Assembly (NCBI RefSeq): GCF_037042905.1
Contig: NC_087245.1
Location: forward strand, 682,001 to 746,000
DNA from: Lytechinus pictus
Taxonomy: Eukaryota
Reading direction: 5' to 3'
Length of the DNA stretch: 64,000 bases
Part shown: one piece after another, positions 1 through 64,000 of the stretch
Layout: every line of letters starts with the position of its first letter
Numbering within the stretch: position 1 is the stretch's first letter
Translations under genes and position numbers: made by a program
The notes under the pieces: model-generated
The model's database searches: none
The model's input: the letters and a program-made list of their open reading frames with translations, nothing else
What the model was told of the DNA's origin: nothing

Positions 1-381
1 ATGACACCCAATCAAGAATACACACACTATATTGCTACACACTGTTCTATGAACAACAAATGGCAAACCATAGTATAGATTTTGTGGATTACCAAAAAAA
101 GGTATTAAGAATGTGACCATGCATGGCAAAACCCAAACAAAGTTTCACTGTGTGATTTTTCAATAGGACATCATGAGAGGTTTTGATCAGAATGGTTGAA
201 TTTTAGTTTTTAGTATTTCTTGAAAGAATCAACTTTGTTTTTCTATGCACTATAAGAATAAGAAATACAGGGCTCCATATTAATTCAGTGATTTAGATAT
301 ATTTTTTCATTGTTATTGAGGTAAAATATTAATCAAGTTTAGAGTGAACTAAATTGACCATTAACTCTTGCATTTTCACAG

Positions 382-549
382 CACACATTGCTGAAGCCTG
401 TTGCACTGTGTACAAGCAGAGTAACTTAGTCTTGTTGTGCATAGCAACAAGTTTTGAGGCGGCCATTTTAACAGGTTTCCTGGTCTTCCAGCCAAGGTTT
501 TATGGCATCGTATCAGGCATTGGTATTTTCGATGCAGAATTCTACTTCT
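382..549 (+). CDS. SLCO/OATP exon (TM7 region)
   Basis: ttttcacag acceptor, gtaagt donor at 550; encodes HIAEACCTVYKQSNLVLLCIATSFEAAILTGFLVFQPRFY, resembling the OATP E..GF..F.PK(Y/F) motif. Confidence 0.8.
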
Positions 550-801
550 GTAAGTATGCAGTAGATACAAGGAGAATATTTGTTATCTTGTTGAAAGCTA
601 TTTATGTATGCATGTATCTAGTTTAATTGTTGTTACTGTTATTATTATTATTACTCATTTTGACAAGGATAGTACATCAAGGAATTGATATACGATGTCA
701 TAAAGCACAATAGAATAGATTGCATACCCACTGGATTGCCAAGGCCTAGTTCTTCTTCTCTTGGATGTATTTGATGTGGAAATAATTGCGGCCCATTTCC
801 C

Positions 802-1553
802 GGCCCAGTCCCACTGCACTTACTGATCAAAAGCGGATGTAAAACGTAAAAAAATCTTGCCATCCATCAGAAAACGCTATGCATCTGTTGTGTACTCATT
901 GCATATGTGTTACCTACGCTCTATCCATCGAGCATCCGTCAACTATGATTTCATCCACGCAAAAAGTTTTGAGCTGTACAAAACTTGTAGAACGGATGAA
1001 CTTTCTGCTGGTACGATGTAAATCCGCTTATAGAACAGATGAACTTTTGCTGGTACGATGTAAATCCGCAACATATACGAGCAAAAAATGTTCCATGTCC
1101 GTTACCATCTGTTAAACGTCCGTTGTATCCTCTCTGCATCCACTGGGCATCCTCGCAACTCAGATCCACTGAAGCTGAACAACCGAAAGAGGGCGGAAAG
1201 ATAAGGTACATGGAACGTCTATACATCGCTAGTAGCTACATGTAGTAGCATGGAAATAGAAAGGATGTAAGCGTATGCATCTCATAAATAAAGTATTTGA
1301 AACCCCCGGTAACCCCTTCGGAGCTGTCATCCACTTCCATCCTTATCTGCAAGGTTTCCGATGAACTACCGTTTAACATCCGTGCTACATACTACCCATG
1401 TCCGTTCTTTTCTGTTATGTTTTTGCAAATTTTCAGCAATTCTGTCCATTTCTGGAGTGAATGAAAACGGATGGAGCCACCCGCAAAATTTTGCTCGTCC
1501 GCTGTCTCCTTTATGAATATGTTTTTTATCCGTCAGCCAGTGGGGCCAGGCCT
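802..1553. mobile_element. degenerate MITE (PIF/Harbinger-like termini)
   Basis: Left GGCCCAGTCCCACTG versus right CAGTGGGGCCAGGCC imperfect TIR; internal duplication of GATGAACTTT(C)TGCTGGTACGATGTAAATCCGC. Confidence 0.5.
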
Positions 1554-1862
1554 TTAGGTAATATAAAAGCCTTTCAAATAAATTTCAGGTATAGTAAAAA
1601 AAAAATGCTGCACAAAAACTAATTAGATTAGTTGACTTGCAAATTTGTACTCTTTGACTATTTTCAGTTAGCAGTACATAGAGGTGTATTTTATAACAGA
1701 AGTGTATTTGTGACATCGAGGTGTGTTTGTGACATACTGTATTAAAGCTCACACATGTCTTGCAGTACATGTAAATCAAATCAACCTGTTTGTCTTCAAC
1801 CTAAATTATAGTTATGGATATATTTACGTACATGTCATCTTTTGTTAACTATCCTCCAACAG

Positions 1863-2067
1863 CAAGTGCAGTACTGATGGGTGTAATCGTTGGTGTCATC
1901 ATTGGTATCATAGCTCTGGTTGTGATGAAGCCCTCTATCTATCACATGTGGAGAGTAACATGGATCGTGTGTTTAGTTACTATGGGTATCATGTGGGTTC
2001 TGTTCCTCTATAGCTGTGATGAAGCACCTGTTGATGCATACAGAGAGAGTCCTGGTGAACAGACCAA
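1863..2067 (+). CDS. SLCO/OATP exon (TM8-TM9)
   Basis: ccaacag acceptor, gtaag donor at 2068; two hydrophobic helices followed by LYSCDEAPV. Confidence 0.8.
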
Positions 2068-2629
2068 GTAAGAGTATTTCACAATCCTTCTCTGCCCTTA
2101 AAATGATGTTACACCTTAGTGTTAATCCTGGTAGATGGGTCTTCCACAGTGTACTCAACACCATGCATTTATCATAGTGTTTCTATTTCAATGTAATTAG
2201 AACTTGATTTGAACACTACAGTTATAAAAGTTCTTCTGATTATCCTCTATTCTTCCCTGCATTTGGGATTCATCGATTTGTTGAATTTTTCTTTATTATT
2301 TCAATTATCATACCAGATCAAGATCTATTATTGTTATTTAAGAAACTGTGTAATGTTTGAATGCAAATATCAAGTTTTCACAGAAGTATTGGTGTTTTCA
2401 TTAAGTATCAAACTAAGAATTGATGTTCATGATCATATTGAATTAATGAATGTTGATAGGTTCCTTTTGTCAACCTGTCATTGTCCTGTATTCTTAACTC
2501 TAGTTTGATTTTGACTCTGGTCTAAAGTTGTGGTTTAACTTTAGGTAGCAAATTCTGGAAGTTGTCTCTAACAGCACAAGTACATTTCATCAGCTAAGTT
2601 CGACTCTGGAATCATTTGTAACTGCCTAG

Positions 2630-2995
2630 CAGGGTTCCCAGCCCATCAGGGAATTCAGGGAAAGTTATTTACTTTTTTCCAGTCAGGGAAAAATCAGGGA
2701 ATATGATTTAAAAATACCTCAAATCAGGGAAAAATGCCTCAAATTAGGGAAAAATCAGGGAATTCTTATCAGCCCAAAAGTTGAAAGCACGGTAGTCAGT
2801 CAGACTCTGTTTTGTTGCATATCAAAACAACATCAATTGAATGACTGGTAATTATGGTACTAATTAATTTTGCCTTATTGTTTTTATACTGAAAATACAT
2901 GTAATTCACTGCAACAACTTAGAAAACATGCGAAACAGGGAATGGGTTTAAATGTTTATCAGGGAATTTTGTTTTCTTGAAAGTTGGGAACCCTG
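2630..2995. mobile_element. hAT-like MITE with 6-bp TSD
   Basis: TIR CAGGGTTCCCA...TGGGAACCCTG flanked by direct repeat GCCTAG (2624-2629, 2996-3001); internal (A)TCAGGGAA subrepeats. Confidence 0.75.
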
Positions 2996-3324
2996 GCCTA
3001 GGGATCGATAACTTAAATTGCCTTTTCACTATTAAAACATGAGGGAAGAGCCTTGTAAACATAAGATTTAAGAAAAGCTGTTTAAAGAAAATTTTAAATT
3101 GTCTTCCCTCCTTGATATTAACACAGAGCTAGACCATGGTCAAATCTGCTTCCCTTGATGAGCTAGACTATGGTCAAAGTTAAACTGGATGTTAGAGTAT
3201 GATTAGTACACTTTAAAATAATTGTCTTTTTTCTTAATCCACCCCTTACCATGTCTGTTTGTCTGTCTCTTCTTTCACTTACTCTCTCTCTCTCTCTCTC
3301 TCTCTTCCAATGTTTTCCTAATAG

Positions 3325-3484
3325 GGCTGATGATCTATCACAATGGATTGACCTCAATCAAACTTGTTCTGATCAGTGTAACTGTCTAAATCAAATATGG
3401 CATCCTGTTTGTGGTTCAGATCATGTGACCTACATCTCTCCCTGTCTGGCTGGTTGCCAATCTTTAACTGGACAAGCAAAATTT
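3325..3484 (+). CDS. SLCO/OATP exon (Kazal-like domain)
   Basis: Acceptor after a (CT)n tract, gtaagt donor at 3485; CSDQCNCLNQIWHPVCGSDHVTYISPCLAGC. Confidence 0.92.
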
Positions 3485-4331
3485 GTAAGTTGGGTTTCTA
3501 GAATATAGCTAAACTTGAAGATAAACCTGAAGTTTTAAACTTCCACAATTTGCTAGTTTTTACATGTAGCTCTTTGTACATGCCCTAAAAAGTTATCTAT
3601 CTGTATATTCAGTCAAATATTTAAAAACTACAAGATGTTCTTATGGTTTATACTTTATCCATGAGCCAAGGGGTTTCCCCACTCGTCTGTTGTGTGGGCA
3701 TGATAATTAACCAACTCCAAAGTTGGAGTCACCTATCTCCTAGTCCATTCTTGAATAATTAGGCCATTGCAAATCACTCTGTTCCATGATTCAGTCATTG
3801 AATAGTACTATTGCTCAAAAGTTCAAATTTAAAGGTCATGTTGATGATTGTCACAGTGTAAGCTCTATTATCAATAATTAGCCACTGTATGAATGTAAAT
3901 TATGAAAACATGGTCTTCATAGTTTTCACTCACATATGGCTGTCTTTCTTAAATCCTTTAATAAAATGAAACATAGACAATAAGATGGAATTTTTGTAGA
4001 GGTTTCCACTAATAGTGTTTTTATTGTAACCAGGCCAGAATCAGGTTGGAGCTAGGTTTGGGTTTGCTTCAAGTAAAATGAGAATGAAGTTGACTATTTG
4101 ATTTAAAAATACCTCGTAATCGTCCATGAAATACACAACATAAATATCAGAATATTGAGTTAATTGATCAATGTCAAATTATATTTTCAACAACTTCATA
4201 TAAATTGAGATATGGCAATTAAAAAAAAACTTAACCGCATCTCATTATAACCATTATTGGCTCTGATGGGACATGAATTACTATTGTTTTTATATCTATT
4301 TTATCACGATTGTTTGCATTTTCCTTTATAG

Positions 4332-4501
4332 AACTTCAGCAAGTGTATTGGTATTGAAGTAGATAATGGAGTGATGGGCAGTGCTACTAGTGACCCATGT
4401 CCAGCTGATTGTAATCCTCTTTGGTCTCATCTACTAGCGGTCTTCTTTATCTTCCTTTTAACTGGAGTCAACTTCCCTATCATTCTGCTTCTCATTATCG
4501 G
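4332..4501 (+). CDS. SLCO/OATP exon (end of Cys-rich loop plus TM10)
   Basis: tttatag acceptor, gtatgt donor at 4502; NFSKCIG...SATSDPCPADCNPLWSHLLAVFFIFLLTG. Not in the ORF track; translated by hand. Confidence 0.85.
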
Positions 4502-5416
4502 GTATGTCTAGTATAGCATTACACCTCTCTTTTTGGTATTCCAGACTTTTTGCATTTACTACGGAGACACTCTCTATAACGCACCCTTGAAAATGCAAGC
4601 CAAATAACAATGGAGAGCTGAGAGGCTTTTGTAAGTTGGTGGACCGGGACAGCATCTGATCTCTTTACTCTGGACAACGACATATTTGCAATTGTTTGAC
4701 TGGTTATCTTCGGATGATCTGCTGTTTCCATAGTAAATGTGAAAACTCCCTATTGATTCAGAGCACAGTGTTGCAAAGATTAGTATTTGATCATACATTT
4801 GATTTTCACAATTGATTTGATTTTCACAATTGATGGTACATTGTGGTCAATGCCATCAGATTGTTTTAAGATCAATTGCTTAGTTTTGTGATACACAGCC
4901 CTGAGGTAGGTTTTATCTTCTAATGGTGATAATTATTTTATGATTAAGTAAATCAGATATGATATTTTTCAGGCTTTCCTGACAACTTCTTGTGTGTGGT
5001 TTTTCATTGTACATCACATTTAGGGCATGTTCTTTTCAGGCCCTGCGAGTAAAACTGACTCATTGCTGTTAAATACACTACCCAACTCCAGGGCTTAAAT
5101 CAATTTGTGACTTTGAATGCCCTATTCAATGTCCTGTGTGCCTCTCACTGTCCTTGGATTTTTTTTGTCATAAAAAAACAACTTCAAATTTGTGCTGAAA
5201 TGTGCCCTATTTGAAAGTGAAGTATGAAAATAGTTTAGTATGTCCTTGAAAGTCTTTGATGATGACCTTCATTCAGAGTTGGTGACAAGAACAATGTACA
5301 TTGGAAGTTTCCAGCTTGTACAATGTGAGACACAACAATATTTGAAGGTTTAGTATGGTATCAAGAAGACGTTTTTCAGTATTGATAATTTGATTCTTTT
5401 GTTTTTATTCTATCAG

Positions 5417-5481
5417 GACTGTTAAGGTTCATAAACGAAGTCAATCACTCGCAATGTTGGTCATCATGTGGCATCTTCTGG
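5417..5481 (+). CDS. SLCO/OATP short exon (start of TM11)
   Basis: ctatcag acceptor, gtaag donor at 5482; TVKVHKRSQSLAMLVIMWHLLG; phases fit both neighbouring exons. Confidence 0.82.
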
Positions 5482-6079
5482 GTAAGATAGTCTTATATTT
5501 TCAGTCATGCATGATAACAATTATATTTATACCTGAAGCATCCTTCTTCTGAACCAAGTCATGCTAACACTTACAAAATGAGTTCAAAGAGAATACAAGA
5601 AAATGACTACCCATGTGTTTGCATATGAATGAACTTTATGTGCCAAATGAGTAATCAATCAGTAATTTGCCAACTAATAATCATGGTGTTTTATCGATAT
5701 TTAATAGACAGGACGTTTCCAATCAATGATTGATAAATAAAAGTAGGAGCCTTTTTTTCTTCACAGATTTTCCTTTTTTAATGGGAAGTAATGGCCATTT
5801 GAACTGTCAAAGTTTTGTGCCAACTTGTGACATATTTTCCCCTAGATCTGTTCCTGTTATCAGTGTGTTGCTTAATGTGTGTCGCTTGGTCTTTAACAAA
5901 CTGACTATATAATTTTTTGTATATCACTTTTATTCAGTATGAAACGTAGGCAAGTACATTGAAAATAAGTCTAGGCTACTTGGTTTTGTAGGACAAAGTA
6001 CAGGACTAAAGTTATGAATATACCGATAGATTTGAAAGTTTATGTTAATGAAATTTTTATTATATGTCCTTTGTTTTAG

Positions 6080-6417
6080 GTGTGTTACCGTCAATCGGCT
6101 ACTTCAGTGCTGTTCTTGGTCAAGCTTGTTCTCTCTGGCAATCTGATCATGAGTTTAGCGGTCAGCATTATACGGATTGCCTCATGTATCATCCTGAAAA
6201 ACATCATTTCTTCTTCATCTCATTGGTTCTCTTTCTCAAGGCTTTTGCTCTTGTATTCTATGGGATCTCATTCAGAGTTACATCAAGATTGAAGCAAGAT
6301 GAAGATGATATATCAGGCAATCGTGATTGGATTGGTTATAATGGTGAGAGAGCGAGCGTTGAGCTTGGTAGGATTGATCAAAGAGGACATTCATCCACTT
6401 CTCCTGCTTTTATCTAA
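6080..6417 (+). CDS. SLCO/OATP terminal coding exon (TM11-TM12, C-tail)
   Basis: ttttag acceptor; GVLPSIGYFSAVLGQACSLWQ...CLMY...TM12, stop at 6417. Confidence 0.88.
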
Positions 6418-9400
6418 CCAAACAATGTCTTTCAACTCCATTTTGATTGTCGAAATATCATTTCTAGTTTAAACAAATAAAAAATATGGAAAACCCAATT
6501 TGAAAGGAGTCTTGGATTTGATTACTTGTGATATGATACTCTTGTATTGAGCAAAAAGAAAAGACATTGTCAAGCAGCACCTCAGTCTAGAGTGGGGATA
6601 ACTGTTTTTTATACTCTGGAAAAAGCATTATGTAGATCCAGTTTTATTGTTATTAGTTTAAAAATATATTTTTGTCACTTTTTGACTTATGCTTTTAAAC
6701 ATTGACTTATTTGGTAAATTGTTCTAGATAATTGTAATTCATGAATAGAACTTGATTCGAAGGAAATAAAAGGAAAACGTTTGTTATTTCATAAAGGTTG
6801 ACAGCATTGATAATTTATCATGCTCTGGTAGTTACCATACAAGGACCAATGATTTTACTTAAATTATCCAAGTTGACAATTCATTTAGTGCTGACAATTT
6901 TTATGAATTAGTGCTGATGATTCACAGTTTCAATATAAACTGAAAAAATCAAGACTTTTGGGAACAATTATGTGGATTTGGGTGTAATATCACTTGTGTT
7001 TTAAACAAGGCCAATTTTTTAAAGCAATGAGCAATTAACCGAAGAGGAATTGGAATGCACTGGGCCATTACTTATAAAGAAAGTTACTATTCATCTGATC
7101 AAATACACCTATGGACAGCCTGCAATGCCAACATCTACAAATGCATGTTTGTTCTAAGTATTTTCTAAAAATTAATTTAAAAAAGAGTCATGCATGCATC
7201 ATTGTTTTAATCGAACTATGTTTCCCTGTTTCTGAAGAGACATTGTGTATATCTCCTGTTTGAAGAATTATAACATTGATGAATTTTCATAATTGAGATT
7301 AATTGGATCAATCACAACTCTATGTTATACCGGGCCCTCGTATCCATCTTGATTGAGACCATATCAGATTGTAAGGTTACTCATAAAGCAACACTAAATA
7401 TGAAGCTATAATAAAATGCTAAATATGAGTGGAACATGCCTGATTGCTAATTGCTTTTGTTGCAATAAATTGGTGTGATGTTATAAGTATTTTTTCCAAG
7501 ATCATAGTCATGACCTTACACTTAATGTTTGATTATTTTATTTATGAAGGTTTTTATATTATAATGCACATTTATTACCTTTCCACCTGTCCTTTGTGTC
7601 TTTCGTTGAAGTTATCATTTTTTATTTCTTTCAGAATTTCATGATCATTTTGTCATTCATCTCATATTTAAGTATTATTTCTAACATATTTGAATCTTTT
7701 AAATGTTGTCATTATTCAAATGAACATGGGGATATAAATATGAGTCTTGGATATTCCATTCCCGTTGAAGCAACATTTTGTCAAGTCCATTATATTTAAA
7801 TCTTGTTTTGTACAATGTTTTCAGTTTCATCTTCTTTCTTTCTCGTTTGATATCATGCCAAATATCCTAATCAGTTCATTATCTGCTTAATCATGTATCA
7901 TCTGCGATGAAACCATTTGTGCTTTCTTTTACATCTTATAATTTGAAAAGGTACATGTTAATAACAACTTCTCTTTTAATGTTTGGTAAAATTATTAATG
8001 GTCATTGTTTACGTGTATAGATTACATTAATTAGGAATTTTTGATACTTTGTAATATATTTTTATGCTGGTTTGATTAAGTGTTGTATTAACATTATTAT
8101 ATGTCATTTATATAGACAGTAGTTATTTCACAATGATCCTGTATTTCTTTTAAACATTCTATCTAACTTGATCTAATCATCTTAAAAATAGGATTAATGG
8201 ATTTCATCTGTCTTGCCATTCATGCCTTAAATTAGGACAATAATATTTTCACATGACTTCACACAAAGGACTATGAAAATTTCTTTCATGTATACAAAAA
8301 TTGTTCTATTATCATTATTATATCAACATTGTACTTCTATCTCAGTACTTCATCATGTTTTAAACCAAATGTTGCTTAACAAGTGGGCATGAACAATGTC
8401 TTTTAAATCATTCAATCTTGCTTCAAAGACTGAAGATTTGTTTTTCTTTTAGTTTTTTTTACACAATGTTAACAAGTAATAGTCGTAATGTATTGTAAAT
8501 TTGCCAAATTTTAAAAGTATTAATTTGATATTTTATGAATTGTGTTGTGTCTGTATACTAGTACTTTTTGTGTGTATTGTTTTTGCACAATTATTCATAT
8601 TGTAAATATGAATAATATTTATATCTCATTTTCCATGACAATTAGGTATCTCAACTTTTTTTTAGTCTTTAATTGAACTAATTGTAAGGTGATCATTTAT
8701 AATCCATTATCATTTGAATTTTATTCCATTTAGGGGTTATGAAATTATTCAGATTTTATTTCTTCCTAACGATTATAAAACACACATACACAGCTAGTAC
8801 TTATGTTAAAGGTTTCTAAAAGTGATGAATTACTGTTGTCCCTCTTCCCTTGAAAACTAAAGCAAGAGAGAGATATTTAGGCAAGGGAGGATTTTTTGTA
8901 AATGAAAATTCTTTGACCTTGCAAATGAACATCAATTAACCAAACAATAATGCTTCCAGTTGATTACTTTGTAGGTATAAGAGCCTTTAGTCAATTGTGT
9001 ATTTTTGCTCTCAAACTAAAATAGTGTTTCATGACAAGCATTAAAAAAAAAGATTGTTATTAACCCAAAAGAAAGAAAATCTTCATAATAATAATAATAA
9101 TAATGTCATTTATATGCAATATTCTTGCTGGTTATGAGGGTAATCTAGAGAGATATTATACCTGCTGTGATGTGCAGAATACAGTATGTTTCAATATTGT
9201 CCTTGTTATCAAAATAATGATATATTCATAAGTAATTATCAATTTCAAGGGTTGACATTTTGAATATGAGTGCACTTTGAGAGCAACTGTTTCCACTGGA
9301 TCATTTTGTCAAGATGTATTATGGAAGTAACTTGATTTCTCTTGATTATTATTTCTATTCATCCCACTTTAATCACTTTAATATGTGCATTTAATTGAAT

Positions 9401-9638
9401 TAATTGTGTAGGGTGAGGCTTCTTTAAAACACTGTGTTTTGTACTCCTGGACATGTACTACCAATATCCTATGACAGTACTCAGTTTTCTCTCGCTTTAA
9501 GATTGCATTGATAGTACTACTCTATTCCTCTTGTTATTGGTGTATATATTTGACTGAAGGTGTAAAAATGTAGATGGCTGTTAGAGTGGTATTTTTATAA
9601 AAGTGGATGTGATTTTTTGTATCTGTAAAATCAAGTAT

Positions 9639-9644
9639 AATAAA
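9639..9644 (+). terminator. candidate polyadenylation signal ending a long (~3.2 kb) AT-rich SLCO 3' UTR
   Basis: AATAAA followed by a GT/T-rich stretch about 55 nt downstream; other AATAAA hexamers occur earlier, so tentative. Confidence 0.3.
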
Positions 9645-12600
9645 ATCAAATTAAAGATGAGGAGGATCAAACATCAAATTAGATGTGTCAATATATTTCT
9701 TTTGTTGTTTTAATTTGATGTTTCCTTGTAGATAATTGAATGTGGACTATAAAGCAAGTAACCATTGCTTGGATTCAGTGGATGATTAGTTCTCTTAGTG
9801 AAATTTTAAGACTATCTTTCCTCAGCTTCGCTTTGAAGAGATAGCCACGTTAAAATTGTCTTGACTAATAGTGTGCCTCACCAGTCACCACTTTTACCGA
9901 TGGCAATTACTTGCTTATTTTCTAAGTATGCACACTCAAACATAAGTTACTGTCTTAACAACTTCTTTTGTTTACAATGGGACAGTGCACAGTTGATATC
10001 TTGGGCTTTCATTACCTGAGATTGATTAGGATTAATGGCAGCCCCGGGATGGCAGCCAGTGTTCTTGTGGTCTTAGTGGTAGAATCGGTCTTGGGTAAAA
10101 CAAGATATGTAACATGTTACTTTATTTGAGAAATGAGAGAGGGTGGGGACTGCCATTGAGCAATTGAATCGGATGATATATCGAGATGGATGGATAAAGC
10201 TTTTGATCTTTGCTAATATTAATTCAACTTGGACGATGATTGATCACTATACTTACAAAATATGAGAACAGGCCATTTGTTCAAGTTTGCTATAGACCTA
10301 TTCTATTATTTGCATCGGATTCGTTTGTCCAGTGCTTGTAAACGCTTTTATTGATTTTCCGAAGACAATATACTTTCAGATGAAAGATAATGCAATAATT
10401 ATAATCAATAACCGTTGAGGTTTGCCCAACTAGCCACTGACAAAGCAATTCAATATAAAAGTGGTGTCCGGGAAGGGGTGACCAGGGCAAGTTGCTTTTC
10501 TTTTGAAGGGGTTGGCCAAATTTCGGTATCATTCCAGGGGCTTTTTTTAAGCGCTTTCTGCAGTATAGAACACAACTAAAGCAGTAACATGTATAATCGA
10601 AGTAGTATATTATGATCCTGTATAACATCTTCTTCGGGTTTTTCTTTTTTAACTCGAATCTCATCATTGTGGGGATGGCCGAGGCACACGACCAGTTGTT
10701 AGACCCTATAGGCCTACCCCGGTTGGCGAAAATAGAAGAAAGCGGATGGGGGGTTTTCAGAAAAAAATTGACCGTTGACAGGCATGAAGTTATTTCTTAA
10801 CTTTTAACGAGGTCACTCCCACAGTATGGTAATAAAACATGTTCATTGCACCTTGGAATCAACTTTATAACGTGAAATGAGTGAGATAAAGAATGGTGAA
10901 TTTTACAAGATTATTTCATGGAAAAAATCACATAACGGTTTTCTCAACAAAATAAGACATTTGTTTATGGAATACCTTAATTTTAAATGAATGTGCTTCT
11001 TTTTAGTGTGTTCAAAGTGTGTAAGGTGACCGTGACCTCCTTATTACCCACTCCCCTCCTTAATTACACAGGAATAGCCGTGACTTCATGAATAAACAAG
11101 TTTCCTGTTGCACCTTTCTAGAGATGTCAGCATGAGCAGCGGCAATTCCATTTGGTGTTTATTGCTACAAGAAGTCAATGTGGCTATTTTATCAAAATTG
11201 CTTTGTGTTTTAATTATTGTGTACTAATGTAATTCAACCAAACCATACAGTTGAGCAATTTAAGTGCAAAGTGCCTAATATCATGCAAGCGCTTTGGGAT
11301 AATTTGGGAAAAGCACAGTACATGAATAATAAATAAATAATAATGGTGGATGGAACCAGGGGCGACCCCCCCCCCCCTCCCGTGAAAACAAAAAATGAAA
11401 AAGGCAATAGGTAAATGTGTAAAAAAAAAAAAAAAAAAAAAAGCTTGCCCCCCCCCCCCTATCAAGGAAATCAAGATGATGTGGGGTCAATGACTGTTCA
11501 GCTCACTTGTTTCACATCTATTGGACCGAATGGAGTGATTACCTTTTGCTTTCTTCTTCTTTTCTGCCCCATAACTTTGGAGGAAAACGTGTGACCTCTT
11601 GTGGCCACCCCCTCGGACCCTTTTCTGCCAACAAGGCCCTTTTTCACCTTTAACCAATGCTCAATTTATAAGAAAAATTTGCTCCTTTCAGATACTCAAA
11701 ACAAAATCATTAAACATATTATACCATCCTTGGTTGGTCAAATAGCATGCCACATTCGCGAATGATTAGCGCATTAATCCTGAATTTGAAATAGTGTTTT
11801 TATGATTCAGAGCGTCATTTATTTGACATTTGTCAAGGTTGCCGAATTTAATACGGAATAGATCTATAAAAGTGATTACACGATTGATCTATATACACTA
11901 ATACTTTGCGCAGGTGTCCGTTCCCAAATACAAATTTTGGCACGCCAAATTCATAGAAAAGTGTAAATAATGACTATTGATCAATACAACGATGACAATA
12001 ATCATACGGGTAACAATGAGATCGATAATGAGATTTCAAAAAGAAAATAAGGAATTGTCATTATTATTAATTAAAACTGCACCAAGATATTTGTAATATG
12101 GATTGGACTTGTATTATTACAATGTAAAGAAAATTTTCATTTTCATATTTGTAATATGGATTGGACTTGTATTATTACAATGTTTTGGAACATAAAGTTT
12201 AGCTTGAACTTTCACCTCCTAATTCATTCAGGTTCACTTATTAATACTCAACTCATTTTCCGTTTCGTTCCCTTTCTTCGTCTAAGAAAATGCTAATATG
12301 AAAATATCACATTTTCTTTCTAGGTAAAATATTCGGTATTTCACAGAGGTGTATGTTTGATGTTCTGAGAATTTTTTTTAAAGAATATTTTTAAGATGTA
12401 TTTGATGAGAACAAATATGGAATAGGTGATCCAATTTCATTTCATATACACATGTACGTATATCAGAATAATTAAGAGCTAGGGGGTCACCAAGAAGAAG
12501 GTTTGATGGGGATGCTTGTTCTCGAATGGGTGTAATCAATAACCTTTTCCGAATGACAGTTCAATCACCGATGTACTTGGGGGTTACTTTCCCCGCTCGC

Positions 12601-13352
12601 ATGCGCTCCTCCCCTATTTCACAAAGTGGTATTCTGCATGACGTTTGATAATTACGTTATATTTTAAACACCATCAATAATTCCCTACCGAATTCACTGC
12701 AGATACAATCCATTAGATTTTGCTGCCGTGTTGTTCCTCTCCGTCTCTGGCAAATTAATAGTGCACCATATTCAATAGGCCTACTATTCTTTCCATTTGG
12801 GAATTATAACTCACTAACTTTTGCATTTGAGCAACATAGAAAATAGGAACACTGACGGCACATGCCACGTTAGATGGTATATTTGTATTGATGAAACTCT
12901 CATATTCAAATTAATTACCAGGATTATTCCAGTATTTAATTAGTTGTGTATCTCCATTTATACAGCTGTGAATAAAGGACACCATCATTAAATTTTGTAA
13001 ATATTTATCTTCAAGAGTAAATATTAATCAGCACACCAACTGGAATAAAATCAATCAATGAAATGACGTAAGTTTTTATTTTAATAGATGTAAATCTGAC
13101 GAATGAATAAATTGTGAGAATCTTTTAGGGATCTATCAAAGAGGATATAAACCGAATAATTATCATTTATTTCATCAACATTCATCGGCAGCGACAATAC
13201 GTGCTTTTGAGCAAGTCTAAAGTTTCAGTTTTCATTCCCGCGTGGTATTATTTTGTAAGTAGAGCATATCCTTCGATATCTTTATTATTTCTTGTTAAAA
13301 TGATATAATTTTCAATTGTAAGCTATGCCTATATTATAGGGAAGATAGCAAT

Positions 13353-13472
13353 CAGTGGCGGACCGTGACCCGGAGGAGACATTATTAAAGCATTGGAGGG
13401 GCACAGCATTGTACACAAACATATACAGTACCCCTCCAATCATTGTCTCCTCCGGGTCACGGTCCACCACTG
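13353..13472. mobile_element. 120-bp hAT-type MITE
   Basis: ~29-bp TIR CAGTGGCGGACCGTGACCCGGAGGAGACA; 8-bp TSD ATAGCAAT on both sides. Confidence 0.9.
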
Positions 13473-14331
13473 ATAGCAATAATAATGTAGAATTCTTTTC
13501 CGAACGAGAAAAATCGTACAAAAATATGTAAAAGGAAACGAAGCGGCCAAGCTCACCACAAATGATTTTTTTAAATCTAATAGCATGAATAGTTGAAAAG
13601 GAAGGATCTGTGGATTTTTAGGGCGCAGCTGCAACCCTAACTCTCCCTCCTTTTCGCACGGCCATTATTGGAGACGAAATTTTGCGATTTTTTTTTCTAG
13701 GTATCATTAACTTTTTTTTCTGCTTTTAAGTTGTTATGATATTTATTTTGGCACTATATTCGATAATCTCGACATGTTCCATATTTTGTTATCAAGCAGA
13801 CTTGTGTAAATTTTTCAGAAACTTTTATTAGAAGAGAAACAAGAATTGGGATGAAAACTTGCTGTTCAGAGATATCATATATTTCTGAAAAAAGTATTTT
13901 AAATCCTATCACAAAATTATTAGGTTTTAGGATAACATTAATTGTTCGCTCGCTTCGCTCTCACTCAGTTTTTTTTTGCAGATTTTCCCCGAAACGCAAA
14001 GTCTGGCCTCCTAAAATATTTTGGCTTATTACGCCATTTATTTGTAGTGTCTTAATATTAACTTTATATTGCAATATGTCACAATATATAAGGATTATCA
14101 CTTTCTCCACTTTATCCAAGAAAAAAAAAAAACATAGTTTACATCATAATATAATCGGACGAAGCCTATACGCATACCCTTATATTTTATAAGCTTATGA
14201 TTTGCCAGACAAGTAAGAAAATGTGGCTATCCTGAGCCGCAAATACCATGGCCCTGGAAAGCGGGGCTGCTGTGGGTGCTTCAGCACCCCCTAAATTTTC
14301 CTTGGGGGTGCTGCGTATATTATTCTCCATA

Positions 14332-15945
14332 CAGCGGCGTAACAGGGGTCGGTGGCCAGGGGGGGGGGGGCAAGAGCCAAAAATTTCCCGGTCATATCAT
14401 GGTATGAACAGGCGTAATGGTGTAATGAGGCGACGATTTTGAGGGGGCCAGATATTGTGTATCGGGTAGAATTTATCTTTTAAAAAAAAGTTGCGAGCGA
14501 GCGAAGCGAGTGAGCAAAAATTTTGACATTTTTAAAAACAAAAATCCAATTTTTTGATAGATTTTGACATGATATCCAGAGAATCATATTTTACTCTTCT
14601 CTCTTTCCATTCCTTTTTTGTGGTCTGTACGCCATTGTGAACAGGATTCTTTGCGGCAGTAGCGTGAAGAGTATAAAAAAAAAACGAGGGGCGCAGTATG
14701 GCGCATGAGTTAAAAAGCTGTTTAATATAAGTCCCGAGCGAGCGAAGCGAGCGTGAAAAAAATCACCTTTTCATGAGAATCTAACTTTGAGATATTTTTG
14801 ACATTATATTCAGTAAATAAAATCATATCCTACACTTTTCCTTTGCTTTTCTTTCCTACTTTTTTTTGTCTTGGTTGTAGAACTTTTGGGGGCCATGACC
14901 CAACCCTTCCATACTCATATACGGCAGTGCTATTTCGTTGGGGTCCGGGGCGGAGCCCCCGGAACTTGATATCAAGCCATTTAAACCTCGTAGATTGCCG
15001 CTATTTTTAATCAAATCATGGGTATATACAAAATATAGCTTTTACACAACACATTTATTCAACCTAGTTGCGTAATGAACCAAACATTTTGAGAGGGCAA
15101 AACATAGCAATGTGGGAACATTTGTAAAAAGTCGCCAGCGTGCAAAGCGAGCTGGAAAAAAATTGCCTATTGAAATTAAATCCTAATTATGTGATAGATT
15201 TTTACATTATATTCAGCTAACAACACATTTTATATAATTTGTTTCCATTCAGTTCATTATACGTTGTCTCCTATAATTTATTCAATTTCCTCTTTGGTGT
15301 GGAACCAAGACCCTCCCCCCCCCCCCCCGCCTGTACGCCAGTGATTGAACGTAAAGGTTAATGTAGGAAGGGTCCCTACAGGGGGGCGTTGTAGAGCCAT
15401 TTGAAGGTTATAGATGAAGAGCCCCTACTGCGTGGGGTCTGGGGCAAAGCCCCGGTAGCTTATTTGCATAAAATTTAGTAAGTTTAGGCCCTATAGCACA
15501 ATGTTGTATGCAGTCCATCTTTCTTCCCGCTCTTTATTTTCAATCCTCGGCAGCCCGGTCGTGTTAATTTTTTTGTTCTTGTCCCTTTTCTTTTTTTTCC
15601 AATTTAGCTTTTGACTAATTCCATTCTACCTTTATTTCTCGCTATTATCTGCCATTTTGTCATCTTTTAATTTATTTCCCATCATGCTATTGCATTACAT
15701 AGGCCTATTTCGGAATGATTTGTTCTTTCTTAAATGTTCTTTTGTTCCTTTTTCCGCTTTCCTTCCTTTTCCATTAAAAAATAAATTTTCGACTTCTTTT
15801 CACTTTTCCCTTTCCTTTTCACACTTTCCTTCCCCTTTCCCTTTCTTTCTCCCTCTCTTTTCTTTTTCCCCGTTTTTTTATTTTCCCTGTGAAATCCGCC
15901 AGAAGGGGCAGCTTGCCCCCCTGCCCCCCGCCTGTTACGCCACTG
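14332..15945. mobile_element. composite hAT-type non-autonomous element inserted in an older CAGCACCCC-containing repeat
   Basis: Ends CAGCGGCGTAACAGG / CCTGTTACGCCACTG; 8-bp TSD TCTCCATA (14324-14331, 15946-15953); repeated GCGAGCGAAGCGAG motifs inside. Confidence 0.8.
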
Positions 15946-16333
15946 TCTCCATAAGCAGCACCCCAGGTATTCTGAAAGATGTGTAAAAATGTAACCAAAA
16001 TGACCTTCATTTTGCTTTTCAAATTTCTCGTTGCCAATTTGATCTCCATTTTGTAATAACACCCACTTTTTTTTTGCTTTTGAAATTTACATCACCGCCC
16101 CCAGTAAAAAAATTCAAATCGATATAGGTCCTACAGTTAAAGAAACATAAAATAAGTTATAAGGCTGATGACATAAATTGTTGGGATCGATATCATTGCA
16201 ATCGAAGCCTCTGCTCAATGTTTACATTGTGGTTCTTGTAATCTAGTATCTAAACGATACTTGCCAAAACTTGTAAATCCATATAGGCATATTCATCATT
16301 GATTATTTCTAAGGGTTCCCCTCAGAGTATTAA

Positions 16334-16928
16334 AGGGGAATCCAGCCTTGGCCATAAAATGTTATGTTGGGAAGGAGAAAAATAAATTAAACAGAAAGGT
16401 GAAAGTTTGAAAGAAATCGGACAAGCAATAAGAAAGTTATAGCTGTTTTAAAATTGAGATCACTAATACTATGTAGATTTCAAATTGGCAACTGGGGAAG
16501 TAAATTATGACAAGAGGCAAGGACAACTTTCCCATAGGCCATGTACTTTATAATCAGGGATTTGTGGTTTTCTCTTAAGTACCCATTCCCCTGGGGCAGT
16601 AATCTAAATATAACCCAGGTAGTATATTGTTTTATGTCCTCATGAAAGAAAAATATAATTAGAAATAAAACTTTCAGGAAAAATTACATTTTAGCCATAA
16701 TATGTATTGGAGTACATGAAAGAGTTGTCCTTGCCTAACATCACTATGACATCCCATATGCGGCCAATTTGAAGTCTCCATGGGTATAGTGATTACCAAT
16801 ATTTACAACTTTTAAAAATTCATAACTTTCTTGTTATTTGTCCGATATTGTTCAAACTTTCACCTATCAACTTGTCCGATTTTTCTTTTCCTTATAAAAA
16901 CAAGTTTTCATTTGGGTTGGATTCCCCT
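16334..16928. mobile_element. TTAA-flanked MITE (Kolobok-like AGGGG termini)
   Basis: TTAA|AGGGGAATCCAGCC...GGTTGGATTCCCCT|TTAA. Confidence 0.8.
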
Positions 16929-17216
16929 TTAAGTCATTTTGGTTATCCTTGGTGATTTTGCTAATATCTAATATTTATTCGTATTCATATTTTAATGAGA
17001 TAATGACAAATGTTTGTTTTCTAAACTATATAGGCCTACTGCCTATTATGGGCAATCATTCATGGTTGGTCTACGGGATGATCAATGCTTATTAAAAAAA
17101 TGAATGAATAATTAAAGATCACCCGGCATCCTCTCAATGGCGATCATGTGTTTATCATTTTAATACGTCACCGCAAACCGACTCATATTGAATCCCGGAT
17201 GAAATTTGGAAGGCTG

Positions 17217-17252
17217 TATATATAGTCGTATATTGAAGTTATGAATTCATTT
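17217..17252 (+). promoter_or_regulatory. candidate TATA box plus initiator for the acidic-protein gene
   Basis: TATATATAG at 17217 and Inr-like TCATTT about 30 nt downstream; an alternative splice acceptor (cctacag at 17274) cannot be excluded. Confidence 0.4.
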
Positions 17253-17282
17253 ATCTTGCCTGTCTTGCCTACAGAAACAACC

Positions 17283-17591
17283 ATGAAGTCCACTATGATT
17301 ATCATGATGTTGCTTGGCATTGCTTGTCTAGCAATAAACACAGTGATAGCTGACAGCGACGAATCGGACGAGTCCGTTGATGAAGTCGAGAGCGAATCTG
17401 CAGATGACAGCGATGATGACAGTGCTGCGGCTGCAGGAGTACGCAAACGACGAGATGATAGTGATGAATCCAGTGATACCGTCGATGAGGAGAGTGATTC
17501 CGTCAGTGATTCCGACAGCGATTCCGACAGTAGCGCAGAAGAAGATAATGAAGCAGCTGTTGTGGAAGAAGTGGTTGACATCATCGTTTAA
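17283..17591 (+). CDS. secreted highly acidic Asp/Ser/Glu-rich protein (102 aa) with signal peptide and RKRR convertase site
   Basis: Good start context ACAACCATGA; MKSTMIIMMLLGIACLAINTVIA signal-like N-terminus; mature part almost only D/E/S/A/V except a single RKRR; varied synonymous codons (not a microsatellite); AATAAA at 17904. Confidence 0.8.
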   Translation: MKSTMIIMMLLGIACLAINTVIADSDESDESVDEVESESADDSDDDSAAAAGVRKRRDDSDESSDTVDEESDSVSDSDSDSDSSAEEDNEAAVVEEVVDIIV

Positions 17592-18060
17592 TGAATACCA
17601 AGCAATCTTATCTTATAATTGGCATGTGACATGAAGATCAGTCTAATCTTATATCGAAATTGACATATATTGAAGATCAACTTATTATCAACAGCGCCTT
17701 TTAAATTTCTTCTTTTCCAAGCAAAGTTCAAATTCATGTCTATATTAGAAATGAACATACATTTGGAAAGACTTGAACTATAAGGGTCAATCAAAAATCT
17801 AAGCTACCCAAAGATGTGACCTGAGAATCATGATACCGTACGTGTAGTATTTGGAAGCAAAAAGGCCAATAGTACTAATATATCATTAGAGAACTGGTCG
17901 AAAAATAAATCAAAGAGAAATTACCACGATTGTGACGGAAAATAATGCAGAGTAAAATGTCATTTTTTGTTATCACCCATTGGTATATGCATTTAAGTAC
18001 ACTATCTGGTTAATACGTCGACTAGAGCAAGCGCTGTAGAATTTCAAGCACGATGTTTAA

Positions 18061-18566
18061 AGGGGAAGTTCGCCCGGACGACAAGTTTATTGTAAAAATA
18101 AAAAAAATATTAATAATAATAAATATTGCTGAAGGTTTGAGGAAAATCCATTGAGGATAGAGAAAGTTATTAGATTTGTTTTATTTATGACGTCATGATA
18201 TACGAGCAAGTGCCCTGTTTTAGTCTGTATAGGCTTAATAAGTGCATAACTTTCATTTTTTTGTATAATGGGTTCATGATGACAAAAAAAATATTCTTTC
18301 AGGGGCGGGAGTGAAATGAGCGGGAGGGAAATGATATACTAAATGTACAACAAAACCCTTTTTTTTTCTTCAGAAAATGACATTTGATTTTTTAAATTCA
18401 TGATTACATGGAAGCTGCTCGCATGCATGTGACGTCACAAATAAAAATAATAAAATTCTAATAATTTTTTTAATCTTTGGTGGATTTTCCTTAAACCTTC
18501 ACCAATGTCTTTAAAAAAAATATGCTATTTTTTACAATAAACTTTTTGTCAGGGTGAACTTCCCCT
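18061..18566. mobile_element. TTAA-flanked MITE (Kolobok-like)
   Basis: TTAA|AGGGGAAGTTCGCCCGGAC...GTCAGGGTGAACTTCCCCT|TTAA with long imperfect arms. Confidence 0.85.
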
Positions 18567-18580
18567 TTAAGCACGTCACT

Positions 18581-18909
18581 CACTAGCGTACCTACGGGGG
18601 GGGGCACTCTGCCCCCCCTGACGAGTCACAACCAATGCAAAAGACGTATCTTTGCCCCACCTGACGGGCTTGAAAAACCTTTTTTGCCCCCCCTGACGAG
18701 CTTGATGACCTTTATTGCCCCCCTGACGAGCTTGAAGACCTTTTTTTTTTTTTTTTTTTTTTTTTTTGCTTGTCAATTTTTTTCTGGTACGGAATCCTTT
18801 ATTTGTGATCGAAGACCTTTTTTTTTTTTTTTTTTTTTTTTTTGCTTGTCAAATTTTTGGCGGATGGTTTTGCCCCCCCCCCCTGTGGAAAATCCTAGGT
18901 ACGCCACTG
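18581..18909. mobile_element. hAT-type MITE
   Basis: CACTAGCGTACCTA...TAGGTACGCCACTG; 8-bp TSD ACGTCACT; internal GCCCCCCTGACGAGCTTGA subrepeats and poly-T runs. Confidence 0.85.
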
Positions 18910-19264
18910 ACGTCACTCTATAAAAACTATATTCAAACTTTTTCACAACTTTTAAAAACAACTTGTTTAAAGTTTAAGCAACCAGTTTAAAACGTTGAAC
19001 ACATTATAATATAGGTGTTATAGAAAGGCGGGTTTAAACAACGTTTTATTACCATGATTACGGTGAACGATGAGTCAACGGACATGACGGAGTCCGTAAA
19101 TACATCGTATATCTTTGCCTATATTGGGTCCTCGTAGCCTTTCTGACTAAATTGTTTAGAGTGAAGTTTGTTTTTGGAAGGTCAAAACTGAATAAAAATT
19201 AGTATGATATTACCAGAGATGATATCAATCATTACATGATGGGTGCAATATGGAGGCTGCATTC

Positions 19265-19625
19265 TAAGTAATGAAGAAATATACAGGAAGTGAGGGGGTA
19301 AAGAAAAGGAAGGGAAAGAGACTGTAAAGGAGAAGGAATATAGAAAGGAAGGAGAACAAAAGGGAAAAGGAGAAGAGAGTGAAAGGGAGAGAGGGAGGGA
19401 AGGGAAAGGGCGAGAAGGAAAAAAGGGAAAAAGAGGGAGGGAGAAAGGAAAGATGAGGGGACAAAAGAAAAAAGAATGAAAAGACCAAATGAGGAATGGA
19501 AGAGGAAAGGATCGAATGAAGAAAAAATGAAGGGAAAGGGAGAGAGGAAACAAAACAGGAAAGAGTAAAGGAGAAGGGAAAAAGGTGAAAGGAAGAAGCT
19601 TAGGGGAAACCTCAAGGAAAGGGGA
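19265..19625. repeat. low-complexity polypurine (GA-rich) tract
   Basis: About 360 bp almost exclusively G/A on the + strand. Confidence 0.85.
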
Positions 19626-19897
19626 GCAAACATATTTTCCCGTTCGTTATTTTTAATCCTCTGAAGCCCAGCCGTATACGTGTTCTTAAACCTTTTTTCT
19701 TTCTCCTTTACCTCAAAGATGCAATCCGTGTCACACACACATGTTCTTCTTTATTGGACCATGTTATTTGTAATAACGAACAAAAAATAAGTCAAAGTGG
19801 TGTTATTGATCTTGGTATAAGACTATAAGTGACCATTCTTTTACTTTCTGTACACGAAAGAAAATTAGGCTGGCTATAGGTGTTCACAGAACCACTG

Positions 19898-22478
19898 ATT
19901 TTAGATCGTTGAAAAATATAGCGAAGAATCTTTCAATCTGAAACTGTCTGCCGTTGATTGGTCAGATTTAACCCAATGCACTGACGTAAATAAGGCTTGG
20001 TCAGTTTTTCAAAATACTTTTATTTCAACGTTGAATATAATAGCGTCTCAAAAACGGATTAGAATTAAACAGAGATAAGAAAACTGAATGACTAAAGATA
20101 TTATTTCTCTTATTCGAGAAAGAAATGTGGCGTATAAAAAATGAAGAAAAATCTAAACGAAAAGATACAAGAAATATGGTTCAAAGAGAGGTGAAAAAGG
20201 CAAAATTAGAATACCTACAAAATAAAATAGAAGAAAATAAAAATGATTCTAAAAGACTTTGGCAGAATCTAAAAAGTTTGGGATTAAAAAAGAAAAATGG
20301 AAAGGACCAAGAATTCGTTTCAATTGACGGAGAATTGTGTCATGATAAGATAACTATTTCCAATGAATTCAATTCCTATTTTACAAATGTCGCAGCTACG
20401 TTGGTAGATAAACTTCCATCTTGCAAAGACATTTTCAGTGCAGACAGTGAGAACATTCGTGAATTTTATGAAAAAAAGGTATAAGCCAAGATAAATTTGA
20501 ATTATTACCTGCTAGTGATCAATTCATTTTTAATGAGTTGCGTAAATTAAATGTATCAAAAAAGCACTGGGATAGATTTGATACCTGCTGAATTTCTAAA
20601 AGTTTGTACAAACCATTAAATTTCTTGATAAATCTATCTATCTTTACTAGCACTTTCCCAGAGGATATGAAAATTGCAAAAGTAACTCCTATTCATAAGA
20701 AGAAAGTATTAAACTGCTGTTGAAAACTATAGACCTATCAGTGTTTTAAGCATAGTATCCAAAATTCTAGAAAAGGCGGTATGTGTTCAGATCGAAAAAT
20801 ATTTTAAAGAAAATGATATGATTTACGAATATCAGTCTGGTTTTCGACATGACTATTCGACTGAGACATGCCTTATTCACTTGACTGATTATCTGAGAAC
20901 TAATATTTCTAAGGGACAATTCGTTGGGATGGTACTCCTAGATCTTCAAAAAGCATTTGATACAGTTAATCATGGCATCTTATTGAAAAAATTACAAATA
21001 ATGGGTTTTAACCAGGCTACTGTAGGTTCAAATCCTACTTGTCGAATCGACATCAAGTAGTGGCTATTCGCGATATTCGTTCCAAAATTATGCCTATAAC
21101 GCGTGGAGTTCCACAGAGAAGTATTTTAGGCCCAATTCTATTTTCAACTTATATCAATGACATGTCTATTTGTAAAAAAGCTGACTGTAAATTATTATTG
21201 TATGCAGATGATAGCGTACTATACTTTGTTCAAATTCCAACCCAAAATTTGTCGATTGGATGACTGATAATAGATTATCGTTACACTTAGGCAAAACCGA
21301 GAGCATTCTGTTTTGTTCTAAAAGTAATTATAAAACTTCATTTGAATTTGAAGTATCATACAATAATAAGATAATTCAGAGGAAAGAATCTGTAAAGTAT
21401 TTAGGCATTGAGTTGACTAGCTCCCTTTCATTTTCATCTTTAGTAGAATCAATCGTAAAAAAGGCGAATGCCCGTTTAAAATTTCTGTACAGGTATCAAA
21501 GTTGTATGGATCAAAAAGCAAGGCGTATTCTCTGTTTTGCTCTTATTCAGAGTTTATTTGACTATGCTAACCCTGCTTGATTTAGTGGCATAAGCTAACT
21601 CGATAAAAAGAAGTTGAAAATTATACAGAATAAAATGGTTAGATTCATTAACTGTTCTGGTCCCAGAACCCATGTACACCGAACTCTCTGGAGCAGGTTT
21701 TCTTGAAGTCAACAAAAGATCAAAACAGCTTATTTTGCACCACGTGCATAAAATCTATCACAATAGATCGAATCATTACATTGGATCAAATCGAGTTACC
21801 GAATTACATAACTATAATACAAGAAACAGCCATTTCAATTTTTGCTTACCAGAAAGGGTGCAGTATTGGCAACTCCTTTTATTAAAGTGCTATTAAACAT
21901 TGGAATTCCCTTCCCAATGATACAAAGGAAATAGGAAACTTTTTGCATTTTAAGAGGAAATTGAAAGAATATCTTTCACTTGGGAGTCATAAAGAGAAGA
22001 TGCAAATGATATGTTGTACGGTTGATTTAGCCTGAATACTGACCACGTTCTTTTCTATTCTCTACCAAGTATCTCTTCCTTCTATTTTCCTCTTCGTGTT
22101 GTTATTGTTGTCGCCGTTTTTGTTGTTGTTCTTCTCCTTATTTATTATTTTTCTTCCTCATCCTTTTCTTCCTCCCCTATCTTCTTCTATTCCTCCTCCT
22201 CCTTCTCCTTCTTTTCTTCTTCTTCTTCGTTATATTCTTGTATATATTATCTATATATCTTATTTATTGGTAATAGTAAATTCTGATCTTTTTTCGTCAT
22301 TTTTTAATATGTGAATATATATAATTTTACCATTTTATTATCTTAATTCTGTATGTCGAGGACCCCACTGGAAATAAGCTCTCGAGCTTTCGTGGGTCAT
22401 CCTGTGCAAGCCTGTTGTTTTAATGCTACTGTATATATGTTAAGGTGACTTGCCAAATAAAATCAATCAATCAATCAA
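19898..22478 (+). mobile_element. 5'-truncated, decayed non-LTR retrotransposon (CR1/L2 group) ORF2 reverse transcriptase plus 3' UTR
   Basis: RT motifs across frameshifts: YRPIS, QSGFR..STET, LDLQKAFDTV, GVPQ.SILGP, YADD, KYLG; 3' hairpin at ~22358-22403; AATAAA followed by (ATCA)n tail ending 22478. Confidence 0.93.
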
Positions 22479-22479
22479 C

Positions 22480-22884
22480 CTTTTTCTTCATTTTCAAATT
22501 ACCCTTGCCTTAATGAAAAGCTCATTCCATTCTACCTTCATTTCCCGTTTCTTTTTGCCTCTCAAGTTCGCCCTTTCCCGCCATAAATTCCCGTTCCATA
22601 TTGCCATTTATTTATTTTTCCTTACTCCTCCAGTCACAATGGATGTTTTTTCATCGTTCTCCTTCCTTCGATCCCTCCCCCCTTTTTGTTTTGTTTTATC
22701 TTTCTCCTCCTTCCCAGTTCCCTTTACTTCTCCCTTTTCCTTCCTTTCCCCTCATTCGTCTTTTTCCGTTTCTTTCTTTCCTTCTGTCTGTCTTTCTTTC
22801 CTCCTGTCTTTCTTTCTTTCTTTCCTTCTTTCCTTCTTTTATTCTTTCTTTCTTTCTTTCTTTCATTCTTTCTTTCTTTCTTTC
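22480..22884. repeat. polypyrimidine tract ending in a (TTTC)n microsatellite
   Basis: Direct inspection. Confidence 0.85.
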
Positions 22885-23014
22885 AATTGGACCAAATTAT
22901 AGTAACAATGCGTAACCTCCTTCGGGTTTGTTTTTGTAGACTACGTTGCACGTGTTATTGTTTTGCCCACGTTGCAAGTTGCATCATCGCCAAATTCCAA
23001 TTCCAAGGCCAATA

Positions 23015-23120
23015 AACCAGCGCGCGGGTCGCGCCGGGCGCCAGTCCCGGACCGGACGGCCGCGCCAGGGACAGCTAGCTGGCGAGTGAAAAAAGATCGA
23101 GAGGCGGCGAGCAGCTGAGA
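23015..23120 (+). promoter_or_regulatory. GC/CpG-rich proximal promoter or 5' UTR start of the PYCR gene
   Basis: Abrupt GC/CpG-rich patch directly upstream of the first coding exon in an AT-rich background. Confidence 0.55.
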
Positions 23121-23188
23121 ACTTAATGCACCGACAGCATATTTTATGATTATTGTGCTTCTGAAGCTTTCTAAATCATCCTTTGAGT

Positions 23189-23264
23189 ATGTCGATCGGT
23201 ACGATAGGTTTTGTTGGGGCTGGAAATGTCGCGCTGACGCTCACAAAAGGTCTTCTTTCTGCAG
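23189..23264 (+). CDS. PYCR3: PYCR exon 1 (Rossmann nucleotide-binding motif)
   Basis: MSIGTIGFVGAGNVALTLTKGLLSA-G, donor gtaagt at 23265. Confidence 0.9.
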
Positions 23265-23372
23265 GTAAGTAGAATAGCTAGGGCGTACCGTATATCTTTA
23301 TCATATTTTTCAAAAGTGTATCAAGCCGTAGTCCCACACCTCGGCATACCGGTAAGGCGGTATGTGTAACGT

Positions 23373-24736
23373 TACCTCGAGCGAAGTTCGTGCAGGCTCC
23401 ACTCCACTTCACTACCGGTACACTACGCTTCACCTACCCGGGTAGACAGGAATAACCGTCGTTTCTGGGGATTTATTCAACAATTTCTGACATTTTACTG
23501 TAATCCCCATTTACCGACGGTAGGGTGTACGTGTGGGCTCGCATGTGTTCTCATTCCCTCCCTTTTGTCAATTCACAGTCCAAATGTAATTTTAAAACAT
23601 CGAATTTACAATCTAAGGATGTATAAACAACAAACTTTTAAAACGTGATATTTCAATGTTTAAATACTTTAAACGATATAGATGAAAAAGGCATGAAAAA
23701 TATACTTTACCGATGTTTAATTGGTTTGAACACGATAAAAATGGTCAAAATGGCAGCCCAACTATAAAATATTTACAAACGAACGTCAACAATCACGAAT
23801 GTGATATCGATATTGCTTTCGATATTATACGATCTGCTCCATATGCGAACGAAACCGAAGATAAACGATACTAGTTATACTAGTACTAGTACTAGTTATA
23901 ATCGCGATATATCGATTCGAGACATTAAGTTAATAACGATAATGACGTCATTCAAGATGGCAACTTGCAAGAAAAACCGTCAGGTCAGGTGAAAATGTCT
24001 TAGATGACAGATTTCTCAATCATCCAGAGGATTTTTTTCAATAACTCCGGCCCAAGGTATGCAATTACTTAAGTTATTTTTATAAAATAGCTGTATTATT
24101 TCAAGCATCGCGATTGGTCAATACGCGTCACATGACATCCAACTTTTTTTGTGCACTGCACGGTAGTGCAAAAGGTGTGCAACGAAAATTGACATTGCAC
24201 GCTCGTGCAAACCAGTGCGGTAAAGTCCAACAAAACTGTACTGTAACTTTTTAAAAAATTGTTTCTGTGTTGCTATTTTATAAAACAAATAATGCACTTG
24301 CTCTGTCGTGCGTAAAAGTAATTGCAGAGAAAGCTCGGTTTCTTCAGATGGAGCACACTGGGCACTCGCCGCAAGCGGCTCGTGCACAGTGCGACTCCTA
24401 TCTAAAGAAACCTCGCGTGCTCTGCATTTCCACTAACGCACTCGGCTGCATGCATTATTTGTATAATATTTCCCTGATAATGGAAACCATGAAACTTTCA
24501 ATTTTGCTTAAAAAACAGTTTTAAATCGCGATCTATAAAACGCTAGTTCACTATACGTTGGCTGTAGGTACGGGGCCCCATCCCCTTCAGTCTATGTATG
24601 GTGAGTGGAGCCAACGTAGTTCAGCGGAACAACCAAAATACAGAGACTGAAGCTTTTGGTCTACTACCCGGGTAGGTGGAGCGTAGTGTAGCGGTAGTGA
24701 AGTGGAGTGGAGCCTGCACGAACTTCGCTCGAGGTA
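23373..24736. mobile_element. non-autonomous DNA transposon with ~73-bp TIRs and 9-bp TSD
   Basis: TIR TACCTCGAGCGAAGTTCGTGCAGGCTCC...CCCGGGTAG mirrored at ~24664-24736; TSD GTGTAACGT at 23364-23372 and 24737-24745. Confidence 0.9.
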
Positions 24737-25931
24737 GTGTAACGTGAAACGTTGGTTAGGCCACTCTAGGCACCATGGCTATTAATTCCTGTGTTAAAAA
24801 AGTGAGTGCACGCGAATTAAAAGTTGGACTTAAAAATTACTAGATCTTACCATGGAGCTCCATGACGAAATCTATTTTTAAATTAGACTCTAGTAGATAT
24901 TACTAAATGGAAAAAAATGTATAAATAGTACTCGCCTGGTCTTTTCTTGGGGTATTGAAGCCTTTTTGTCCAGAACTTGCTCAACTTTTGCGGCAAATTT
25001 TGTCGCCATAGGGTTGTGTACATTCTCGTTTAATACTGGTTGTCACGTGACATGGCAATGTCGTTAGGCTGTTTGGCCTGTATTCAAGGCGTTCTATCCG
25101 TTATGATTTTATATTGAATGAAGCAAATTACATCAGGTATAGGCCCCTATCAAGTCAAAATCGATACAGGGATCGAGAGGGGGGGGGGGTGGAGCCAAAA
25201 ATTTCCCAGTCACATGGTATGAAAATGATATTTTTTATGATTGTCCACGATCATTAGGGCAAACCTGTGTGTGGCAGTAGCGTGATGAGTAAAAAAAAAT
25301 AAAATAAAAGAAAGAAAGAGGGCCAATGTAGGCCTACATGGCGCGTGGGAATAAAGTTGCTTTATATGTTCCAAGCGAGTGAAGCAAGCGAGAAAAAACC
25401 TTTTCGTGCAAATCTAAATTTGAGATAGATATCTTAACGTACACTTTTCATTTTCTTTTCATTAATTCCCTTCATTTCTTTTTTATCTTGGTTGTAGAAC
25501 TTTCGGGGGCCCCTTGGCCTAACCCTTCCATCTTGTACCCCCAGTGCAATATCAGCAGGTGGGTCTCGATAACTCTGGATATTTAGCAATTAGACCTATT
25601 TATAGAAAAACATACGTTAATGTTTTGACCCCTTCCCCCCCAAAAAAGGAAAAACAATTATAAACTAAATTATATACACCCCCCTTTTCTCATTTCGCTT
25701 TTTATTTTCTCTTTTCCCTCCTTATTTTTTTTTGGGGGGAGGGACCTTTTCGGGGGGCACCGCCCCTAGCTACGCGCCTACCAGATGAAGAGGCGAGCGA
25801 GCAAAACCTTTGTCACTTTTATTACAAATATCAATTTTGCGATAGATTTTTACATAACATTTGGAATTATTCTCGCATGGATTTTTCTTTCCTTTTGCTT
25901 TTTTATGGCCTTTTATTTCTCTTCCCTTTCC

Positions 25932-26106
<175 letters not shown>

Positions 26107-26739
26107 TTCCTTCTTTCATTCCTTTTCTCTTATCCCGTTTTTTTTGGGTGAAATCCACTGGACCGGGGATCAAGGGCCAGCCTGCATGCCCCCTGCGGTT
26201 TACGCCTCTGCCGTGGATGTAAGCTATATATATACGCATGATCTTAATCTTCATTATGATTCAAACTATATAGAGGCGCATCCAAGATTTTCCAAATTAA
26301 GTAGGGGGGGGGGGCCGGGTGAATTTTCTCAAGTAAAATTTGACAACTCCCAAAAAAGGTTCTTACTAAAAAAAAAAAACCGGTCATTATATTGTCTCGC
26401 GTAAAGTTTGACTAGTACAAAAAAAATGGTCACTCAAAATGAAAGTCATTTTGTCCGCGTAATATTCGGCAAGCCCCCCCCCCCCACAAAAATAAGAAAA
26501 GGGAAAGTCATTTTGTCCACGTGATATTTGGCAACCCCCCCCCCAAAAAAAAAAAAAGGTTTTAACTATAGCAATGATCAAAGGTAATTTTGTCTCGCGT
26601 AAAATTTGACAAATGAAAAAAAAGATTGTCACTAAAAAAATGAAGGTAATTTTTTCCCACGTAAAATATGGCAAGCCCCCCCCCAAAAAAAAAACGGAAA
26701 ATGGTGTTTAACTAATAGTGATCGAAGGTCTTTTTGTCC

Positions 26740-27732
26740 CCCATGGGTGGGGCATGATTAGCCTGGAGGCGTCTGGGGGAGTGAAACTAATATACTGTAC
26801 GTATGGTCACTCCCCTAACGCCTGGCATTGTGAGGTATAGGCTCCTACGTACCGAGGGAAAAGGCAACTATAAAAATGCGCCAAACTGCTAGTTATGTTT
26901 AGAATCTGAGGTCACGACTGCTGTACATGGGTAAAAATATTGGTTGGCAACGTTTGGCAAAAAATGGATAGTTATGGTTACAAAATGACGAATAAATTAT
27001 ATGAAGTAATAAAAGTAGAAGAGAGTTTACTTACACTTGTTGACATCGCCATCTTTGATCCTTTGTAATGCAACCTAGTTACTTGACGCGTATAGAGGGC
27101 GGCAAAATCATGAGCGGTGCTAGATTAAAAAGTGCTAAAATGTCCCGCTTCAACCACTGAACTATAGATACGTGGAAGTCGTGTACACCCAAGCAAAACA
27201 TCGCCGGCGAACTCGATAAGTCACGTGACCGCCGCCATTTTGCTAGGTCAATTGTTCGAGAACGCGCCGTAGAAGGCAAGATGCAATATGTTTTCTCTAT
27301 GTATTTCTAGTTCAGTGGTTGAAGCGGGACATTTTATCACTTTTTAATCTAGCACCGCTCATGATTTTGTCGCCCTCTATACGCGTCATGTAACTAGGTT
27401 GCATTAACAAAGGATCAAAGATGGCGATGTCAACAAGTGTAAGTAAACTCTCTTCTACTTTTATTAATTCATATCATTTTGGCGTCATTTTGTAACCATA
27501 ACTATCCATTTTTTGCCAAACGTTGCCAACCAATATTTTTACCCATGTACAGCAGTCGTGACCTCAGATTCTAAACATAACTAGCAGTTTGGCGCATTTT
27601 TATAGTTGCCTTTTCCCTCGGTACGTAGGAGCCTATACCTCACAATGCCAGGCGTTAAGGGAGTGACCATACGTACAGTATATTACATTCACTCCTTAGA
27701 CGCCTCCAGGCTAATCATGCCCCACCCACGGG
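26740..27732. mobile_element. fold-back / long-TIR element (arms ~425 bp, spacer ~140 bp)
   Basis: 26740-27164 is the near-perfect reverse complement of 27308-27732. Confidence 0.9.
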
Positions 27733-28595
27733 TACATTACCACCGCCGTGCACAGGATAACCACTGGCACGGCACTTGCAATACGTTTATTCGTCTATTG
27801 TAAAAATTAGAAATAGATACCTATTTAATGTGAGATAAGCTTTGGATATGAAACTTACCAAACGATATGAAGCCAATTTCAATTCCTCTCTGTCTTTCGG
27901 GTACTTTATGTCGATGATTTTTCTTGATGTCGAAGCAGGCATGGGGCCGATTCGCTGGTTCTCTCTATACGCACAGAGAGGGTGCGCGATATTATTTAAT
28001 AAACTTGCTTGTTTGCGTCGTTGATGTCAGATCAGCTGTACTGCTGGTTGCGTTCTAGGCGCTCCGCATTTTTTTTCGCTGTTCACCGTTATTTTATGAT
28101 GTAGCGCCATCAGCGATTATACGTGACATGCAGCCTGTTGATTTTTTGGTACGATTTCCTATTATGCGCCGGCGACTTGAATCTAGACTGTTCGATAGGA
28201 AAAATTCGCATTTCGATTGTTGTTTGCGTAATTTCCACCGCAGTATTAAGGATCGGACGGAGTAACTGGCTGAGATTTGGAGGTAAGCGTTTAAAATCCA
28301 TTATTATAGATACGTTCGTGCTGATTTTTAAAATTAGATTACATTATAAGATTAAGATGACTAAATTTAGTATATTGTGAAGATTTAGGCGTGTTTCATA
28401 TTCTCACATTCGTGTGATGAATGAAAACGTCAAAATTCATTATGAAATGACATGCGTTGTGCGAGGTTAGTATACTAACCTCGCATGTTGTGTGAGTGAT
28501 CATGCCCATGGGTTCATATCGTCTCGCGTGCGAAGGAATATCAGTCATATGCACGCGACACACACGACACATCCAAAATATACTGGGCTTTTGCC

Positions 28596-29080
28596 TAGCC
28601 AGGCGGCTTCTAGAGAGTAAAAATCATTTACTAACGTAAGGTTACTCTCATACGAAGCCAGGCAGTCCTCCCCATTCATCTGCGTGTACCGCAAAAAACC
28701 CTGAAACTTTCGCCCCCGAGATTTCTACTTTCCTTCTAAAAGATCTAGCTCTAAATCATGTAAATGGGATAAAACTTCATTTCTGACATTTCTACGCTCT
28801 CGTTGTTATTTTTAAAACAAGAATTCATCAAAAAAATGAAAAAATATTGTGAAAAGACGGAAGAGACTTGCCCGATGTTTACGCCGCCATCTTGTTTCTT
28901 ATTGTACTTCCCCAACGTTACGTACGCGAGTGTCGCGTAACGTTGGGGAAGTACAATAACAAACAAAAGTTTCAGGGTTTTTTGCGGTACACGCAGATGA
29001 ATGGGGAGGACTGCCTGGCTTCGTATGAGAGTAACCTTACGTTAGTAAATGATTTTTACTCTCTAGATGCCGCCTGGCTA
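28596..29080. mobile_element. MITE with ~115-bp TIRs (TAGCCAGGCGGC...) and 8-bp TSD
   Basis: TSD CTTTTGCC at 28588-28595 and 29081-29088; TIRs nearly identical; internal 24-bp hairpin at 28899-28959. Confidence 0.92.
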
Positions 29081-30674
29081 CTTTTGCCCACATAAAATAT
29101 CATGCATAATCTGGTATTTCACATTCTGCTATGACACTTACCGAATCATTTAGATCCTTCCATGACTTCTCCTTGAAGTTTCTTTTAAAAAATATGTATA
29201 TTTTCTTGATCTTTAGTGAAGATTTCACGGAGATAAAAATTGGTCAGCGTGGATATCAATTTTCGCCTAAAGAGGGCGCACGATTTATATTCATATCAAA
29301 GACATGACAAGGGAAAGACTAGGCACCTACACTATTTTACACGCAAATCGACGCAAGGCATTACGCGAAGTCCGTGAAGTGTCCAATCTTTTCATTGTAT
29401 AGACTTTGGTATACCGTATTATTGACGTTCGTTAAAGCTTGTACTGCTGGTTTCGTTCTAGGCACGTGTATTTTTTTCATTTTTTAAAAACTCATTGAGT
29501 GCTTCGTGCACGCTACGTTTCCTACTATAACATGCCACACTTGTGCTCACACGCCTACTATTGATTGCTTTGTGCTTGCATTGTTTCCTACCCTCGCCTG
29601 CTTCGTGCATGACTGCGCACATTCGGAATTACAATCATTGTTACGCCGTTTTGCATTGTATTGCGCATCAAATGCACGCCGTAATTAGCACTATTGTGTG
29701 CAGTGCGAACTCTGCTTTCTGACAGATCAACTTCACGCGGTTTACATTCGACTTTTTCGAGTATTTCTACATTTTTTACAAGATATGGCTCCGCCTCCGA
29801 GAGGCAAGAGACCTAGGTTTTTTTATCCTGATGAGGTTCGTGAGACGGTTATTATACTCGATACAACTCATATTTTAGCGGTAAAGATAATAACCAATCC
29901 ATATAATGAGGACATCATTATAAGGGGTATGAAATTTCCTACAACTTTACAACGCAATATTTTGTGGATAAACTAATCGTTAGAGAGTTACAAGCAATTG
30001 TAATCATGACTATTGAAAGGAGTGAATACGACTTGCGATCCCAAAATCAATGTGGCACAGGGGGGTTTTGTGGCTGGCACAGGGGATTAGCATCGGATTA
30101 GCACTGTGGCGTTGGGTTAGTAGTGTGTATAGCATGTTAAGAGTTAATTAGTCATTGTTTTAAATTAATTGCAAAAAAGTGTTATCATCGCCAATAGTAA
30201 TCTTGAATTATGTTTTTGAAGGTATTTCATTTATTGGTGCCCATAATTAGTAAATTAATCATAAGAATTGCGCATTCAAAGAATTTAGACACAGTTATAA
30301 AATTACCGAGGAGCTGAATCAAGGTTGTGAAATTTATTAGCGCCACCAACGGGCTTCCTTGTATTTCCGTAGAAAAGACAAACAAAGTCACTTGCTAGGC
30401 CGAGGTAAGCAAAATTTGCTCTTTTTGTAATGATATTATTTACAAATCATATGTATAATTTTTTTATGTATTGCTACTTACCGGAAAGAGCCCCAGTGCG
30501 TAGCGAGAAGGAGTTTCGGCAAGTATTACTTCAGCAATGAAGCGATGTTTGCCGACTACTTCGAAATCCAGGGTCAAACACGGTCCCTTGTACGAGGTTA
30601 GTATACTAACCTCGTATTAGTGTGAGTGTTCTCGTGTGTACTGTCAGTGTGACTGTGTGTGCGCTTGTTGTGTA

Positions 30675-31189
30675 CCCGGGGGGGAAGGGGGCAACTTACA
30701 TTGACGAGTGGATACCATGCGCAACCCAAAAAACACTTTAAAAGGATGTCTTTTTCAAGATAGGGCACGTTACGTACGTAACGTGATAAGGGTGTCAAAA
30801 ACACAAAAATAATGAAAAAAGGGTGTCTATTTCGCTATGAAAGCTACGTGTTTAGGGTCAAATTTGCGGGGATGATAAAAAAAAATTAAATGTTTTTTAA
30901 AGGATGTCCTTTTTGCCCCAACACTACGTGTTTAGAGTCCGATTTGCAAGAGGTGTGGAAGGTGGGGCCGTACTAAACCAAATTATGTGTAAAGGTACAT
31001 GTTTAGGGGTTCATTTAAGGGAATACTTGCCAAGATTTGTTTCCAATACTTGTTAAGGGTAGGGTTTCACACGCCAATACTTGTTAAGGGGTGCATTTTC
31101 ATAATATGGAAAATACGTGTTTAGGGTGCTTTTTGAGATCTCACGGTCGTGCATGGTATCCACTCGTCAATGGAAGTGGCCCCCCCGGG
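30675..31189. mobile_element. MITE with CCCGGGGG termini and 8-bp TSD
   Basis: TIR core CATTGACGAGTGGATACCATGC mirrored at both ends; TSD GTTGTGTA at 30667-30674 and 31190-31197. Confidence 0.88.
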
Positions 31190-31272
31190 GTTGTGTATAA
31201 AGTCAATGGGAGATGAAAGAAGTCACCGCCGCTGACGAAATAAATGGCAGTGAATGGAGTGATGACTTTAAC

Positions 31273-33329
31273 TAGCCAGGAGGCTCTTAGAGAGTAAATA
31301 TTTTTTACTAACTTATGCTTACTCTCCACAGAGCCAGGGATTTGATTGCATTCATCTACACGTACCGCCAAAAAACCTCAAACTTTCGCCCCCGAGATTT
31401 CTACTTTCCTTCTAAAAGATCTAGCCCTAAATCATGTACATGGGATCGTTGACGAAAAGGAACTATTACAGGTGGCAAATTCCGCTTGGGATTGTATAAG
31501 TACATGTATACAACGGTCAACTGAGCTGGCCTCCGAAGAACCGATGTAACTGTGTTTATTTAATCTATGGAGTTAAAAGAAAAAGAGGGAAAAAACATCC
31601 TCAGTTTCAAGACCATAAATGTTTTACTGAATGTTATGTGGTTTACATAACTTCCTAAATTATCATGAACCAAATGCATATTTAACTTTACAGTCTGAAT
31701 TAAATTGTTTATAAAAGATCTGAAGTCTTTGCTTTTACTTTCATGATGTCATGTTTGCATTAATTACTTGACAAATAAATTGAATATTGCTGGTAAAAAT
31801 AATCCTCTATGTCTGAACAGGTGTCTTCCTTGTTTAACTTGTTTCAGTTAAAGTTTTAGTTATCATGGTTATATTTCTCAATCTGAGAACTCCAAATATC
31901 CTACTTGTGACATCATGAGTAAACAAACACCTCAAATGTAACAATGGTTAACATTGAATCTCAAATGCCTACCGTAAACATGAGCCAACTGGCATCAATT
32001 ATTCATAGTAAAAAATGACTGAAGCAATTACAAAATGATGCATATTTGTTGCCTTCAAAATCTGCCAAAGACAAATCTAAACGTCTGAAAGAAGACTAAT
32101 ATTTGCATTTTCCTATCTGTGCAGTTTGCACTTATAAAAACAAAACATTCTAATGCTTGGTGCATGATTTATCCTTTTTCTGACATAATTCTGTTTTTCC
32201 TAAATTTGGAAATCCTTTACTTTCACAAAACCTTACTTTTGGTTTTAACAATATCTGTTATCAAAAAATCAACTAATTCAAAAAGTGTATTTCTCACAAA
32301 TTCTAAACCTAGATATTGAGCAAGAACACACACGTGTTATCTTCAATATTAATATCGACTCTTGCTTTTAAACTGTAATCTCACTATTTTTACTAAGCAT
32401 GGGAATTTTGTTTGTTATTCTCATGCATACTCTTCATCTAACACAATGCCTGAAAATGTTCTTCTCATTTTCTGTTTAAAAACAAATTACTTCTTGGGCT
32501 TATGTCTGTTTATAATTTACAGACTAGTTTAAAACAAATACATTATCTCGCTTCTGTTTATCATTTTACATGTATCATAACCTTTAGTTTCATAAACTAA
32601 ATGTGCAGATTCAGAATAGAAAGTGAATCTTATAACTTTTGGAATTTCGATCTTTTAATATTTTTTGTCTTTTGCCATTACCGCACTAAAAAGAAAATAC
32701 AAGCATTGAACCTAGCCTCTTGCAATGGGCGCTTTATACATGCGTAAAACTTTCACTTGACTCGTACACTTTCCGTTCCAAATTTTCACATTTGTACATT
32801 ACATAAATGGATCTTGCTTAACTCATACTTTACTCACTTTCTTGGCGGAAAGTACCAATAACTCAAGAAGTCAGAAATGAAACCTCACGGTCTCATTTTC
32901 CTGAAAAACTACAGCGAAACAGCTCCAAACATGCTCGCTGCACATGTAGATAACTGCCTAATTTTAACAGGCCAATTTTGCGGTCAACGTAAATTTCATG
33001 GTATCTTCAAATTATACCTTCTGAACTAAACCAAAAGAAATACATATGAAAAAATACTTGTTAAACGAAACATGGGATACAACTTCATTTCCGACATTTC
33101 TACGCTATCGATTTCATTTTTAAACAAGAATTCATTAAAAAAATGAGAAAAGACGGGAGAGACTCGCATGATGTTTACGCCGCCATCTTGTTTCCTATTG
33201 TTCTTCCCCAATGTTACGGATGCGCGCGTCGGTCTATATAACGGAAGGGATGCCGCAGGGCCAGACAAAGTCTCAGCAGAGCATATCACTGACAAAAATA
33301 GACCTATTGATCAGTCTAGTATGAGACTA
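31273..33329. mobile_element. relative of the 28596-29080 element, interrupted by a 1.6 kb insertion (31447-33069)
   Basis: 31273-31446 and 33070-33218 align in order to 28596-28920; insert flanked by a duplicated ACATGGGAT. Confidence 0.8.
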
Positions 33330-33549
33330 GGACAGGTCTAAGTTGGAATATGATTTTGGTGCAAATATTCACTGCTGAATGATACGCACCATATAAATTA
33401 AAGCAACAACAACATTAACAAAAAATCTACGGTCGCAGTTCGGTCTAAGACTACACATAGATAGATTCAAGACAAATTATTTTCCTTAAGCACCACTGTC
33501 ACTAGGAAAAATCACAACAAGTGTTTTCAGACATATCGTCCAAGAAGCA

Positions 33550-36500
33550 ATATTGACAAATTTGCCTTTGCCCAATGATCTGTACCTGAATGGAATAAAC
33601 TCCCTCTTCAAATAGTTAATGCAGTTTCGCTTGACAGCTTCCAAAAGCTTCTGCAAAATCACCTTGAAGAAAAATGGGGGTCGAACGTACAAAAAGGATG
33701 ATCATTTTATGGAATTGCTCTAAGTTCATTTATTTATTTATTTTTTTTTTTCAGAAAGAACATATGTTTACAAAAGGTTCATATACAAAAAAATACAGAT
33801 TCACAATAGTATCATATAAATGGAAAAAAGCAACTAAAATTTAATAAATAAAAAAAAAACTATTTAATTAATTATAGATTTTTTAAGTTGAAAATTGTGA
33901 ATAGATTAATTGGTATTTTCCACAAATTGTTCAATACAAAATACTTAAAAAGCCAGTCCTAGAAATACGAAATTCAATAATCAATTAATACAAAGCCAGA
34001 ATATTATATTATGAATTGTCAAGCTGGAAAACAGACTATTAATGAAACTTTGAATAGATAAATCCATATTTGCCACAAATTATGCAATAGAAAAATGTTG
34101 ATTAATTAAAATCCAGTACTACAAAAATTTATACAAAATTCAACAGTCAATTAGTAAGTAAAATGAGGAAATATTACATTAAAAATCAAATCTATATTTA
34201 TACCTGAACAGATTACACCCAAAGGAATTTGCTGGTAGTTTATATTGAGATATAATATACAAATATACCGTACCAGGCTTTGAGTAAGTATCGCAGGAAT
34301 TATTCATCTGAGGTTGGACTGGCATTACTATTTTTCCCAAGCGGCAAAGCCCCAAGGGGAAAATAGTAATTTTGCACAGAACAACCTAGGATGAATAATT
34401 CCCTCTATAATTTCGAAATAAAGGCCTGGTATGTTTGTTTTATATCCTACTTTAATAAGTGAGAGCAATAGATCTTGACAATCTAGTTCTTGTAATCGTA
34501 GTTCATCCTTTTTAAATCTGAATCAAGATAACCCTGCTCTGACTGACCTACTTTACCTGAAGCCATGCGCTCAGCGCGCGGAATGCGTATTAGTGCTTGT
34601 GCCATCATGATCTGTGACGTCGATGATGAAGTAGTGCACTATTCCATCATTGACGTCATGGAATAGCAATTTTTCTTCAGTGGGCGTTACATTTTCAACA
34701 TCACAAAAGAGTGAGAATATGTTTGGTCACATGATGCTATTTAAACCAATCAGTATACATGATTTAATTTCTATGCATTGAAATGCATAGAAATTTCACA
34801 AAAATCATTTAGAGTCACTTGGGATGATAACAATTAGATATTGTGTTTTTATGTCCTTATCAAGCGGACAATAGATGGAATGCTAGATTGATAATACCTA
34901 CCTGTAGCAGTCCTACATTTAGGTTCCTGTAGTAGGTGAGAGTTCCGTAAGACCGTAACTGTCTTCCAGACACAGATTGACAAGATTGGGGGAGAAAGTC
35001 ACATCAATTGGCAGGATGACCTGAGGAGATCATGCAAAAAAGAAAGAAGAATACTGTCTCGGTGGAATCTGAGTGATTTGAGATTGAGAAATGATTGATC
35101 CTATAAACTTGCTTCTGCATCCTGTCAATGTCGTTGAATATCACAGATTTTTATATCACGGTCGCAACATATTGACAAATTTGCCTTTGCCCAATGATCT
35201 GTACCTGAATGGAATAAACTCCCTCTTCAAATAGTTAATGCAGTTTCGCTTGACAGCTTCCAAAAGCTTCTGCAAAATCACCTTGAAGAAAAATGGGGGT
35301 CGAACGTACAAAAAGGATGATCATTTTATGGAATTGCTCTAAGTTCATTTATTTATTTATTTTTTTTTTTCAGAAAGAACATATGTTTACAAAAGGTTCA
35401 TATACAAAAAAATACAGATTCACAATAGTATCATATAAAATGGAAAAAAGCAACTAAAATTTAATAAATAAAAAAAAAACTATTTAATTAATTATAGATT
35501 TTTTAAGTTGAAAATTGTGAATAGATTAATTGGTATTTTCCACAAATTGTTCAATACAAAATACTTAAAAAGCCAGTCCTAGAAATACGAAATTCAATAA
35601 TCAATTAATACAAAGCCAGAATATTATATTATGAATTGTCAAGCTGGAAAACAGACTATTAATGAAACTTTGAATAGATAAATCCATATTTGCCACAAAT
35701 TATGCAATAGAAAAATGTTGATTAATTAAAATCCAGTACTACAAAAATTTATACAAAATTCAACAGTCAATTAGTAAGTAAAATGAGGAAATATTACATT
35801 AAAAATCAAATCTATATTTATACCTGAACAGATTACACCCAAAGGAATTTGCTGGTAGTTTATATTGAGATATAATATACAAATATACCGTACCAGGCTT
35901 TGAGTAAGTATCGCAGGAATTATTCATCTGAGGTTGGACTGGCATTACTATTTTTCCCAAGCGGCAAAGCCCCAAGGGGAAAATAGTAATTTTGCACAGA
36001 ACAACCTAGGATGAATAATTCCCTCTATAATTTCGAAATAAAGGCCTGGTATGTTTGTTTTATATCCTACTTTAATAAGTGAGAGCAATAGATCTTGACA
36101 ATCTAGTTCTTGTAATCGTAGTTCATCCTTTTTAAATCTGAATCAAGATAACCCTGCTCTGACTGACCTACTTTACCTGAAGCCATGCGCTCAGCGCGCG
36201 GAATGCGTATTAGTGCTTGTGCCATCATGATCTGTGACGTCGATGATGAAGTAGTGCACTATTCCATCATTGACGTCATGGAATAGCAATTTTTCTTCAG
36301 TGGGCGTTACATTTTCAACATCACAAAAGAGTGAGAATATGTTTGGTCACATGATGCTATTTAAACCAATCAGTATACATGATTTAATTTCTATGCATTG
36401 AAATGCATAGAAATTTCACAAAAATCATTTAGAGTCACTTGGGATGATAACAATTAGATATTGTGTTTTTATGTCCTTATCAAGCGGACAATAGATGGAA

Positions 36501-36788
36501 TGCTAGATTGATAATACCTACCTGTAGCAGTCCTACATTTAGGTTCCTGTAGTAGGTGAGAGTTCCGTAAGACCGTAACTGTCTTCCAGACACAGATTGA
36601 CAAGATTGGGGGAGAAAGTCACATCAATTGGCAGGATGACCTGAGGAGATCATGCAAAAAAGAAAGAAGAATACTGTCTCGGTGGAATCTGAGTGATTTG
36701 AGATTGAGAAATGATTGATCCTATAAACTTGCTTCTGCATCCTGTCAATGTCGTTGAATATCACAGATTTTTATATCACGGTCGCAAC
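33550..36788. repeat. near-perfect direct tandem duplication of ~1.62 kb (33550-35168 / 35169-36788)
   Basis: The copies look identical by eye except one A in a homopolymer (ATATAAATGG versus ATATAAAATGG). Confidence 0.95.
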
Positions 36789-38668
36789 AATCATATCCCA
36801 TTTGAGGTTAGATTGAAGAATTACTCCTAATAATGTCAAGCTACTAACTGCAGCTAATTTAGCATTGGCAATCTGGAGCGTCGTAAACTGTGCCTGTTTG
36901 GAGAATGAGATGTTCATAACTGAACATTTGGATGGGATGGGTTTAATGTCATTTGCTTCACTCCAATGGACGAATTGATCATGCTGCCCTTGGAGAGTGG
37001 ATGGTTCACTAACACAACAGATTTTGGTCAAGCTGAAATCATCAACATATTTCCACCTGTTGTTGCAATCCGTCATGGCGTCGTAAATCATGGCAAGAAA
37101 TAGCAATGGCCCTAATATTGTGCCCTGGGGGACAACACATGTAACTCCCAATATGGAAGAACCAACTTAGATAGCTTCTTTGCATCCATCAAGGAAACCA
37201 CAGATCACTGGAAAAAGACTGATCTGGTAAATGTGTGGTGGAACTGCCAGACACATTACTAAATTGCTTTTGGTCAATCACAGGAGAGAGGTCATGACTG
37301 TGCCTTCTTGAGATGAAAGTTTCCATCACTCTTGAAAATACTGCAGTAATAGAGATAGGCGGCAGGTCTGCCAGTTGTGAAACTTGTTGTTTCTTTGGAA
37401 TGGGAGTAATCAGTGCTCTTTTTCCAACAGGAAGGATAGCTCCCAGTATGAAGAATAACATTGAAATATGATCGAAAGTGGCTCTGCCAGCTCCAACGCG
37501 AATTCCCTGATAAGTTTGATAGGGCTATCCCCCGGCATGATTGCCTTGGAAGCATTAAAATTTCACAAGATAATGAGCACTTCATGTGCATGAATCGTAA
37601 GTGGTCTTGAAGAGGAAGGTAGGTAGGATGGATGGTAAGGATGCCAGATTTGATGATAGAAGCTGGCTACTAACCCCAGCGAAGTGCTGATTGACCCTTG
37701 TAGCTTTCTGTGAGTCATTGTGGCCAAAGCAGGTTGGTAACTTAAGCGAGGCTTTGATGACTCCAGCCATGCTCCAGATCTGTTGATGCCATAGGGAAGA
37801 TTCACTTTTCTTTAGCTCTTCAACCCTCTGAACGTAGAACGATTCCTTGCACTTTGATGTTTCTCTTTGAAGTTTGAACTAGATTCTGTACCTTTCAAAA
37901 CACCTCACCATTATCAGAATCATAGGCCCGCTGTCGTTTACTGATAAGATCTTTGATACGGTTTGTGATCCAAGGTTTGTTAGCTGACTTTTGGTGAGAG
38001 AGGGCATCCAGAACTTTTAATGACGTTAGATTAAGAGAGTTGAGATGACCCTATCATCAATACAGTTTGATGATCTGAGTTTGCTATAGGAACCTTGATA
38101 ACAGGTTCTCCATAATGCCCTGGATGATCTGTAAATATCATATCTAAGATGCGATCATTCCTAGTGGGTTGCTTGACCATCCGTGATAAACTCGGGTGTG
38201 TCGCAAACTCATCAACGTGTAGATCGTTAATCCCCATGATCATAATAGATGAATCTGGATGAGTGGTTCTAATATCCCCCATAATGATGAGATGGTTAAT
38301 AATGTCATCATGGTATTGAGTATGAAGAGGTGAGTACAGGTACACCACACAAAGAGAATGACATTTCCTCTAAAGCATTCAGATTAATTTTATTCCAGAT
38401 TTTTTCAAGATGAGACAAGATGGACAAGGTCAGGTTCATAGGCTACAGGTTCTAGATCATCTCTTAAATAGAGATCAATGCCCCCACCCCGCTCTGCAGT
38501 TCTGTCCCGATGAAAAAGATTGAATCCTTGAATAGTATTGGCTAAAGTTGGATTCAAATCACTTAACCAAGTTTCGGTTACACTGATTATATCAACATTG
38601 TAATAACCAGTAGTTGCACACATTTCATCCAACTTCCTGTTCATAGATCGTATATTAGTCAGCATGGT
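36480..38668 (-). mobile_element. decayed LINE ORF2 (APE endonuclease plus reverse transcriptase)
   Basis: NIRSM, DIISVTETWL, RGGG, PTR..RILD, SDH (APE); ITPIPK, PISIT, VPQGTILGPLLF, YVDD, LLGV (RT); many frameshifts and stops; 3' piece repeated at ~34860-35168 by the duplication. Confidence 0.9.
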
Positions 38669-39079
38669 TGATTGATAGTTCTGTTTACATCTTGTATCAA
38701 CTACTCATTGCACAATCCTCAATTAGCATTTGATCTCAAGGGAATGTTTCTAAATAAAGAGAGAGTTTGTGGTTTTCCAATCCTGACCTCCACCAACAGA
38801 GGGCCTCACAGAAATATGCTCAAAATTAAAGTTTTGAGCACTCTGGTGAATAAAAAAGACATACTCAGAATATATTAATTCATGCATTACTTAGTATTTG
38901 ACATGCATGTGCATTGTTTTATTGTGGAGTTTGCTAGTCTCTTTCCTTTTCTTAAATAAAATTGATTGTAATGCAGCATAAAATTGAGTTTTTTGCCCTT
39001 GCTTAGTCCAGTTTAGGCATAATACAAAAACAAGTATTTCAGTTAGTAATGTTTTAAATATATCTTTGTATTCATTTAG

Positions 39080-39144
39080 GTGCTGTAGGAGCAGAGAGGA
39101 TTATTGCCAGTGCACCATCAGATAGGAACAGAAGAGTTATTGGG
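39080..39144 (+). CDS. PYCR3: PYCR exon 2
   Basis: catttag acceptor; GAVGAERIIASAPSDRNRRVIG; gtaatt donor. Confidence 0.88.
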
Positions 39145-40289
39145 GTAATTTATTTTGTTGTCTTCCTCACTCTTGTTTTGGGAATGGGAACACCCCTGCT
39201 TACCTTGGTGATATCATTCAGAGAAACACATGTAAAATCCAAGACCTGTAGTGATGTAATTTTTGGGAAAATGGCACAAAATTGTTGAACAACCTTCTCC
39301 ATGATATCAGATCAATACAGACAGATTCAAATCTGTATTAGAAAGATACCTTTTTAAAAAGCAGCTGTATTAGCCCTACAAAAAAATTTAAACAAATCTT
39401 CCACACATATAAAGACTATTTATATGGTATTGTGCGTCTCTAAGAACTATTATGATTATGTAGTAACTAGTAGAAAATGCAGATAATTTCATGCTTACAA
39501 GTCTCTTAATCATGCGTTGAAATCATGTAAGCCATACAAATCTCTTTACTTGGATAAATTTAGGTTTATCTACTTAATGTACACCTCACCACAAATAGAG
39601 AGTCAACATTGAATATTGTTGTAATATTATATAGTGAATATTCAGGGGGAAAATTTGCTAAATTGAGATTGGCATCATCATGGTTTGACCTGTAAATCCC
39701 TAAATTTAGCATATATGCTCACATAGTGATGTTTCCAGTTATGATTGTTGTTAATGGCTGTAATATACCTCCACCCCAAATAATACTGAAGATTGATAGC
39801 AAGTTTTATTCCTTCTTTAGAAATATTATTGAATGCTTCATCAAACGTTAACCAGGTTTCTTATTCAGGAAGACTTGTTTTACATAATTTCTGTGACATA
39901 TTTGATATTAGCTATTCAAAATACCACAATTTTCAGTAGCTAATAACAGGAATATTATTATGCTAGTGATATTATTTGAGTCTAATGTAGAATGCAAGAA
40001 AACATGAATATCTTGACTAAATCATTACTTTCTTTTCCAAAACCAGATACTTGTTAATATCTGTTCATCTGAAGTTTGCTACCAAACATCAAATTTCAAC
40101 AATTGACCAATTTAGGGGTTCCAAACTTCCAATAATGATTTTTTTTACTAATGGTTTGATCTGACAACTTTTCATGTTCTTTATTGGTTCAGAATCATAA
40201 GGGAATGTCAAATAATGATTTTCATAAAGTGGTCCCAGGCTTCTACATACAAAGTTTTAACCAAGCTCTCTGTTTTATTACTGCTGTAG

Positions 40290-40469
40290 GATCTTGGAGC
40301 AAAGACAACGAGCAGTAACAAGCAGATCTTTGAGACCGCTGACACCATCTTCTTGGCCACCAAACCAAACTTAGTTGGCACTGTCATCAAAGAAATAGCT
40401 CCGTTTTTAACAAGAGATCATATCTTCATATCCTTGCCTGCTGGTATCTCATTAGATTATCTAGAAAGT
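40290..40469 (+). CDS. PYCR3: PYCR exon 3
   Basis: DLGAKTTSSNKQIFETADTIFLATKPNLVGTVIKEIAPFLTRDHIFISLPAGISLDYLES; gtaag donor. Confidence 0.92.
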
Positions 40470-40686
40470 GTAAGATCAGTTTAATAGAATTGAAATAAGA
40501 ATGGAATGTAGTTGATTGATTGCAGTGTACATGTAGGCTAGATTCATACAAGAGTGGGTATACATTGTAAAATGATGGTCTCCTTAGGCCTTCATTTGGC
40601 TTGACAGATTTTTTTAACCCCGTCCCCTTCTCTGATAAATCCTGGATCTGCCCCGGAGACATAAAAAAATATTCTGATGATTAACC

Positions 40687-40890
40687 TGGGGATGTTTCAT
40701 GAAGCTTTATGTGTGAGTCGCACTTAACTTCTTACTTGTGTCCGGGGAAGGAGGCCTTCTTCACCGCATTGGTCAAATCGCGTTAGATACGCAATAATGC
40801 GTAATAATCAATTAGATTGCACGTTATATATAATGTGCACATGAGAATTTGAGCTGACTATATATGTAAGTGACACGTACAGTTGTAACT
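40687..40890. mobile_element. degenerate Harbinger-like MITE (same family as 50237-50448)
   Basis: CTGGGGATGTTTCATGAAG...CTTTATGAAACTTCCCCCAG; shared GAGTCGCACTTAA and GCATTGGTCA motifs. Confidence 0.6.
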
Positions 40891-41777
40891 CTTTATGAAA
40901 CTTCCCCCAGATGAAATTATTCTTGAATTCATTTGATCTGTGTAATGAGGACTAATAAATTGTAAGAGAAATCCAACTAATGCAGGATCCAGAAGTTATT
41001 TATTTCTAACTGCACTTCATTATAATAAGCTTTACATAGTATAGGGCACCTTTTTGAAAATATCAACTTAAATAACTGAGTTTCTAGAACATGTAAGTTA
41101 AAGCTTTGTATACTTGTTTAATATGATAATATGAAAAGACTAAATTTGCACAAGAATGGTTTGCATGAAATTTGAATATTATAAATTCAAAATTATATTC
41201 TCATGTTGGTATGGATGTTTCAATTTCCATTTTTTTTTCTTTATTACAAATCCGGAGATTGTAAGAATTTTTTTTTTTTAGTATAATCATCATTAATCTG
41301 TAAAGAAAAAATAATTCATTATCTACATAATACAAAGAAAAAATGACACTAAATTTTGATGTTTGATAATGTTACTACATCAATTTATAAGATACAGCCA
41401 TACAAGCATATGATGATCATTAAAATGAATGCAAGGTCATCTCAAGAAACTTGGGCCAGGTTTCTCCAATTCATTAAAATCATCGGATAAAACAATCTGT
41501 AATATAATGTCATATATAGGGAATTCTGGAAAGAAAAATAAAATGAACATTGAAATATAAAAATAGTACTTAATTGGAAAATATTTTGAAAGAACATATT
41601 GATGACCAAAATACAGGCTGTGTAATTATAGCACAATCAAGGTAGTACATGTATTTACAATATATACCAAATCAATTGTCATCAGTAAAAGGAGTGCTAT
41701 TTTATTTGAAAAAAAAATAGCAGCATGATTTTTCTTTCAGGAAATATTGATATCTTTGTTTAATTCTGTATCTTCAG

Positions 41778-41990
41778 AACCTACCAGAGAAGTCAAGGGT
41801 TGTACGAGCCATGCCCAATACACCAACTATCATACAACAGGGTGCTACTGTCTTTGCTTGCGGATCTCACATCAAAGAGGGCGACAATCGCTTGATTCAT
41901 TCTCTATTCTCCAAATTAGGAATCTGTATCGAGGGTGATGAGAGTATTATTGATGCAGCTATGGCTGTCAGTGGATGTGGACCTGCCTAT
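41778..41990 (+). CDS. PYCR3: PYCR exon 4
   Basis: NLPEKSRVVRAMPNTP...AVSGCGPAY; gtgagt donor. Confidence 0.95.
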
Positions 41991-42238
41991 GTGAGTTATT
42001 TGTTTATTTAGGGACATTTACAAGCTCAACCTAAATACTGATGTATAGTGAGCCCCAACATTGCAACATAATAATATTAGCATATAATGAGAGCTAACAT
42101 AATTCATCTGTATTCATCGCATAATTTATGCTACTTGTAAAATATTTTGATTACGTTTGTCTTTTAATAGAATGAAAATCAGAAATTTCATATGTGCTCT
42201 CTAATGCATACAGTCACTTCTGAATTCTGATGGATGTT

Positions 42239-45200
42239 CATACTTGCCAACCATCCCGATTTTGGCGGAATCCCGATTTTTTATTGCCAATTCCGTATTA
42301 CGAATTTCAATCCCATAATTCTGATTTTCATTAATTTTTACATTGATAATATTGAAAAAACGGCTGGAGCGAAGGTTAGACAAAGCTGAAGCTTGCGGGC
42401 ACCTGGATATCGCGATATCCCAAATAGCATTATTTTTCCACCAACTGAACACACTCTTGTACGTAGTTTTTTACTTTGCCTATCTCACATGGCGCGCACA
42501 TTGCAGAAGCGCGTGCAAACACTGCTAGGGCGACAACACGTGTAAAGACAATGCATGCTGCGACGTCGCGATACCGCGCTGCATGCATTAAGCAAGTGCA
42601 TAATACGTGTGCAAACGTAAGATCCAGCTCAACGATCGTCGGTCTAATGCTAATGGCCAAAGGATATAGTTTTTCCGTGGAATTTTAAAGCCAAAAATTA
42701 CAAATTTAGTGTGTGGAAAGTGGATACCGTCGCCAATGCATCGTTTGGATTGTGAATGTGATTCCGATCGTTATAGTTTATACAGACAGTGCAGTGGGCA
42801 GTACAACACAGTGACAGTGAAGACCCTGGGAGATCCGGCACGCTTCGCGGCCGCGGCACGCTTTGCGGGCCGGAGCTCCCTGGGTTATGACAGTGAGTAC
42901 CGTACCGGTGCATTTGCAATTGCATAGATACTAAGTTCATGTGTAAGTTACATGTGCATTTAGACTGTTGAATGAATGAATGAATGAATCTTTATTTCGT
43001 TTCAATTCCGATATCAAACAACAACGATAACAACGGTAAATTATTGGGATACAAGTAAATAGCAAAGAACAAAAGTAAATAATTACAGGATAATATACAT
43101 AATACATGCACTACTTTTTATGGAACATTAGTAACACCCATGAGAACAGATGGAAATGAATCGTGGTGACCTACTAAGAAGCTTAGCTTGTGGGCCATAG
43201 GCCACCAGAATGTTAAAACCTTATATTAGCAATCATTTTAAAACATCATAGAACAAGCAAACAAAAAGTTGGAGTAAATAACCAAAGTACAGATATACAT
43301 ATTTACAAAAGATACACTAAAAAGTAACAAAAAGGTGAAATGCAGAATGCAAACATTCTATTAGACTTAAAGTACATGTATAAGAATCTGAAATTCGAAA
43401 AGAAGAAAAGAGGAAACTATAAAGAAAATAGGCAGAGCTCAATTTTTGCATAGATAACTGTGGGAAGAATACAATTTATAAAGTTAGACGAGATATAACA
43501 AGCAGGCATTCGTTTACTGATTTAAGTATTTCTTCAGTAAATCGGTCTTTAACTTGTTTCTAAAAACACTAAGGCTAACTGATTTCTTCAATGAAGAAGG
43601 AAGGGAGTTCCATAATTTTGGCCCTGTATAAACGAATGTATTTAGCCGAAAACTAGTTTTGACCAATGGCAAGTGGAGAAAAGAAACTTGTCTTGTATAG
43701 TAAGAATGGATTTGGTCATTTCTAACACATAATTTATCAAGGGCAAGTGGAAGTTCTCTTTTATTTAATTGATACATAATGCAACCAAGGTTGAGATCAA
43801 ATATGTCATGTAAATTAGGGAACTTGTTTTCATAAAACAAAATATTTGTGTGAGATCGTGAACTTACTCCACATACTAGTCTAATTACCCTTTTCTGGAC
43901 TTTAAATAACCCATCTAAATGAACTTTAGCAGCGTTACCCCAGGCAAGGATGCAATAATTCAAGTAAGGCAAAATGAGAGTTGAGTACAACATGCATAAA
44001 ATATTTTTTGGGAATATACTCTTCAATGAATTAATGACTCCTGAATTTCTGGAAAGAAGTTTACATAAATAAGATATGTGAACTTTCCAATTCAGCTTAC
44101 TATCAATGTGTACCCCAAGGAATTTTGTACTCAAGACTTCAGTAATCTGAACATCACTGATTGTAATATTATCTGGCAATGTTGCTAGGGTGTTGCTGAA
44201 TAACATGTAGTTTGTTTTAACAAGATTTAAGGAAAGCCTGTTAGCAATGATCCATTCGTTAACAGAAATCAATTCTGAATTGATAGTTTGCAATAAATTG
44301 CAGGGGTTCTTTCCAGAAAAAAATATGCTTGAGTCATCTGCAAACAGGATAAATGAAAGGATTTTTTATGACTGAGGGAAAGCATTAATATATATGAGAA
44401 ATAAGATAGGTCCAAGGAGTGAACCTTGTGGCACTCCACATGTAATTGACTGCATAGAAGACTTAACACCATTTAAAAATACAAACTGTTTTCTATCAGA
44501 GAGGTAGCTCTTGAACCACTCCAAAGCCTTACCCCGGAATCCATAGAAAGATAGTTTATACAAAAGGATGTCATGGTCAATCGTGTCGAAGGCTTTGGAG
44601 TAGTCCAGGAATATACCGACAGTATGTAGCCCATTATCTTTTGCGGAAGAAATTTTGTCAATAAAATGTAACAGAGCATGAGAGGTAGTAAGTTTTTCAC
44701 GAAAACCAAATTGTTCAGGAGCGAGAATATTATTAATTTTCAAAAATTTCATAACACGAACAGAAATTATCTTTTCAAGAATTTTAGAAAAACATGTAAG
44801 AAGAGAGATGGGCCGGTAATTTCCAACTTCCTGAGGGTTTACCTTTTTGTAAATCGGCACAACTTTGGCTATCTTCATACTCAAAGGAACGGTTCCATAT
44901 ACAATAGATAAATTGAATATATGAGTAATAGGAGAAACAATAACATCAATAACTTCTTTAATAAGCTTATTAGATAGGCCATCATACCCAGCAGCCTTAT
45001 TTGTTTTCAAATTATGAACAATGTCAATCACTTCCTTTTCAACGACAGGAGTAAAGAAACATGAACAGGGAAGTCGATTACCAAGGTAATCATGGAAGAG
45101 TTTTTGACTTGCGGGAAGACTAGATGACAATTTATTTCCTATTGATGAGAAGAATTGATTACAAGCGTTACTCATTTGTACATGATCTTCAGTCAAAACC

Positions 45201-46188
45201 CCATCTACTAAAAGTTTAGAGGGACCCTGACTCTTTTGTTTTGAATTTAGCGTTTGTCTTATAATTTTCCAGGTTCCCTTCATATCTTTGAAGACTGACT
45301 TAAACTTTTCATCATAATATGATTTTTTAGCATCTCGTAGTAAAGATGTTAAAATATTCCTATAGCAAGAGTATTTCTGCTTCGCTCCTAATGTTCTCCT
45401 TAGTTTAAACTTACAAAATAGTTTATTTTTCTTGTTGATACATTTCAATAAAGATTTGGATACCCAAGGCATCTGAGGATATTTTCTTCTATCTTTTTGT
45501 TTCTTGCTTAGGAGAGGGAAATTCTTTTCATATAGAGTTGTCAACAATTCAAGAAATTTACTGTAAGCTATTTCAACGTCAGACTTATTTAAGACAACAC
45601 TCCAATCGGTTGCATATAAATCACACTTGAATCTTTGCATATTTTCAAAGCCAAAATTACGAGAAAAAATATTTTCATTCATATTCCTTGAGTTTTTTAT
45701 ACTTAATGGAAAAGAAGCAATTACTGGAAAGTGTTACTAGTAGTCTGTTTTCATGAAATAAAGTAAAACATTAGCAAACCCAAAATTAATCAGAAATACA
45801 AGAAGGAGTATTCTGAGAAATATCCAGTTATTTCACTTCTATCAATCTCATCCAAATTTTCATTCAGGATATATCCAGTTAGTACAATAATGTAATGGAA
45901 ATATAGATCTACATGTCTACAAATTTGGTACAATTTCATGAAAGGAATCCTGTTGATTTTCCTGTTTCATGCTTCATTACACTGGGACAATATTAAGATT
46001 TTTTCTTTGTGGACAGGTAAAAGGCACTTCAAAAGTGAAGGAAAACCCCCATTTCACGTTTTAAAATTCCAAAATTTCTAACCGTGGGCGTGGCAGGGGG
46101 GTACCCCCACACCCCCTGCAAAATGTCACACGTCGTTACTCTGAAAAATGGATTCCTCTTTTTTTTTCTTCTAAAGTTGGCAAGTATG
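42239..46188. mobile_element. non-autonomous DNA transposon (CATACTTGCCAAC TIR, 7-bp TSD) hosting a nested LINE
   Basis: CATACTTGCCAAC at 42239 and GTTGGCAAGTATG ending 46188; GGATGTT duplicated at 42232-42238 and 46189-46195. Confidence 0.8.
42969..45740 (-). mobile_element. young 5'-truncated LINE (CR1/L2 group) with nearly intact RT ORF
   Basis: ORFs 44366-45682 and 43514-44293 are in the same frame, separated by one TAA just before FADD; truncated at the APE C-terminal HFPVI; 3' UTR hairpin, AATAAA and (ATTC)n tail; possible imperfect TSD TAGACTGTT/TAGTCTGTT. Confidence 0.95.
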
Positions 46189-46639
46189 GGATGTTTCATG
46201 AAAGTTGTCATCACCGACTTAAATTGTCCTTTATTGCCCTGAAGAATAATTGTTGAATTGATCTCAGCTATAGTCAGATGGAGTATAAAGAAAAAGTGAT
46301 TCTTACTCCATATAACCTTCCTAAATAACACACATTGAGATTTAGATTTACACTGTGACATAATGACATCATTGCAAGGCACTGTACATACATGTATGTC
46401 CTATCTACTTGTTATTTGTATTTTTGCTTGCATTACGTCATCACAAGTACCTGTATCAGTAACGATATTTGTCAAGTGTGATCTAACATGCTTTATGGGT
46501 AGTCAATGACTATGATGACATGTGTGTAACCATTTGACTGGGATAGATAGAGTTCTCATCTACAAAATCCCTATAGATATTCACTTATCAATCATTCATA
46601 TTGATGTTCTATTGTGTTTTGTGTTCATATATCTCACAG

Positions 46640-46732
46640 GCATATGTTGCAATTGATGCACTTGCTGATGGAGGAGTCAAGATGGGTCTTCCTAGGGATA
46701 TTGCCATCAAGTTAGCTGCACAAACTTTATTA
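46640..46732 (+). CDS. PYCR3: PYCR exon 5
   Basis: [31 protein letters not shown]; gtgagt donor. Confidence 0.95.
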
Positions 46733-46889
46733 GTGAGTAATGTGTCAGTTTAAAAAGAAAATAACTATGAATACAAGTTTATTCTAAATTTGAATTGATT
46801 CAGCAAAATATTTAAAAGATGATTATTTCACATATAATTCATGAGTAATAATAGTTTATGATGATGAAGCAGGCGATTAAATAGAATCA

Positions 46890-47777
46890 GAGAAATTCAG
46901 CCCCCCCCCCCCCCATGATCTCGGCCATCGATCGCGTGATCGCGACAAAAATTGACACCCGCATAACCCATGGTATAAACTATCGGATGAAATTCTGCAA
47001 AAAATCTCATTGCTAATTAATTATGCTATCGTTTAAATCAAAATTTGCTTTAATTATCTAAACAATGCCCCTGAAATGGTAAATTTTGGTTCACAGATTC
47101 TTTATAGGAATCTGATCTAATGAACTTTAATGAATTTTGGCTAAAAACACTATTTGCATTGGATTTGTACACAAATTGATGTTTTTAGCAATTTTTGGTC
47201 TGCATGGTCGAACAACATGTTGTGCAATTCAGAAACACGAACCTGGGATTCACAATTTTGGTCTCAAAAGTTGCGCGAGACTTGAAAGTAAAAAGTCAGC
47301 AAGTGACGCGTTCAAAAATTTTGTGCAGCGGATTTATCGCAAAAAATGTCGACGTTGAGCTGAATCAGCCCCTCCCCCGCCCCCCAGTCTTATTAGGATT
47401 GATTTAGTTGTTAAATGGTCTGTGATAATTTCCATTGAAAAAAAACATTGAATAAAACACTGAAAAAGCAAAGAAATACATACAAAATTCCAAAAACAAA
47501 GATATACATGAGGAAAAATTTGGCTTTCGCCATTTTCAATAAGATAACAAAGATGAAATCTGAGAAAAAGAATGAAAATTTGAAGTGAAATTGGGTGTTA
47601 AAAATATGCAAATAATGTTTTTCATGAATAAATTTGCATATTTTATTCATAATAGTGCCAAATTTCAACGCAATCGCGCGAACTGCGGCCGAGATCAGAA
47701 GAGGGGAAGGCCATGATGCCCCCCCCCCCCCCCCCCCCGTCAATACAACTCAAATAGCCCAGTCCTTTTAGGGTTAA
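46890..47777. mobile_element. piggyBac-like non-autonomous fragments
   Basis: Ends AGGG|TTAA at ~47777; segment 46900-46960 is roughly inverted at 47660-47730; left terminus not found. Confidence 0.5.
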
Positions 47778-47897
47778 GCAGTGACTTGCACATCCATTTA
47801 TGTACAACGGAATCAAGGAGGCCATTTAGATTTAGAATTTCAAGAACCTGATTTTCATAGTTCAATTCTGATATTTTGGTTTGATCTTTGTTCTCAG

Positions 47898-48101
47898 GGT
47901 TCAGCTAAGATGGTGCTAGGGAGTGGTAAACATCCATCAGAGCTGAAAGATGATGTATGTTCTCCAGGAGGTACAACCATTGATGCTATCCATGAACTTG
48001 AAAGAGGAGGGTTCAGGAGATGTCTTATAGAAGCAGTAGAAGCAGCATGTAACAAAGCTAGGAGACTAAATGATAGTCAGCTTTATTCCACTAAAAAATG
48101 A
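47898..48101 (+). CDS. PYCR3: PYCR exon 6 (terminal)
   Basis: [47 protein letters not shown]...stop. Confidence 0.95.
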
Positions 48102-50236
48102 TGACACATCTTTATGAGATTCATTACAAAAAACTTCAGAACAGATTTTTGAAAGACAATCAATTTAATTCTTGATTCCATTTAAGGGTGAAAATGAAAG
48201 TTGGTGTAGTCTCATTGACATGACTGTATTCCTGGGCTCCGTCTAACAAAGAGTTGCAATTGATCTGATCAACCACTACTATTGAAAGCCAGCAATGTCA
48301 ACATCTATCATGCATGCTTGTTCAAAATATTTTCTCGAAACGATTTATATTCATACATCCGGTGTTTTCTTGGAAATTCATTGTGCTTCTCTTTGTTTAC
48401 AAAGGACTTTGTGCAAATTTCTTGTAGAAAAAGTAATGACATTGATGGATTTCCATGTAGTTGAGGTTGATCAATCAATCGTATCTCTTAATGAGACTTG
48501 ATCCAGGACTCTGTTTCACTGTGTGTCTTATATTACAGGCCGATAGACATATGGTACCTCAATGCATAATGTATTGAAGGATCCATAAAACAAAGGTTAG
48601 TGATCAATCAAGATCAATATTACATGAATGTTTTGTTCAAATCACTGACCAGGAACCAATCAGAAATGTTCTTTCATAATATAGATATATGGACTGCTTT
48701 GAAAGGCATGGTTGTTTCTAGAGGCTCAAGGGGACCGCAACGCAACTATGCCCGAGGGCTTGGTCTGGCCGATGCAGTACCCGCAAGCCGAAAGAAACAA
48801 CCGTGTCTCGAATATAAAAGCAGTCCATATATATTTTATGAACCGAATTAAATGTTACTGATCAAGGCCTAGGGCCTAGTCTAGATCTAGAGGGTCTAGG
48901 TCTAGATCTTAAACAAGTTAGGCCTAAAACAAAGCCCTAGATCTAGGCCCCAGGCTAACGTTAGGCCTAGGTCTAGGACCTAACTTAGTCCTGCCCCTGA
49001 TGTTAGGTCTCAAAGTCAAATATCAAAGCAGTCCATAGAGGTACTAGGCCTAGATATTTTAGAAACCATTTTCTGGATAGATCTAGATCTAACATTAAAA
49101 ATATTAACAGTCTTAAATTTCCATTAACAAGTTAAGAGTCTAATCTCACATTAGGCCTAACGTTAGATCTCTAGAATACGTCAGATCTAAGATTAAATGG
49201 AACATTAGGCCTAACGTTAGGTCTTACTTTTAGATCTAGATCTAGACTCAAAGTCTACTCGTAACTTCTAAGCTGACGTTAGATCTAACAACAATCAACA
49301 CTACCTAACCCCGGTACCTAACGTTGTCGTTTGTCATACCTAACGAGTAACGTCATGAACATTATAGATCTAGAAAGTGCAGTGACCGTCTTATGATCTT
49401 TTCACCCGACTCACCTTTTGCGAGCATGCATTTGAATGAACAACTGCAACAAGACTTGATGATTGATACATCTGTTATGTCCTTTAATAAGTTAGTTTTC
49501 TTTTCAATAATGCCATATATTTTAACAGGAATTAACAAGCAAAAGTCAAAGATCGGCATCGTTCAATCGATAAGTAATATCCGTTGCGCGCACTTGCGCA
49601 ATAAGCGCGTGAATGCGCGAATTGTCTAAAACTTTCGATCAAATCGCGCGGATATTAATGGTATCCGCAATCACCTCAGAAAGCAACATTTTGCATGCAA
49701 TCAAATGGGGATCTCAGCCAAACTTAGCTATGCCCGTCGTTAAGGGGTGGGTCAGGGGGCAATGGGCAAAAATCTTGTTAACTATGCCCGTTGCCCTTGG
49801 TTACCACCTTCGTTTGTTGCTTTGCAGGCATGGTCATTAACATGACCTCAATTTTGACCAATCAGAGTAACGGATTATTCAACATTCTTAAAGAGAGGTT
49901 CATAATGTCTGTTAATCACTAACCTTTGTGATAGGTCCCTGATATAGCATAATACTCACAATCACTCATTTGTAGAATGCAGAGTGGGTTTGTGACACCT
50001 ACTCTGTGAATGCATATCTTTAAAAAAAAAAACACCAGCCAAGTATTGTGGACAACTTACTGTGTTACATTTATAACCTATTACCACTTTCTGTTTTTCC
50101 CCCCAGCAATGGGACAGTATACCTTGAATCTGAAGCAGTATTCTAGTAATTTTATGAATTCACTGTAGTTCCTTTAAACAAGATATATCTATCTACATGT
50201 ATGTACATGTATGTCTTGCAGGATTTTATCCACCTG

Positions 50237-50448
50237 GGGGGTGTTTCACAAAGATTTAAGTATGACTTAGAGTCGCACTTAAATACCAAGTTGCGTACGG
50301 TATGAAAGGCTTGACAGCATTGGTCAGATCGTGTCATGAGGACGCGCACTACTGCGTGTCTATCAATAAGATCACGCGTTCCATATCATGTACGCGTAGG
50401 CATTTAAGTGCGACTTAAGTCATACTTAAATCTTTGTGAAACACCCCC
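50237..50448. mobile_element. Harbinger/Tourist-like MITE
   Basis: ~48-bp TIR GGGGGTGTTTCACAAAGATTTAAGTATGACTTA; 3-bp TSD CTG. Confidence 0.88.
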
Positions 50449-50449
50449 C

Positions 50450-51140
50450 TGGTCTAATTCTCAGATCATTCAACACTATCATGGCTAAACCCACTTGGTC
50501 TACTAGCAGATGGTCTAGTTCTCAGATCATTCAACACCATCATAGATAAACCCACTTGGTCTATTAGCAGATGGTCTAATTCTCAGATCATTCAACACCA
50601 TCATGGCTAAACCCACTTGGTCTACTAGCAGATGGTCTAATTCTCAGATCATTCAACAATATCATGGCTAAACCCACTTGGTCTACTAGCAGATGGTCTA
50701 ATTCTCAGATCATTCAACACTATCATGGCTAAACCCACTTGGTCTATTAACAGATGGTCTAATTCTCAGATCATTCAACACCATCATGGCTAAACCCACT
50801 TGGTCTACTAGCAGATGGTCTAATTCTCAGATTGTCTAACACCATCATAGATAAACCCACTTGGTCTACTAGCAAATGGTCTAATTCTCAGATTGTCTAA
50901 CACCATCATAGATAAACCGACTTGGTCTACTAGCAGATAGTCTAATTCTCCAATAGTCTAACACCATTATGGCTAAACTCACTTGGTCTACTAGTAGATG
51001 GTCTAATTCTCAGATCATCTAACACCATCATCATGACTAAACCCAACTGATGTACTAGTAAATGGTCTAATCAAAGCTAAACCCAAATGATCTACTAGTA
51101 GATACATGTAGTCTTACACTGTCAAGGCTAAATCCAACTA
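50450..51140. repeat. 61-bp minisatellite, about 10 copies decaying rightwards
   Basis: Unit ATGGTCTAATTCTCAGATCATTCAACACCATCATGGCTAAACCCACTTGGTCTACTAGCAG, head-to-tail with no spacers. Confidence 0.95.
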
Positions 51141-53344
51141 ATCTACTGTCAGTTGGTGTCATAAATGTTTGGCCCTTCACCTTGAATCAATTACTCATAA
51201 CACCAAGGTGTAATTTCCAATTTGTCTACTTAGTATTTTGTAATTTGTCAGATTGTTATTTTATAAACAGTTCTTCTAATCATATATACTTTATAGTGAC
51301 CAATTTTAAAGAAGGTGAATATTAGAAGAAATAGGAATAGCCTGCCTGATAATTGGAGAAAGTGGTAAATGGGCTAAATGGCTATTGAACCAAATGGTTA
51401 TCATAGCACCAGTTTTAGATGGATTAGGATTAGACCATGTGGGATTAGATCAAACAGAAGGATAGATGAAGTGGATATAGATCAAGTTGTAGTGAATATC
51501 ATGCACACCCCTGAACTCGATTTGATCTATATGATTTCTCTCTTGTTATCTGATGAATTTCAAGTTCAGTATAATTAGAAAGGGATATAATGGTGAGATC
51601 TAGATATGTTATTATCAGGGGTAGATTTTCAGTAACTAGATTTCCAGTAACTAGATTTCCATATTGCTTCAACTAAGGCCTCATTGTGACATTGAGGCTT
51701 CCATCAGTTATAGCTCCATTATCATACAGGTTGGCCACTGGATTGAGCAATCTTATCTGTAAATGTAAAATATAGACGTATCAATTATTGACAAATTTCA
51801 TTTTTGTTTTTTTTCCTCAAGAATATATATTTATTTATATGTTTGTCTTGCCTTTGACCCTAAACATTAGTTTATCTGTGAATAGGTTCTCCTGCACAAT
51901 TTATTTCCTGTGCATATCGAACTCTATTTTAAATTTATTTTAACTCTATATCTTAACTTTATCTTCATTGTTTTCTTAAAGAAATCCAACTTGGATGACA
52001 ATATGTTCTTTCTGTAGTAAATTCATTTGTATGTAGAGGATCGCTCTGATATCATTCATAAGATGGAATATCTATGGCCATGTCTTGAATGTTTTAACTT
52101 AACTGTTTTCAATCCTGTTGTATTGCTAATTGGGGATTGTTAATTCTTGTCAAAAATAATGACACAAGGACTATTATTAATTGTCATAATGTTAAAAGTC
52201 TGATTTTTGTAGAAAAAAAATCTTGTTACTAATAGTCATCAGGATCCAAGTTTATTATTTTTCCAAAATGTAATTAGTGTTATATGACCCCCCCCCCCCT
52301 CTCTCTCTCTCCCCTTTCTTTGCTTTATGGGAAAAATTAGATATTTCATTTAGCATAAAATTGGTCATGGAATAAGTTTTATAAATAGTTTTCTGAAACA
52401 GCACCCTTGTGAGCTAAAGGACATTATATCAGTGATCTTCTTACAGAAGGTCTTGGTAACTTGCCTAAGATTATATTTTGTGGAAACTCTAGTCGGTTAG
52501 TAGCAGTCTTGCAGCCATTGGTTTTCAATAAGCCAGTTCACGGTTAGCTCATGATCAACTTTTCTCAAATGACCTTTGTGATTTTTCATTAGGATAAGCA
52601 CTATCATTTTCAAATGTAGATGTTGCGTAAGCTTTACGGTAGAGTATACAAATTCTAAGAACAAAAGGCATTGTATAGACCAGGTGACTAGAATAGTACA
52701 TCAGGGATAAAGTTTGGAAATCTGTTTTATTGTCTGCTTTTGGCACATTTGACTATTGTTTAGGCTACTGTCAAATACCAGTGATTATGAAGGCTCTATT
52801 TATTACTCTTCAGCTTGGATGTGATAAAATGAATATTTTGAAAGGAATACATGAATAATCATCAAATTACAAATGCCTATGTCAGTGAATTTGAAAGCCA
52901 CCTTCATGGCTTATCTCAAATGACCTTTTTCTGCTCGTGCGCAGTTTACAACTGTGAACAGGCTTATATTGCTTTGCTTTATTGATGGTTATCTCATAAT
53001 CAAGCCGATCAGGACAGGTCAGTCTGTTTTATTTAACAGTTACCATAGCAACATATAGTCATAGGCAACTGTTCTTGTAATCCAATCAAAATCAAGGAAG
53101 GTTGTCAGGTGACAAATGTAGAAGAAATGTTCTTTTGATGACATTGTCATTTGTAGCAGACCTTGTTTCTTGTTAAGCTTCTAACCCTTTGATTACCAAT
53201 GTATGTTTTTCCAATAGGATAAGTACAGTGCTCACCCAATGCCTGTGGAGATTGTGTTCATTGTGATTATAACTTTTTTTAGAAGGGGGGTTATAGTTTA
53301 TATTGATCGGGCAAGCATTGCTTATCTCATGGGATATTGATAAG

Positions 53345-54056
53345 AAACAAGTGGAATGCCTCTGGTAGTCTCGCTTGCATTACGCGATTAAGTATAGCAG
53401 CAGTGCTGACTTTGAAAAGATGAAAAAAATTCATGAAAAACACCATTCATATCATATGATAATAAGATCTTAAATTCATTGACCCTAAATGACCTTTAAC
53501 TTTGATCATGAGATCGCAGACTTGTGCAAGACAATCAGTTATACTTGATTACCCTTATTTTCATGTTTCATGAACAAGATCTATTAACTTGCAAAGTTAT
53601 TCCATTTCAGCAAGTACCATCAACATGATCAAGTTCATTGACCGTTCATTGACCCCTAATGACCTTTGAACATAATCATGTGACCTGAACCATTTGCAAG
53701 CAGATCAGTGATACTTGATTACTCTTATTTTTGAATTTAATGAACTTGGTCCCTTTACTTTAAAAGTTCTGACATTTAAAATCTTTATCTTGGTTAAGAT
53801 TTCAATGTTGCTTCCTCTAACATGTCAAGTTCAAAGACCCTGGATGATTTGACCTTGGTCATGTGACCTGAATCTCAGGCAGGATGTTCAGTGATATTCG
53901 ATAACCCTGTTGTATAAGTTTTATGTAATACATTAAGTTCGTATACCTTCTAATATATGATGAAATTTAAAAAAGTTGACTGGTTAAGATTTCTAAGTTG
54001 ACGCCGCCGACAAGCAGCGTATATAGTCTCGCTCTGCTATGCAAGCAAGACAAAAA
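53345..54056 (+). mobile_element. Helentron-associated / HINE(DINE)-like non-autonomous element
   Basis: Starts AAACAAG, ends ACAAAAA; subterminal GTCTCGCTTGCAT inverted with terminal ATGCAAGCAAGAC; terminal stem-loop GTCTCGCT...AGCAAGAC; internal repeats rich in TGACC. Confidence 0.65.
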
Positions 54057-54326
54057 TCATAAAGCATACCTCAGGTGGCCCATCATCTTAACCAGAATTT
54101 ATTGACCAAGTTTTTATTGCTTTGTATTCTATTAACATTATTATTACCACTGTACTCATAGTAGATAGAGCTGAAATGTACTGCTAAGAATTACATGTTA
54201 TTTACTGTAATAGTGTTTAGAAATGAATAGCTTATATTATTAAGGATCCCACCGTAAAGCTTATAGAGTAGATTGTAATATTCAAATGTTGCTAAACAGG
54301 TTTCCAAAAGAAACTTATCAAACTTC

Positions 54327-54906
54327 ACAAGCGAACTACAGAAATTACCCTTAGTCAAAATGAACAAAATTTTGACACAGGCTAGCTTCAATCATCTTTA
54401 CTAAACACATGTAAAACAAATAAGAGATTGGCTTAATCACAAACAGGCTGTAGCCCTTCAAATAAATTGGTTTCAGAATCCAAAGTCACAAAATGACAAA
54501 AGAAAGACCAATGAAAATGAGATGGGATTAAATAAACTTACCAGTTCATTAAAGTTCACAGTATGACCATCAGCATATTTAATTGATTAATAACTAAGAA
54601 GTTACTGGAGGTTAAATTAACATTTAAAACACACCTATTACACCTATTGAGGTCGAAGAAGCCTAATGCATGAATAGCAGTCAAGCAAAGAATGTCCATT
54701 TGGTTTAATCCTATCTCATTTTCATTGGTCTCTTTGCCATTTTGTGACTTTGGGTTCCAGAACCAATTGATTTGAGGGACTACAGCCTCTTTGTTATTAA
54801 ACCAATCATTTAATTATTGACACGGGCTTAGTAAAGATTATTGAAGCTAGCTTGTGTAAAAAAATTGTTCATTTTGACTGAGTAGAATTTGTGTAGTGCG
54901 TTTGTG
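54327..54906. mobile_element. old palindromic MITE (~200-bp diverged arms)
   Basis: 54327-54531 is the imperfect reverse complement of 54704-54906. Confidence 0.75.
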
Positions 54907-55859
54907 TTGAAACCCAGTTTATATTCATTTGTTCTCTTTCTTTGAAGAGAAGTCGGTCAAGCCTCATGATTGATCAAATTAATTTATGAATCACATGTGT
55001 GATAGGTGTTTTCCCAAGCCTCGATCGTCCGACAAACGGATCAATGTTGTTCAAAAGATAATAAAATATATGTCTTATTTTATCATATTCCTTAAAATCG
55101 TGTTTTTCTTAATTCTCAGAGATAAAAGCAATAATGCACTGCAATAATGCATAAGACAACATTTCAGACAGATAAGCCAACAGTAATTGTTTCCCCGCAA
55201 ACCTTACCATCCAATATATCTCCCTCTCTTCATCTAAGAGGAGTGTGACGGGTGGGCTGCACCGATCTGTATACTGTCAGATAGTATTCAGATCAGTCAC
55301 TGGTGGGCTAACATTGATTTATTGGTTTGAAACAAGGAACGTAGAGGGCACCAACACAGGGCAGGCAAGTGTTGCTGCCCTTTACGTTCGTTGGAAATAA
55401 TTAGTGTTGTAGGAGAGAGGGTATGGGTAGAATTCTAGGTCAATATGAGATTGTAATAGAGATCAAGTGTGATACCACATTCTCACCAACCAGACCTAGT
55501 TTGACGTACGATCGCGGGCGACACTGGCTCACACATGATCAGCTTTCCCCTTCCTTTTCTCTCCATGGATCAGCTTTTCGACAAATTATTATTCGTAGTT
55601 ACGTACAATTTTACGAAACTATACTGTAGACAAACCGGCAATTAAAGGCATAAGTTAACGTTATAGACATGTGATTTAAAAAAAAACAAAGGAGAGATGA
55701 AATATGTACATGCATGGATGCCTTTCTATCAACCTAAAAAGTAAAAACTTAATGATTTTCGGAAGCGATTTTTTTTTTCTGGGCTTCATTTTTGCAAAAT
55801 ATCACAAACACAGGTGACAAGTGGGACCGCGCAGCTCAGATTTTTTTAGAGTCAAATCA

Positions 55860-56390
55860 AGATTGTAAGATTTTATTGACTCTATCGACCCCCTCTCGGG
55901 GTATGAGAGTACGAACATATATACAATACATGAATACAAAAACATAAGTGATAATACAAAAACGTAAGTCATAATACAAAAACAAGTGATAATAACATGA
56001 ACGTGTGAAAATAAAAGATAACATATTTACAAGTCAAAGCGTTTAGGTCGTTTGACTACTCTACCACTACCTGTACACACATTCTCATCTAGATAAACTA
56101 TACTTTCTATAAAACTACTGTATGTCTTCTTTGGTTTTGAAAAATACAATACAATTATTTTGACAAATTTTGTTAGTTTTTTTCAGGTGGCAAGCATTAG
56201 CTGAATTAAATAGCTTGGCCGTGTGCAATGCATTTGGTCTACTGGCCGGTAGATTATTGGGTAATACAAAAGTCTCTCTTTGTGAAAAAAGGGATAAACG
56301 AAAATGTAATGAAATTAATCTCCTATGTCTGCATGTGAACATAGAGTACAATGCAATTCAGTTCCCAAGACCCCGTATTTTACCATTGTG
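55860..56390 (-). mobile_element. degenerate LINE 3' end
   Basis: Minus-strand AATAAA plus short ATCTT-type tail, preceded by hairpin ACTCT...CCCCGAGAGGGGG...AGAGT and a weak C-terminal RT-like remnant. Confidence 0.4.
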
Positions 56391-56479
56391 GTCAGTTCAT
56401 AACCCCATTTCAGGGTTTCGTGAGGCACACCCCCCATCAAAAAATAATTTGAGTCTCCCCCCCCCCCCGAGGAACAAAC

Positions 56480-57967
56480 CACTGGCGTAAATCCCGGGGG
56501 GGATGGGGGGATATATCCCCCCCCCACTTTTCGAGGAGGGGGGGGTGGCCTGTACAAACATCCCCCCCCCCCACTTTTTACGAAAGAAATGAAAAAAAAA
56601 TCACAAGAGATAATTGTTTTATTGGTGAAAATTCTTCCTAAAATACCGCTTAACAAATAAAACTATATTATTAAATCATAAAATGAAAATAAAGAGCCAT
56701 TTCACCATTTCCAAACGAAATACTTATGTCCTTAATATAACATTGAAGAGAAACCCCTGTTTCTTCCAATTCATCAATGTTGGGGTCTTTGGGAAGGGAT
56801 TAAGATGGAATGTCAATTTTTTTTAATGTAATCTCTAATAAAACCATTATTACCATCATGGGGTAAAAAAAGATAATAATATTGGAGGGGTATTTGCCAT
56901 ATGGACATACAGTGGCGTAACTATGGGGGGCACATCCCCCCCCCCCCCCCCCATCGGCTGACCAAAAACAAAAACGAGGAAAGGGGGAAAAGGAGAAAAG
57001 AGGGAGAAAGGAAGAGAAACGTAGTGGGAAAGAAGAAAATATTATTCATTATAATGTTATATTATTCATTATAATGTTATATTATATTATAATTATGTTA
57101 TGTTACATTACAACTTTATGACACATAATTTGCCCAGGGCCTACGTCTATTTTTATTGTTCCTGGTGCTCGCATTGTCTGTTAAACGAGATATATAATCC
57201 TATAACATACCGTTTTCAAGTCAATATAAACCAAATATATTTCCTAGCACTTGAGTTATCATTGTTTTATGTAGTGACATATGCTTCTTTTTCATGACTC
57301 AAAAGTGATTGCCCCATGTTAAGGTCTTCGTATATATGAAACATTTCCTGTCCGTGATTACGTTTGCATTAGTGGATTGGTGAGATATGTCTGCTCTTCA
57401 TGAATTCCTAAAATCAGTCCTTGAAATGTCCCTTCTTCTGATCTGAATATCAAAAATTTTCAGCTCGCGCTTCGCGCTCGCATCATTTGGTTAATGAAAT
57501 ACGTATGGTCCTAGTTAATTCCTACAAAGAAACCTTAGAATGCCCCACTTCAGGTCTGAATTATCTAAGTGTTCAGCTCGCGCTTCGCGCTCGCATTGTT
57601 TAGCGAGACAGGTACCTATCATGATTACACAAATTTGATTATATTGTCCCTTTTTAGGTGTGAATATAAAAAAATTTCAGCTCGCGCTTCGCGCTCGCAT
57701 TATTTGATCAGTGAGCTACATATCCGTTTAATGACATTGTCTTTAAAATGTCTCTATTAGGTCAGTATAACTGGCAACTTAGCGCACTCACTTAGTGATT
57801 CAAAAATTTTGCTGGTGCCCCCCCCCCCCTCCCCAATGCCGTGACCCACGGTACGCCACTGTGGACATATCAATGACAATTCCTTGCATATCTAAAAACA
57901 TGATTGCAAAAAATGCCAAAATATTTCAGTCATCCCCCCCACCCATCAACACGGATTTACGCCAGTG
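56480..57967. mobile_element. hAT-type MITE (outer) with 8-bp TSD
   Basis: CACTGGCGTAAATCC...GGATTTACGCCAGTG; TSD GAACAAAC. Confidence 0.9.
56910..57861. mobile_element. hAT-type MITE (inner, nested) with 8-bp TSD
   Basis: CAGTGGCGTA...TACGCCACTG; TSD TGGACATA; three CAGCTCGCGCTTCGCGCTCGCAT repeats. Confidence 0.9.
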
Positions 57968-59753
57968 GAACAAACCTTCCCTTATTAACAACAGGCAATC
58001 CATTTGTTCGACATCTGAATTTACTCAAAGTAACATAATCTTTCTTACACAGGATCTGTAAATACTTTTCAAACTTCATAGTATCCTTAAACATTCTATA
58101 ATTTGTACAAATTCTATTTGACCATGTGACTGCCCGCTACTCTTGAGTAAATATATCAAAAAGTCTAACTTTAGCAGTGTGTGAAATCCATGTAGCACTA
58201 AATCCATTCCCCTGTGCTAACCACACATTCCCTAGTCCTGCATACTCAAAAATATTTGTAATAAATGATAACTATTGTGAATTTGATGGAGATTGTAATA
58301 TGTCTCCTTGTAAATGCAAAAGAAATTTCATAATTGTAAATGAGTGCTTGGATTGTTCTCCCTTAACTAATCTCAATCAGATCATGCGACACTTAATATG
58401 ATTTATTATTACCCCACGTCCAGTTTTACCATATACCATACAATCAGGATTAAATTTGTTCACATGTAAGACTTTTCTTAAGAATTTTCTATGGGAAACT
58501 GTAATGTTAGCCAAAGCCTTTAAGCGATTTTTCGCTCAGCGATGTCATGGACATACGGGGCTTTCAGCGAAGCGTGCCTATATTTCATTTTCATTTATTT
58601 TCAATTTCCAACAATCATTTACAATAAATTTTGTTACATACATCTTGATATAATTATAATCAATAAAACAAGGAAACTTTATATGTATAATAATCAAGAT
58701 AACCATGTATCGGGTCGGAAACTGAGAAGCTGCTAAAAAGCGAAGCTTGTAGAATGCAGCCTCCTATTACATATTCGTATGAACAATGTAAACAAAATGC
58801 AAATACAACTTGGTAGAAATTTGAGCATGAATCAATTTGAATGTATAGTTTAAAAAACAAGAAAAAAAGAAATAGAAAATGAAAATGAAAAAAAGCGAGA
58901 TCACTAGTCTCCGGATTCTTGCCACGGCACTCACAGCGAATATTACGGATCAAAAGGTAAACGAAAAATATCATAATTCACGGTTCGTAATGCTGAGTAA
59001 AACAATTTCAAAAAATATAACGAATGAGTGATGAAGAGTTAAATAAAATAACGAGTATCTTGGAGAAACTTTTTTAACTTAAATTTAAAACAATGTAGGC
59101 TTGGGGAATCTTTGATAGTGTTAAGAGTGACCTTGTAACAATTTTATTCCCTTTTCTTGATATGAGAAAATACAATTCTGGATGTTAATAATTCTATTTT
59201 CAGCTTGGTTTTCGTAAAAATGTCAGCAAGTTATACTAATCATTATAGGCTCTGGTTATTTTATGTTTTATGAAATACTCCTTTAAAGAGCTCCATGCAG
59301 TGCCCTCATTTCTCGTAATATTACTGTACAGTACTGGGCATTGATTGATTGTAGACATCATATTTTGTCATGTGACTTGTTCCTCAGTTTACTTGGTGTC
59401 TTGTTCTTTTAAAAACCTCTTACACTCTTAAAAAGGTTGGGCAAAAAAGGCCCAATTCACTGGGCAACATAATTATACTGTCCACACAACTATTGGTTAA
59501 AATCTGTCCAAATTGGGTAATAAAAACTAAGAATTGGGTAACAAACGTGATAAATTTGCTCAATTGGATAGTTATTGCCCAGAACATGCAGAATATAACA
59601 TTTTTTTTTACCAGTACGTTGGCCAACATTTTATGTATGTAGTCTTAGATAACCAGTTTGTGTCTTTTATTATTATCAATATTTGTTTGAAAATATCTCA
59701 TAATCCTAGTTGGAATGTTCATTTTGTGTGTACATTATTCACCAAATCACTTT

Positions 59754-60330
59754 AAGGTCAAGTCCACCCCAGAAAAATGTTGATTTGAATAAATAGAGAA
59801 AATCAAACAAGCATTATGCTGAAAATTTCATCAAAATCTGTTGTAAAATAAGAAAGTTATGACATTTTAAAGTTTGGCTAATTTTTCAAAAAACAGTGAT
59901 ATGCACAACTCAGTGACATGCAAATGAGACAGTCGATGATGTCCCCCACTATTTCTTTTTTTTAATTGTTTTAATTATATAATATTTCATTTTTTACAGA
60001 TTTGACAATAAGGACCAACTTGATTGAACCATATAGTATTAATTAATGCTAATTCCACATGTTCGGGGAGGAATTAATCGTTGTTTCACACGACAACAGG
60101 GAGCAAATTGGAATATTTCATATAATAAAATACAAAAGAAATAGTGAGTGATGTCATTAGTCTCCTCATTTGCATACCGACAAGGATGTGAATATAACTG
60201 TTATGTGAAATTAAGTGAAACTTTAAAATGTCATAACATTCTTATTTTACATCCGATTTTGATGAAATTTTCAGTGTTATTCTTGTTGGACTTTTTTATT
60301 CGAATCAACTATGTTAGATGGACATGTCCT
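59754..60330. mobile_element. TTAA-flanked MITE (Kolobok-like)
   Basis: TTAAGGTCAAGTCCACC...GATGGACATGTCCTTTAA with inverted subterminal arms (AAATTTCATCAAAATC / GATTTTGATGAAATTT). Confidence 0.75.
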
Positions 60331-62307
60331 TTAACTTTGTTTAGATAAAACTGATATGAATTCATCTTAAGAATATGGAGACAAATTGATATTTCCTTGC
60401 CATATTTTGGTGATGAAAGAAAAGCTTTGTCAAGAAAGGATTTCGTTTATTCATCGCTTGCTTTGCTCAATCGTAATAATAGTAATGCTCGTTTTCGGAC
60501 AATTATCAATAATATCACTGCATGAGGCGCAAACTGGACTGGACTCAAAGACATGGTCTGATATGATCACTACGATTATTACACAATTAAGATCCCCGTT
60601 TTAATCGTGGCACGAATTTGTGAAAGTGGGAACTAGGTATAAAGTATTTTGTGTTACATTGTGTTGTGTGTATTCTTTTGATCAAACCTGAAATGGGCCA
60701 AAATTGACTTCTGTTCAAGACCCTGTGTACATGTATATACAAAACGATAAATCGAGGCACGTGAAATTTCCATAGGAGTCATGAATATGTGAGCTTTCTG
60801 AATTTAAATGTACATGAAACTTGTTTTTAGTAATTATTCCATGATAAAATGAGGTTTTTTTTAGGAGGGATGCGCTGTACATTTAGTGATCTGTGTGAAA
60901 GCAGGAATATAAATAAAGAAAAATAATGAAAATTTCAGTTTTTTGACAAGTGAAATATGTAAGACTTCGGTTTGTTAATTCTTCTCTCGGAAATTAGGCT
61001 CACCAAACTATAATTATAACTCTGCACATCCGCGATCAGAAAAACACAAAAAAATGATTGATTTGCTGGTTGAGGCAATTGTCAAGAACTGTGAATACAG
61101 CTGAAAGCAGAGGATATTCGCGACATTTGTGGTTTTAGATTCCAATCAATCAAACTAAGTTGATATAGGATTAACCTGTCATATGTTGATCTCAATGATG
61201 ATTGTCCTCTCGGCCCCCCCCCCCCTCCCCCCTCTCTCTCTATTTGTTATCAAAATCGAGACTAAACGTATGAAATAGTCCTTTCTAACATAAATCAGAG
61301 ATTTATATTCAAAGTTAGAAAGGACATTCTGAATATTTCCATACATTTAGTCTCGATTTTGATAATCGTTCGTTTGTGCCTATCATGCCTATGGTTATCA
61401 GGTTATCATTGTATACTTAATCTTTGACACCCCCCCCCCCCCCCCTCTTCCTTCAAATACACTCCTTCACGGTAAGACCATAGACCAACAATACTTAATT
61501 TTCAACACTATCGCAATGCTCAACAAACAAATTTTGAAGGACCCATGTTTTGGGATCTCTGCCAAATAATATTATTAGCTATTTGTCCTTAAATACGTTT
61601 AAATGTAAACTAAAATCCTTTATTGTGTCCAGCTATGGAATCAATTAAGACGCACTGGCTGAACAAAGATATAAATTGGTAATTTGCCTTGTTTTCTACC
61701 CTTCTATACCGCTTTTAAAGTTACGTTGCTGCGTTAGTTATGTTTTTTCTCTCTCTCTTTTCTTATCTTACCCCATTCAGTCGGCAGGTCTACAAAAAGT
61801 AGCTTCTTTTATCCAAGTGATATTCATGACTAGATGACTAGAGGGTTTTTTGCATTGTTAATTGTTGGTGCGGACGAAAACACCTCTTTTTATTCGGCCA
61901 TGCCGCTCTTCGACCAAATTTCATGTTTTTGGTAACTTTATAAAGAAAAATCATCCTTTCAGGGCATGTGTCTGGATATATAAAAAGATTTTGTAATATA
62001 TTTAGGTGAAACTTTCGATCTAAAACATGGTACAAAATAATTATTTTCATGCAACAAAAGTGGTTGGTTTTACACTTAATTTCTGTGTGAGTCCATGTAA
62101 TTAAAAGATTATGATAAAGCTTAAGATGATATAGGTTTAATAAGAAGATATATTTTAGATGGGTCAGCATCCAGCTTTTCATAGGCCAAGTACATTTAGC
62201 AGCTTAAAAAACAAGAATACTGCGCTCTGTTTGGTCATAGAGATCACACTCCCACTCAAATTCCAACATTCCATTGCTGGGGCCTGCCCAAGGTCACATC
62301 CACCGTA

Positions 62308-62405
62308 ATAATAATAATAATAATAACGGTATATATACCCAGGGTAGCCACTTCAGTTCCGAAAACTGTTCTCCCAGCGGGCCCTGCGATTATTATTACC
62401 CCGGA
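62308..62405 (-). mobile_element. possible SINE/LINE 3' end with (TTA)n tail
   Basis: (AAT)n tract abutting a GC-richer ~80 bp segment; family not identifiable. Confidence 0.35.
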
Positions 62406-63730
62406 TTGCTACCATGTAGCAATCTCTTCAAATTACCCGCGGCTGTACAGTTGTTCTGACACCTTATCCAGCCAATCAGAACTCTGGATTTCATGCTACT
62501 CAAAATTCAGAAATCTCGTCTCGTATTTTGATGGGAAAAGCTTGCTGCTGAAACATCTAAATTGTAAGAAAGTATAGGGTTTGAGCTTTTTGACGATATA
62601 AATAGTATTTGTGCCCCCCCAAAAAGAAAGTCTGGAACAATTTGCAAGAGAAAACAGAGGAATCTTTTCAGGCCTGAAATTCACTTATTTATCAAAATAT
62701 TTTATTCAAAAGAAATAACCAATATAAAAAAGTGACATTAATCTTTCATATGGTAAAAAAAATATAATTTTACTTGAGGAGAAAGTGTTTAAATTCTTTG
62801 AGAAAGAAAGTCCCACAATTCACGAGATTTTGCAGGGACATAAATTCAGCCACGAGAGGACTTGGATAAATCTTGCTCATTTTGCTCATTAGCATAGGGA
62901 CCCCTCCCACTCCCCCTCTCTCATTCTTTTGATGATTATATCCGCTTTTCCTCTCATTCTATACCCCACAATTTCCATGAATTCTTTTCACCTATCTTTG
63001 GCTCTTGCAAACATAGTCCATTTGTGTGGGTGTTTGAGGGGGTGTGGGTGTGTGTGTCTCATTTCATTGAATGTTGATTTCATATTTTAAAGGAACCTGC
63101 ATACTTTACATGCAAGCTCTGCTTTTTTTATGCAGGTTCCTTCATATTTTACTCATTTATGGTCATTCTTAATCTTATAATCTACTGTCTTTATTTGCTA
63201 TACTGAATTACCTTGCCACACTATTCTTTATCATCAAATGTGTTGCTTATCATGTTGGTATATTTTGTTATTTATTTTGTGAAATATGAAAATAAATTCA
63301 ACTCAAATCAAATGTATAGTTATTACTATCTTTTTACATGATTTGGGGAACGAATGAAATAACAGTTCTTCCTTTCATAAGATTAAGTGTAAGTAAACAT
63401 TGTAAGCAAATCTAATGAGCCAAAAATAACGAATTCCCGTTGTCACAAAAAGATGTACAATTCAATTTAATGCAATGATGGTTTCACTGTGAGAAATGAA
63501 TACATGACAAAAGTCCAAGGACTCATCATATTTACAAAATTAAAAGCATGTATAAATATTATTACAATTTGGGTTTTTAACCCAATACAGTGTATAAAAC
63601 CACAGTATAGACCAATTAGTCGATACAAGTGCAAATAATCATTCTCGCAAGTTCCAAAGAAACATTGCGATTGATTAATAAATAGTTCCCAATGTCACGA
63701 GTATGGAGGGGGCCGTAGCAAGATCAGGAC

Positions 63731-63780
63731 CAGTCTTCATCAAGCTTTCGGGCACATGCCCTTCATCAGGATCTAAACCA
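63731..63780 (-). ncRNA. minimal type I hammerhead ribozyme motif (Penelope-type)
   Basis: Minus strand reads GATC-CTGATGA-A-GGGC-ATGT-GCCC-GAA-AGCT-T-GAT: catalytic core, 4-bp stem II, palindromic stem III, short stem I. Confidence 0.7.
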
Positions 63781-64000
63781 ATATAGAAAATATACTATTA
63801 ACAACGATGAATACATTCCGTTGTCATTTTTTTGTCTCCATTTGTGGTGATTTAGCGATTACAAGTAAGTCGCGTAGTGATCTGTTTCGGCGAAAGGATG
63901 TCACGGGGGCTCTGGATATATTCGTAAAAGTGTGATCTTGTTTTTGATGAGAAGTCGTTATCGAGGTATGATGGAGGCTTTATGTATCTGTTTTGTTCCC
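63731..64000 (-). mobile_element. Penelope-like retroelement fragment (runs off window edge)
   Basis: Minus-strand translation APVTSFRRNRSLRDLLVIAK resembles the PLE RT-to-GIY-YIG linker motif (P...(F/Y)RR..(N/S)LRD.LV); hammerhead motif immediately 3'. Confidence 0.7.

Follow-up and report, generated by a model that had tools for sequence, protein, structure and literature searches.

A small acidic gene between an SLCO-like gene and PYCR1

Within the window, by which we mean the whole 64-kb stretch of DNA analysed here from the sea urchin Lytechinus pictus, a laboratory model species, we found an intact open reading frame (ORF) of 102 codons plus stop at positions 17283-17591 (+). This acidic gene stands alone between an SLCO-like gene and PYCR1. 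On its left, Pfam OATP matched at 1805-2068 (+) with an E value of 1e-4, below the cut-off, marking an exon of an SLCO/OATP-like transporter; we take the last exon of that gene to lie at about 6080-6417 (+), judging by the C-termini of OATPs, and no Pfam match falls there. On its right, Pfam places PYCR domains at 40.3-48.1 kb. Identity of the final PYCR exon is 100% with the L. pictus protein and 90% with that of S. purpuratus, and five exons of the L. pictus PYCR protein map to the window at 97-100%. The Pfam scan covered 91 selected frames (295 frames of at least 55 aa, 108 of them passing a composition filter). The SLCO-like gene and PYCR1 are not skeletal genes, and they give no functional pointer.

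Layout of the predicted precursor

Translation confirmed an earlier description of the ORF as a signal-like stretch of 23 residues followed by acidic peptides of 30 and 45 residues, here called A and B (Table 1). The N-terminal stretch reaches a hydropathy of 2.88 in its best 12-mer (aa 5-16), and by the -3/-1 rule the signal peptide would be cleaved after VIA; the start codon lies in the context aaccATG. The predicted mature chain of 79 aa contains 21 D, 13 E and 18 S, with one Gly, no Leu and no Cys, His or aromatic residue. Peptide A accounts for 9 D, 5 E and 7 S, and peptide B for 12 D, 8 E and 11 S, including a DS run. RKRR matches the furin-type consensus R-X-K/R-R. As had also been noted before, it supplies all the basic residues of the mature chain, and the chance that these four residues would be contiguous is 5e-5.

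No transmembrane anchor was found in the mature chain, where the best sampled 19-residue hydropathy is -0.3, and from its sequence the tail of peptide B appears too short and too acidic to serve as one. The chain is expected to be disordered. The pI of 4.05 that Biopython returns for the precursor is the floor of the program and was disregarded.

Table 1. Features of the acidic gene, in window positions.
Feature	Positions	Strand	Basis or remark
Runx-like (ACCGCA) and Ets-like (CCGGAT) motifs	17171..17200		just upstream of the TATA box; suggestive only
TATA box TATATATAG	17217..17225	+	pattern scan; 32 to 24 nt before predicted +1
Inr-like TCATTT, predicted +1 at 17249	17247..17252	+	pattern scan; start predicted
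CAG preceded by a polypyrimidine tract, possible acceptor of an intron in the 5' UTR	17250..17274	+	alternative exon start 17275
Predicted signal peptide, aa 1-23	17283..17351	+	hydropathy; cleavage site predicted
Acidic peptide A, aa 24-53 (30 aa)	17352..17441	+	3.0 kDa, net -14, 6 predicted Golgi-casein-kinase sites
RKRR, furin-type R-X-K/R-R site, aa 54-57	17442..17453	+	sole basic residues of the mature chain
Acidic peptide B, aa 58-102 (45 aa)	17454..17588	+	4.7 kDa, net -20, 4 predicted kinase sites
Hydrophobic Val/Ile-rich C-terminal tail of peptide B	17553..17588	+	12 aa including three acidic; not a transmembrane helix
TAA stop	17589..17591	+	translation
First AATAAA after the stop, candidate poly(A) signal	17904..17909	+	313 nt downstream; weak

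The ORF departs from chance expectation

The ORF is the sole stop-to-stop frame in the 64-kb window with at least 10 D/E in 25 residues, and no second copy or local paralogue of it was found within the window. Its D+E content is 33%, as against 8-16% for the most acidic ATG ORF of at least 80 aa when the window was simulated 30 times with an order-5 Markov model. The only DNA tandem repeat that Tandem Repeats Finder sees in the ORF is a 12-bp unit repeated 3.2 times at 17493-17531 (39 bp), so the ORF is not a microsatellite.

These results bear on the idea that the ORF is non-functional, whether as a chance or decayed frame, as the shadow of an antisense frame or as the leader of a transposable element. 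An antisense Ser/Leu frame of 133 aa (17183-17584) is indeed open across the ORF, the same strand carries a LINE fragment 2.3 kb further downstream, and no homologue or annotation was found. However, the open antisense frame is explained by the strong G bias at the first codon position of the ORF (58/103). The transposon leader is opposed by the TAA at the end of the ORF, by the lack, in every frame across the window, of an NPGP 2A-type motif and by the other repeats that lie between the ORF and the LINE. Moreover, a signal peptide, a single RKRR, a promoter and this composition coincide far beyond chance, and we consider a non-functional ORF very improbable.

Promoter signals and gene models

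The TATA box and Inr that had been reported upstream of the ORF are present at canonical spacing. The pair formed by TATATATA at 17217 and TCATTT is one of two such pairs on both strands of the window, and when the 133 bp preceding the ATG were shuffled by single bases 20000 times the pair gave P 0.0004, a value qualified by the pattern having been picked after the site was seen. The reported downstream AATAAA is likewise there, as a weak signal, since the motif is common in the surrounding A+T-rich DNA. Among 11 motifs scanned, with the Runx, Ets and Alx1 motifs taken in their general consensus forms, CCGGAW was counted 9 times and TGYGGY 58 times across the window; within 300 bp of the promoter there is no palindromic Alx1-type site.

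An acceptor-like site ending at 17274, 8 nt before the ATG, overlaps the same 34-nt stretch as the promoter signals. With 13/17 pyrimidines, compared with 11-13 at six SLCO/PYCR acceptors that we took to be real, it is as strong as the real acceptors in the window; comparable sites occur at 0.9 per kb. If its CAG (17272-17274) were used, the ORF would be the last exon of a longer gene. Non-coding upstream exons would leave the protein the same under another promoter, while coding ones would turn the hydrophobic stretch into a membrane anchor. The frame is open back to 17226, and nine GTRAG donor-like sites in 9700-17240 could serve such exons. Against this longer gene stand the TATA box and Inr spaced canonically directly upstream, the good start context and the outcome of the protein searches, which found no longer protein containing the ORF. 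In addition, the ESM Atlas contains the 102-aa form and not the 116-aa form, a record of unstated origin that reflects calling only, not protein production. Between 17249 and 17930 there is no GTRAG donor; the coding part is therefore probably a single exon, and no downstream anchor exon is indicated. On balance we judge the longer gene quite unlikely. In both gene models translation would begin at 17283, except where a further exon upstream is coding; the in-frame ATG that precedes it, at 17241, lies outside both transcript models.

Word shares for 16900-18100 were 0.56 and 0.52 in two contig-level runs of uncertain kind among the 13 runs listed. The predicted transcript would give a share of 0.53-0.55, a value that a partial DNA assembly could match, and these shares were not counted as expression evidence; nor were the shares of 0.06-0.18 seen in seven runs, of which four came from a second organism.

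Peptides A and B resemble each other at the protein level

We found that 17/27 aligned residues are identical between A and B. Their alignment scored 77 against 47 +/- 6 for shuffled sequences (P 0.0002), and the likeness persisted for the acidic cores alone (P 0.0025) and in an N-anchored test (P 0.004). Both peptides start with DSDES and continue with VDE, ES and DSD blocks, and it is the N-terminal 28 aa of B that resemble A. Their DNA agrees at 44/81 positions. The codons differ at 13 of the 17 shared residues, where 10.4 synonymous differences are expected (P 0.14), and the serine codon class is the same in 4/6 cases (P 0.34), which gives no support for common descent. The likeness thus lies at the protein level and is not recent DNA slippage, since the DNA agreement is low and the codons behave as in unrelated sequences. 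It would fit an old duplication kept at the protein level or convergence, and the similarity could be that of convergent low-complexity sequence; the codon-level test leaves no DNA trace of a duplication either way.

Searches for relatives and for a published description

No homologue was confirmed among 170 near-length and 3690 longer candidates (E <= 10), in searches that see called proteins only and discount low-complexity sequence. An exhaustive search of 1.84 billion representatives gave a single match, to aa 34-79 at 34%, in an 1889-aa repetitive protein, which we rejected as compositional likeness. Neither of two forms of the protein was found by exact look-up in a collection of 15 billion proteins, although L. 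pictus PYCR is present there, and none of 594 pattern matches in metagenome contigs was confirmed. The 102-aa protein matched no Pfam family at cut-off. Pfam RXLR (15.4 bits against a cut-off of 26.9) and PFF1_TM were rejected as below cut-off, an ESM Atlas cluster of cytomegalovirus UL22A (0.78) fell under the bar of 0.9, and the structure rows of the same atlas are meaningless at a pLDDT of 0.36. By orphan we therefore mean unannotated in the collections searched, not absent from other urchins.

Five peptide motifs of the precursor had no match in the open-access literature, and none of its motifs occurs in four supplements of PMC7351957 or in nine supplements of the spicule proteome paper PMC2909932. 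A search of the open-access literature by topic found no description of this gene. That the ORF had earlier not been recognised as a named gene agrees with these protein, Pfam, exact and motif searches. Going by its sequence, the ORF apparently encodes a small secreted precursor with an unusual two-peptide layout, real-looking and undescribed.

Predicted phosphorylation and processing

The Golgi casein kinase FAM20C recognizes S/T-X-D/E/pS (PMC3416761). Phosphorylation by Fam20C had been proposed for the precursor on the basis of S-x-E sites, and only four such strict sites are present. The wider S/T-x-D/E consensus is matched at nine candidate sites, or ten with priming (six in A and four in B); the DSDSDS run (S71-S81) falls outside the kinase consensus. 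The tooth matrix table of S. purpuratus scores Furin_1 and Fam20c_1 as present in tooth powder and another Fam20C in the intact tooth (PMC2909932), so that a related urchin does have the processing enzymes at a site of mineral. Once processed, A and B would contain no K or R and hence no tryptic sites.

Comparison with known acidic mineral-associated proteins

P16/UTMP16 is the closer analogue of the precursor in composition, and diatom silacidin precursors are the closer analogue in layout. UTMP16 of L. variegatus teeth is phosphorylated, binds apatite and sits at the mineral front, and its Ser/Asp stretch was proposed as the mineral contact (PMC2758014). The precursor is like it in coming from the same genus, in being small with a signal sequence and few or no tryptic sites, and in its Ser/Asp-rich acidic region with SD and SSD motifs predicted to be phosphorylated. 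Unlike the precursor, UTMP16 has a transmembrane anchor, a cytosolic tail and a Gly-rich N-terminal part (PMC2758014), whereas the precursor has a single Gly in its mature chain and, at its centre, an RKRR by which soluble peptides would be set free. The UTMP16 stretches taken from PMC2758014 are all absent from the precursor, and P16 was not returned at E <= 10 in searches that low complexity blunts. Identity with P16/UTMP16 was ruled out, as the ORF has no transmembrane anchor and no GTRAG donor leading to an anchor exon.

This comparison also indicates how such peptides could have been passed over. The account of L. variegatus teeth in PMC2758014, as far as it was available, left other phosphorylated acidic bands unidentified, and the extraction used a membrane with a cut-off of 3,500, near the size of peptide A. 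Skeletal proteomes of S. purpuratus were obtained with a cut-off of 1000, gels and trypsin (PMC2909932, PMC2614417), and P16 escaped them, a shortage of tryptic sites being one possible reason (PMC2909932). The absence of A and B from published proteomes therefore says little either way, because P16 was missed as well and A and B have no tryptic sites.

Silacidins derive from a repetitive precursor that yields D/E-rich, serine-phosphorylated peptides controlling mineral (PMC4557024), each of about 25 aa (PMC11733937). Like the silacidin precursor of Thalassiosira pseudonana, the precursor described here combines D/E/S-rich units with an Arg-containing processing site and short (about 25-45 aa), Ser-rich polyanions. 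Silacidins differ in acting on silica with polyamines, not on calcite, in being cut at RXL and not at RKRR, and in having many repeats instead of two. Their activity on mineral requires phosphorylated serines, for which the precursor has the nine to ten predicted consensus sites. The RXL motif is absent from the precursor, where RKRR is followed by DD and the mature chain has no Leu. With this motif lacking, another mineral and no homologue found, we rejected membership in the silacidin family and assume convergence.

The SIBLINGs (DSPP, DMP1, OPN, MEPE/ASARM) share with the precursor that they are secreted, acidic and Ser/Asp-rich with Golgi casein kinase sites, that DS runs occur as in DSPP, and that activity is expected from released fragments. 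Unlike them, the precursor has a furin-type site, comes from an invertebrate and shows no homology; its length is at most about one third of theirs. Membership in this family, with which the earlier note had drawn a comparison, did not hold, as the precursor has no N-x-S/T and no RGD, the integrin-binding motif. Each SIBLING carries an integrin-binding motif (PMC3416761). High expression in bone and teeth is a further mark of the family.

Phosphodontin, a tooth phosphoprotein of S. purpuratus (Glean3:18919), is likewise secreted, very acidic and built of repeats, with an Asp-rich part (PMC2830187). It differs in its 35 Glu-rich repeats of 11-12 residues ending in Lys and its length of >400 aa, and its EISSGEGEQPK-type repeat (PMC2830187) is absent from the ORF, which excludes identity. 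Spicule matrix proteins SM30/SM50 contain a domain of the C-type lectin-like class (PMC2909932); the ORF is not one of them, with no C-type lectin-like Pfam match (E <= 1) and no mature Cys. Coral scleritin with a furin-cut acidic propeptide was dropped as an analogue, as the parts of PMC3365975 that were available do not support it.

A putative source of two mineral-tuning phosphopeptides

The best explanation in our view is a lineage-specific precursor that would release two soluble, Ca/Mg-binding phosphopeptides tuning skeleton or tooth mineral. We hold it to be evenly poised between right and wrong, its biomineral role being argued from composition and analogy. Transcription would start from the TATA/Inr promoter, whose motifs are observed, and the product would enter the ER and lose aa 1-23, as hydropathy predicts. 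A Fam20C-type kinase may then phosphorylate up to about 10 Ser/Thr in the Golgi, adding to the -14/-20 charge, and a furin-type cut after RKRR, followed by trimming of the basic residues, would yield polyanions of 3 kDa and 4.7 kDa. By analogy, these peptides could bind Ca2+/Mg2+ and lend stability to amorphous calcium carbonate or adsorb to calcite as it grows; the tail of peptide B might mediate self-association or docking to the matrix, while peptide A would stay soluble. The most likely site of action is the tooth or the adult skeleton.

For this reading we counted an anatomy far from chance, a host that is a heavily calcifying sea urchin, the likeness of A and B, the chemistry of UTMP16, the Furin_1 and Fam20C of the tooth and the precedent of silacidins. 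Against it we counted the lack of relatives in protein searches, the non-skeletal neighbours, the missing Alx1-type palindrome, the DSDSDS run outside the kinase consensus and the lack of a match in the proteome supplements; for a core skeletal gene, moreover, one might expect L. variegatus or S. purpuratus to have an annotated orthologue. D/S/E-rich secreted proteins also exist outside minerals. What endures of the earlier interpretation is a secreted furin-site precursor in a sea urchin with no named match; SIBLING membership falls away.

The same layout could belong to a granin-like granule polyanion, cut at its basic site in the dense-core granules of neurons, gut, immune or adhesive cells, which would bind Ca2+ and condense or neutralise cationic cargo, and whose peptides may signal. 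A signal peptide, one tetrabasic site and an acidic disordered chain make up the layout of granin and neuropeptide precursors, in which two related peptides per precursor are common. In such precursors, however, the acidic parts mostly serve as spacers flanking an active peptide, and this chain has nothing besides them. RKRR is preceded by Val, not by Gly, so that no amidated peptide would form, and neither A nor B has a Cys, aromatic or basic residue, nor was any Pfam family matched at cut-off. S. purpuratus has 38 neuropeptide precursor genes (PMC6209648), one of which may be a match. We regard a granin-like role as unlikely.

Nor do we think it likely, to much the same degree, that the peptides form a soft-tissue extracellular polyanion, be it one that inhibits calcification or buffers ions in the coelomic fluid, the gut or the epidermis, or one that forms part of an adhesive, the egg coat or the hyaline layer. 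Composition sets the chemistry and not the tissue, and the chemistry required here is the same as for mineral. Phosphorylated ASARM-type peptides inhibit mineral (PMC3416761), and both the absence of skeletal neighbours and that of an Alx1-type palindrome agree with a soft-tissue role. On the other side, the characterised Ser/Asp-rich Lytechinus protein, UTMP16, sits at the mineral front (PMC2758014), and the Ets-like and Runx-like motifs beside the promoter weakly favour the skeleton.

Returning to the mineral-tuning precursor, its wider form would be that sea urchins independently evolved a silacidin-like system, in which a furin-processed precursor releases small, diffusible D/S/E phosphopeptides, a soluble A and an amphiphilic B, to the space where mineral forms. 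We offer this only as a tentative and rather doubtful proposal. If true, A and B would belong to those acidic phosphoproteins of urchin tooth and skeleton that have yet to be named, having been passed over for their lack of tryptic sites, their size of 3-5 kDa and their seeming absence from protein databases. Acidic phosphoproteins are central to models of amorphous calcium carbonate stabilisation and of high-magnesium tooth calcite, and few have been identified; two short peptides amenable to chemical synthesis would make this question directly testable. The system would further be another instance in which the cut-and-release layout known from diatom silacidins arose by convergence. If the function holds, the precursor would, by analogy, join the known acidic Ser/Asp mineral-associated phosphoproteins as a variant; if it is expressed elsewhere, it would be one more small lineage-specific secreted protein.

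Gene models and repeats elsewhere in the window

Beyond the SLCO-like coding exons, an A+T-rich stretch extends to an AATAAA near 9640 and may be a 3-kb 3' UTR of that gene. The PYCR1 gene (+) occupies 23189-23263 and 39080-48101. Its first exon, to which the first 25 residues of the S. purpuratus protein map at 96%, is followed by a perfect donor (CAG|GTAAGT), and the first intron spans about 15.8 kb. Nothing in the 262-aa L. pictus database protein (P0004) matches 23189-23263, and this model probably lacks the true first exon. The L. variegatus protein P0010 shows 61-85% identity per exon, below that of S. purpuratus (70s-96%), and by its sequence is probably a PYCR paralogue; Diadema has two PYCR1-like proteins.

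Inside the first intron of PYCR1, 33550-36789 holds a head-to-tail duplication of 1.62 kb with 99.9% identity, which is either very recent or an assembly artefact. Three broken LINE fragments, with Pfam matches to reverse transcriptase and one to endonuclease, lie at about 19900-21900 (+), 36770-38700 (-) and 43510-45730 (-). MITE-like inverted-repeat elements were found at 26740-27732, 28596-29080, 23373-24736, 18054-18573, 16330-16932 and 54326-54906, the longest with arms of 433 bp at 95.8% identity; two of them flank the acidic gene, each less than 0.5 kb away. Finally, a 61-bp minisatellite is present in 10 copies at 50450-51071, and a (CTTT)47 microsatellite at 25932-26121 yields spurious long ORFs.
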